Part shown: piece by piece, positions 1 to 64,000 of the stretch
Position numbering within the stretch: the first letter of the stretch is position 1
How the letters are laid out: every line of letters starts with the position of its first letter
From: Adineta vaga
Taxonomy: Eukaryota; Animalia; Rotifera
Assembly: GCA_021613535.1 (NCBI GenBank)
Contig: CP075496.1
Span: 930,001 to 994,000, forward strand
Reading direction: 5' to 3'
DNA length: 64,000 bases
Notes under the pieces: generated by a model
The model's database searches: none
Seen by the model: only the letters and a program-made list of their open reading frames with translations
What the model was told of the DNA's origin: nothing
Program-made: the position numbers and the translations under genes

Positions 1-1634
1 TAGATTTACATACGGGATCATTAAATCTTTTGATGCATGTTGAACATTTCGTTTCATCCATTGAATATGAATAATATTCGAGATTTCTTCAATATAATCT
101 TGATTAAATAAACGTTTACGACGAAGACCTTGTAAAACATATTTACAAGCAATACGAGCTGTTGCACGATTTTCTAATGCCCAATCGAAAGGTAATTCAT
201 TATAATTCATATTTAAAATATCAACATAAATTAATGAAGAATTCTCACGTAATTGTGCAACTTTAAGATTTCGATGAACAAGACATGAACCGACAGTAAG
301 AATCATTGGATAAATAAAATCGGATGAATTATAAAATGTTCGAGCTTTCGTTAATTTAAAACGATTTCTAACAAATGGATTTTTTTCAAGAAAACTTTTA
401 CGCCAATTTAAATGAAAACGACTTGCAACATTTTGTACATAGAATCGAAAATCTTTTCGAATTGAAATTAATTCAACATTATAACCACAGAAAAGAATAA
501 AATATATCACCAATGTTATTAGATGCATTCGACAATATGTTGATCAACTATCCGAGAAAGATTGTTACTTATCGTATTAGAGAAAATATTTCTATGTATC
601 AATGACAGATTGATGATAACTTTCTCTTCTCTATTTGTTTTAGACAAGTATGTGCTATATAAATAATACAAGCTATAATATAGAAAGATATTATGACAGA
701 TTTGTTTGAAGAATGATTATTTATTTTATAGAAAAATATTTAGTTCTTTTGAAGATCAAGAGATTTTAATCGATGACTTGACATCAATTTCATCAATCAT
801 TTGAATAGATGAAAAATGATTTCAAAAATAACTTTGATTATTCAAGAAAAATACAACAGCTGACTTTCGTTTCACATCATGATTGGTAAATTAGAACTAA
901 AGTTACTCGTATAATTACTAACACCTGACGTGTTATTTTAGTATCAAAACAACAATCATATTCAAAATATTAATTAATACAATGACTAATGTAGTGTAAA
1001 CAAAGACAATTGATTTTCTCAATCTACACGAAGTCCGAATACTTTAATATATATAACAGACTTTAACCAAATGATTACTTAATGCATAACCTTGTTTTTA
1101 TGTATATCTACTGACAATTAGCATAAGTAAAAGATAACTGTAATGAAATATGACAAGCAAATAAAACTCATTTCGGTACATGAAATGACATGTTGTCAAT
1201 CTATTTCGAGAAGTAAACTGTGGGATATGATATAATTCGAGCTAAATATCTCAACGTCAATCAGAAATAGTTATTGTAGGCGTTGAATTATAAAGAAAAA
1301 GAAAAAGAAAAAAAAATTGTTACCGAAAACGCCAAATATAAACGATCTAGAACTACTTTCTACCCACGCCTAATAGAAAGAAATATTCTATTCTAACCGA
1401 AGACAATAAATACCTCGCTAGACATACACAATTGTCTATTTTGTCAATTATTTTACTCAACAACTACTCCAGCTTTCACTCAACATTATCTAAAGAAACA
1501 AAGATGAAATAAATTAACGATTTAATCCATTAAATTCTTTATCATGATGAAAGATTTCATTTTTTACAATTAATTGAATTAACCCACATTTTGTTTTCTT
1601 TTTCTTATCTTTAGATAATATACTTAATTCAATA

Positions 1635-1977
1635 ATGTTTACACTCGAACAATTTCTTCAAAATACAACATGGAATCCAACATTGGATGAGGCTGGTGAA
1701 CCTGGCAAAAAACTTCTTCACATGCGTCTTCAAGTTAAACCCGGAACAACAGCAGAGAATTTAAATATTACACTCAATGGATTCGATTTACGTGTTAATT
1801 TTGAAAATAAAGGTAAAATATTTACTTTCAGTTTTTTCTATTATATTTTCTTTCGTGATTGTAGCTGGACCAGAATATAAACAAGTTACAATCTGGCCAA
1901 CAGCTGATCTTGAGAAATTAAAAACTGAATTGAAAGGTGATGGATATCTTCATATTACAGTACCAATTAAAGTTTAA
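1635..1977 (+). CDS. Small HSP20/alpha-crystallin-like protein (2 exons, ~96 aa)
   Basis: Exons 1635-1812 and 1865-1977 joined by a 52-nt GT..AG intron give MFTLEQ...KPGTTAENLNITLNGFDLRVNFENKAGPEYKQVTIWPTADLEKLKTELKGDGYLHITVPIKV. 'PG..AENLNITL' and 'D.EKLK.EL.GDGYLHITVP' match alpha-crystallin-domain patterns. Confidence 0.55.
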
Positions 1978-2578
1978 AGAACAAATATTTATCTAAACTT
2001 ATTTTAATCTTGTTTCTCAAAACCTTTTGTAGTTGATTTTAGTTTATCCGTTTGAAATATTTGAATAAAAATTATATGAAATTCTTAACGATTGAATATT
2101 CATGATAGAAAGGTTTTTATTTCAAAGAAGTAATCAATTCTAGTTTTGTCTCTTGGTACAAATAGTCCTACTTGTATTTGTACCTATTTTCTATGAATTA
2201 ATGGATATTCATAGAATAGTAATGTTATTGTAAATGCTTTTATCTTCAAGAAGCGAAAATAAATAATTATATTCATCCAATTGTATGATCTGTTTTTTCA
2301 TAGATGTATTTTCATGAAATACACGTTAAGAACATATCTTTTTTTGTATACGTGACATTTCTTAGTTAATGATCGTCGTCTGTTCTTGTATATATCATAT
2401 GTACGGTTTCTGTACTGATAATCTATTTTTCTCCTCTGATAAACATGCGTTTCAGATATTCTTTTTCTTCCTCTCACGTCGTTTCTCCATTTATTATTGT
2501 TTCTTTTTAGAAAGAAAACGAAGAAGCATTAGTATATCTCGAGATTATTCATAACGACATACGATTCTTACATTTCAT

Positions 2579-3115
2579 ATGATGTTCAAACTTGCTGTAT
2601 ATTTATCAATTGTTGCCGTCTTAGGATTGGCAGCCAATGGTTTTCTATTTAGTCACAAAGAAAAATGCCAAATATCAGTTTATAAAGGTGGAAAAGATTT
2701 TAGTGGTGATAAAATTATGGCAAATAAATCATTTATTCCTTATTTAAAATCAATTAGTGCTGTTGCTAAAGGATGTAAAGTACGTGTTCATGTTGTTGAT
2801 TCATATAAACAATTGAAAACACCAACTGAATATGTTTTATCATCACAAATGCCATTGGCTCTTGGTCGTGGTATTCATTTTGATTTACAAAATCCAAAGG
2901 GTTCAACTGTATGCAATAAATTATGTATGACAACACGTTCATGGAAAAGTCTTCCTGAAGCTGCTTGTTTTATCGATAATGTTCAAAAGAAAGGTGTTAA
3001 ATTTACTGAACCAAATCTTTTACATGATGGTTATGCAACTAAAGCAAGTACAACTGAATTAGAAGCACTCAAAGTAGCAACACAAAAATTATGTGCACCA
3101 AAAACCAAAGGTTAA
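2579..3115 (+). CDS. Secreted protein, peptidase M15 (Hedgehog/DD-peptidase fold)-like, catalytic residues apparently lost
   Basis: Intronless 178-aa ORF with signal peptide. Segments 'VRVHVVDSYK', 'LGRGIHFDL', 'CNKLC' and 'CFID..QKKG' are colinear with M15-type 'VYVTSSFR / SNHxxGxAIDxN / CNSxC / CFI..GLRWGG..DPVH' motifs. Confidence 0.55.
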   Translation: MMFKLAVYLSIVAVLGLAANGFLFSHKEKCQISVYKGGKDFSGDKIMANKSFIPYLKSISAVAKGCKVRVHVVDSYKQLKTPTEYVLSSQMPLALGRGIHFDLQNPKGSTVCNKLCMTTRSWKSLPEAACFIDNVQKKGVKFTEPNLLHDGYATKASTTELEALKVATQKLCAPKTKG

Positions 3116-3817
3116 AAACAATTATCATTAAAATTATATAAACATTATCCCTTAATTTTCTCCTTTGAACCTACCTAATTGTGGATTACATTCAATCAAA
3201 ATAGTCTTTTTTCTCGAGCAGTAATGATAATAAAACATACATTTCACTGTTGTGTCGATTGCTTCCTTTCATTGTAATACGATGATTAATATAACTATAA
3301 AGTCAATAAAATTCTGCGATCTATCTTGAACTTCGATTTCGAATTTTTATTTGAAATTAATGATCGAAACTATCGGTATAATATAATTTTTGATTCTTAT
3401 TTTGATAGTCACATATATGATAAAATCTGTATTTGTTGTTGTTATTTTTACCTTTTCGTTTTGCGACGATATTTGCTATTGTTTGTATATATTTATTATC
3501 GTATTCAAATGTTATAGTGTTCTCTGTTCAGACAAATATGGTTATTAGTTTGAATCATGCGTACACCGTATGTTTTAGTAGTCTTCCATGATAGAAGTTA
3601 TAGATGTATCAATATTTATTGAAAAAAAATATACTAGATACATTTCTAAATAAAGCTTCAAACGATTTTTAAAAAAGTAATACGAAAGCTCAATGTTATT
3701 GGTTCTTGTGTGCTTCAGTATTTAGATAAATGCTTCAATGAAGTATAATTAATGATGAATATGAATAATGTACACTAATATATAGTAAGAGCTGGATGAA
3801 AGTCACACAGATGCAGT

Positions 3818-4054
3818 TCAAAGTTGGAATGAACGTCTTGGTATTCGCGAAAAACTACCGAGACCACCGTACATATATATATCGTCATAGACGCTTCGTG
3901 AAGGATATGGATGTTCTCCGTCGGTTACTGGATATTTGTATGCCGATGATGAAACAGAAGGTGCTGAGAAAATTGTCAACGCTGCCATTGCACTAGTTGC
4001 TATTGCTACCACTCCAACAACAATGGCAACTACAGCTATTGATTCTACAACCAT
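3818..4054 (-). CDS. Possible small single-pass membrane protein (78 aa)
   Basis: ATG-started ORF with long hydrophobic N-terminus and codon usage like the real genes here; no recognisable family. Confidence 0.3.
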   Translation of the reverse strand: MVVESIAVVAIVVGVVAIATSAMAALTIFSAPSVSSSAYKYPVTDGEHPYPSRSVYDDIYMYGGLGSFSRIPRRSFQL

Positions 4055-4503
4055 AGTTTAATTATAAAAAGTAACTTTGTTGATTGATTATAACGAGGCA
4101 AAAAAAGTAATTTATGTCTATATAAGATACGTATCGTTTAGTAGAAACGAATGCAAAAAAATAATACGCAAGCGTTTCAAATATTTTCTTTCTGCTCTTA
4201 GCTGTCGGTCACGCTATTTGCACATATTTTTCATGTTTTATATTCCTTCGTTAAGCGTTACTGAAAAATCATGTCAGACCAACAAACACATACGTTATAA
4301 TCATAGACACCTTCGAATGGAGGCTTACCAAGAAATAGTTATGAGATAAACGAAAATAATATGTATATCTTTCTAACAGAGAAAATGAATCTTTCTTTCG
4401 TTCTATATTTCAATTGTATTAATAGAATTGGGTCAAAAACTAAATCCTTTAGTATTTACGTATAATAGAAGGTGCATTATTAAATTCTTTTCTTGTATCG
4501 CAG

Positions 4504-4676
4504 TAGTGTCAAACTTGAAACTTGAATTCAATTGAAACTGTTCAATTCAAGTTTCAAATGAAACTATCTGCCACACACCCTCAACCAGCTATTACCCCAC
4601 ACAACATGCAATTAAAATTTTTTTCAATTGAAATTTTTCTTTTCAATTGAATACAAATTTCAAGCTTTACATGTAT
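4504..4676. mobile_element. MITE-like element, copy 1
   Basis: Starts TAGTGTCAAACTTGAAA and ends TTTCAAGCTTTACATGTA (imperfect inverted ends, internal TTCAATTGAA palindromes). Both ends recur joined together at 9579-9632. Confidence 0.5.
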
Positions 4677-4816
4677 GAAGAATTTGAAAGAAATCGACGT
4701 CAATGGGAAGAAAATTTCAATAAACAAGGATTTCATGATCAAAATTCTTCTCATTCGTAAATTTCACTTGTTTTTTTTTTCTTTTTAGAAAATCAACGAA
4801 AAAAGGTCTTTTTTGA
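4677..4816 (+). pseudogene. Septin (SEPT7/peanut-type) C-terminal fragment
   Basis: EEFERNRRQWEENFNKQGFHDQNSSHS + intron 4757-4788 + KSTKKGLF*. This resembles the SEPT7-group C-terminus (F..E...WE...QNSS...KKG(L/K)(I)F*). No upstream exons; it abuts the MITE. Confidence 0.6.
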
Positions 4817-6542
4817 ATCTGATCTTCTCTTTAAACATTGTTTTGAATTTTGAATTTTTTTGTTCGAATGCTTTTTTTCTTTAAAATAGTATGTAGAAAT
4901 TCGAATAAATAAATCTCACTCACTGGTTTAGAATATTTATTCAAAGGAATCAAATATTCTGTTATATTCATCGTTCGTATATGAGAAATCAATTCGATTA
5001 TTAATGAAATTTCTATGTAAACTGGAAATTATTTCACATAAAGAAATAATAACAAAAAGAAACATTCATTTTTCTACTCATTATTGAATTCGTGCTTGCT
5101 GTTATACAGTTAGATGAATCGTTCCATTTGTTTCTTATTGAAAAATAGTACATGAACATGATATATTCGTCTAGCTGATTGTGTTCATTAACGTCTATAG
5201 GAATGAAAAGAAGAAAAGTAAAGAAATTTCGTTTCGATCTGACGTATTTTGTAAAATATAAATACATGACTTGTTGCACTAGTTATTTCATGTAAACATT
5301 TTCAAAATCATCTAAACTCTACACCTATAAGAATAATATGAATCATTTTTTTTGAGTGTGTATTGGCGTTGTCTTTTGTGGATTTCTGCCGTTCTTGTTG
5401 TGCATAGCTCAATTTTGTACGATATGGAGTCGAGGAAGAGTCGGCAATATATACTATGATTATAAAAGATACGCAAGCTTTGTGTGCATTAATTATGGTG
5501 TTTGTTGGTTTAAAAATAAAAGACGTTAAATATAAAATATGGAATCGATCAGTCATGGATTATTTGAATTGGTTTGCTGGTGTTTTGGGTTGTTTAACAA
5601 CTTTATCATCAATCAAACATTTTATTCCTCCTTTTGTAGATCTTACTATTCAATTTCTATTTTGTATTGTATGTCTTCTTTTTTATTTCTTAGTTACACG
5701 TGGTACTGTAATCATTACGAGAAAGATGAATAAACAATACTTTTAAACATTTTCTTTTATTTTGAAATTTGTTTTCTTTCGAATTGGATAAAATATCGTG
5801 TCTACATCCTTTATGAGACGATAACTACGTACAGATGTTTTCTTTACTATATTTTCTTCTTGTTGATGCTCGTGTGTAGTATATGTGTGTGTGTGAATTC
5901 AAGTTTATTGGAACGAACACAACAACAGTACCAACAGAAAAAACGAGAGAAGAGGAAGAAGAAGAAGAAGAGAGAGCAAACAAAATCCAGGGAGAGAGAG
6001 AGTACATGTATATATGTACTAACATATATACGCAATAGTCATGTATGTGACTGTTGATCACGCACAGACACAGTGGAATCGAAAGGAGATAAGTGAAGAA
6101 AAATAGGTCAATGTGAGGAAAGTACTAGGTAGTCAGTCTATATCTTTAATACTTCTTTCGTTAAGAATTAATTTCAAAACAAATTCCATTAGTCATGCTC
6201 TATACTTTCTCTTCAACAACGTATGTGCACATACATATCTATAAGAAAAGAGAGAAAGTATGAAGAAAAGTCTTAAATTGGATTTCAATTTATTCATTCG
6301 AATAAGAATTTCTGTGAGAAATAGATTAAGTTTTCGTCATCTTTTTCAATAAATATTTACCTATATACTATGTACTTTATAAAATAATGAAAAAGAAAAC
6401 AAAATTCAATATTTTAAGCAAAATTTGATATGTTATTATTTATTTAAATAATCACATAAACAAAAATCTTGTCATTATGTTCATACCTTAACATTTTTAC
6501 AATCATGGTTCTGGTTATGTTTTCTTCCATGAAACATGATAG

Positions 6543-7728
6543 TTACGTTGCATATGCTATTCGCCTATGTTCAGATCTAATTGATGCATATTTAATACCA
6601 AGAAAGAAAGCAAAACCAATACTGATAAGAAAAATAAAGAAATGCATTGCAAACATAATTATATGGCGCAGATCAAAGAGAATTTCAACTGGTCGACAAG
6701 CAGTTGTAACAATCATTTGACTGAGAATAAATAAAATGATAAAATACATCAGTTTTTGTCGACCCCAACAAAACCAACAATAAGGATTAGCAAGATATTT
6801 AGGAGAAATATTTTTGAATGATGATTGAACTAGACTGAGAATCAATATGATGATACCACCCTCAATGACGTTGATAACACTCATGTAAACGTAACTGCCG
6901 ATATTGTCGATATAGGCTGTTGTTGATAGAAAACATCTCGCTAAAAAGAAAGAAATTTACAATTGAGATTATTAGTAAAAGATCGAAAAGAATATTTTCA
7001 TTAAATAAAAAAATATCTTTTCAAACTATTTTCATTTCAAAAAACTTCACATATATTTCCCATTTTATTTTTCAAATTCTTCGAAAAAGTTTCATACTTT
7101 CTATTTTAGGATCTTTTCTCACAGATTATTATTAAACCTGTTATTCTGACAATTACATCAATATCAAAAGTATGAAAGAGACTTTTGTCGGATTCCCGAA
7201 CAATATTGATAGTACATAGAAAAGTATAGATTCATTCGATTTGATGACAACTTTCCCTAACGCATTCTTAAACATATATTTTTTCATTGAAAAATGATTT
7301 CTCTTTTTCTCATGAAAGTTTTTGTCTGTGAAAAAGATTTCGAGATATCATTATACTTCTAGTTCGATCAAAGCTAAGCTATCAAAGTTTATTTTATTTA
7401 CTCGAAAATGACTGATAATATTCTTACTGAAAAGCACGAAAAATATATTGATTCAAAGAGAAATTATTCAATTTCAGTACTAATTTAATCCTTGAAATTC
7501 TTATTTGGTTTAATCAAATAACGACTTACTTGCAAGAGCAAATTCATATGGTTCATAAGATGCAAATGATTGATTCATTTTAGACAATGATGATTTCGCC
7601 TTGATTATTGATCTAGTATTAATTATATGTGGCCAAACTGCTGCAAAATGGCAAGCTATATATACCATACAACAGATACATTGTATTCGAAGATACCAAG
7701 TAAAATAACGACTCAACTTTGTTTTCAA
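6543..7728 (-). CDS. Probable multi-exon multi-pass membrane protein, unknown family; boundaries uncertain
   Basis: Two same-strand hydrophobic ORFs (7510-7728, 6543-6884) with TM-like stretches; exon structure not fully resolved. Confidence 0.3.
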
Positions 7729-8924
7729 TCTAAATGAAATATGCCCTATAGAATCTTTTAAAAAATCATTGAGATTATTTTTTTGAAAAGATTTTCGATA
7801 ATTTTATACCCGAAGTGATTGAGAAAGTTGAAAACCCAATCATTCGTCATTGTTGAATGTTTTGGAATAGGAAATGATCGAATTGTTGTCATACTTTGGT
7901 CTCTAAATGGTCAAAAATAAAAATTTTACTTCAATTCAAAAGTTATGATTGAAAAGATATATCTATTCACATTGTCGAGAAAAACGTTTAGCTAATTTAT
8001 TGCTATGAAATAGAATATAATAAACAATTCAATGAATAATCGTTCTATATCAATAACTTCAATAAAGAGACAATGATGTCTCATTCACACAAGGAAAATA
8101 TCACTGCCACATACGATTTCCATTGGTTAATTAAACTTCTCTTTTTTTTCCATTTTGGACGAGGTCAGTAGGTTAATTAAAGAATGGAATAGATGTGTTC
8201 AGAATATATGAATTGATCGAAAGAAATGTATTTTATGTGTTTATCTTTACAATAAACCGATAAGATATTTATTTTCAATAAATTGTTTCTAAATTAGATG
8301 AACTTTTTAGAACAGATGTATTAACAAGAATCCATTTTGACATCTTTTTACCATGTTGAATCAAAATCTGCATAATTTCTCCTCTTCGATGTAATGATGT
8401 TGAACAAACAAGTAAACGAGATTCTTCACGAAAAACTAATGAACAAAAACGTTGTGGTTGTAATCTTAATCCAGACCATCGGGAGCAACGAACTGATGCT
8501 ACACCAGCAAGTAAACCAGATATGGAAACATCCCAAACTAACGAAATATACTGATTTTCTTTAGAAAAAAGTGAAAGATTTCATTTTATTGCAAAAGAAA
8601 TGTTAGTAATACCATAATAAAAAGATGCTTGATAAAGATGGTCACGAATAAATGATGAATAAACGAATTCAAATCCATTACATGAAAGAAACTTTTAGAA
8701 AAATTTTTTGAACCAAAGTACATTTTTTACCTACAATAATGTGGTAACTGTTGAGCATTCCAAGCTAAATGATGAATAACATATTTTCCATCTCTTAAAG
8801 TTGCAATTTCAGCCATATCAGCACCACGAAATAAAGTTTTTTATCATAAAAAAATGTTTCATTGAAAAATTCTTTTATTAAATCATCTTTATAAAAATTG
8901 AAACTTTGTTTTCTTTGATTTAAA

Positions 8925-9538
8925 ATGAATGAAAATTCAACAATTGATAGTCCTCCTCCTTCTCCAATTCCACCACCACCTCCACCTCCTCATCCATCGG
9001 GCTTAACATCATAAACAACTCGAAAAAGTTCTCCACATCGAACAACAACTGATGATCTTCATCAATCTCCACTTCTTCAAAGTTTATCATCTTCATCAAC
9101 AACAAATGGAGATTATCGTCCATTACGATCATTAAATCCTTCTTCATCAATATCCAAATTACTTTCAACACGTCGAGAATCTGAATTAAATTGTTTAAAT
9201 AAAGATCAACAACAACAAACAGCACCACGTATAAGAGAAATCAGTTCAGATATTGGTTTTGTTTCATTACCTGATCAAGTTCATCGACGAGCCGTGAAAA
9301 AAGGTTTTGAATTTAATTTAATGGTTGTTGGTCAATCTGGTTTAGGAAAATCAACATTTATAAATACTTTATTTCAAACTGAACTTTATGGTCAAGATTT
9401 TCTATCAACTGTTCATTGGGAAAAGAAAACTGTTACTATTGATTCATCATCAATTATTTTAAAAGAAAAAGGTGTTCAATTACGTTTAACTATTTTTGAT
9501 ACACCTGGTTTTGGAGATTGAGTTGATAATTCAAATTG
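8925..9538 (+). pseudogene. Septin (SEPT7-like) 5' exon pseudogene
   Basis: Pro-rich N-terminus, then [41 protein letters not shown]...[11 protein letters not shown]. In-frame stops at 9012-9014 (TAA) and 9519-9521 (TGA). Donor at 9539 with no downstream septin exons. Confidence 0.9.
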
Positions 9539-9578
9539 GTTTGTTTTTAAAAACAACTTTTCTTTTTCTTTTCCAGTA

Positions 9579-9632
9579 TAGTGTCAAACTTGAAACTTTT
9601 CAATTGAATACAAATTTCAAGCTTTACATGTA
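9579..9632. mobile_element. MITE-like element, internally deleted copy 2
   Basis: Left end and right end of the 4504-4676 element joined, same orientation. Confidence 0.5.
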
Positions 9633-9943
9633 TGGACGAGAGAGCACTTCATGTTTTTCTATCTGAGTAATTTTGAGAAAATAAATAAAGAAAAAGAGGA
9701 AATTAAACAAGATTAGCGGTAATCATTAATACATAAGTAGTTCGTTTAATTTGTTATGGGTGTGAGAAATCTCAGAAAGGAAACAGAGAAAACAACAAAA
9801 AGATAGCAAAGATAAAATTACAATTACATTTGAAATACCGGATCAATTAGTATTGCATCTCATGCGAACACATCAGGTGATGATGGTCTTATCATTTCTT
9901 ATTCATTGTAAGTATACTAAAATAAGTTATCTAATTTTATGCA

Positions 9944-10131
9944 GACGATGGAAAGTGGAATTATGATCGTCGACACTGTCCTTCACACATAAATAAACAT
10001 AATGCTACATCATTATTAACTTCTACGGATTACGAAAATCTTATTTTTTTCTCAATGATATCTCCAATGTTCATGAAAAGAATATCATGAAATGTATAAT
10101 AATTACAAAAAAATGGTATGAAACCCAAAAG
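9944..10131 (+). pseudogene. Decayed finger exon of the unknown C2H2-like family
   Basis: AG/GT-bounded exon with 'RHCPS' and 'EYHEMYNNYKKWYETQK' in shifted frames, matching 'YRCPSDP...DWHDIKNNYEKWYMEKK'. Confidence 0.55.
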
Positions 10132-10375
10132 GTAAGTTCAAAACATATGATTTAGTGAAGTTTAACAAAAAATCAAATCAAAAGCTTTAAACATGATACC
10201 AAGATGAACCTTAAGAAATTATATTTATTTGATTTTTTTATGGTACTTTCTTCTCTTAGGAACTTTGGTTATCATGGGAAAATGCATTACTACGTGAAAT
10301 CTCGGTTATGATTTGTTTAAAGAACAAAAATTAATTGCTAAAAAGAGAAGAAGAAGGTCTATCGATTCGATAATT

Positions 10376-10545
10376 TACTACATCCATATTCCATCAATCG
10401 TTCTCTGAACAATTGTTTCATTACAAAGATAAAACGAAGTGACAATAAATGGAAAAAAATGAATCTAAAAATACCAATTTGGCTCATCACTTTCAATTAA
10501 TTTGGCATTCAATCATGCTTGAATTTATGCATTAAGATCAGTCAT
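10376..10545 (-). pseudogene. ENY2: ENY2 pseudogene (old decayed copy)
   Basis: [19 protein letters not shown] / MKQLFRERLMEYG versus intact [21 protein letters not shown] / [13 protein letters not shown]. Confidence 0.75.
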
Positions 10546-10710
10546 TGCTTTGCCAAAGAAAAATGGATTGAAATAATCTAGAATAAAAGAAATAAAGCGA
10601 TGTTAGTATTGATAGAAAATGATGTTAATGTTCTATGTTTAAGGAGAAAAGATAAATACACGATTAAAAAAATAAAAAAGACAGAACAATGAGTCTTTTA
10701 GGCTATTCGA

Positions 10711-10780
10711 TTAATAAAATGATAATCGACTCTAACTTTGAAGACGATGAAAGAATGGTATCTATGTCCAAATTATTTTT
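10711..10780 (-). pseudogene. Decayed NDUFA10 3'-end fragment
   Basis: Reverse complement aligns to the NDUFA10 last-exon sequence (aataattggga...accattctt...caaagttggactcgtttacc.ttttattaa) with indels. Confidence 0.6.
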
Positions 10781-11270
10781 TATAAGAAGAACTTTATTCA
10801 ACATATCATATTCGTAAATAAGTAAAAGATAGAAATCCATATAAAATAGATTCAACAGAAGACTACATGGACACATGCAGAAATCACATTTATTGATTAT
10901 ATTTTTTTAAATTTCCCTTAAACTTAGTTAAAAGTTTTTAACAGATTTTTCATAATCAGTATGAAAACAATTTCGTCATATACAGACGAAAGATGTCATC
11001 CATAGTTAAACATCGCCGAATTTATTCCTTTCAATTTTCACTATCTTTTTTTTCTTCTTTTCTATTCCACTTGCATTTTGATAGATATATACATATACAT
11101 ATGTATATATACAAATTGAATGGTTAGTTAATTGTTTTTCTTTTCGTTTAGTATCTTTACTTGATAAAAACTTTATCATATACTTATCCAAGTTCATGGT
11201 CGCAAAAAAACAAATTATTTTCATGTAAAATCGAATGATTACATTGAATTATTGTTTTAGATTTCGTAAA

Positions 11271-11853
11271 ATGGCACATCCTATAGACGTGGTTGTGGAG
11301 AAAGTTACTCGTCGTACATTGAAGGAGTTCAATGTTGATTTTGTATTCTTACAAAAAAGTAAGAGAATGTTCATAAATTAAATATCTGTTTAATAATCAT
11401 ATGTTGGATTTAGAAGACTCTTCGTTTTTCCGATGTCCATCAGATCCAAAAGAAAATTGCATCGATGAATTTGCAAATTCAAATGATTTTGAAAATATAA
11501 AAACTATATTTGAACATATTTACAAGTGTCATCGAAACGATTGGATTGAAATTACAAAGAATTTCAAAGATTGGTATATTGAAAAAAAAGTGAGTTCTTG
11601 TACCTTTAAGAATGTTTTCACTGCTGCATTTTCATGCTAAAAGATATGCTTTCTGATCAATTTATAAGATTGTCTCATATGATTTTTCTTTCTTTTTTAG
11701 AATCTTTTTTCATCAACAGCTTCATCATCATCGATCAACGAACTCAATCAAACGATTTTAACTAGCAAAGATTTCGAAGATTATGTTGATAGAAATATAT
11801 CATCATCAACAACGACAACAAAAGATTATGTTAATAAAACTTTCATTGATAAA
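11271..11853 (+). CDS. Unknown family member, exons 1-3 (atypical C2H2-like finger + Ser/Thr linker); apparently the only intact copy; 3' exon(s) uncertain
   Basis: Exons 11271-11358, 11414-11589 and 11701-11853 splice in frame: MAHPIDVVVEK...FRCPSDPKENCIDEF...IFEHIYKCHRNDW...WYIEKK...LTSKDFEDY...TTTT. Paralogous exons occur at 32-34 kb and 39-40 kb. Confidence 0.7.
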
Positions 11854-12564
11854 GTAAGTTCATTTGTTTTTATATGAAGATGATATGGGTGAATGTGAGC
11901 ATCTGTTTTTTTTTATTATCCACACTCTTTGTCTATCGATAGATAAGTTCTATTCGTTTTACCTTCTATCCATAAGGAAATTTAGAAACAAAATAAATAG
12001 AAATTTCAGTTAAAAAGCAAGAATGAAATTTCTATAGAAATAGAATTCCGAATAAACTTTCTTGCGCGTCCAGATATTCACTAAGACCTATTGAAAGTAC
12101 AGATATTTTATGAAATAGTGGTAGTTCTTAAATTGCGCAAAACTCAATTAGATTTAACAATAAATATCAATTCGTATTTGTAATGTTCTGAGAGAAAGTT
12201 TTCTTTGACATCTATAGATTATCTATGACTTTTTTAATACTATTTATCGAAGAGATATCTTCATGTTTCCTTTCCGTTATTACTTTTTGTAAGAAATACC
12301 TCACTTTGTCTTCTAGTTCAATTGACATTGAAAACAAAGAGATGTTGCTTTTATCATGTAGCAGATAGTTTGATTGTTCGTAATATGATCGAGAGTAAAT
12401 GTATGGAATCGATGATAATTTTGTTTTCAATTTTGACATTTCCAATGTCAATCAGATAAGATGAAATTAGAGACTTTTTTAAGGAAATGTACAAGAGTAT
12501 TAAGTGAACGCTTTTGAGAGGAAATTGAGAATGAAGAAAGAATTATTCATGTTAGACAAAATGC

Positions 12565-14700
12565 TGTTTGACCAATAGCATTCAACATAGAGATAGATCA
12601 ATTCTCTGCTTTGATCAATAGGAAATAGGAGGAAGAGGAATAGTATTGTCTGATGGCGTTGATAACAATGCTCATGAGTTGGTCCCTATTTTACATTGAA
12701 ATATATTAGTGTCAAATTGACGAATCGATTTTATTATCAAACATTGAGACAAGTACATAAATTGATTGACAGATTGTATTTAAAAAATACCATGGCCGAA
12801 GAACTTGATTCATCTTTAACACCATCAGTAAGAACTTTTAGTTTTTTGTACCTACAGTGGTTCAGAAAAATGTTTGATGAAATATTAGTGATAGAATAAA
12901 CAGACTTTGAATAATATTTCGAATATGAAATATTCTGTTGAATGTTTACAGTAAGAAATTCATAGAGACAGATTCCGTTTTATAAATGGTAGAATTCAGT
13001 CCTAAATTGTAAGGATAGAATCCACCAACGGAAATAAATATCGTTTTGTCGATTAGATAGAGCAAAAAGCTTCTGTTTTTGGTTCAAAGGTCTTATTGTT
13101 TTTTTAGTCAAAATTTCTTTCCACAATTTACTTTGTATTAGCTCATGACGTATTTTTAAGATAATATAATATGCATTTGTTTTCGTCAAAAATTGCGCGA
13201 ATTTACATGTTTAAAATATTTTGTGATAATATCTATATTTATCGTAGGATCAATCAATCTCGTTTAAGTTTGTTCATATTTTCGATTTTTCGTTTCACTT
13301 AACATGACTAATTCAGATCTGTAATACATTCATTCACAATAACGTACTCAACAAGCATTCATAGTTAACATATCTGCGGTGATTAGACATCTTCAAGTAA
13401 AGGTACTAAAAAGATCTTATGTGATCGCACCATAGTATTAACTTGAAGAAGAAAGGCTATATGTATTTACAAACAGTCGGACAAATAGAATATATAACAT
13501 ATAGTTTTTGATAATAGAAATATACAAATATGTGCTTGTAATAATCTTCTGCATCTTCAATCATGCGTCCTATTATAAAGCGCTCGACATGCAAACGAAA
13601 GTACTCTGTACTATTGAAGATAAAATAGATCAATACAAACATTTTGGGGATGTCTTTTATCTATCTCAGCAATAGTTATCAACTCTCACTCATATGTAAA
13701 TGCATTTTGACGCGCATGTATTAGGATAATATAGAGCTGAGTAAATTGGGTTTCAATGAATCTCCCTTGTATCCCTCTACCTTCTCTGATTAACTGATAT
13801 TTTATTCATTTTTCTGTTGCTTACCTGAGGATTTATATTTGTTTATGTTTTAGGATCAACGAAAAATCATGGCGAATACATTTCATGAAATATTTAGTGA
13901 TTTCAGTGAATTGGTGAACAAGGATATAAAAACATTTTCAAATAGTGGTCTAAATGTTAACGAATTGAAAGGAAAAATTAAAGCACATGCTGCAAATTTG
14001 ATAAAAGAAGTAGAAAAACTATGAACACATTCATTTTAAATTTTGTTACATTTTGTCTTTTTCTCTTTGTTATATTTCCATTGTATTCTATAATAAACAT
14101 TCTGATTTTGATCAAACACTCACAAAGTTTTTAAGTATATTTTTCTGTCACATATTTATTTTCATGATGTTTCCACTTTTTAATGTTATTAAACTTACAT
14201 AAAGTAGATTGACTTTGAACAAATCTGGAAATATGGTGACATTCTCTTAAATGAGATAAAATCCAAATAAAATAATAAAAAGAGAATTTCATTTGAATGA
14301 AGAAATAATTAATTGCTTTAATATTTTAATTGAAAGCAAAAAACATTGTATTTACAGATAGTTTCAATCAAGCTATTTGATTTCTTCGGATGCATAAATA
14401 AGAAAAAGCTTGGAGAATCGGCGGAAAAGTTGTTTTCAATTTTGACACTTGCTTTTCTCAATTAATTAATTTGAAAATCAAGATTCATGAATAAAATGTA
14501 GAAAAGTTTTAAATGAACGTTTATGATCAGTGGAGGTAGTAAAAGTTGAAATCATCTGAGAAGAAGAAAAGAAGAAAGAAAGCATTATTCATGTTGCACA
14601 AAGTGCTATTTAACCAATGGCATTCGACAACGAGTTAGGTCGATTCTATGCTTTGATCAATAGAGAATAGGAGAAAGAGGAATAGTATTGTCTGATGCCA
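12565..14700. repeat. ~2.1-kb segmental duplication, inverted copy at ~36360-38490
   Basis: Near-identical reverse complement; ORF-track peptides 12696/38158, 12980/37868 and 13457/37413 are almost identical. Confidence 0.95.
12792..14024 (+). CDS. Short 'MAEE' family gene (12-codon exon + 56-aa helical exon, 68 aa)
   Basis: Exon 12792-12827 MAEELDSSLTPS|GTAAG; phase-0 exon 13854-14024 DQRKIMANTF...ELKGKIKAHAANLIKEVEKL*. The same pairing recurs three more times. Confidence 0.55.
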
Positions 14701-15642
14701 TTCTGTACAATGCTCATGAGTCGTTACTTATTTTGCTTCAAAGTTCACTAGTCTACGATTTCTCGTTCATTACAAGCAAAACAAAAGAAGAATGGCGCAA
14801 GAATCTGGATCATCATTGTCTGTAAGAAATGTTGTTTTTGTGAACATGCATAATTTTCTCTTAAGAAAACTTCCCTTATTTGTGATTTAGTTGAAATAAA
14901 TAAAATCGAAAACATATACATTTCTAATGAAACATCACGGCGAATATGTCTACGATGAGTCGTCTTTAGAAACACTTCAATACTTCGTGATTTTCGTAAT
15001 ATATGGTACGACTGAGCGATAACCATAATGTCAATTGCATTTGAGCAGAACCAGATATGTAATCGTATTTATAAAACCAAATTATCTTCTTAACATTTAT
15101 AGTTTAAGTGCGTACGTGTGCGGATTATTTATCTCGCGAAACAATTTTCTGTATGAGAAATGAGATTTTAAGACAAGAATGATCTAGATGGATGATATAG
15201 ATGGAGAAAAGACTTCTTCACTTTCACTCATACCATCATCCATCAAATTCTTCTTACATACTACTTCACCTTCAACATTAAATCGAAATATTCGTTGTAT
15301 TTATAACTACGTACGTCTGTTCTCTCTTTATATGTGTTTATATACTTGTAGCAAAATATTTAGAAGTTTAGAATTATTTAGTTCGTTTGTCTTCGCATCG
15401 AATTTATTTCCTTGTTAAAGAATAATTTCCTTTTTCAGTTCGTCAGTTACATTCATGTTGTTAGATACATCAATCAAACTAGTAAAAATTTCACGTGTTA
15501 TAATTCGAAAATTTAGGAAATCTTACATAGAATTCGTGAAAAGGATATTGAAATTGATCGACAGTTAAACAAGTTAAAAATCAATCTAAATATGAATGTT
15601 GAATGATTTGATAATAATGAATTATATTTTTTATCATTTTAG

Positions 15643-15813
15643 ACCAATAACATCGAAAAAGTTTTGAATTACATCGAAGTATCAAATGAATTACATGAAA
15701 AAATAAATAAACAAATATCAGATTTTAAGAAAAACAAAATCAATGAACTGACATTGAAAGCAAATATCAATAAATTACAAATGGAATCTATGGAAACATT
15801 CAAGAAAATATGA
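15643..15813 (+). CDS. 56-aa helical terminal exon, paralogue (upstream exon(s) probably from 15188)
   Basis: TTTTAG acceptor, TNNIEKVLNY...SDFKKNKINELTLKANI...FKKI*; same length and F28/L38-K39 register as the other copies. Confidence 0.55.
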   Translation, partial: TNNIEKVLNYIEVSNELHEKINKQISDFKKNKINELTLKANINKLQMESMETFKKI

Positions 15814-16336
15814 CATTTTCTCTCATAATTTCTTTTTTCTTATGCTATCATTCGATTTTGATTGTCGACATCACTTGTATTTCTACAAACTAAAGAGTTT
15901 TTTATCTATTAGATTATTCATATAAAAAAGATTGCTCGATCATCGTATCAATATGTTCATAACATGACGATAAACATGAATACTTTTACAAAGAAAATCT
16001 AATTAAACTATTTATTTGTTTGTTATATACCACCTGATTAATTTAACGTTTTATCCATGATGAACAAAAGAAACCGTATGCATAAAATAAGTATATATTC
16101 AAAAAATAGACCTTTCAATCTATATCAAATAAATATCATTTTGACTGAATCAGTGGAAAAAAATTTATACGTTTAATAATGAGTTCAACAAACTCCAATC
16201 GTCCGAGACATCGTACATCATCTTTCGATTAAATAGTATCGTTATCAAGTTGAGATCATTCTAAATGATACAATTGTTAGTTTTCATTATTGTTCAGCAT
16301 TTTATTTTCTGTCAGAAGCCCCTATAGTGTCTACTT

Positions 16337-16903
16337 TTATTCCTCATTTTTTGATACAACAATCGAACTCGATTCTATTCGACTATCAGACAAAAGTTTC
16401 TGCAATGCCAATTGTTTATCATGATCAACTTCCATCAACTGTTGTCTTTGCTGCTGCTGTTGATTTGATTTCTTTTTCTTGTTCTTAAATAATACTTCAG
16501 GTGTTGTTGGTTGGCTTTGATTCATCGATGCTGCATTCATTTGAAGTAATTGTTCAATGCAATAATTCACAAGATACTTTTTACATTGTCGAATACTTCC
16601 ACCAACATGAAGTGTTTGAATCGAACAATCGTTCGAATCATTTGCTAATCGACAAACGAATGTTGCTGCTATTTTTAATAGATGTTTATCATCACGCAGA
16701 CATCGAACAATTGCAACATGTGTTGATGAATTATAATAAATAACAGAAAGATTTCTTATAAAATGAGCAACACCAACATCACCATATAATCGAGCAATCA
16801 TTGATTCTATTGTTGAATGAATTTGTGATGATTTAATCACACTTGTTGGAGTTGAATGAAAATGAAATTGAAAAACAAAATAACGACGTTTGACACGAAC
16901 CAT
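16337..16903 (-). CDS. POP5: RNase P/MRP subunit POP5, copy 1
   Basis: MVRVKRRY..., LYGDVG, IVRC, TLHVGGSIRQCKK: Rpp14/Pop5 family motifs. Confidence 0.9.
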   Translation of the reverse strand: MVRVKRRYFVFQFHFHSTPTSVIKSSQIHSTIESMIARLYGDVGVAHFIRNLSVIYYNSSTHVAIVRCLRDDKHLLKIAATFVCRLANDSNDCSIQTLHVGGSIRQCKKYLVNYCIEQLLQMNAASMNQSQPTTPEVLFKNKKKKSNQQQQQRQQLMEVDHDKQLALQKLLSDSRIESSSIVVSKNEE

Positions 16904-16955
16904 TCTATCTCTATTTTAATATACAATACAATCTAGAAAACTAGGAAAAAATAAA

Positions 16956-17596
16956 CTAATGATCATCTTTATGTTCTAAACGTTGATATTCTTCTCGAAT
17001 CTTTTTAATTCGTTCCTTTTCCTTTTCAGGATTTATATAATAAGGTCTTCGAACAGGTTTTCTCAAAACACCCGTTTCACGATATTGTGTTCGTTCATCC
17101 AAATACATTTGTGTACATTCTTCACGAAACTCTGGATGATGAAACCTTCAGAAAGATATAAATATATAGAATTTATATATAATTCACTTACCATTTCATC
17201 AAACATTCATTCATTGCTTTGACTTCTTTTCGACATTTGATAAATGACCATGCACCATGTTGCTCACCACATTTACCAAATTCTAAATAAATATAGAGTC
17301 ATTGAGATATCTTCTTCTTTCTCTTGATTAATCTCACCGTTAATAAAATCATGACATTTTTCTCGATGTGCACGTTCTCGAATGATACCAGGTATACAAA
17401 CTTCTATTTCAACTTTCCGTAAACTTTTGTCACTTGGATCACCTACATAGGAATATAAGTTAAAAAGAAATGAAGCATTCATCAAATTAAAATTCATCTA
17501 ACCAACACCATGAGGACCACCTCGATATCGACCAGCAGATACAAAATTCTCTGAAAAGATTTCTGTTTCTTGATCTGTATTTGTATGACTACTCAT
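16956..17596 (-). CDS. CMC1: COX assembly mitochondrial protein CMC1 (twin CX9C), copy 1, 4 exons
   Basis: GDPSDKSLRKVEIEVCIPGIIRERAHREKCHDFINEFGKC...KCRKEVKAMNECL...EECTQMYLDERTQYRETG. Confidence 0.9.
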
Positions 17597-17724
17597 ATCT
17601 GAAATAACTTTCATATTTCTTCCATTATCTATATAGAAATCTTTGTTTTTTTCTTTATTATTGATTTTTTTCAAATAACAAACAACATTTACAGAAAGAC
17701 AAAAAAAGAATAATTATCATCCAT

Positions 17725-18178
17725 TTAGAGTTCTTCATGTTTTGATAAATATTGACGAAGAACAGTCAACATTTCTTTTTTGATTGAATCAGGAACAAGT
17801 GCTAAATGTATATATATGAAACATAATTCGATATGAATGTGAAAGTAGAAGAAATACTTACTACGGCCTTTTGGCGTTATTTCTTGAACAAGTTCATCAA
17901 CTGTAATATTTTCGAGACCTTTTTGTTTAACAATATCTAAAGAAACAGAAATTATATCATATCGAATTGTACTTTATTTCTTACCTTTACAATAAGCTTT
18001 CATTTGATCTCTCCATCCATATTCCATCAATCTTTGTCTTAATAATTGTTTCATTCTATTGATAGAAAACAAATTCAAATCAAAAATTGAACGAGTAAAT
18101 CTATTACCGTTCTCTTTCACCACTTTCGATTAATTTGGCATTTAGCGATGCTCGAATTTGTGCATTTCGATCAGCCAT
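17725..18178 (-). CDS. ENY2: Transcription/mRNA export factor ENY2 (Sus1), copy 1, 4 exons
   Basis: [67 protein letters not shown]. Confidence 0.93.
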
Positions 18179-18309
18179 TTTAGTTATCAAATTAGAAATG
18201 ATCTAAAAAAAGAAATGAAGAACTAAACTGGTCTTCGTAACAGATAAATACACGATGAAAAGAAAAAGGAGAAAAGAATCGACTCTTTTTTTAATTGAAG
18301 GATATTGGA

Positions 18310-18378
18310 TTAATAAAACGGTAAACGAGTCCAATTTTGATAACGATTAAAGAATGGTCTTACATCCCAATTATTTTT
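18310..18378 (-). pseudogene. NDUFA10 C-terminal fragment
   Basis: NNWDVRPFFNRYQNWTRLPFY* versus NNWDIKPFFFRHQSWTRLPFY* at the end of the full gene. Confidence 0.8.
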
Positions 18379-18945
18379 TGATTCGGTAATATTTGGAGAA
18401 ATTTCATTCATTACTACACGCAATGATCCTACATAAATAACAATTAGGAATTCTGCAGACGTTTTCATCATAAAACTAGGAATACGTTTTGATATTATGT
18501 TCATCAATTATATTTTGTGATGTTTCAGTTGAAATTAATATAGAATTTTTTACACGATTTGTAATCATGGATTTAAGCAACTCGGTCCTATTGGGACGAA
18601 AGATGTCATTAGTTCAAGCACGATTCAATATATTTTTAATTTTCTATGTTTCTTTTTCTGTGTTCATTTCACACGTATACTTATCGATATGTATGTCTGT
18701 ACATCTATTGGACATTCAAGTTAAATTCATCCAGTTGATTTCCTTTTTTCAACAAATGATACTATTCTCATGTTCCATTGATATCGATCAATATTCACTC
18801 AGTATAAAATAGAAATGTTCTTTTAGATCAATACCAACTAGTATTCATACTGTCTTTGATTCTTTGCTCGTGTTTAAGAAATGTAAGATAAAATAATGTA
18901 GACACGTTTCATTTTAAGTTATTTATGTTTAGTCGTTGAAAATAC

Positions 18946-19839
18946 ATGGCAAGATTGATTGATGCCGTGGTGAATAAATGTATAAAAGAATTATCGTCTA
19001 AACATTTACCTATGGATTTTATATTTTTGCAATTTACTAAGAGAAAATGAATTCTAAATCTCATAATTTAATTGTCTGAAAAATAACCTAATGTATGACG
19101 TAATGTACTATGTTCTTCTTTCTTTTCTGTACGCTATACACACCTGTATAAGATACATAAAGTGCCGTTATAGCAACGCACCATCTATTTATCCTGTTCT
19201 TCTTCTTTGATATTTTACTGTTCTATTTCTCTTCTTTTATCTATTCCCAGGTCTAAGAAAACAGCCCCTTAAACTACTTTAAACGATGGGAAAACGTCGA
19301 AAACCGGCACCAATACGCTACCGCAATCCGGAGTGACGAATTACGGTGAAATACGGTCAAAATTAAGGCGGTAAATTGCTATTTTCTAACCGTTTTCGGT
19401 CGTTTAAGGTGTCGTTTCCGACCTCCCGAATGATCGTCCTATGGGGAGTGATTCTGATTGCAGATTAAAACTTCAAATAATAGTGGAACAATCGCAAGTA
19501 TGTCAACATAGTCAGAAGTTGAGTAAATTGTTCACAATAGTTAACAATGTTAGGGAAATATATTTGAAAACAATGAAGTCATTTTCTACTTGGACATAAC
19601 GACATAAAGCACTTGTTCTTTATTTAAGAGTCAAATATATGAACTGATATGAAAAATTTTTATTTTAGGATCAAAGAAAACAAATTGGGTATACATATTT
19701 CAACCTGATTACTCAACTTTAATCCAGTGTAGCACACCATGTAACAGCATTTACAGACGGTCAAATAAGTCATCCAGAATTAAAAAGTGCTTTAGTTTCA
19801 TCATACAAAAGTCAAATTGAAAAGATCAAAAATCTTTAA
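18946..19839 (+). pseudogene. Unknown-family pseudogene: exon 1 plus 56-codon terminal exon, middle lost
   Basis: Exon 1 MARLIDAVVNK...DFIFLQF with donor reading CTAAG instead of GTAAG; MITE at 19246; terminal exon 19669-19839 has an internal TAA. Confidence 0.6.
19246..19445 (+). mobile_element. CCCAGG-ended MITE, internally deleted/degenerate copy
   Basis: GC-richer island starting CCCAGGTC; reverse complement of 20727-20998 minus an internal segment. Confidence 0.75.
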
Positions 19840-20509
19840 TCATCTTGCTGTTGGTCAACATATCACATTTATGTCAATTCTATATGAATTTTAAACACTT
19901 GATTAACTTTTATTGATTCTATCTTCAGATACATGTATTGATCTCATCATCTTCTCTATTTTCATATCATTCTTCTGTTTCACTATATTGTACTCTATTC
20001 ACTTCATTATAGTCATCTTGAGGGTGTGGGTGTTAGTATTACATCTATCTAACACCCACGAGTTTTGAAGAGTATAAAAAGTAATTAGCTAATTAGCTAA
20101 TTAGTCATGAGTAGTTGAGCAAAACTAACATCGGACTTGAGATCCTTGATCCCGGAAACCTGAAGGTTACATTTTTCTCGCTAACCAGATCAGTTTTTGC
20201 CAGTTTACTGAATGCTGAATTCCGATTGGATAGGACAGACAAACTTTTTGCATTTCAAGCCGATGATTTTAACGCTGTATAACCCTTTCTTTCAGAAAAG
20301 AGAATAGAAATTTGGATCCATTCTCACTCTCATTCACATCCTTGTATGTATTTAACCCAGTGTGTTATATATGAATAATTCTACACATTCGCTCCACATG
20401 TCATATGTTCATCTAAAGAAAAAACAAAAAAAATGGTTTTTCTTCTGTTTCTTGTTCTTCAGTCAAAAGACTATAGTGTTCAAAAGATTAATCACATTTC
20501 TTTTTTTTA

Positions 20510-21062
20510 TCAGTGGTTCAAAATGGAAACAAGTACTAAAACGTGTCTATCCGAATGAATCATTTTTAACTTGTTTTTTTTTGTTATTTCCATGATATCA
20601 GCAACACCATCAATCAGTTCTTCTAAAAGACCTTTTTTAGGAGGTTTATTCAGATATGCCACGTGACCTTGTCGACCTGCCACTATCATTTTCAAATGTT
20701 TGGAACTTAAAATATAAACAAAATTACCCAGGACAATCATTCCGGTGGTCGGAAACGGCGCCTAAAACGACCGCAAACGGTTAGAAAACAGCAATTTACT
20801 GCCTTGGTTTTGACCGTATTTCGCCGTAATTCGGCACTTCGGACTACGATCGCCGTTTTTTGCTGTGAAACGACCACCTTTTTACATCGTATTTCTATAC
20901 ATTTCTGGGTTAACGGATTATGGTGGCGTATTAGTGCCGGTTTTCACCGTTTTTCCATCGTTTAAGGCAGTTTACGACGTCGTTTTCTTCGACCTGGGAT
21001 GTTTTGTTTAACATCTTTCCAAATTCATAACCATGCAGCTATTTTGGAACGTTAGCAGCCAT
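20510..21062 (-). pseudogene. Unknown ORF interrupted by a MITE
   Basis: MAANVPK*LHGYEFGKMLNKNI|NFVYILSSKHLKMIVAGRQGH...; removing 20727-20998 rejoins the frame; early TAG present. Confidence 0.4.
20727..20998 (-). mobile_element. CCCAGG...CCTGGG MITE (272 bp)
   Basis: Terminal inverted repeats CCCAGG/CCTGGG, non-coding GC-richer interior, second copy at 19246. Confidence 0.85.
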
Positions 21063-21466
21063 CTAAAAGATGAAATGAAATGCCTTGTACACAATATAAT
21101 TGAGATTTAACAGAATGGATTTCAAACATTGCAGAAATTAGTCATTTTCATTTACATATTTTTTTAAAGTTTTGCTCTAACTCTAAATAAATTTCTTTGT
21201 CGATAGGATAGAAATGTTGATTCACTTACGTTAGATGGATTTCCTCATTATAATCAATTCGTATCTAAACCTTTTCGTACAGTTTATTTAATTTTTCAAA
21301 AGACTAATAATTTTTAAAAAAGGCAACCACGCCTTCAAATTTATTTTTGCAGAAAAAGAGGAAAAAAGTCGATTAAGGAGATAATCCAATAATAAATTGT
21401 TCAATGAAATTATCTGACAACAAAGTAAAATAGTTGACTAGATCGATATGTAAATATAAGACACGA

Positions 21467-23082
21467 TCAAATTGTTGTAAATTGTACACGTATTTGTCGA
21501 TTTTCATTCACTTGAACTTGTTTGATTGTTCGACCTTGTTCACCATCTAAATTCAATGCTGATGTTCGTTCAACATTTGTACATATCATTTGAATTTGTT
21601 CAGTTCTATTTGTAAGAAGATTCCAAAGACCTTTCAATCGATCAGGTAACAAAGGTCCACCATCAATTGTTAACATTGTATTCGATTGAAAATGAACATT
21701 TAAATATTTTAATGATGAATGAAGAAATGGACGTGGTGAAATCAATGTCGGTGGAATACCTGCTAATGTACCCGTCAATGCCATACATGTTCGTTGAGAT
21801 TTATTTAGAAGAAAATTAAATAAACTATTTACAGATGATAAATCTCGAATAAGAATTGTTGTTGAACGTGTTTTATCATTTGAAGATTTCTTCTTTGTCG
21901 ATGTACAACGTCGATCATTATTGGCAGTTGTTGATGATGTGGCTGATAAACCCATATCTTCTAACCATTGAGCACATTCAGCATCATTTTCTTCAGCATT
22001 TACATCATCTTCTTCTTCATCATTATTTTTATTTAATGAATCATCACCACTAAAATATAGAAAATAGATTATGTTTGTTGTTTTTATTCATCTAACGAAT
22101 GTGAACATACTCCGCCATTGTAAATTCGATTCCTTCGCGTTCTAATGTTGATCTTAGACCACTTGTTGTTGGACTAATAACTGCAAGAATTTGTTGTGAA
22201 GAAGGATCTTCTCGAAATAAGATGTTGAATGTATGTGTACACATATAGAAAAATGTCGAATATTTCGTTCGAAATGCTTGAAAAAGTGATTGAAATGCAC
22301 TTTTCCATTCATCTTGTAAGGCTATTTGTGCTTGTTCATCTAACGAGGAAAAATTTACATTAGTTTGTTGTTGCTGTTGTATACGTGGAAATAATTTTAA
22401 CCAAGGAATGTGTGGATAGGTCCAATAAGATGTTAATGAACGGAAAAGTGCTTTATCATTATCTTGATTTATATTGGAACAAATGTATTCCAATGCAAGT
22501 GATTCATCAGTTGAACGAAGTTTCATAAAATGATTTAAGAATTCCGATGAGGAATTTAATGAATGAAATCGACAGGAGGATTTCAATGACCAATCAATTG
22601 GAAATGTATCAAAAATTTCATCAGAAATTTTATCTAAATGTTAATTTTAAAATAGAAAATTCTAGAAAGAAAAAGATTAATTTACTTGATTCGACTGGAC
22701 TAAATGCTTCGTCAAATGAAAAACTTTTCATTGTTGATTGAAAATGAAGATCATTTGATACGTTTGTTGATGGTGGTGGCATAATTTGATGAAGTTTAGC
22801 GAGAAGATGTTCATCATTTGACTTTTCTGATGTTGTTGTTGTGAGAAGATTTGGTGTCAGATTTTCATCTGCTGTTGGTGTGGAAATAGAACGTGCTAAA
22901 GCAAATTTATTAATCATCGGACGATTTCGTTTAGCATTGAGTTTTTGAGGATTTTTCTCATTTGTTGATGACGAAGGTGTTTGAAGAGATAAATCCGAAT
23001 TAATTTTATGACGAATACGTTTTAACGATATTCGTGATGGAACTTTCCATGGCGAAAGTGGTTTTCCGCCGTTGAAATCCAT
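21467..23082 (-). CDS. DONSON: Downstream neighbour of SON (DONSON/humpty dumpty), 3 exons
   Basis: PIDWSLKS, YWTYPHIPWLKLFPRI, FYMCTHTFNILFR, ISPTTSGLRSTLEREGIEF, GIPPTLISPRPF. Confidence 0.92.
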
Positions 23083-23467
23083 GATTTTTAATGGATAATT
23101 GTCGTTTTTTTCACTTCACTATTCATCAGCTGTTGTGTTATAAGAGAAGAGAATAAACCGAAGATTTCCGATTGGTTCATTTCATTTCTCCAATCGAATA
23201 AATTCAAATATTTTTCGGAAAAAAACTCTATTCCTTTTTAAATCAAATCCAAGATATTTTCCCGAAAATTTCAAACTCAAATTCATAGATAAAAATACTT
23301 CCATATTTATATAATACGACATGGTAAACAATGGATTGTTGTAGAGGATCCATTTGTTGTTTTTTTTTCAATTCATTCTTGTATTTAGTTTAGTTGATAG
23401 AGAGATACTAACGAAAATTGATGCTATATAATTTTAGATTGTTTGACTAACTTATTTTCTGTCAACA

Positions 23468-24328
23468 ATGAGTACCGGTACTAAGATCGTGAAAAGTGGT
23501 AGTGAACCACCAACAGCACTTGAACTCGATGTTTCACAAGTAGAAAAATATGGATAAAAATCATGTTGAAATCAATATTCTGTTATTTATTTTAGCAATT
23601 TACTGAACTCGAAGGTCATGCACAATTCAAAGGTCAATTACGAGAACTTTATATCACTGGAGCAAAGGTTTGTTTATATTAATTGAAGAAAATACAAAAT
23701 AAGATTTTGATTGTTTTTTTCTTGGTTTTAGAGAGTTGAATTGGGCGATGGACGAGCAGCTCTTGTTATTTATATTCCAGTGCCAAAAGTAAAAAACTTT
23801 CAACGAGTTCATTCATTACTTGTTTCGGAATTGGAAAAGAAATACAATCAAACTGTAGTTCTTCTTGGACAAGTTAGTTTTCATTCATTTCATAGTTAGT
23901 TTCTAATTAATAGTTTTATTTTAGCGTCGAATTTTACCAAAACCAACACGTAAATCCAAAACACAATCGAAACAAAAACGACCACGAAAGTATGTCATTT
24001 CATTGATATGTTAATCACTAAGACGAAAGTCTTTCTATTCTAGCCGAACATTGACTGCAGTTCACGATGCTATTTTACATGATCTTGTTTATCCAGCTGA
24101 AATTACAGGCAAACGTATTCGAATTAAATTAGATGGATCTCGTTTATTCAAGGTTCATCTTGATAAAAATCAACAAACACTTGTTGAAAATAAGGTTCGT
24201 TCTTCTTTTTTCTTTAAAGAAAGATTTCACTTCTATTGGTTCTCTTATAGGTACCAGCTTTTCAATCCATTTATAAGAAACTTACCGGCAAAGATGTTCA
24301 CTTCGAATTTCCTGAAGTGCTCGTCTAA
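23468..24328 (+). CDS. RPS7: 40S ribosomal protein S7 (eS7), multi-exon
   Basis: [10 protein letters not shown]...[64 protein letters not shown]. Confidence 0.97.
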
Positions 24329-24689
24329 TTAGACAAAAAAAACAAAAGAAGAAAATGATTTCGATAAGCAACAGTTTCTAATGCTTGTTGTTTGTTTTTG
24401 TTGTCCATCATTTGTTAATTAAAGAGAAAAAAAACATCAACAATAAAAAAAAACACAAAGAAACATCAAGGAGATTATTGCTTTAAATTTTCAAAAGATA
24501 GTGAGAGAATATCTGTTTGATAGATCGTGAACTTTTCGTCGATGTATAGAATATGTTCATTTTATTTCCAACAGAAAAAAAATCGAGACAATTAGAAGAA
24601 ACAAAAAAAGCAAACAAAGATAAAGAACATCAGATGAAGATGAAAGAAAGATTTCTTTTTACACAATAAATCACATAAATATATTGAAT

Positions 24690-25822
24690 CTAATCGAAAT
24701 CCATAAGCATTGATCCAGCGCCTGAACTAGATCCATTATCATCTCTATCATTTCGTCGATTATTATTATTATTATTAGTTGATGATTGATCTTCTTGTGG
24801 AAAAATATTATAATATTCGCGATTACTTGTATTATCACCATCTAATGTCACACGACAGGTTGGACATGTTCCATGCTAAAATATCACCAAATATCAAATC
24901 AAGTTCAATATCAAAGAGAAAAAGAAAGACGTTTACCATTCTCAACCATCGTGATATACAGTCTTCATGAAAATGATGTGAACAAGGGAGACGTTTTGCA
25001 TCATCATTCTCTTTAAAATCATCCATACAAATAGTACATTGTAAACTATCACCTAAACAAGTTATTTAATTGAAATTTGCTGTTTGAGAATAAGAGAAAA
25101 GTGACATACGTGCTTGTTCTGCTGTTACTTTTACTGTTGGAATAGAAGTGATACGATTCTCAGATGCTGGCGCTGGACCGCCATTTTCTCCCAATTGACT
25201 TAGAAACTAAAAGAAATAGAATAAGAAAAATAATAATGATGATGAAAGAAATTTACTTGAGTTAGAAAAGCTTCAAGATTGATTGGATCATGCATTCCCG
25301 CTCCAGCGACATTGTGCATAACACTAGAATAAGAATATATTAATACAAAATCTAATCTTAAAGATCTACTTACAAAGGAGATCGAGGACCACCGGCACCC
25401 ACTAGTGCACCACCGATTCCTTGAAGAACTGTCTGAAAAAATGTGCCCATATCTGGAGCCTCATAATCCTGTATACTATTGTTTGTAGGGTGACCACTAC
25501 CACCAATATATACCATTGTATTACCAAATGGTGACGAACCATGTATTTGTACTCGACTACTTCGATGTGGTTGATTTGCGTGTCTGGATTGTCTAGAATG
25601 TTTTTTATTCAAAAAATTGGATTTTACTTTGAAAATTAAACTTACGATGATGCTTGCCGCGAAGGAAGTTCTTCTATGAAACTGTCACGACAATGTGGGC
25701 ATTGAAAATCCTAAATAGATTAAATTATATATGAACAAGAGAGAAGATTCAAGTCTTACTGTAACATGTCCAATATGTACTTGACATTTATGACAATAAT
25801 AGTCTGTCTCAGCAGTAGCCAT
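24690..25822 (-). CDS. E3 ubiquitin ligase RNF126/RNF115-like
   Basis: N-terminal zinc ribbon YYCHKC...FQCPHCRDSFIEEL, GPAPA motif, C-terminal RING-H2 CTICMDDF...LPCSHHFHEDCISRWL.HGTCPTCR. Confidence 0.9.
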
Positions 25823-26261
25823 TATGAATAAGTCTAGAGTTTTATTTAACACTGATTGATAAAAAAATATTTACTAATCAATTTATCTACAGTTTTACAA
25901 GTAAGAAAGAATTCTTATGCAATCGTTAGAGCATGATGAAAAAGGAATATTCGAGAATGTAAAAAAACAATATTAGGAAATAACATTCTTCCCAAAAAAA
26001 AGTCAGAGGGAAATCTTGATGAGTCAAACTCAGTGTGTAGATAGCAATACAGACAGACGTGTATAAGGCACGGAAGAAGAGACGTTCGTTTGTTGATTAT
26101 GGAAGAAATTCATTTTGATTGGTGGAAAAATGAACCAATAAGTATTACAAAGACACATCGAATATATGAAAGAAATAAACAATAATATAAAAAATATTCA
26201 ACCAAGAACAATTGATTTGATCAATCAAAGATTTCGTTTGTTTTAGATTAATAAAATAAAA

Positions 26262-28367
26262 ATGAGCAGCGGCGTTGCTGCTTCGCTTCGTCGAATCTTC
26301 ATTGCTAATCAACAACATCGATTGCTTATTGTATCAACATGTTCAAGTCCTCGAAATCATCGAACATTTTCTATGCAATACAAAGATACAGAAAAGCCAC
26401 CACATCCATTTGATTATGTTAACAAAAACTATAGTAAATCAATCAAGATTTCTCAAAACAAAACGATTCTCTCGATTTTACTTTCATTTAGATTATTTTC
26501 GTCAATATTATTTAGGTGGTCATTATACATTAGCAAATATGCATGATAATACATTATTTTTTCATGTTGAATCCAATTTTGGTATTCGTCGCTCGGATTT
26601 TGTCAAACGTTTAGCAAATCATATTGGATTTTTACCAATTTCAAAACCGGATGTTGATCGAATGCATTTTATTGATGAAACTGGTACGGTTAATTCAAGA
26701 CAATTTCATAATGATTATTGTCTACCAAGAGATTATATACCTTCACCGGAAGAATGGCATTTGAATCCAAATTATCATGCAACTGTTCGTTTATTAAGAC
26801 CACTTTTACAAACAATGACTTATCAATTAAGAATGGGATTATCACACATGTTTTCAACTGGTATGAAGATAATTTTACATTCGTTTTTCACTAAATTTTG
26901 ATTTTTAGGTCAAGGAATTGTTACCGATCGATCATACTGGAGTTTCTATGCTATTCTTAATATTCTTCGTGAACATGATTTCATTAGTCAAGACAGTAAG
27001 TTTTGTCATTGAAAATTAAAGAATAATGATGTTTGTTGAGATGTCAGAGGATGTTTACATAAGAATTTCATACAAAATCATGTCCTTTGAATAAAATTAG
27101 CGACAAATAATTGACAATTAACATTCTTCACCTGAAACTATGAGAGGATGGTGTCATTTAGTAACAAAATAGTTATTCATTCTTTTTTCTTTTCCTGACT
27201 ATTTTTTATGCCATCAAAGTATGAGAATTTACTATGACAACAAGTTATTTAAGAGAGAAGAAAAAACAAATACTTTTTTCTCGAGATGTTTGCTAAGTGA
27301 ATAGACGTTTGAAAATACTTTTTTACAAAAAGAAACAATTGAAATTTTCTTTTTTCATCCGATGTGATTGTTTCAACGACATAACTCTGATGCATAGGAT
27401 TACTCTGTATTTGAAACTAATTAGTTTCATAAAGGTATTGTTAATATAATGTTCAATTATTCTTTTCAAATGATACGGAAATACTTCAATGAACGTGTTT
27501 TTGTTTGAAAAGGTTATGACTTTCTATTGGAATACAAAGTATCAATTGATTACAATTTGAAAATGCCTCGTTTGATCATCTTTATTGATAAAGATCCTCA
27601 TGCTATTTGGGAAGATTTGAAAAAAACTGGCAAAGTAAATCTGAACTTAAATAGATTTTGTATGCATTTATTTTAATGGTTTTGTTTTTAGGATTATCAT
27701 AAAGGAAGTAAAGTATATTCATTAGAGTTGCTTCAAGCAATGGATCGAATGTACAAGGAAGAATGGTTACCAAGAATGAGGTTTGTTTATTTCTTTTATT
27801 ATTACAAAAGAAAAGAAAAAGAACGAAATATATTCTCTATTCTAGTACATATTGTCACATTCTTCAATACAATGAAAATGAAATAAAAACATTGGAAGAT
27901 GTATGTATTTTATGTCTGATTTGAATTGAAGAAAATTTTCAAATTTTTCAAAAGGTTGTTTTTGATATTGAACAACTTAATTTTGATGATACAAATAAAT
28001 TTCCCGATTGGCGTTTAACAGTTGATGTGGAATTAGAACGATTTCGTGCACAGTATGTTCACACATTTGTTTCATGTATTTGCTCTTCATCTATTTCGTT
28101 GATTTAGACTTCAAGATGAACATTTTTGGACACGAATGTTTAATGTTAATCGTCTTCTCCATCTTTCCGAATGGTGGACTGAACCTAACGCACAAAAAAC
28201 TCAATTAGGTCTTATGAAATATGTATGTTCTTGTCTATCGTATTAATATCCACATCGATAATCATTTGATCATTTAGGATCCTCGATATTATTGGAAAAC
28301 AAATAATTGGGATATAAAACCATTCTTTTTTCGTCATCAAAGTTGGACTCGTTTACCATTTTATTAA
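26262..28367 (+). CDS. NDUFA10: NADH dehydrogenase 42-kDa subunit NDUFA10, multi-exon
   Basis: Mitochondrial presequence; PHPFDYVNKNY, LSHMFSTGQGIVTDRS, PRLIIFID, YKEEWLP, VVFDIEQL; last exon 28278-28367. Confidence 0.82.
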
Positions 28368-28544
28368 TCCAATATCCTTCAATTAAAAAAAGACTCGATT
28401 CTTTTCTTCTTTTTCTTTTCATCGTGTATTTATCTTTTGTCCTTCAACATATAGAACATCAACATCATTTCTCTATTAATACGAAGATCAGTTTAGTTCT
28501 TTGTTTCTTCTTTTTTTTAGATCATTTCTAATTTGATAACTAAA

Positions 28545-28996
28545 ATGGCTGATCGAAATGCACAAATTCGAGCATCGCTAAATGCCAAATTAATCGAAAG
28601 TGGTGAAAGAGAACGGTAATAGATTTACTCGTTCAATTTTTGATTTGAATTTGTTTTCTATCAATAGAATGAAACAATTATTAAGACAACGATTGATGGA
28701 ATATGGATGGAGAGATCAAATGAAAGCTTATTGTAAAGGTAAGAAATAAAGTGCAATTCGATATGATATAATTTCTGTTTCTTTAGATATTGTTAAACAA
28801 AAAGGTTTGGAAAACATTACAGTTGATGAACTTGTTCAAGAGATAACACCAAAAGGACGTGGTAAGTATTTCTTCTTTATTCAAATCTTTTATCTGATTA
28901 TTTTCATCATTCATTTTAGCACTTGTTCCTGATTCAATCAAAAAAGAAATGTTGACTGTTCTTCGTCAATATTTATCAAAACATGAAGAACTCTAA
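28545..28996 (+). CDS. ENY2: ENY2 (Sus1), copy 2
   Basis: Four exons, intact frame, same peptide as the other copies. Confidence 0.93.
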
Positions 28997-29124
28997 ATGG
29001 ATGATAATTATTCTTTTTTTGTCTTTCTGTAAATGTTGTTTGTTATTTGAAAAAAATCAATAATAAAGAAAAAAACAAAGATTTCTATATAGATAATGGA
29101 AGAAATATGAAAGTTATTTCAGAT

Positions 29125-29765
29125 ATGAGTAGTCATACAAATACAGATCAAGAAACAGAAATCTTTTCAGAGAATTTTGTATCTGCTGGTCGATATCGAG
29201 GTGGTCCTCATGGTGTTGGTTAGATGAATTTTATATTGATGAATGCTTCATTTCTTTTTAACTTACATTCCTATGTAGGTGATCCAAGTGACAAAAGTTT
29301 ACGGAAAGTTGAAATAGAAGTTTGTATACCTGGTATCATTCGAGAACGTGCACATCGAGAAAAATGTCATGATTTTATTAACGGTGAGATTAATCAAGAG
29401 AAAGAAGAAGATATCTCAATGACTCTATATTTATTTAGAATTTGGTAAATGTGGTGAGCAACATGGTGCATGGTCATTTATCAAATGTCGAAAAGAAGTC
29501 AAAGCAATGAATGAATGTTTGATGAAATGGTAAGTGAATTATATATAAATTCTATATATTTATATCTTTCTGAAGGTTTCATCATCCAGAGTTTCGTGAA
29601 GAATGTACACAAATGTATTTGGATGAACGAACACAATATCGTGAAACGGGTGTTTTGAGAAAACCTGTTCGAAGACCTTATTATATAAATCCTGAGAAAG
29701 AAAAGGAAAGAATTAAAAAGATTCGAGAAGAATATCAACGTTTAGAACATAAAGATGATCATTAG
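29125..29765 (+). CDS. CMC1: CMC1, copy 2
   Basis: Four exons, intact twin CX9C protein. Confidence 0.9.
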
Positions 29766-29817
29766 TTTATTTTTTCCTAGTTTTCTAGATTGTATTGTAT
29801 ATTAAAATAGAGATAGA

Positions 29818-30387
29818 ATGGTTCGTGTCAAACGTCGTTATTTTGTTTTTCAATTTCATTTTCATTCAACTCCAACAAGTGTCATTAAATCATCACAAAT
29901 TCATTCAACAATAGAATCAATGATTGCTCGATTATATGGTGATGTTGGTGTTGCTCATTTTATAAGAAATCTTTCCGTTATTTATTATAATTCATCAACA
30001 CATGTTGCAATTGTTCGATGTCTTCGTGATGATAAACATCTATTAAAAACAGCAGCAACATTCGTTTGTCGATTAGCAAATGATTCGAATGATTGTTCGA
30101 TTCAAACACTTCATGTTGGTGGAAGTATTCGACAATGTAAAAAGTATCTTGTGAATTATTGCATTGAACAATTACTTCAAATGAATGCAGCATCGATGAA
30201 TCAAAATCAACCAACAACACCTGAAGTATTATTTAAGAACAAGAAAAAGAAATCAAATCAACAGCAGCAGCAAAGACAACAGTTGATGGAAGTTGATCAT
30301 GATAAACAATTGGCATTGCAGAAACTTTTGTCTGATAGTCGAATAGAATCGAGTTCGATTGTTGTATCAAAAAATGAAGAATATTAA
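29818..30387 (+). CDS. POP5: POP5, copy 2
   Basis: Intronless 189-aa ORF with Pop5 motifs. Confidence 0.9.
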   Translation: MVRVKRRYFVFQFHFHSTPTSVIKSSQIHSTIESMIARLYGDVGVAHFIRNLSVIYYNSSTHVAIVRCLRDDKHLLKTAATFVCRLANDSNDCSIQTLHVGGSIRQCKKYLVNYCIEQLLQMNAASMNQNQPTTPEVLFKNKKKKSNQQQQQRQQLMEVDHDKQLALQKLLSDSRIESSSIVVSKNEEY

Positions 30388-30558
30388 ACTTGATAATAAA
30401 AGAAATAAAAAAAGAAGAAAATGTTTAGTAATTATGCGACGTGTTTAAAGAAAAGAAATGAACATACAAGTTTTTAGATGAACAACTGATAAAAGATGAA
30501 AAATGATCTTATGGGTGATTGAAAAAAGTGCAGGAAGAACACAAATTAAAGAAAAGAA

Positions 30559-31494
30559 TTACATCTTTGAAACTTTCTGTAAAAACTCGTTATGAAATGT
30601 CTTCAATTTTTGTTTGAGCTGATTATTGTTAATTTGAGATTCGGCATAATCAGCTATTGCTTGATTGATCTTTGTAGTAACTTCGTTCGACAATTTATAA
30701 TATTCATTGGCTTTTACTAGATGATCATTCTAAAACATAAAATATTAAAATGTATACGGGCAAGTTGGACATGCATGGACTGATTTTGATTGATAGAAAC
30801 TCGCTTGTCGATGTATGTACATTCTTTAACTCTCAGGTGATAGTTAAATCGATGTAAAAGAACTCTAAAAGAAGAACAACATTCTTTTATAAAAAACAAC
30901 TATATGTTTGAGTCATTCTACAAATGGCACCATTGATTTCTTTTGGATTCAAGTAAACTGAAAGAAATTTCCTTTTCATATCAAGTAATAGCAAAAGCAC
31001 CATGCCATTACTCTCATGGCACAGATACAATCTTAAACTGATATGCATTAGAAATCTTGAAAAATGATGTAACGTAAAAGGAAGAAGTGAAAATACAAAC
31101 AAATTCATATCATATTACAATAATAAAATGTCACGAACTAGCAGAAATTATACTAATACAAGAAATTTAGATAAAACAAAAGGATGTTCGAAGCTAAAAA
31201 GGCACCTTTTCTGCTATGTTACCAATACAACAATATATATTTCAATTTCTAGAATCCATCTTTACAGTTTAGGATATGTACTGATAAATTTAGGTCATTT
31301 ATCAAATCTGAATATATTCCTGTACGATTCTCATTATAAACCAATAGTAGAGTAGTTTATATTTCAAATCTTTTTCCATTCTGTTTAGTTTACCAAAAGT
31401 TCTTTATCAAACATTTTTCTCAAATACTGCATAAATATTCAAAACTAAAAAGTCTTACAGATGATGCTGAAGATGAATCAAGTTCTTCGGCCAT
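30559..31494 (-). CDS. Short 'MAEE' family gene
   Basis: Exon 31494-31459 MAEELDSSSASS|GTAAG; exon 30729-30559 NDHLVKANEY...ADYAESQINNNQLKQKL...VSKM* (56 aa). Confidence 0.55.
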
Positions 31495-32007
31495 GCTTTT
31501 TCTCGAGACAATCAATCAATCAATCAGTTGAAATATTTCTCTTAATGTTTTAAATATAAATTAACTGAACATTTCGATACTAATGCCTTTAGATGCAAAA
31601 GGAGAAGTAACTCATAAGCATTGTTCTCAACGCCATCAGACAATACTATTCTTCTTCCTCCTATTTTCTATTGATCAAAGCAGAGAATTGATCTATCTCT
31701 ATGTTGAATGCTATTGGTTAAATAGCACTTTGTGCAACATGAATAATTCTTTCTTTCTTCTTTTCTTCTTCTCAGATGATTTCAACTTTTACTACCTCCA
31801 CTGATCATAAACGTTCATTTAAAACTTTTCTACATTGTATTCATGAATCTTGATTTTCAAATTAATTAATTAAGCAAAAGTGTCGCAATTGAAAAGAAAT
31901 TTTCCGCCGATCCTCCAAGATTTCTCTCGTTTATGCATCCAAAGAAATCAAATAGTTTGATTAAAACGTCATATGATAATCTCTACTCTAGACTTATTGA
32001 ACTTACT

Positions 32008-34179
32008 CGACCAGGTGGAATAACAGTTGTTGTTTTTGTTGTTAAAAGATTAATTGATGCTGCTAATTCCTCAACATCGTTTGCTGTTATCACGTCATCA
32101 GATTGAACATTTACTGGAATTTGTGGACGATGTTGCATCTTAAAAGAGAAAAAAAATTATATATTTCATTATTTCAAATGTTTCTAATTACATGTTTGAT
32201 AGATATAGAACTCATGCCATATATTTCACACTTTCTCAATCAACTATGAACATATTTTCACTTCTGAAATTTTCTTTTCAGTTGTGACTTCGAGATCATT
32301 CAGTGAAATAAAAACTTTAGATGAAAATAGTTTTATGTCGATATTTATCAGATGAAGTCAACCATCTTTCAATACATGATAATGTTTTCATGTCATCCAA
32401 AACATACATTTTTTTCTAAATACCATTTTGTATAATCCGTCTTAATATCCGACCAATCGATGGAATGACGCTCGTATACATGTTGAAATATTGATAAAAT
32501 ATTATCATCACTATCTGATGCACTGAACGTTTTATCACATTGAAGCTGAGGATCTGATGGACATCGATATTGTATTTCTTTTGCAGACAAATTTTCTGAA
32601 TGAATCAATCATGAAAATATCAATAAATTAATAAATTCCCCTTACCATACTCTAAAAAATCGAAATTCATTGAAGATCGATTATTTCTTACTTGGTTCCA
32701 CATTTTAATAACAACAGTATTTTTCTAACAAGATTTCGTGATGTTCTTTTACGTCGAGGTTTACTTCCAGATAATCAATCTGGTTTTCGTGATGGTTTTC
32801 GTCTTCAATCTCGTTTATTATTATTCTTGGAGGATTTATATAGTCTCATGTCAAACAGTGCTCCTGTTTGTTCAATGTTTATTGATTTTCGTGCAGCCTT
32901 TGACCAAATATGGCATTGCGGCTGTGTTGGTAAACTTCGTAGAATGGATATTCCTAATTCGTATGGACTTTGGATTGATGCGTGGCTTTCAGGTAGAAGA
33001 TGTTATATCGATATTAATGGTACTAAATCTCGCTGGTTCGATATTGAAAAAGGTGGTCCTCAAGGAAGTGTTTTAACTCCTACTCTTTGCATTTCATATC
33101 ATGGTGACATGTCTCAATTTCTTGCTAGTTGTACTAGTCATTTCTTTGCGGATGATGTCGTGGTTTTACTTGCAGGTCAGCTTGGAATGCGTTACTCTAA
33201 ACAATGTCTGGATCTTGAAAAACGTGTCAATGTTTTTCTGGATAATTTGGAACTTTATTCGAGATTAGCTGATCAACCATTAAATCGTTCAAAAACTGAG
33301 GCTTTATATAGTGCTAGAGCTATTGGTCTTCCTAAATTTGATATAAAATTTGGTTGCTCTAATGGCGAAACAATAAATTGGAAGAAAGATTTTAAATATC
33401 TTGGTTATATTATTTCGTGTAAACTTGGTTGGGGGCAATTAATTAGAGATGTTCAATGTAAGGTCAGGAGACAAATTGTTCTTATTAGATCTTTTAGGCT
33501 TTTTGGTTGCTCGTCTCCGAGTCTTCGTAAAACTCTATTCTATTCACATGTGCTTCCGATTTTTACTTGGATCTACCCAGTATTTCCATTGTTTACTCGT
33601 AAACAACAAGATGATCTGTCCAATTTCTATTATGTATCACTTCGTCGTACTCTTTATTGTTTAGAATGGAATGGAAGTTTCTTTTCGTACGTTTTTGACG
33701 AATTAGCTCTAGAGAACCGATGCGCTTTATATTGGAATAGATATCTTCATGTACTCGCAGATTCTACCGATGGTACGCTATTGTTTGAAAAAGCTAATCT
33801 TGCAGAATTTCGTAAAAGTTGGTTGAATAAAGAATTTTCTATCAAAGGATTGAATAGATCGAAACGATTCGTTCCTCATCTATCTATTCTTGAAAAAGTC
33901 TTGACCTGGCTTTCGTCAGTGCCTTCTTACTCTTCAGTTCCACATTTTGATATAGATGATGTTGTACTCTTACAAATCTTTCCAGAAACATTTTGCTAAG
34001 TTAGATATAAATGTTCTCTTTCTCTGTTATGTCATTCTCCTTTGTCTCGTTTTTTTTATTTTTTCTATTTCTCCTTTTTTGTTTTTTTATATTAACATGT
34101 ACTGTTAGGATCTAACGATCACAGTTTTATCTGCATAATAAAAAAAAAAAATAACAACAGTATCGATTGGTCTTGCCAT
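32008..34179 (-). pseudogene. Unknown finger-family member disrupted by a LINE in exon 1
   Basis: MARPIDTVVI at 34179 continues after the LINE as KMWNQVRNNRSSMNFDFLEY|GTAAG (to 32646); exon 2 32595-32408 (YRCPSDPQLQC...); exon 3 ~32139-32008. Confidence 0.75.
32721..34149 (+). mobile_element. 5'-truncated non-LTR retrotransposon (RT domain, 3' UTR, poly(A)), 14-bp TSD
   Basis: Open RT ORF to 33999 (QSGFR, FIDFRAAFD, GGPQGSVLTP, FFADD, KYLG). AATAAA plus A-tail at 34137-34149. AATAACAACAGTAT at both 32707-32720 and 34150-34163. Confidence 0.95.
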
Positions 34180-34398
34180 TTCTAAAATAATAGTACAAAA
34201 TCAATCATAAGAAAACTAATTGAGACAGATATAAATAATTAAGATTAATTTCAACAAATCTTCTTTAAAATACTTATTCAAAACATACCTGATCAAAAAA
34301 GATTCGAGAAGAATATCAACGTTTAGAACATAAAGATGATCATTAGTTTATTTTTTCCTAGTTTTCTAGATTGTATTGTATATTAAAATAGAGATAGA

Positions 34399-34968
34399 AT
34401 GGTTCGTGTCAAACGTCGTTATTTTGTTTTTCAATTTCATTTTCATTCAACTCCAACAAGTGTCATTAAATCATCACAAATTCATTCAACAATAGAATCA
34501 ATGATTGCTCGATTATATGGTGATGTTGGTGTTGCTCATTTTATAAGAAATCTTTCCGTTATTTATTATAATTCATCAACACATGTTGCAATTGTTCGAT
34601 GTCTTCGTGATGATAAACATCTATTAAAAACAGCAGCAACATTCGTTTGTCGATTAGCAAATGATTCGAATGATTGTTCGATTCAAACACTTCATGTTGG
34701 TGGAAGTATTCGACAATGTAAAAAGTATCTTGTGAATTATTGCATTGAACAATTACTTCAAATGAATGCAGCATCGATGAATCAAAATCAACCAACAACA
34801 CCTGAAGTATTATTTAAGAACAAGAAAAAGAAATCAAATCAACAGCAGCAGCAAAGACAACAGTTGATGGAAGTTGATCATGATAAACAATTGGCATTGC
34901 AGAAACTTTTGTCTGATAGTCGAATAGAATCTAATTCGATTGTTGCATCTGAGTTTAATAGTGAATAA
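34399..34968 (+). CDS. POP5: POP5, copy 3 (in a ~650-bp direct duplicate starting in the CMC1 3' end at ~34297)
   Basis: Identical to copy 2 except the last ~12 codons. Confidence 0.88.
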   Translation: MVRVKRRYFVFQFHFHSTPTSVIKSSQIHSTIESMIARLYGDVGVAHFIRNLSVIYYNSSTHVAIVRCLRDDKHLLKTAATFVCRLANDSNDCSIQTLHVGGSIRQCKKYLVNYCIEQLLQMNAASMNQNQPTTPEVLFKNKKKKSNQQQQQRQQLMEVDHDKQLALQKLLSDSRIESNSIVASEFNSE

Positions 34969-35628
34969 ATAAAAGTAGCAAAAAAATGTTGTATAATGAA
35001 ACAATTTTGAAAGTAGACTATTAAACGGCATTAAAATACTTGATGAAGTGGCATGATTCTAGTTTGCTGTATTAGTAGAAGGTGATATGAAACAAAAATG
35101 AAGCTGTTCAAGAACCCAATTATATGCAATGAATGTTGAAATAATTAAAAGTGAGAACTTCTCAAAGAAGTCTTCTTTAAATGAATTCGCGTCAAGTTGT
35201 GTGAATGAAGTTGTACTTTTGTGAATAATACGTGTGATTAGGTAATTATGCTTAAAATTAAATATAATCAAAAAGATGTCAAAAGAAATATTTGATATTC
35301 ATTGGTCTAACTTTAAATCTAATTTAGTTTAAAACGAGTTCAGCTCTATACGAGTTCGAAAAAGTTTAGTATTGGATTTTAACCAAATCTCTTGTGAATC
35401 TGATGAAATATGTGCATCAAATTCCTGGTATGTTTTTTTCACAGAGAATATACAGATCCGACCAGAGACTTTGCCGTCGCGTATGCACAGAAGCAAATGA
35501 TAAAATCAGTTTTTTTTCTATGAAAAATTTAGTAGAAACAGAAGTAGAAGAAAATTACGAGAATAAACAACATAAGGAAATAGATAACAACAGCGACAAC
35601 AATTGAAAAAGTACATGAGCAATGACGT

Positions 35629-36223
35629 TTACATTTGTTCAACATTTTTTATATAAGCATGATTTAAAGATTTAATTTTGCTTTTTAATTGTTCATGATT
35701 TATTTTGTTTTGATCATACTCATCGATTGTTGATTGAACTTGTTGTGTTAATTGAATTAGTAGCTTTTGATGACCGTAGAGAGTTGATATTTTATCCTAA
35801 AAATCAAAATCAAAATCATAAGAATTAAATTGTTATTGACAAGCAAGATTTTAGCAAAATCTTTACGAAGATAATTTCATTTCTTTTTGAAAAAGTATAT
35901 ACTAAACACATCTTATCTTTTCGCACAACAGATCTTGAACAGATCTATTTATAGATATCAAGTCAGCTTCTGTGTAATTATAAACATCTATTGAACAAGT
36001 AATGATAGGCAGCCAATGAAAACTCGCACAAGCGAAGTAGCATTCCAAGCATAAACTGCTGGAATTATAATTGTAAAAAAACGCTGATTATATAAAGAGC
36101 TGTATATCTCGAAGTATTCTTCTATGGTATTATTTTAAGTTGGAATACAATTCTTCATTTTTCATACAAAGAAACAAAAATTCTTACAGATGAAGAAGAT
36201 AATTGATCAGATTCTTCTGCCAT
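35629..36223 (-). CDS. Short 'MAEE' family gene
   Basis: Exon 36223-36188 MAEESDQLSSSS|GTAAG; exon 35796-35629 DKISTLYGHQ...DEYDQNKINHEQLKSKI...VEQM* (55 aa). Confidence 0.55.
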
Positions 36224-36359
36224 ATGTTGTTGATAAAGAAAATTAACTACTCAAGTTGCCCTATTTCTATCTATGTTAGAAAACTAAAGCAATGAATGAT
36301 GATACACTATGGTACTTGAAAACAAGATGCAAAATAGATCACAAGCATTGTTCGCAATA

Positions 36360-38490
36360 CCATCAGACAATATTCCTCTTCCTCCTATTCTCTATTGATC
36401 AAAGCATAGAATCGACCTAACTCGTTGTCGAATGCCATTGGTTAAATAGCACTTTGTGCAACATGAATAATGCTTTCTTTCTTCTTTTCTTCTTCTCAGA
36501 TGATTTCAACTTTTACTACCTCCACTGATCATAAGCGTTCATTTAAAACTTTTCTACATTGTATTCATGAATCTTGATTTTCAAATTAATTAATTGAGAA
36601 AAGCAAGTGTCAAAATTGGAAACAACTTTTCCGCCGATTCTCCAAGCTTTTTCTTATTTATGCATCCGAAGAAATCAAATAGCTTGATTGAAACTATCTG
36701 TAAATACAATGTTTTTTGCTTTCAATTAAAATATTAAAGCAATTAATTATTTCTTCATTCAAATGAAATTCTCTTTTTATTATTTTATTTGGATTTTATC
36801 TCATTTAAGAGAATGTCACCATATTTCCAGATTTGTTCAAAGTCAATCTACTTTATGTAAGTTTAATAACATTAAAAAGTGGAAACATCATGAAAATAAA
36901 TATGTGACAGAAAAATATACTTAAGAACTTTGTGAGTGTTTGGTCAAAATCAGAATGTTTATTATAGAATACAATGGAAATATAACAAAGAGAAAAAGAC
37001 AAAATGTAACAAAATTTAAAATGAATGTGTTCATAGTTTTTCTACTTCTTTTATCAAATTTGCAGCATGTGCTTTAATTTTTCCTTTTAATTCGTTAACA
37101 TTTAGACCACTATTTGAAAATGTTTTTATATCCTTGTTCACCAATTCACTGAAATCACTAAATATTTCATGAAATGTATTCGCCATGATTTTTCGTTGAT
37201 CCTAAAACATAAACAAATATAAATCCTCAGGTAAGCAACAGAAAAATGAATAAAATATCAGTTAATCAGAGAAGGTAGAGGGATACAAGGGAGATTCATT
37301 GAAACCCAATTTACTCAGCTCTATATTATCCTAATACATGCGCGTCAAAATGCATTTACATATGAGTGAGAGTTGATAACTATTGCTGAGATAGATAAAA
37401 GACATCCCCAAAATGTTTGTATTGATCTATTTTATCTTCAATAGTACAGAGTACTTTCGTTTGCATGTCGAGCGCTTTATAATAGGACGCATGATTGAAG
37501 ATGCAGAAGATTATTACAAGCACATATTTATATATTTCTACTATCAAAAACTATATGTTATATATTCTATTTGTCCGACTGTTTGTAAATACATATAGCC
37601 TTTCTTTTTCAAATTAATACTATGGTGCGATCACATAAGATCTTTTTAGTACCTTTACTTGAAGATGTCTAATCACTGCAGATATGTTAGGTATGAATGC
37701 TTGTTGAGTATATGTTATTGTGAATATATGTATTACAGATCTGAATTAGTCATGTTAAGTGAAACGAAAAATCGAAAATATGAACAAACTTAAACGAGAT
37801 TGATTGATCCTACGATAAATATAGATATTATCACAAAATATTTTAAACATGTAAATTCGCGCAATTTTTGACGAAAACAAATGCATATTATATTATCTTA
37901 AAAATACGTCATGAGCTAATACAAAGTAAATTGTGGAAAGAAATTTTGACTAAAAAAACAATAAGACCTTTGAACCAAAAACAGAAGCTTTTTGCTCTAT
38001 CTAATCGACAAAACGATATTTATTTCCGTTGGTGGATTCTATCCTTACAATTTAGGACTGAATTCTACCATTTATAAAACGGAATCTGTCTCTATGAATT
38101 TCTTGCTGTAAACATTCAACAGAATATTTCATATTCGAAATATTATTCAAAGTCTGTTTATTCTATCACTAATATTTCATCAAACATTTTTCTGAACCAC
38201 TGTAGGTACACAAAACTAAAAGTTCTTACTGATGGTGTTAAAGATGAATCAAGTTCTTCGGCCATGGTATTTTTTAAATACAATCTGTCAATCAATTTAT
38301 GTACTTGTCTCAATGTTTGATAATAAAATCGATTCGTCAATTTGACATTAATATATTTCAATGTAAAATGGGGACCAACTCATGAGCATTGTTATCAACG
38401 CCGTCAGACAATACTATTCCTCTTCCTCCTATTTCCTATTGATCAAAGCATAGAATTGACCTAACTCGTTGTCGAATGCTATTCGTCAAA
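36360..38490. repeat. Inverted copy of 12565-14700
   Basis: Near-identical reverse complement. Confidence 0.95.
37031..38265 (-). CDS. Short 'MAEE' family gene (duplicate of 12792-14024)
   Basis: Exons 38265-38230 and 37201-37031. Confidence 0.55.
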
Positions 38491-38999
38491 TTGCTTGTCA
38501 CTCAGCATTGATAACTCTTTGTGCATTCCTGTCCTCTCATACACTTTGGCCCCAAACAGACTGAAAAAATGTAACACTGAGCTAACCAATTAAATAGCTA
38601 AAATCCTTAACACACATTTAACTCTTCTTTTTAGGCGAGTTAACGATCGTTTAACTTTTAACGCCTCAATGATATCGCTTGATTCATTTGAATGTCAACT
38701 CACTTTTCAGTGTATTTGGGACCTTCAAATTTTACCTCAGTTGATGGTCAACTTCCCTTCATCTTTCTTTCACCTTTTATTCAAGACGCTCCATCAATCT
38801 TATCTTAACTGGCTAAAAATAAGGATGTCAAAAAAATTGAACAGAAATGTTTCGTTAATTTTACATTCTTACTTTCATTCATATTAGAAATGAAACAAAA
38901 AGCTCTTTTGTCATATATATTTACTTGTCAAATAACTTATATATCTCAAAGATTTCTTTCACACGTATACTATTATGATATAAACACAAATGAATTTAC

Positions 39000-39957
39000 T
39001 TGATTAGGAATTGCTACTGTTGTTGTTGTTGATGCTGATGATGATAAGGAAAGATTTTCAAAGAAATCCTCAAATTCATTTGATGTTAAAACATCAGCAG
39101 TTAAGTTGGACGACGCCGATGGTGCAAAAACACTCTGAAAGGAAAGAAAAACTATGCCAGATAAATCATTTTACGAAATGTTTTAAAAAATCTAAGTATT
39201 TCTGTTTAAAGAAAGTAGGAAACAAAAATACGCAAGGAGCTTATTTGGATCCAACAACAAAAACAAAGGTTCAAGTAGAAAAATACAAACGCCTTTGTCT
39301 TCGTTCCAAAATCTTGACTTTAACTGGATAAAATTGCATTTTTTCAAACTAGTCAATAAATCGTACTATCCTCAACTTAATGAAATTTTTAAAACAAAAC
39401 ATACTTTCTTTTCCATGTACCATTTTTCATAATTATTTTTTATGTCATGCCAATCGTTTGAATGAAATGCATATATGTGACTAAACATGACCGTTAGATT
39501 ATCCATAACATCTAATGCCAAAAAAACTTCATTGCAATCCAACGATGGATCGGATGGACATCGATATTTCTCAACATCCGAAGATTTATCCACTAAAAAG
39601 AAACATTCAGTAAGTGAATTCAGTAGCGATGTTTGTTAATAATAATAAACAGTAAATAATAGATAAAAGAAGAGAAAAGGAAGAGTAAAATATCAAAGAA
39701 GAAGAACAGGATAAATAGATGGTGCGTTGCTATAATGGCACTTTATGTACCTTATACAGGTGTGTATAGCGTACAGAAAAGAAAGAAGAACATAGTACAT
39801 TACGTCATACATTAGGTTATTTTTCAGACAATTAAATTATGAGATTTAGAATTCATTTTCTCTTAGTAAATTGCAAAAATATAAAATCCATAGGTAAGTG
39901 TTTAGACGATAATTCTTTTATACATTTATTCACCACGGCATCAATCAATCTTGCCAT
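39000..39957 (-). pseudogene. Unknown finger-family member, exon-1 donor mutated (probable pseudogene)
   Basis: Exon 1 MARLIDAVV... ends CTAAG rather than GTAAG; exon 2 YRCPSDPSLDCNEVF...FSHIYAFHSNDW; exon 3 ...VLTSNEFEDF...TTTT. Confidence 0.65.
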
Positions 39958-40520
39958 GTATTTTCAACGACTAAACATAAATAACTTAAAATGAAACGTG
40001 TCTACATTATTTTATCTTACATTTCTTAAACACGAGCAAAGAATCAAAGACAGTAATACTAGTTGGTATTGATCTAAAAGAACATTTCTATTTTATACTG
40101 AGTGAATATTGATCGATATCAATGGAACATGAGAATAGTATCATTTGTTGAAAAAAGGAAATCAACTGGATGAATTTAACTTGAATGTCCAATAGATGTA
40201 CAGACATACATATCGATAAGTATACGTGTGAAATGAACACAGAAAAAGAAACATAGAAAATTAAAAATATATTGAATCGTGCTTGAACTAAGACATCTTT
40301 CGTCCCAATAGGACCGAGTTGCTTAAATCCATGATTACAAATCGTGTAAAAAATTCTATATTAATTTCAACTGAAACATCACAAAATATAATTGATGAAC
40401 ATGATATCAAAACGTATTCCTAGTTTTATGATGAAAACGTCTGCAGAATTCCTAATTGTTATTTATGTAGGATCATTGCGTGTAGTAATGAATGAAATTT
40501 CTCCAAATATTACCGAATCA

Positions 40521-40589
40521 AAAAATAATTGGGATGTAAGACCATTCTTTAATCGTTATCAAAGTTGGACTCGTTTACCGTTTTATTAA
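40521..40589 (+). pseudogene. NDUFA10 C-terminal fragment
   Basis: KNNWDVRPFFNRYQSWTRLPFY*. Confidence 0.8.
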
Positions 40590-40724
40590 TCCAATATCCT
40601 TCAATTAAAAAAAGACTCGATTCTTTTCTTCTTTTTCTTTTCATCGTGTATTTATCTGTTACGAAGATCAGTTTAGTTCTTTGTTTCTTCTTTTTTTTAG
40701 ATAATTTCTTATTTGATAACTAAA

Positions 40725-41178
40725 ATGGCTGATCGAAATGCACAAATTCGAGCATCGCTAAATGCCAAATTAATCGAAAGTGGTGAAAGAGAACGGTAAT
40801 AGATTTACTCGTTCAATTTTTGATTTGAATTTGTTTTCTATCAATAGAATGAAACAATTATTAAGACAAAGATTGATGGAATATGGATGGAGAGATCAAA
40901 TGAAAGCTTATTGTAAAGGTAAGAAATAAAGTACAATTCGATATGATATAATTTCTGTTTCTTTAGATATTGTTAAACAAAAAGGTCTCGAAAATATTAC
41001 AGTTGATGAACTTGTTCAAGAAATAACGCCAAAAGGCCGTAGTAAGTATTTCTTCTACTTTCACATTCATATCGAATTATGTTTCATATATATACATTTA
41101 GCACTTGTTCCTGATTCAATCAAAAAAGAAATGTTGACTGTTCTTCGTCAATATTTATCAAAACATGAAGAACTCTAA
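40725..41178 (+). CDS. ENY2: ENY2 (Sus1), copy 3
   Basis: Four exons, intact frame. Confidence 0.92.
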
Positions 41179-41303
41179 ATGGATGATAATTATTCCTTTT
41201 CTGTCTTTCTGTAAATGTTGTGTTTGTTCTTTATAAAATAAATAATAAAGAAAAAAAGGATTCTTATATAGATAATGGAAGAAATATGAAAGTTATTTCA
41301 GAT

Positions 41304-41680
41304 ATGAATAGTAATACAAATATAGGTCAAGATACAGAAATCTTTTCAGAGAATTTTGTATCTGCTGGTCGATATCGAGGTGGTCCTCATGGTGTTGGTT
41401 AGATGAATTTTAATTTGATGAATACTTCTTTTTCTAACTCATTATTGTCTAGGTGATCCAAGTGACAAAAGTTTACGGAAAGTTGAAATAGAAGTCTGTA
41501 TACCTGGTATCATTCGACAACGAGTTCATCGAGACAAATGTCATGATCTGATCAATGATGAGTTTAATCAATATGAACAAGAGAAGTTCTGCATGATTTT
41601 ATATGTATATAGAATCTGATAAGTGTGGTGAACAACATGGTGCATGGTCGTTTCTCAAATGTTGAGAAGAAGTCAAAGCA
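41304..41680 (+). pseudogene. CMC1: CMC1 pseudogene
   Basis: Intron-2 donor GT>AT, CGA>TGA stop at 41663-41665, truncated before exon 4. Confidence 0.88.
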
Positions 41681-43299
41681 TTATATAATAGAAACAAATG
41701 CATACGATTGATTTGTCTGCTAGAATAAATTGAATAGATTCTTTTTCGCAAAGCTTGGTAGAAAATTGTAGAAAATCATTTATTTATAATATAACTTTTT
41801 TTATTAATCGAACCACAATGTTATGATATGATGCGCATATGGTCATCGTTGTTCGTTCATATGTAGATGCATAAAAATAAATAGGTATATTATTTGCTCA
41901 TTTACTGAATCTCGTTTCATTTCTTGTTGCCATTTACTATGGAATCAACTGTTGATAATAATACTAATACAACCTCATCAAAAGATAACAGATGTAATTT
42001 TTTTTTGGTTTTTCTTGTTCATAATGAAGACAACAATTATTGTAGAGGTGGTCATTATAATTCACTATGAAAAATGATGGGTGCTGTTGATAATGACACA
42101 ATCAAGGGCATGGCTGATAAAGCTTATAAACCATTAGAAGAAAATGTGAAAAGTGAGACATTTGTTCCATTTGATAAAGATAATATCGAAAAGACTCGGT
42201 CGTATTTGATCTCATTTGGTACTATTATATTATATACATACTTTTTTTTAGAGTACGGAATGAACAACAATCGTAAAAAAATGCCTAACAATATACACTG
42301 ATTACAAATCGATTTCTTGATTGAAGGAACTTCTCGATAACTATAAATAAATTCTTACTTGTTTTCTATTTTTCTCGTTGAATAGATTTTGTCAACATGT
42401 GTTTTTATATAATGTCTTGATTTTAACGAACATTTATCATCATACAGTACATTGAAATAAAATTCTATTATAGATTTTCAAATGATCAAAAATCGAAAAC
42501 GATCTAGTGAACCAATTCAATTATTCTACTTTGATATTAGATAATATCGTTTCCTTAATCGACTTTTTTTTTCTAAGCAAAATAAAAATTTTGTTCAACG
42601 AATGAGAAAAGATATTTGACATAGTTATCGATAAATTATCAGATTAACAAATCTTTTTTCAAGGCTTTCTATGATTTAATTATATCAATCTGTTTAAGAT
42701 TTCCATGATTTTTTTTCTGTAATATACGAAGAAAATGTTTGAATGTTCGTTACAAGAAAGTATTTTATTATAAAATAAAGTAAAGCGAGATAAGAATATT
42801 AATAGATTGTTACCTTGATCTTCCAAGTAAATAAAAACTCGTCATTTTTGTTTCATTCTTTTTTATATAAGAGAAAAACATTTTGTTCTATAGATCATAC
42901 TCTTATCTAATCTTCTATATTACGAATTGTTTTAATCAGAACAAAGAATAATAAATCGATCAAGTTTTTTCTTTCTTTCTTTACATAAATCCTGTAGATG
43001 TCGTTGTCTGACAGCATATTCTTATCCTAACCTCTAATTTAATCCAGTAAATAAGATGGCGTCTTCTTTTTACTTCAATACGGTTGTTCCCTATGGCGCT
43101 TTCGTTCGCGTTCGCGCGTCCCGTGATCATTATCGTTCTTCTACTTTTTTTCTCTTTCTTATTTTTTTCCTTCTCTTCATAGTTTCTTCTGTCGACGTTG
43201 ATGTCAAACCACTGTAGAGAGGCAAAAAAACTCGGCGCTTTCTTTTTTTTTTTGTTATGTGGCTACGTACATTCACAAAGAGCAAACAGAAAAAGCGGG

Positions 43300-43355
43300 A
43301 GAAAGAGAGAGAGCGAGAGAGCGAGAGAGAGAGAGGGAAAAAGCGTCTATAAAAA
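43300..43355 (+). promoter_or_regulatory. GA-repeat plus TATA box, likely cyclin I promoter
   Basis: (GA)n tract followed by TATAAAAA at 43348-43355, CpG-richer DNA upstream, 550 bp before the CCNI ATG. Confidence 0.5.
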
Positions 43356-43897
43356 TGAGTGTCTGCTAACTATACATCGACGACCATGATAGACAGCAGT
43401 AGATCGACAACAACAACAAACGAACTAAATTTTTCCTTTTTCTTTTTCAGTATAAATTCCAACATCAACAGACCACGAATACTCAAGTTGTGTAACATCG
43501 TCATGTTGGTCTAATTTCCCTCCTATTTTAATCAATCATCGAGCAACTGCTAACAAAGCAGACTCTTCTAATTAATTCCCGTGTTTTTTTATACTTCTTT
43601 ATAATTTTCATTTATTATTATCATCATTATGTCCAGAACAATGTGGCACATTTATCAATACTATGCAGATAACATTACTTTAAACCAAAAGTGAATGTCC
43701 AATAAACCAAAGTCGACAAATAATAAGAATAAGTATTTGTCAGTTGGTCGGCAAAGGCAATAGTGGCCAAAAACAACAACAGGTTTGTTATTACATGAAA
43801 ACTATCTATTCATTACATCATCTGGTATTTCAACAATAGGTATTAAGAATCAGTGGTTATCAACAAATCTCTTTGTATAAATTTCCAAAAAAACACA

Positions 43898-45524
43898 ATG
43901 GTTGCCGTCGTTGTGGGTCTTCGTACAGGTGGACAAACAATAAACTCTTTAACATCATTCTTAGAAAGATTATGCGAGAAAGAACAACGAACATGGAAAG
44001 AACGAATCTTCAATCAGATGAGATTAGTAAGTTTTTATCTTTTGTCATATAAAAACATCTGATTTGAAAGGACGAAGAAAAACATATTTTTTGTTTTTAT
44101 GTTGTTTTTTTTTCTCTTCTTCGATCTATTTTTGTCTCCTATATGTAGTATAACACTCTCTTCTTGTTGACAATTATCATGCTGATCAAAAGGCCAACAT
44201 AACTTTTTTTCAGAAGAACCGAGCGAAACAAATATAGATAAGAATAGTTAATACTCTATTTACATCTGGTAGAGAAGAGACACAACTGTTTGGAGAGATA
44301 AATAAACATTCTTCCTTTCTTCCTTTCGATATAATCGCTATTCATCAATCTTTTTCTTTCGAGGCTGATCGTGATTGATATCTTTTTCTTTCTTTCTCTT
44401 CTGTCCTAGATGACATAGGGATCTATGAAAAACAAATTTACTCTTAGGTTAAACATATGCAAAGTTTTATGACATTGTTAATATCGATTTGAATTAATGT
44501 TGATTTTCATATTAATATTTGATCAATTTTTAAGGACGAAGTGAATAGTTCTCAACGCAATCATGCATCCTTATGGCTTCGTAAAGTGGCCGTATCAATG
44601 CATTTTGGTATTGATACATATGCACTTAGTGTTGATTTACTCGATCGATTCTTGGCTACACTTAAAGTAATTCTTGAAGAAAAAAATTTCGATAGAGAAA
44701 AACATAAATTTTTATCGTTTAGGTTCGTCCGAAATTCTTGGAATGTTTGGCAGTCGGTTGTTTATATATAGCAGCGAAATGTAAAGAAGAAGATGATACA
44801 ATTCCTATCACACCTGAATTTGTTATTGATTGTAATGCAAGTTGTTCAGCAAATGAACTTCTTCGTATGGAACGATTAATATTAGAAAAATTCAATTGGT
44901 TTGCTGACTTTGTAACATCAGTCGATTTTCTGCAAATAGTAAGTTAAATATCTGCATAGTTTCAAATGATTATCGTATTACTATGCTATTGTTATTGTTT
45001 AGTATTTTACATTGTTATTATTAAAAACCGGAAATCAACATGAAGGAGAAGAAAATGCAAACGTTCTAGTGGATAAATATACGGATTTAGAATTAAAATT
45101 AGCTTCATGTTTACAACATCATCGTTTAGCATCATTTAAACCAAGTATTTTAGCATTAGCTTTGATTAGTTTAGAATTAGAAAAACAACAAGTACAAGAA
45201 CCTGAAATGAATATTGATTGGCTTGCTTTGATTAGTTATTTACAACAATTAGCTAAAGTAAAGATTTTAAATTAAGAACAAAACATCACACATATTTTTC
45301 TTTATTTGTTATTCAAGGTTGAAAGTGATGCGTTATTATCATGTCGAGATTTAATCGTTCGTCTATCACCATCCTACAAGGTTGTTCGATTAGAATTAGC
45401 TGATCTTGCTTTTATTTCCCGTGCTTATAATCCTTCAAGTTCATTGAAACCATTGATTACTTTACCTGGTCGACCAACCTATGCCGATGTTGTTTGTGGT
45501 CGTGTTGCCTCTGCTGTCCAATAA
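43898..45524 (+). CDS. CCNI: Cyclin I (cyclin G/I family), 5 exons
   Basis: SQR....WL, LSVDLLDRFLATLKVRPKFLECLAVGCLYIAAKCKEED, CSANELLRMERLILEKFNW, FKPSILALALISLELE, DWL.L...LQ. Confidence 0.85.
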
Positions 45525-45552
45525 GTGTGTGTGCGCGCGTGTGTGTGTGTGT
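45525..45552. repeat. (GT)n/(GC)n alternating microsatellite
   Basis: gtgtgtgtgcgcgcgtgtgtgtgtgtgt directly after the CCNI stop codon. Confidence 0.9.
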
Positions 45553-47560
45553 CCCTTTTACTTTCTTTTCAAAAATAGTTTCATGTGAGCATTGAGAACA
45601 AACAGGATAACAATGTAGATGGTTAAGTCAAAAAAGAATCAACATTTTACTTCTTTCTCTCTTTTCTTCTACTAATTATTTTTTTGCTTAAACCACACTT
45701 GACGTCGTATGTCTGATATTATCATGTATGTACACATATATATAAATCTATTCTCCATTTAATTTGATCTCTATCTCATTTTTTTTTCTTCTTCATATCG
45801 TTGCTGAGAGAAGACAAAACAGCTTGTAAATTTAGCAAAAACAGAACATATAGAGAATGCATTCCATCGTGTATCGATCAGCAAGTAAGTGACGTAATCA
45901 TGTTTGTTCTTTTACAAAACAAAACTACCGTGGAGAATGGATTTAATTCATTTATCTCTATTTTGTCTTATATATAGAAATATAAATCTTTATTTTTCTC
46001 TTATCCTTTCCTTTGCGTGTTCACTCCATGTATAAAAATGAGTTCAATGTATTTATTATCCCTTTTTGTGCTTCTATCATGTAAATAGAGAAGATCTCAT
46101 TATAACATAAATGTTTATCTTTCCTTTATTCTTTAATTTCTATTTTATTGTAATATTTATCATTAGAATTCTCTTTTTCTTTCGAATTGCTATTCAATCC
46201 TCTACTGTACAAAAAAAAAGATATAAATATATGTATAGATAAACAAAAATAATCGAATCGTTGTACCTAGATATAAAACCTCGATCGAAATAGAATGTAA
46301 TAAAACAATGAAATGTCATTGACTGTGATCATCGGTATATATGAAGAGAGAAAAGAAAACAAGGTTAATTTCAATTTCCAAGGTAATAAACGTAAAGAAC
46401 GATGAATACGGGAAAGAAAAACAAGAAAGAAAGTCAATAGTATTACATTAACATATAAAAAAATTGAAATTGAAACCATCTATCACTGAAATAACACATG
46501 TCAAATTTATCGCATACTCGTTATAATCAATACTTGTAATTTAATACGATGTTCAGGGACAAATAGTATGAGCATTTGATATATATTATATTTGAAGACT
46601 GTGACTATGAAAATGAGGAGAAAAAAAAGAAAAAAAATGGACGGTAATTATATATTTTTGAAAGGAAAAGGTGACGTTAGTAAAACATTTGCTATAGATT
46701 GGTTTTACGTTAATTAAAATCATGTTTTCCTCGATTGATTTCATTCATATGATGATGTGTTAATTATGATATTTGATCTTTGTGTATTGAGAAGAGAACC
46801 AAATAGAATAATCTTGTTGCTAAGACGCTGTTTGAATTGTTTATTAGATCCATTAGAATAAAGATTCTATTTCTGTCAGTATTTATTAAGAAATAATATG
46901 AAGATGAATAAATGCATGAAAGCAGAAGAAAATTCAATGTCATGAAATAATAACAAGCTTGTCACGCTATCGATTTAACGTCATGTTCAAGAGCACTTAA
47001 AATCGTTAGTAAAACTAATGATATCAAGGGTCTATCTTCAGCATTAACATCATTATCAAAGTATTCTTCTTCTTCTTCTTTTTTTAATAATTATTTCTAT
47101 TTTATCTTCAATAGTTGGGTTTTTATTGTCTATTTGAAACACGTGGAAAAGAAAATACATGATAACTGTAATGACATGTTTTATCTCAAAGTAACCTTGA
47201 ATAATAATAATAATAACTTGCCAGCTGATAATAAGTTAGGATAGAATGGTGGTTGGCCTAGAGGTCAACTTTCTACAACGCTTTTTATTTGCAATCAGCT
47301 GTGTATATTTATCTTTCTCGGTTTTTCTTTACCTAGAACATACCATCAAACGAATTCTTATCTTCTATCTATGTTAAATACCTACATTCATACTACTAAT
47401 GATATAAAATGAACAAATGAGTATGTATTTTCCGATTAATCTATGATATACACGATTGAAATCAAGTGACATCTTTCTTTTATGGTTAATCATTTCCAAT
47501 CTATTTATTTCCATTGTTTTAATTCGTATTTCAAAAGTTGTTAAACTCTAATTTTAAGAA

Positions 47561-48067
47561 ATGCTTTCGACTCTTTTTTCGTGTCGATCTGTTTCATCAA
47601 ATCAATTATGTTTTTTATTAACATCTGTTCTTCGTTCTACAATAACAAGTACAACAAACAAGAAATCTGATGAAGATGCAGAACATAAAAATCGTTTATC
47701 AATAACAAAAAAAATGCGTCTATTAGGTTTACAAAGTCATCAAGCCCGTAAAGCATTATCTATCTATGATGATTATGTTCATCGACAGAAGAAATTACCT
47801 GATTTACGTATGTTTGCAGTTGCAATTAATTGTGCGATGATTGCTGAAGATTTATCGAAAGGTCGTGAAATTCATCAATTTATTGAAAGTGATTTTCCAC
47901 ATTTAAAAGATAATTTAATGTTAAAACAACAACTACGTTATTTTTACATAAAATGTAACGATCAACAATCAGCTGATAAACTTTTTCAACCATCATCAAC
48001 AGAAACACAACGAGATAAGAAATATTCATCTTCTAATTCTGATCAATTAGATAAAAGAAAAGAATAA
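47561..48067 (+). CDS. Short pentatricopeptide-repeat protein (plant PLS-like motifs), likely mitochondrial
   Basis: ALSIYDDY...KLPDLRMFAVAINCAMIAEDLSKGREIHQFI...NLMLKQQLRYFYIKCNDQQSADKLF matches P-L-S consensus (PD..TF..+L.AC.....L..G+.IH ... L+..Y.KCG....A..+F). N-terminus is Ser/Arg-rich and free of acidic residues. Confidence 0.75.
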   Translation: MLSTLFSCRSVSSNQLCFLLTSVLRSTITSTTNKKSDEDAEHKNRLSITKKMRLLGLQSHQARKALSIYDDYVHRQKKLPDLRMFAVAINCAMIAEDLSKGREIHQFIESDFPHLKDNLMLKQQLRYFYIKCNDQQSADKLFQPSSTETQRDKKYSSSNSDQLDKRKE

Positions 48068-48880
48068 TAGATACTAAATATAGGTTTTGTTAAATAAATA
48101 AAGAATGTGGCCATCTAGTCTATATTATGTTTTATTTTATTTTTATCTAACCATTATTTGATGAGAAACATAAGAATGAGTCATCAGTTCGAGCAGTATA
48201 AACTCATATGAAAAAGTGGTTTTTCTTCAATATTATTAATATTTATACAAGGTGTTTTTTAACCAATCATCATATTACTTAGTGAGAAATTTCGAGGACT
48301 ATATTCGAAAAGGTAAAAAAGCAGATGATATCAATTAAATACAATCACTTGCTTTTCAGTGACAATGTACACAAAAATAAAAAATAATAATTTCGCATAG
48401 CTCTACAAATTTGAACGATTATTTTTCGAATGTAAATATATTAAAGAAGTTTACAATGTTATGAATAACACAATTGTAATGTTTAACATTTCAACTTAAG
48501 AGTAATTTTGTTGATTCAATCTAGTCCAGACTTTGCTTGTTTGAATATCAATTTGTTGAAGAATATAACACGTTTTTTTCTATCTCACATTCTTTATGAA
48601 ACCAAAATGTAATATTGCTGTGTTTAGAATGTATATATTTGTGTGGGATATGTGATGGTTGGAAGTGAAGACATACCTTCGACTACATTCTGGTCATCAC
48701 CCATATCCTCAAGATCGGTAAGAAGAAAAAGAGATAATATCATAAAGAGATCACGATACGAAAAAAATAGAGAAAAGTAAAAAATAATAAAAACGAAAGA
48801 AAACCATACAACAATGCTATTATATCATACAATGTGAAGTCAGACATAGTTCTTATGTTGACTTACGATGGTCTTTAGTT

Positions 48881-51800
48881 TCATGTCCTTGATGAAGATC
48901 TTGGATTTATCTTTATAACATTTTCCAAATGAAGTGGTTCACCTGTAGCCGAACAAACAATTTCCAGATGCGCTGTATATCGCGAATTTCGTGATGAGTT
49001 GGACGTATTTGTTGAAGACGGGATTGGTAGCTAAATGAGAAGTTGTTAGTTGTCGCCAAGCAAGGAAAAGTTGATACTTACAGGAGTAACTTCAGTTATA
49101 GAAATATTTTCCAACGTTACTAATATTTCACCATTTCCTAACAGTTGACCATTTCTTTTTTGCTTTCCACATTTAGTCGGATCGTTCCTAAAAAAAGATT
49201 CGTATTAATAATGTTATTTAAAGAGAAAAATATAGTAATTTGTTGAAGTATCTCTTACATCGCGCTTTGGATCATAGTTTTAAAATGAGCTCGTTTCATT
49301 TGTTGTATAATTGTATTGGTTGGAACTTGTCTTCCTTCAACTTTGTATCTATTATCTGTTTGGTTATTATTCTCTGTACTTGACTCTGACGGAAAGCCAT
49401 AATCATCCACTTGATGTTCACTATTTGCGATATGCTTATCATAAAATAACATATGTTGACTATTTTTTCTTTTTGCACCACCAATAAATAAGGTATCATT
49501 GTGATATTGTCTCAGAAATTGTATATCATACATTGCTGCTGCCAATTGTGGTTTATTTTGTTCCATTTGTGTAACTGTTTGTTGTCTTAATTGCTGTCCA
49601 TCATATCCAATTTGAGAACCAATTGCATTAAACAAACAATCAAATCTAGAACAAAATAAAAGTAAAAATTTTTTCTCATGTTATTAATTCATTTTTTTAT
49701 ACCCTTCAGTATTTTGAAGATTTTCTCCATTTGGTGTCGTCCAATGTCCTATATCATCTGGTGTATCTGGAGGAATATAAACTAATTCAACTGCAGGTTG
49801 AGATGTATCACTACCAATTACTTGTTCAACTCGTCCATTTGTATCACGAATTATAAATCTTCTCTTAGTTACATCAGATAAATATCCAATATGATGAATT
49901 CCACCTGGTGCTCCATATTTTAAATCTTGTATTTCATCATCTGCAGCTGTTAATGATACATCATTGACTTTTTCTTTCCTTTCAGCTTCGCTTAATTCTC
50001 GATGATAAACAACATTACGTTTCATATGGAAAAGATCCAATTGATTATTAATATTATTATTGAAATTTGACAATAAACCATTTACGCCAGCTGCAACTAA
50101 CGGTGGAACAAGAGCACATTGTAAAAATTGACAAACTATTTTGCTGATTTTTTGCGTGATTTCATCGGAAAATTCTTCCACAGTTAAGAATAATTGTTCA
50201 TTTTCAGCTTGTTTTTCGTGAGTTTGATAACCATTAGAATTCTTCGACTGTTGTGGCTCAGCACATTTTACTTCATTTAGAATTTTTTTCACATCTTCTG
50301 ATTGACCTAACTTCTCAATCTCCTTATCGAGCAGGAAAGCAATGGTAGTTAATTGTTTGAGTACAGGTGTTAATTGTGCGCTCACTGATATGGCAGTTGC
50401 AGTAGCAGCACTAACTTTCGATGAAGTTAAATTTAATAGGATTCTACCAATTGATGAACAGCATTGTTCAAATGCCGGTTGATTGATTTCATTCATTACT
50501 TTTTGTGTTAATTTACTGGCGTAAAAACGATTTCTTCGTTTTGCGTCACAATCCATCAAACGACGTAAACTTTCATTATTTTTATAACGTAATTTAAATA
50601 ATTCAGTAATACCACTCTGAATACATTCTTGAACAATCGGTAAGATTGTTGCTGATATTCCATAATTAACTAATGACATAGATACTTCAATCGCAGCACG
50701 TTTAACTCCTTCAAAAGCCAATTTCTTTCCGCCAATAATAAGACCTTCTTTAAAACTTTTCGTCCAAATTTCTTTCACACCATTGGAAACAGCATTTTTC
50801 ACGGTCATTGCAGCATTTTTAGCAGTTCGTGCCGCAGCTTTTAATGCACTAAATCCAGCACAAGCAATAGTTATGGCAAAACTAATTGCTTTTTGTATTC
50901 CCCATTGTTTCCAACTAAAATTTCGATTGATAATTCCATCTTTAACACAAGTAATTAAATCACTAATTCCTTCTTGTAAAATTGAAAGACCGAATCCCGC
51001 TCCAGCACCTGCACTGAATACAGCCAATGACACACCAACCAGTGCTTGTCCAATTCCCATTAAACCAACACCAATTACTGACCACCAATCAATGGGTTTT
51101 CGTTCATTGAATATAATAGTTCCGATAAATCCATTTGTTTCAAATAATTCGATCTCTTTGGCATAAAGTTCTTTCTTTTCTATTGAAGGTAATGATTCAA
51201 TCAATGGTATTCGTTCAATTTTAATTTCTCGTTTATTGTTCAAAGCACTTCCAAGTATTCCATTTTCAATTGACAATTTATTTTCTTCTAAATATTTCAG
51301 ATAATCTGTTAATTTTTTTCTTTCATCATCAGTTAACTTGTTTTCATCAAGTTGCAATTTCAAGTTTTTTAATTCTTCATCAACTGGACGTCCTATAGCT
51401 GCATTAATTGAATTAATTAAAGTACCATATAAATTTTTTAAATGAAGTAAATACTCATGAAGAGGTGAAGTATCTGATGCGACTGGAAATAACATCAGTG
51501 TTGGATCTAATACATCATTAATAATTCTTCTCGATTCTTTGAAATCATCAATCGATTTTTTCAGAAAAAATACATCGTTACTTTTTTTATATTGCAATGC
51601 ACGAGCATAAGCTCTACTATAATAGGCGCTTGCAGCAATATCTCGATCCATTTCAATTGCTTTATCCAACATTTGGATGGCGTCAGCAAGATTTTTTTGT
51701 TCTTTTAAATAAATATTTGCCATGTTTACGTAATACATTGGATTGTCAATTAATCGATTTTCAGGATCATGTGAACAATCGGATTTAAATTCATCAAATG

Positions 51801-54800
51801 ATTGTTGTAAACTTTCATGGTTTTTTGAATCTGATTCAATTAACCATAAGCCAAATCTTTCTCTTAAAGCATTTTTAGCTGCATCTTTTTTATCTGAAGG
51901 AAAGGGATCAATAATCACATTTTGTAAATCACGAAATTTTTGAAATAATTCATCTTTAATTAAAATTTCGTTAACTTGTTTTAATGCTGAATGAATCATT
52001 TCATTTTGAATTATATCTCGATATTGTCTCATGTCATTTAATAATTGGAAACCATTTTTATCATCATATTGACATGTTTGTGTGGCTTCAGATAAATCAA
52101 TAATAAATTGACTTGTACCTCGATAACCTATACGTGAAGTTCTTCCCTGATTCTGTCGTTCAACACGATCATTATCCGGTAAAAAAGTAATACAAACATG
52201 TAAACCACCATTTTCTTCTACTTCTTTACTCACAGGTATATCAGTTCCTCGTCCGGCAATATTTGTGGCCACAATTACGCATCCAGCTTCTAACGTATCT
52301 GTTACAGCAACTTTTTCATCGGCTTCAGTATACAATCGGATCGAATTTTGTGGAAGTATTGCTTGGAGACATTCGCTAATGCGTTTTGCTTTTTCAATAA
52401 ATTTTGTAATAATTAAAACAGCTCGTTTCTGTCGTAGCTTTTCTGTTGAACTGTTAGAAATATATTTGAGCCAAACTGCCTCCGAATAAGTAAATCGTGG
52501 TCGTAATTCTCGATGACGACGTTCACGAAACGGTGGAATTATCAGACAATCAGCAGAATAAATTTCACGAAATAATTGTTGAGTGGATTCATCACCAATC
52601 GTTCCAGTTAATCCGATTAAGTTTGTCTGATAACGTTTAAAAAATGTTACATGAGAAATAAAATTTGTTGTAATATGTTCAGGTTCAACAGCACAACCAT
52701 GCTTCATTTCTAGAAAACAATGTAAACCATCATTCCAACGCATTGTATCGTGTATAGTTCCGGTGTTAGCTGCATCAACATAAACAATTCGTTTATTTTT
52801 TATAATATACTCTCGACCTTCTTTCATTTCAAACTTTGCATAAACAGCATTTCTAATCCATCTGGATAATTTACTTCGAGTGAAATTCTGTAAATGTTTT
52901 GGAATAATTAATTTTTCTTTTAATGAATTACCAGTTGAATTGTCATCTAAGCGAATATGATCTTGAAGTAATGGTAAAATAAGTTTTTCAGCAAAGTCAT
53001 AAATAGATTCATTTAATAATTCAGGAACAGTATTATTATTTTCATCTTCGCATAATTTATACCAATGATCATTTTTACATGAAACAATTTTTGCTAAATT
53101 GATGACTTGATTCCATATAATACCTTTGACTGGTAATAAGTAAGATACAGCAGGAACAGAACCGGAAAGACGTAAAAGATGTTGTCGACCATCAATCATC
53201 ATATTATCGACTTCATCAACAATAGCAAAATCACATTTTCGACCACATCGAACTCCATTTTCATCAAATTCATCTCGTAAAATATCTGCTTCGAAATCAT
53301 CGGCGGAACCATAAATTACATCAGCTTCATAAACTGGATTAAACTGGAAAAATTTTGCTAACATCTGTCCTAGTTTTCGACATTGTCCATATTCATAATC
53401 TAAACTGGTTGTTTCAGCATTGCAAGCTACATTTAAATGAAAAAACGTATAGAAAGTTTTCATTTCTTTAGATTGAATTTTTGCTAATTCGCTTGAACTT
53501 GTAATTACATCAACTTTGAATCCTTGTAAACATTTAATCACAGCTAAAACAGAAACAATTCGAGTTTTTCCTTCGCCAGTATTGATTTGTAAAACTCGCG
53601 ACGAATCTCCACGAGAATTCAAAGCTAAAAGCACAGACAGCCTCTGTGCTTTGTGCATTTTTTTACCAAATAATGAATTCGAAACATGAATGACAAACGC
53701 AATTTGTGTATAATAATCTTCATTTTTAATATTTGACATAAAAGATTTCAATTGATCGATTTCGGTAATATGTGAAAATTTATCCATCATTTTCATAAGT
53801 GTTTCAAAATTCATTAATAATTTGTTCTGCTCAAATGCTGTTAGAGAAGTACGATTCATATCATTAATCGTCTCAGTCAATTCATTTAAATTCAATTCAT
53901 TCATTTCAGAGGGAAAAGACATTTGTAATGCATATGCATGAATCTTTTTTGGCCATGTTGATGCATGTTCATTGTTCTTTCTTAAATCAAATACATGTCG
54001 ATCATAACGTAATTCATAATCAATAATAATCCAAAGAACGCTATTTAAATATTGAAGATTATCTTCGCTTTCAACCAGTTCGATTAATTGAAATATATCA
54101 TCCGTTTCCCATAAGTTCATCATTGTCTCAAGATTTGAACATAGTTCATTGTAAATTGACATTGATGTAATTGATTTACCAATTTTTCGATCGATTTGTT
54201 GAATAAAACTAAAGCAAAGAAGTTTTTTCTTACACATACCAATATTAATTGTAAGATTTTGGAGAAGAAATGTTTCTAAATCACCAATAGTTAGATGTTT
54301 AACATCGTGAGTGAAACAATCGAAAAATTCTTTAAGAACAGAAATTGCAAATGGTAGTGGAAGTGAAGATATAAATTGATCGATAATTTGAATATTACAT
54401 TGAAAAACATTTCTTGAATTATATAATTGATTTTTAAGAGTGTTTTCAGTAGTATTATTTAATAGTTGTGGAAGATTTTTTTTTATCCATAAAAATTTTA
54501 ATTCAACGAGAATTTCATCGAAATCAGTGCCTTGTTTTTTACAATTTGTTAATAAATATTGAATAACATGTGGTCCAATTTGAATATAAATAAAAAGTTC
54601 CGACAAATTACGAATATGACAAAGGTACGGTGTAGTTGATTGTCGAGTTATTATTGTATCAAGAATTTCATCAATAGGATGAGCATTTGGAACTTTTGAT
54701 ACAGCAATTATTCGATCTTCGAGTTCTGAAATAACGATTGGATTAATAATACATGACGAAGATTGTTGACAATTAATAATAAGAATTTCTAATTTATTTT

Positions 54801-54825
54801 TCCAAGTTCTTGATTTATCAGCCAT
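48881..54825 (-). CDS. Large SecA-like ATPase protein with TM hairpin, permuted OTU-like domain and C-terminal domain (~1,900 aa, 4 coding exons)
   Basis: QINTGEGKT, VDVITSS.ELA, ILRD, AIVDEVD, NTG..RWNDGLH.FLEMKHG, GLTGT, ATNIAGRGTDI, GGLHV, RVERQNQGRTSRIG. Introns at 49702-49646, ~49258-49188 and ~49081-49031. Confidence 0.88.
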
Positions 54826-56191
54826 TATTTTAGATTGTTTAAGTTTCAAGCTATGGATGTTCGATAAGCATCAGTATTTTATCTAGAAAATTTAATACAA
54901 AATGTTAGAACATTAATAATCGATTATTGTAATGATTATTTATATTCTGTATGCCTTCTAATCGAATGCACACTTTTTCGTTTTTCATTTGTAGCTATTA
55001 TACAATAGGAAAAAACGGATTTCGTGTAACACGAAAAATGATGTAACTGTTTTCCAATAGCGTGACGTCGCAACATAAGAGGAGAGCTTTCTAATAATAA
55101 AAAAATTTCGTCAATTGTTTTTATTCGTTTCAAAAACGAAAACAACAAACAAACCCAATACGGTGATTTTTGTTGTAACGTTGTAACACAATTTTTGTTA
55201 ATCAAATTTATGTCACTTAATATATTCAGAATCAGATGACAGTTGAAAAATAGAGCTCATTCTCTCAGTATTATCAAGATTTTTACCGAAGAATGGAATC
55301 AATGTACCTCAGTGGTAAATCATATTCTGGGTAATAAGGTAAGAAACATTAAAACTATCAAGAAGGTTATTTGATACAAAATTCGAATTATGAAATAACT
55401 GCTCGGCTATTATGAATGTCTTCTTTCAAACTGGATATATAGAAGATAAGTGAGAGGATTCCATTTGTCTATGATTCATCTCTTGCGTCATAAGGTAACA
55501 GAACGAGGAAAAGTGAAGATAAACTACACATCTTGTTCTTCCTATACATAGCGTTAAATATATATGAAGTTCTTTATCTCGGATAAATCCAGAAGTTGTA
55601 TCGAAGTGCGCAAGAAGGAAAGAAAGAAGAAAAAGAGAGATATCAACTAAGAAATATACGAACATATCTGTTTATATATACATAAGTGTGCGTGGAAAAA
55701 ACCCAGAAGACAAAAACCATGTACAACGTATAGATGGAAAAATCCATATAATTGCGTAAGAAATTCGTCTGTGAATCATATTTCTATTTCTCGAAAATTC
55801 CTTTCCTTAAGGGGGGGGGGAGGCCATAAAAGATCAATCTTGTTTAAATTTATGAATGTAGAAATCCATCATATCCTCACTCCGTACGAAGCTGACGCAA
55901 CTGTTCTATTTCAATTCTTTTTATAATAATAAATTATCGAATTACCACCTTCTTTCCACAAATTATTATCTTCTTCATGTTGAAATATTTTATGTTTTTG
56001 AAAAACTAATTTAAAACAGAGATGTGATATAGCAACAATTAGTATTTTTCGATAAGTTGTGATATGCAAGCACTTTTATTTCCGTTTTTATGTATCTTGA
56101 GTTTCTTGAACATGAAAAGGAATCTTTCTACTTGAAATTTAGTATTCATTACAGCACCATCATTATATTAGATACAAGCTCAATTCAGTTT

Positions 56192-57033
56192 CTTTCGTGT
56201 CATTGTTTAATCATGTATAATTGATCTTTTTTTTCACATTGTACAAAATATTATCAAAAAAAAAGAGGAGAAGAAAAAGAAGAGGAAAAAAAGAAAAGAA
56301 GCGCAGTACACCACGATGAGTTGAATAGAAGAAAAATGTTTAAAATACACACATACACTTGTTGAGAAATATAACACACATGAAGGAAAAGGAAAAGAAA
56401 AAGGTCTCATGACTAGTATTATATATGTATATATATTTTAGAAGAAAGGAAAGAATAAAACACTAATGGGACGGACCAATAGCACCTGTTTTAAAATAGA
56501 TATAAGATGTGAATGAATACATATTTTAATTTGTTGAAGATGATACAGATGGTTTCCATGGTTTAACACGAACTCGATAGAATTTCGTATATAATGGTAC
56601 ATTAAAACGATTGTTTGGTTTTTTTGCTTGACAATATTCTTTATCAGTTACTTGACCAAGTAATGGTGTAGTCATTTGACTGAAATTACCAGGTCCAAAC
56701 AATGTCGAATTCATCATTGATGTGTTAATCAATGGTGGAATTATTGATGTGGTATTTTCAGCAGTAGTAGATATTGAATCAATAAGACTTGTTGTATTAT
56801 TTATCTGTTGTTTTAATTGAATATTAAATAATTCATAACAATCTGAATGAATAAAATGAAGTGTAGGTAAATAAGTATAGATCATGATGACATGATCAGA
56901 TCGATTGACAGTGAAAAAAGCAATAGGTGTTGCTTGTGGTGAAGGATGTGTTGATATTGTTGAAAGACGTGATGCTGATGATATACTTGGTGATGAACTT
57001 AGAATTGATGATGGAACAGGAATGGTGTTTTGG
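56192..57033 (-). pseudogene. Partial duplicate of the RB1CC1 last exon + 3' UTR
   Basis: Direct repeat of ~59744-60633; Claw-domain peptide with a 30-bp in-frame deletion (IYFDTTYQHY); no upstream exons. Confidence 0.88.
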
Positions 57034-57401
57034 ATCGATAGTACTGATTGAATTTATAAAAATTCTTTTGTTCATATATATGTAATTTAGAATAAAACGA
57101 AAGCATTGAAATAATTTCTAGACTTTATCATTTGATTATTTCATTCATTAATGTAGCGTTATAATTTGCCAAGTATATGAATCAATAAATTCTATATGAT
57201 GCAAAAGTTCATTGAATTTGAGCAAAGAAAATTGTCTAGTACACGTACAATAATGCGTTGATTAATAAGGTTCAGCACAAATATCAACGTGTACAAAGTG
57301 GCGGAGAAAATGAACAGAATACTGTAGACGAAGACGAAAAGTTTTTCGAAGACAATACTAGAACCGAAGTATTTTTCATTGAAAACATATGTACAAATCT
57401 T

Positions 57402-58428
57402 CTAGGCTTTCCACATGATCACTCGATTACGTTTCTGCCCATTCGCATCTAATAATGGCTGGTCATCATCATCGTCGTCGTCGTCTTCGTTATCAATCAT
57501 CCCATCCGGACCCCATCCCCATATAGTTGATGGAGTTTCATTTTGTATTCGTGCTATTTTTGGTGATATTCCATCGCTATGACACATACAGACAAAAAGG
57601 GTTTCCAAAAGAGGAAAAGAATTTTTCATCTTACTTTGATTTACGTTTTCTTTTCGGAGATTGGTTTTGTGTCACTGATGCTACTGACGGTAAATTTTTG
57701 GTTACTATTGTTGGTATTGATTTAATCAAAGCCAAGTTGAGTTTATTAAAACTTAATAAATAGTCGTTTGTTACCACTTGTTTACTTCTCTTTTCTCTAA
57801 GAATAACGTGATCGATCTTGAAAATATTCTTTTCTGTGTTTGTATAATCACCAACTACGTCGACCACTGAGCCAAAGAAATGTCGTTCAATGGAATCACC
57901 AGCTTCTCCAGCTAGTGCATGAGTTGCTGGTGAAGAAAATCGTTCATCATAATCACCATGTGGCATCTGACGACCCATCTCAGCGAGACAAGCATGAGCA
58001 ACTTCATGAAGTAATTTAGCATAGAAAAAAAAAGCTAAACGAGAATATGTTTCGATATCGTTTGTATCAATATCAATTGATCCATTAATAAGAGATCTAT
58101 TCAACGTAATTTCATCAAATGACGAGCTTCGTCGATGACCAAGAGAAAATATCGACCAATTATCAGCAAATGAATCTATTTTCAAATTAATATTTTGAAG
58201 AACTATAACTTGATGTTGATAAATGGTGAGAATATGTTTAAGAGATTCAGTTAGATCAAAAAGTGGTTCATTGCGAAGTGTAGGCACACATGTTTGTGCG
58301 AATTTCACAGAAAGATTGGGATTAGCTATGGTGGTTTCGATCAGTTGAAGAGCTTTAACAAACGATGGTGTTTTTAACAGCTGTTCATCAATTCGATGTT
58401 GCTGAAAATATCGAAACGGCTCATCCAT
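57402..58428 (-). CDS. HExxH (zincin-like) protein with GEAG..E..FFG motif, 2 exons, acidic tail
   Basis: KLLHEVAHA ... FSSP ... GEAGDSIERHFFGSVV; short intron at ~57633-57578 leads to ...WGWGPDGMIDNEDDDDDDD...WKA*. Confidence 0.7.
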
Positions 58429-60079
58429 ACTAAATTTTATTTCTAAAACAATAAAATAAAACATTAAAAGAAGAAGATACATTCTCAGAGGATCAAGAAC
58501 AATTTTTTGTAATATTTCGATATCAACAATATGAAACTAATGAGAAAACTGGAAAAAGTCTAAGAAAATAACTTTTACTACATTATTATAATACCGATCG
58601 TTAATCAAGTTTCATTTCATTGCAATAAAAATAAAAAAGTCGTTCATTAACAAAGAATTTTTTCGATTTGCTATATGGTGTAGTGCATTCTCCAAGCTAA
58701 AATGAGTTAAATGAACAGGGCGTGCGACAGATGTCTCTCTTAGTTAATATCGCCATTTCAATCTTTTATATTATTTAAAAAAGTTCTGTATATTATTTTA
58801 TTTTTCCTAACAATATTGTTCAAATCAATTGGGTAATTGCATTCAATGAATTGAAATTTATATTAGGAGAAACAGTGGCTCATATTTATAAATGGAACAG
58901 TATTATTCAAACTCAATTCTATTAGGATTATCTTTATTCATATAATAAAAACTAACGATCCTTATCAACTTCAATAAAAAATTTCAAGATTTCCTAATCA
59001 TCTTTACACGAGATGATATATTCGAGATATTAGTTATTCATATCAATTCGAATTGATATGATCAAAAAACAGAACTACCTATTCATGTCTGAATATGTTG
59101 AGATTGAAGCTGATAGCATAAAGAAAGGTATTATATCGTATAAACAGAGGATTTGAGTCTTGCAGAAATTAAAGTAATTACTAAAGATTAGTAAATGTAT
59201 TGTGGTTGATACCAATTGATTTATTCTATGATAATGATAGTCTACTTGTTTTGCCAGACTAATTGATAATGGAATATGCTTAATCGTATTCTATTATTAG
59301 ACTGATAATAAGATGCGGTCTTTTATTTAAAGTGTATCTATAGAATACTTGTTCTTCTTTTTCTTTTTGACTTGTCTATTTATTGTGTTAATTTCAAATT
59401 ATTTTTGAGAGATAAATACTATTTGAGAAAATAGTTGGTAGAGCATATGTACTTGCCACCATTGATATTACAACTATATAATAGACATTGTCATGTACAT
59501 TTATTTTTTAAATGTGGATTTCATCAAAATGATTTCGATATGTAGCTTATTCATTGAAGGCAAACTATCTCAATCGAAAATAGTCATTAATATTATGAAG
59601 ATTTTCATTCAGAGCTCTTTCTTGAACAAACATTACTGTCTTTTACGTATCAAATAAAATCTTACGATGGAGTTCTCATCGTAGTTGCAGTACAATTCAT
59701 AGACAAAATATTATAGAAATTTGATTATTATTTTCAAGTTTTTCCTTTCGTGTCATTGTTTAATCATGTATAATTGATCTTTTTTTTCACATTGTACAAA
59801 ATATTATCAAAAAAAAAGAGGAGAAGAAAAAGAAAAGAAAAAAAGAAAAGAAGCGCAGTACACCACGATGAGTTGAATAGAAGAAAAATGTTTAAAATAC
59901 ACACATACACTTGTTGAGAAATATAACACACATGAAGGAAAAGGAAAAGAAAAAGGTCTCATGACTAGTATTATATATGTATATATATATTTTAGAAGAA
60001 AGGAAAGAATAAAACACTAATGGGACGGACCAATAGCACCTGTTTTAAAATAGATATAAGATGTGAATGAATACATATT

Positions 60080-63000
60080 TTAGTTTGTTGAAGATGATAC
60101 AGATGGTTTCCATGGTTTAACACGAACTCGATAGAATTTCGTATATAATGGTACATTAAAACGATTGTTTGGTTTTTTTGCTTGACAATATTCTTTATCA
60201 GTTACTTGACCAAGTAATGGTGTAGTCATTTGACTGAAATTACCAGGTCCAAACAATGTCGAATTCATCATTGATGTGTTAATCAATGGTGGAATAATTG
60301 TTGAAGTATTAATACCAATATCACCAGATATTGATTCAATTACACTTGTTGTATTTATTGTTTGAGTTGAAGTTGGTTGTTTTTGTTGAATATTAAATAA
60401 TTCATAACAATCTGAATGAATAAAATGAAGTGTAGGTAAATAAGTATAGATCATATAATGTTGATATGTTGTATCAAAATAAATGATGACATGATCAGAT
60501 CGATTGACAGTGAAAAAAGCAATAGGTGTTGCTTGTGGTGAAGGATGTGTTGATATTGTTGAAAGACGTGATGCTGATGATATACTTGGTGACGAACTTA
60601 GAATTGAAGATGGAACAGGTAATGGTGTTTGTGGTGATAGCGGAATTGTCATCATTTGATTTGGTGGTGATGCAGCAAATGGTGTATATAATTCAACAGC
60701 AGCACTTGAATCATTTGGAGATGATTTAAAACATGTATCCATTGAGATATTGTGTACTGCTGCTGAGACTGGTGGTTCACTAGAAAAATGAGAAGAGATG
60801 ATAACGAAGATGTGTATTTTAAATGACAACATACATTTTTGGTGATGATGCAGCATTTCCAGCAGCTAACATACTCTGAGCAATAAATGTACTTGGCATT
60901 GATATTGGTTCACTACGTCTGAGAAATGCCTGTCGCGTTGTGTTCGTCGTCGTCGTCGTCGTTGTTGTTGTTTCATCAGGTGTATTATGTTCATCATCTT
61001 TACTTATAACTTGTTCATCATCAGTTGTTGATGATGTTATCATTGAATTTGCTACTGATGGCATCATTGGTGGTGGTGTTGATGAAAGAGTATAAAGATT
61101 TTGTAGATTTTTAATACATTCTTTCAATTTAACAATTTTTACACGTTTATCCGCTAATTGTTGTTCTAATTGTCCAATTTGTTTCTTTTGGCCACCAGTT
61201 GCATTTTGAACTGCACGTTGTATAGCTAAATTAAATTGTATTTGTTGATCTTTTGTTATTGAACGACGCATAATCGCATCATCAGGATGATCATCCGTAG
61301 ATGTTTGTGTTGTTTGATCAAGATATTCAATATGATTCGTTTCAGTTGATTGATCTTGATTTGAAAATAAGATCATACTTGTTTGTTGATCAAATGTTGG
61401 TTGTTCATCTGTTTGAATTTCCATAGTCATTGTAGAAATTTGTTTCTTTTCATGTTCAGTTTTCATTTGAGTTACAGTTTCTTGATGTTCACCACGAAGT
61501 TTTTCTAATTCAAATTCGAAATCTGATTGAAGTGCTTTGACAATTTGAGATGTTTCAATATCTGATGTACGACGAAATTCATCAAAATCATTTTTAAGTG
61601 TTTCATATTTGATTGTTAATTCTTGTTTTAATTGTTCGCTTATATCATATTGAATTTTTACTGTTTCATTATCTTGAATATGGTTATTAATTTCCGTATG
61701 TAATTGTTCAATTTGTTCTTGATGTGCTTGATTGGATTGTTGAAGACTTGTGATAACTTTTGATATTGTTTCATGATAATTTAAGATTAAATCATGTTGA
61801 TTGCTTTTTGTTTGTTCATATTGAGTTTTTAATTCGAGAAAATCTTGAAGAATCGCACGTGTATATTCATTATCTGTTTGTTGTGATGCACAAGGACGTG
61901 ATGGAGGTGAAACAGCCATTTCTGTTGATGTATAAACTGTTTCTAAACTACATTGAATATAATCATCTTCTTCTTCATTGTTACTTGTTGTATTCGGGGT
62001 GATACTGATCGTGGAGGGTGAAGTTTCATTGGGTTGTGAAGTATCTGAGGGAGATTTTTGCAATGAAACAGTTTCTTAATAAAAAAAAAGAATAGATAGA
62101 ATTTTAATGGAATGAGGATTGAAATAAAACCTTTTTCTGATAGAGTTTCATCATTTTGTTCTTCATTTGTTGGTGTAAAAATATTATCTTGAATTGTTTG
62201 TTGTGATAATGTTTGTGCCATTATCTGTTCGGATGGTGATTCAACATCAGATGATGATTGAGATCGAACAACTGTTGATCGACTACTACTGTTGGTTGGT
62301 GATGGCAGTTGTTTTGTTGTATCAGTATGAATTGTTGTAACTGATGATGGAATAAAAACTGAAAGTGGTGTTACTATTGGTACTTGTTTATCGTCGAGAA
62401 AGGTTTCAGTACAACGAATAAGTGAAGTAAGATTCATCGTTGGATCAACATTCGGTAATTCACTAATAAATAAAAGAATTATTTTATTGAAATAGAAAAG
62501 ATTGTATACCTTTTCTGTTCTTTTATTTCAGGAAATTTCTCGAATAATTCATCAACTTCTGTTAAAGTTATATCAGGTAAATTTGTATCCAATGATGGTA
62601 ATGGTTCTTTCTATAAAACAAAAATGATTCATTTCATATTTAAAGATACGAATAAAAACAAAAAAGAGAAATCTTACAATAAAAAATGTTGGTATCACTT
62701 TAAGAGCAGGTAACAGATTGAAAAGAAAATGTGGTTCTATAAAAAAAAGAAAAGAAACAGAATTGTAATCTAAATAGAAAATAAATTCAATAAAACTTAC
62801 CATACTGCTTAATAAACTGTTCTCTTTTGGAAACTTCATCATGATGAATATTTTTTGATTCACGATGAATTGTTACAGAAAACTAAAAAGAAGAAAATTT
62901 TCATTCGAAGACAAAATCAACGAAAACAAACTTGATTAAAAATATTTGAATATTGTTTTCGTCGAACACATTCATGTAAAAATGAATAATAAAGATGTGG

Positions 63001-64000
63001 TGCTTGATTTAATTGACGTAAAAATGCCATGGTTTTTCTTGTTCGATTTAATTTATGAATATATAACGATTGTTTTGCATCATAATCAACTAAATGTCGT
63101 TGAAGAAGCATCATATTTCTAAAAGAAAATCGAAATTAAAAAATATCAAATCAATCTTTACTCATACTTAAATCTTCGATGTAATTGATCAATAATATCT
63201 TGTTTAGATTTACGAATCTTTTTCTCAATTTCAATTAATTTATTATGTCTTGTTGCAATTTCATTTAAATTTTTCGAATGAATACCAGAGAGATCTTCGA
63301 TCAATGCTAGATCTTTTTGATTTGCAACACTCGAACTGAATTTTTGTCGTTGACTAACAAGATACTAAATCGAATAGAAAAAGAAATAGGAAAAAGAAAA
63401 TTTCAAAAATTCATTTATTTACATCAGCATAATCTTTTTGTTCATGTTGTACATGTTTTGCATTAACTAATTCAGTTTGTAAAAGTGCAAATCGTTCTTC
63501 AATTCCAATCATATGTTTTAATTCATGATTAGAAATTCTCTTCGATAAATCATCGATTTCATCATTCATTGATGAAAATAATTCATTATTACACTAAACA
63601 AATCAATATTAAATATTCATTTTTATCAAATAGTTCATTTACTTCGTCAATAATATGTGTACAACTATTGATAACATCATCTATTTTCATATTTGCTAAC
63701 TAAAAACATTAAAGTTATGATTATAAATTAAAATGATCATTCGTTTTTTTTTTACCTGAGCAGTAATCCATTCAAATAAAGACATTTCTCCAATCGATTG
63801 ACTTTCATTCTCATTCGATGGGAGAAATGTTGTACTTGTTGTTGCAGTTAAACTAATTGATGATGATGAAGTTGATGTTGATACATTTGATCGATTATAT
63901 ATTCCAGTAGAATTATCAATTGAGACGGTTAATTTATTTGGAAGTTTTAATTGATGAAGAATTTCAATTGAATGAGGTAAACTAAAAGAAATATTCAAAG
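60080..64000 (-). CDS. RB1CC1: RB1-inducible coiled-coil 1 (FIP200/Atg11-Atg17-like), 5' part outside window
   Basis: C-terminal Claw domain GQVTDKEYCQAKKPNNRFNVPLYTKFYRVRVKPW; upstream QAPHLYYSFLHECVRRKQY and coiled coils. Confidence 0.93.

Follow-up and report, generated by a model that had tools for sequence, protein, structure and literature searches.

The C-terminal part of an intron-bearing gene of the rotifer Adineta vaga encodes a module that is predicted to adopt an OTU-type papain-like cysteine peptidase fold with its halves in swapped order, as in the bacterial EschOTU. This assignment is supported because swapped profile matches, a fold match to EschOTU and near-invariant Cys, His and aromatic residues all point to it. 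The conserved Leu-x-x-Gly-Gly at the end of the module directly adjoins the start of a swappable, toxin-like tail, and self-cleavage after the Gly-Gly is therefore plausible from sequence and model, being well motivated but unproven.

Gene structure and expression

The gene lies in the window, a 64,000-nucleotide stretch of contig CP075496.1, where it occupies 48881..54825 on the minus strand and consists of four exons (54825-49703, 49645-49259, 49187-49082 and 49030-48881). Its product is the public A. vaga protein I4U23_017445 (P0001), which is 1921 aa long. In transcript contigs from four runs of two studies, exactly 49646-49702, 49188-49258 and 49031-49081 were skipped at the splice joints. 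These contigs show that the rotifer expresses the gene and splices it correctly. The intron at 49646..49702 (minus strand; 57 nt, GT..AG) separates the half of the module that contains the His from the half that contains the Cys. A preliminary description of this DNA had postulated such an intron, and it is real, being used by I4U23_017445 as well as by the transcript contigs. Its position is kept in the ortholog (L027), and it is missing in the paralog (G000:C6:1101507-1111487, minus strand), in which both halves are contiguous in one 3327-aa open frame. The genome contains only two copies of the gene.

The protein also contains a SecA-like ATPase region followed by TPR (52126..53844, minus strand). 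Pfam detected SecA_DEAD (E=4.9e-33), the preprotein cross-linking domain (SecA_PP_bind, E=5.4e-9) and the SecA P-loop domain (P-loop_SecA, E=1.3e-12). A hydropathy scan found Gly/Ala-rich hydrophobic segments at 50830..51087 (minus strand; P0001 residues ~1247-1283 and ~1310-1332), which may form a membrane hairpin.

The two halves of the module

The module extends over P0001 residues ~1620-1764, corresponding to window positions 49968-49477. Its first half (49703..49968, minus strand) comprises a helix with GAPGG at 49900-49914, the counterpart of the WGG motif of OTUs, and four strands that end with G-H-W at 49741-49749 (P0001 residues 1693-1695), with the His at 49744-49746 and the gatekeeper Trp at 49741-49743; exon 1 ends at 49703. 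The second half (49477..49645, minus strand) starts with exon 2, which begins with FDCLFNAIGSQIG, and comprises the Cys box FDCLF (Cys codon 49638-49636, minus strand), a helical arm and the terminal L-F-I-G-G (Leu at 49491-49489, GG at 49482-49477). The GG is located ~52 residues past the Cys, the spacing of the WGG-type motif in canonical OTUs. The preliminary description had assigned the His, the Cys, the GG and the intron to these same positions, and all of them hold on the minus strand.

Evidence for an OTU fold in swapped order

A family profile of 101 relatives was compared with the PDB sequences, and it matched OTUD5 (E=3.6e-7) with the halves in reversed order, profile positions 36-88 aligning to chain residues 119-173 and positions 101-150 to chain residues 55-108. 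The same swap was found for yeast OTU1. The first half aligned to the C-terminal halves of OTUD5 (residues 119-173), OTUD3, OTUD1 and Otu2, and the profile of the Cys half alone matched OTUD3 (E=0.0023), OTUD5 (E=0.021) and OTU1 (E=0.047), each aligned on the catalytic Cys. Only the family profile found OTUs, as phmmer with the C-terminus of the paralog gave no match among the PDB sequences. Pfam and NCBIfam scans of each exon, the contiguous paralog and the relatives gave nothing above threshold for the module. At E<=0.01, Pfam PF02338 (OTU) was seen in 21 of the 101 relatives, mostly weakly and, in the alignments inspected, with one half, and the linear Cys-then-His order of PF02338 was not found, the His preceding the Cys. 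An Atlas feature search returned sub-threshold leads only, one of which was an OTU cluster at 0.86. Two matches were rejected as false positives of the strand motif: P0018, in which profile positions 43-108 occur as 20 repeats, and the NHL-repeat protein 6d69.

In the AF2 model of the module, pLDDT was >90 for residues 11-160 and <50 from residue 165, with the GG at 161-162. Cys1711 sits at the N-terminus of model helix 109-118 and matches the catalytic Cys box of OTUD3, OTUD5 and OTU1, and the His of G-H-W is on model strand 91-94. When the model was compared with 48,161 chains by VIA-align, the best match was EschOTU (6w9s_A), with a Z of 7.5, which that tool calls middling, and an rmsd of 3.5 Å over 115 residues; the second-best match had a Z of 4.8. 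The EschOTU alignment was collinear through both halves (model 19-153 on 6w9s_A 199-345), whereas canonical OTUs were aligned with model residues 1-99 only, on their C-terminal halves. Foldseek on the model found nothing significant (best E=0.63), though OTUs dominated the list. The circular permutation proposed in the preliminary description is supported by the swapped profile matches, by a confident model with the permuted EschOTU as its unique best match, and by the near-invariant Cys, His and aromatic residues.

Conservation of the catalytic residues and of the terminal GG

The motif order is common to 179 relatives at E<=1e-3, and the motif pattern is far beyond chance. Among ~100 relatives, the His is conserved in 98%, the aromatic residue after it in 100% and the Cys in 98%. 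Conservation of the terminal GG is 92-94% and that of the P5 Leu 82%, while the N-terminal GG motif, which has a structural role in canonical OTUs, is found in 52-74% of the relatives, below the terminal GG. The GG, which had been taken for a cleavage site, is thus well conserved among homologues, and it marks a domain boundary. At the position two residues past the His, the window copy contains Thr, in departure from the D/N/E pattern, and the family contains Thr (67%), Ser (10%) or Glu (5%). Two residues before the Cys, Phe is found in the window copy and in the ortholog, and Asn in 90% of the relatives.

The chassis and its bacterial relatives

A chassis made up of the SecA-like ATPase, TPR, the hydrophobic hairpin and a helical linker, with the module as its final constant domain, is shared with reduced-genome Bacteroidota, other rotifers and Hymenoptera. 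The SecA-like region is common to 49 relatives and the middle region to 67. This constant N-terminal chassis is followed by diverse C-terminal toxin domains, which is the layout of polymorphic toxins. All bacterial carriers found have small genomes (0.8-2.7 Mb), typical of host-associated bacteria. At the bacterial loci, small ORFs lie 7-9 bp downstream, and small or lipoprotein-type genes are located directly downstream. A symbiont-like bacterium (G020) contains lipoprotein-type paralogs and an orphan cassette that keeps the stretch from the His to the GG and then diverges. The genes beside the bacterial relatives are putatively immunity-like, and the GG is the junction of the orphan cassette. 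One bacterial relative also contains UCH and ankyrin domains. The rotifer gene is apparently of bacterial-symbiont origin.

The tail beyond the GG

The C-terminal tail of the window gene (48884..49476, minus strand; 157 aa) contains the introns 49188-49258 and 49031-49081. In the relatives, the tails past the GG fall into 30 classes and mostly have an RNase A-like (CdiA-CT-like) fold, and AHH and Endonuclea_NS_2 tails were also found. The model of the tail class (pLDDT 97.7) matched 5e3e_B with a Z of 7.7 over 104 of 114 residues, and the tail-class profile had no match among the PDB sequences. The tail-class domain begins directly past the GG, with no linker. The model of the window's own tail was of low confidence and gave only weak angiogenin matches (Z=3.8). 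In a low-identity alignment, the class motif G-H-P-x-x-H reads GFPSES in the window tail and V-H-T-F-Y-P reads VIKINP. Rather than being a novelty of its own, the window tail appears to be a degenerate representative of the RNase A-like (CdiA-CT Ykris-like) class. Its predicted RNase catalytic residues appear to be lost, and it probably no longer cleaves RNA.

Proposed self-cleavage and alternative explanations

We propose that the module is a swapped OTU peptidase that would bind its own L-F-I-G-G, cut after the GG and free the tail, and we give this explanation as a whole an even chance. The strand half with the general-base His comes first, and the Cys helix and the helical arm second. The peptidase may be specific for Gly-Gly, as suggested by the aromatic gatekeeper after the His alone, because in DUBs only Gly is accepted at P2 when the catalytic His is followed by an aromatic residue (PMC7391069). 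Its own L-F-I-G-G would be bound as a mimic of the ubiquitin tail, and a cut between G1764 and A1765 would free the C-terminal domain, which in the rotifer lineage would have a degenerate RNase A-like fold. In favour of this explanation, the ortholog keeps the Cys, the GG and the intron position, with a dN/dS of 0.4-0.6. Several points speak against it: the best structural Z is only middling; the Thr two positions past the His is not the canonical Asp, Asn or Glu; Phe replaces the 90%-conserved Asn before the Cys in the window copy and the ortholog; the tail domain starts at once past the GG; and a conserved junction motif can serve as a mere recombination or structural boundary.

It is rather unlikely, though still a serious alternative, that the module is a trans-acting DUB or UBL protease representing an effector activity from intracellular symbionts, in which L-x-x-G-G would be the domain end and a tail-swap recombination junction and no self-cleavage would occur. 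EschOTU and the EmcB family, the two permuted OTUs characterised so far, act as DUBs in trans (PMC7396840, PMC12501173). The host-associated-type genomes of all the bacterial carriers found, the UCH and ankyrin domains of one bacterial relative and the orphan cassette, in which the sequence ahead of the GG provides the shared homology, are consistent with this activity. A DUB acting in trans leaves unexplained, however, why the GG and the P5 Leu are conserved above the N-terminal GG motif and why the module is always located directly ahead of a variable toxin tail. The replacement of Asn by Phe before the Cys, the tail without the class motifs and a dN/dS of 0.4-0.6, which reflects only moderate constraint, would fit a catalytically dead relic that is kept as a scaffold in the rotifer lineage, the gene being domesticated for another role. 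We consider such a relic improbable, as the Cys, the His, the gatekeeper Trp, the P5 Leu and the GG are all kept in the ortholog at ~63-68% identity and the gene is expressed and correctly spliced.

Two further alternatives concern the fold itself. In the CE clan (Ulp1/SENP/YopJ-like), the His naturally precedes the Cys, and the structural matches that followed EschOTU were NEDD8 protease (Z=4.8), PopP2 (Z=4.5), OtDUB (Z=4.4) and Ulp1 (Z=4.3). That the module belongs to this clan and is not a permuted OTU is very improbable, because EschOTU (Z=7.5) is clearly above the CE chains (Z=4.0-4.8) and the profile matches were all OTUs and none of the CE clan; this assignment was set aside. An OTU of ordinary order was likewise rejected and is scarcely credible: it would consist of the Cys box, the GG as a WGG motif at the spacing of canonical OTUs, and the strands and His of the tail, which does contain H-containing strands, with the upstream His half being the leftover of a tandem copy. 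Yet the tail class folds alone as a separate RNase A-like domain that matches CdiA-CT, the tails are interchangeable, and the module alone makes up a complete OTU core that is aligned with EschOTU.

With the module read as a self-cleaving permuted OTU, a broader and more tentative proposal, to which we give less than an even chance, is that it is a self-releasing "Gly-Gly clip" of an undescribed cross-kingdom toxin family with a SecA-like ATPase chassis and exchangeable RNase/nuclease tips. From symbionts among the reduced-genome Bacteroidota, this family would have passed to bdelloid rotifers and Hymenoptera and now be expressed in these animals. The permutation would have been fixed because it brings the C-terminus of the chain to the entrance of the ubiquitin-tail channel, so that a DUB fold becomes a cis-acting release device.

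Comparison with known systems

EschOTU of Escherichia albertii (PDB 6W9S; PMC7396840) is the sole full-module structural match, and in both proteins the His strand precedes the Cys helix. It differs from the module in having no detectable sequence similarity (absent at E<=10 in the profile search against the PDB sequences) and in having Asn two positions past the His, where the family described here has Thr. Within its bacterial protein, EschOTU forms a DUB domain that stands alone, and no terminal L-x-x-G-G junction or toxin tail is noted in the available part of the source. EmcB/CoxDUB of the Legionellales (PMC12501173), compared by description, is also a circularly permuted OTU of intracellular bacteria, in which the Cys helix has shifted into the C-terminal part of the domain, but these proteins are type IVB effectors that contain ubiquitin-binding accessory domains and act in trans on host ubiquitin.

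Canonical OTUs (OTUD5/DUBA, OTUD3 and yeast OTU1; PF02338) have significant profile similarity to both halves of the module and share with it the Cys box, the later Gln and Leu-Arg, the GG-helix-strand motif and the His followed by an aromatic residue. They differ in that the halves are reversed and the third triad position is Thr in the module, which falls below the Pfam threshold. Tymovirus PRO/DUB and arterivirus PLP2, which are OTU-fold proteases, process the polyprotein to which they belong at sites following small residues, and they recognise ubiquitin tails as well. TYMV PRO was among the weak fold matches of the module; the viral proteases are of canonical order and work in viral replication, and their resemblance to the module is a functional analogy only.

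In polymorphic toxins, the releasing peptidases, including OTU-type ones, are also located directly before the variable C-terminal toxin, according to the available part of PMC3482391, which records that Amoebophilus effectors contain SecA-like and OTU domains, and which mentions neither a permutation nor an L-x-x-G-G junction. The putatively immunity-like genes and the orphan cassette of the bacterial relatives would be a further likeness. Unlike polymorphic toxins, the rotifer gene resides in an animal genome and contains introns, and no immunity gene is evident beside it, the next listed ORF past its 3' end (47561-48067, plus strand) being known from the ORF listing alone. CdiA-CT of Yersinia kristensenii, a bacterial RNase A-superfamily toxin (PDB 5E3E; PMC5435912), has the fold of the commonest tail class, in which T-x-Y-P resembles Thr276/Tyr278 of the toxin. 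In contrast, the two have no sequence match, and the window tail is without the conserved His, Thr and Tyr positions (toxin His175, Thr276 and Tyr278).

Significance

Permuted OTU folds are not new in themselves, having been described from two groups of bacteria, for which it has yet to be explained why the permutation persisted (PMC12501173). The family described here suggests a concrete, testable answer: the new C-terminus is a ubiquitin-like L-x-x-G-G at the cargo junction, and the fold could therefore cut itself. The analysis also links an expressed, intron-bearing animal gene to polymorphic-toxin-like proteins of symbiont-type bacteria and provides a further putative instance of a toxin module being transferred to bdelloid rotifers and Hymenoptera. 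Should self-release hold true, the module would serve both as a compact release tag defined by its sequence and as a marker with which to locate cargo domains within large, uncharacterised proteins.

Gene structure and expression of the permuted OTU

The window sequence belongs to a chromosome-scale scaffold of Adineta vaga (G000, C4). On its minus strand, a Y-G-A-P-G-G helix motif near the end of a long open frame (GAPGG, 49900-49914) is followed by strands and then by G-H-W (His, 49744-49746), the exon ends at 49703, and after a GT..AG intron (49702-49646) the Cys box F-D-C-L-F-N-A-I-G-S-Q opens the next exon (Cys, 49638-49636), with L-F-I-G-G 52 residues further on (GG, 49482-49477). The motifs, coordinates, and intron of the preliminary description all match this reading. 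The annotated gene I4U23_017445 (protein P0001, 1921 aa) has exactly this intron, as well as introns 49188-49258 and 49031-49081, and all three, bounded by CT..AC in plus-strand reading, were precisely absent from transcript contigs of four runs from two studies, indicating that the gene is transcribed and spliced as modelled. The A. vaga assembly contains two copies of the module, that of the window gene and that of an intron-less paralog with a 3327-aa open frame (G000:C6:1101507-1111487, minus strand; L005/L006). The window gene model was searched exon by exon, and contiguous-chain work used P0001 and the C6 paralog. On the plus strand, adjacent open frames at 44541-45275 resemble fragments of one intron-split gene.

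Fold of the module

Neither half of the window module matched Pfam, and Pfam OTU matches at E ≤ 0.01 were obtained for 21 of 101 relatives, most of them weak. The best PDB-sequence matches of a profile of the 101 relatives were OTU proteins, led by OTUD5 (E = 3.6e-7), which aligned in swapped order: profile positions 36-88 (GG helix and strands) on 119-173, and 101-150 (Cys box and helices) on 55-108. Yeast OTU1 showed the same swap, and a profile of the Cys half only ranked OTUD3 (E = 0.0023), OTUD5, OTU1, and OTUD1, all aligned at their N-terminal Cys boxes.

An AlphaFold2 model of P0001 residues 1603-1921 had pLDDT >90 over model residues 11-160 and consisted of helices and four strands, the last of which carries His92, followed by Cys109 at a helix start and a helical arm. 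When it was aligned to 48,161 representative chains, the single outstanding match was EschOTU (6w9s_A; model 19-153 aligned with chain 199-345, 115 residues at rmsd 3.5 Å), the solved OTU of permuted topology (PMC7396840). The next matches were CE-clan proteases (Z 4.0-4.8), and alignments of canonical OTUs were confined to the model's first half, where their own C-terminal halves matched (Z ~3-3.6). The EschOTU score (Z = 7.5) by itself would be middling; combined with the two independent matches at sequence level, it supports well a permuted OTU core with Cys, His, and the aromatic residue intact. The circular permutation proposed earlier was supported by the swapped alignments, the Cys-half profile, and the comparison of a confident predicted structure with OTU folds. 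Since neither its linear order nor its third triad residue conforms to the formal definition of an OTU, we class the module as OTU-like in working and EschOTU-type in topology.

Permuted OTUs are already known in bacteria, from Escherichia albertii (PMC7396840) and the EmcB family of Legionellales (PMC12501173), and the window module is a variant sharing the EschOTU-type topology. In the literature searched, we found no description of a permuted OTU in animal genomes, of the conserved Gly-Gly junction, of the SecA-like chassis in common with symbiont-type bacteria, or of the RNase A-like tips.

Conservation of the Gly-Gly junction and exchange of tails

A profile built from three sequences and run against 1.84 billion representatives identified 179 relatives at E ≤ 1e-3, 104 of them at ≤ 1e-10. 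Among 100 relatives covering the module, His and Cys were each 98% conserved, the residue following His was W, Y, or F in every case, and the Leu following Cys and the Asn two positions ahead of it were conserved in 91% and 90%. The terminal Gly-Gly was 92% and 94% conserved, P5 Leu 82%, and P1' Ala 50%. Lack of GG conservation had been named as a ground for refutation, which fails on these figures.

Past the GG, model pLDDT drops from 94 to <50 within a few residues, and the tails fall into 30 classes, of which three have more than two members (50, 6, and 3), four are pairs, and 23 are singletons. Some tails are the known toxin nucleases AHH (E = 3.1e-11) and Endonuclea_NS_2. G020, a bacterial genome of 1.88 Mb, has a giant gene that ends in the module, M-M-E-G-G, and a tail and is followed by a lipoprotein-type gene, an orphan cassette that keeps the His strand to M-M-E-G-G with a divergent, frameshifted tail, and two paralogs of the lipoprotein-type gene; the three paralogous genes that come after toxin gene and cassette have lipobox-like N-termini (L040, G020:C1:651000-658000, 1941-5728). 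The tails at this locus contain an H...S/T-x-G-C motif, which may recall L,D-transpeptidase-like folds. At each of two further bacterial loci, a small gene lies 7-9 bp downstream, and one of these loci also has an Ntox33 and DUF4279 pair nearby. On an ENA metagenome contig (L026), a gene at 10001-22186 encodes a 4061-aa bacterial relative in which UCH and ankyrin repeats occur along with the SecA-like chassis and the permuted OTU; close downstream are genes for Ntox33 and DUF4279. This layout resembles that of polymorphic toxin systems, with the GG here bordering constant and variable parts; OTU domains were previously proposed as processing peptidases of such toxins (both PMC3482391).

The model of the main tail class (pLDDT 97.7) best matched the Yersinia kristensenii RNase A-superfamily CDI toxin (5e3e_B; Foldseek probability 0.98, VIA Z = 7.7, 104 of 114 residues), followed by frog RNases (Z ~3). 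Its conserved motifs are H-P-x-x-H and T-F-Y-P, the latter resembling Thr276/Tyr278 of the toxin (PMC5435912). The C6 paralog tail keeps most of the class motifs, retaining G-H-P-N-D-H. The window tail aligned weakly with the class and has GFPSES and VIKINP at the two motif sites, and its ortholog reads alike at the first; judged by sequence, the window tail is probably not an active RNase. The low-confidence model of the window tail itself (48884-49476; model residues 237-312) gave weak matches to angiogenin and further chains of RNase A type (Z = 3.3-3.8), in agreement with the class assignment from relatives. The dN/dS against a bioreactor-metagenome ortholog was 0.40 for the tail and 0.63 for the His half, indicating that some constraint still acts on the tail. 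In bee-type relatives (P0023, P0024, P0025, P0019, P0065, and P0074), one or two degenerate permuted-OTU copies without catalytic His and Cys break into the RNase A-like tail behind its G-H-P-x-H-H motif.

Distribution of the family

A SecA-like ATPase (Pfam) is common to 49 relatives and the following ~680-residue region to 67, among them proteins from a Bacteroidota MAG and from a bee. Named sources were Rotaria socialis, Lasioglossum, Mischocyttarus, Ampulex, and the Bacteroidota MAG, which has at least five copies. The module occurred in 11 of 61 related genomes, all of 0.8-2.7 Mb, and was absent from all 24 genomes that make up the list's second part (1.5-7.3 Mb). The simplest reading of these sequences would be transfer of the family from symbiont-type bacteria into animals. 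In wasp genomes, the annotated short proteins (330-340 aa) P0047 (Ampulex compressa) and P0034 (Mischocyttarus mexicanus) comprise solely the permuted OTU and an RNase A-like tail, and their genes sit on Mb-scale insect contigs; they are possible transferred toxin genes.

Proposed self-cleavage

DUB families in which an aromatic residue follows His accept only glycine at P2 (PMC7391069), and the aromatic residue of the module would act likewise. EschOTU helical-arm residues 338-343 contact bound ubiquitin and its Arg74 (PMC7396840), and in the structural alignment they correspond to model positions ~146-151, about ten residues ahead of the GG, so the permutation would place the C-terminus of the module close to where the substrate channel opens. 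Its own L-F-I-G-G could then enter the S5-S1 sites in the orientation of a ubiquitin tail, and the chain could be cut after G1764.

The main alternative, a trans-acting deubiquitinase for which the GG would be no more than a boundary of structure and recombination, appears less probable than self-cleavage. Loss of activity in the rotifer lineage of the window gene, to which the degenerate tail and the Phe that replaces the conserved Asn two positions ahead of Cys would point, is improbable. To self-cleavage by the permuted OTU after its own L-F-I-G-G we give about an even chance; the observed basis for this mechanism is the permuted core, the conserved terminal L-x-x-G-G, the exchangeable cargo past it, and the expression of the gene.
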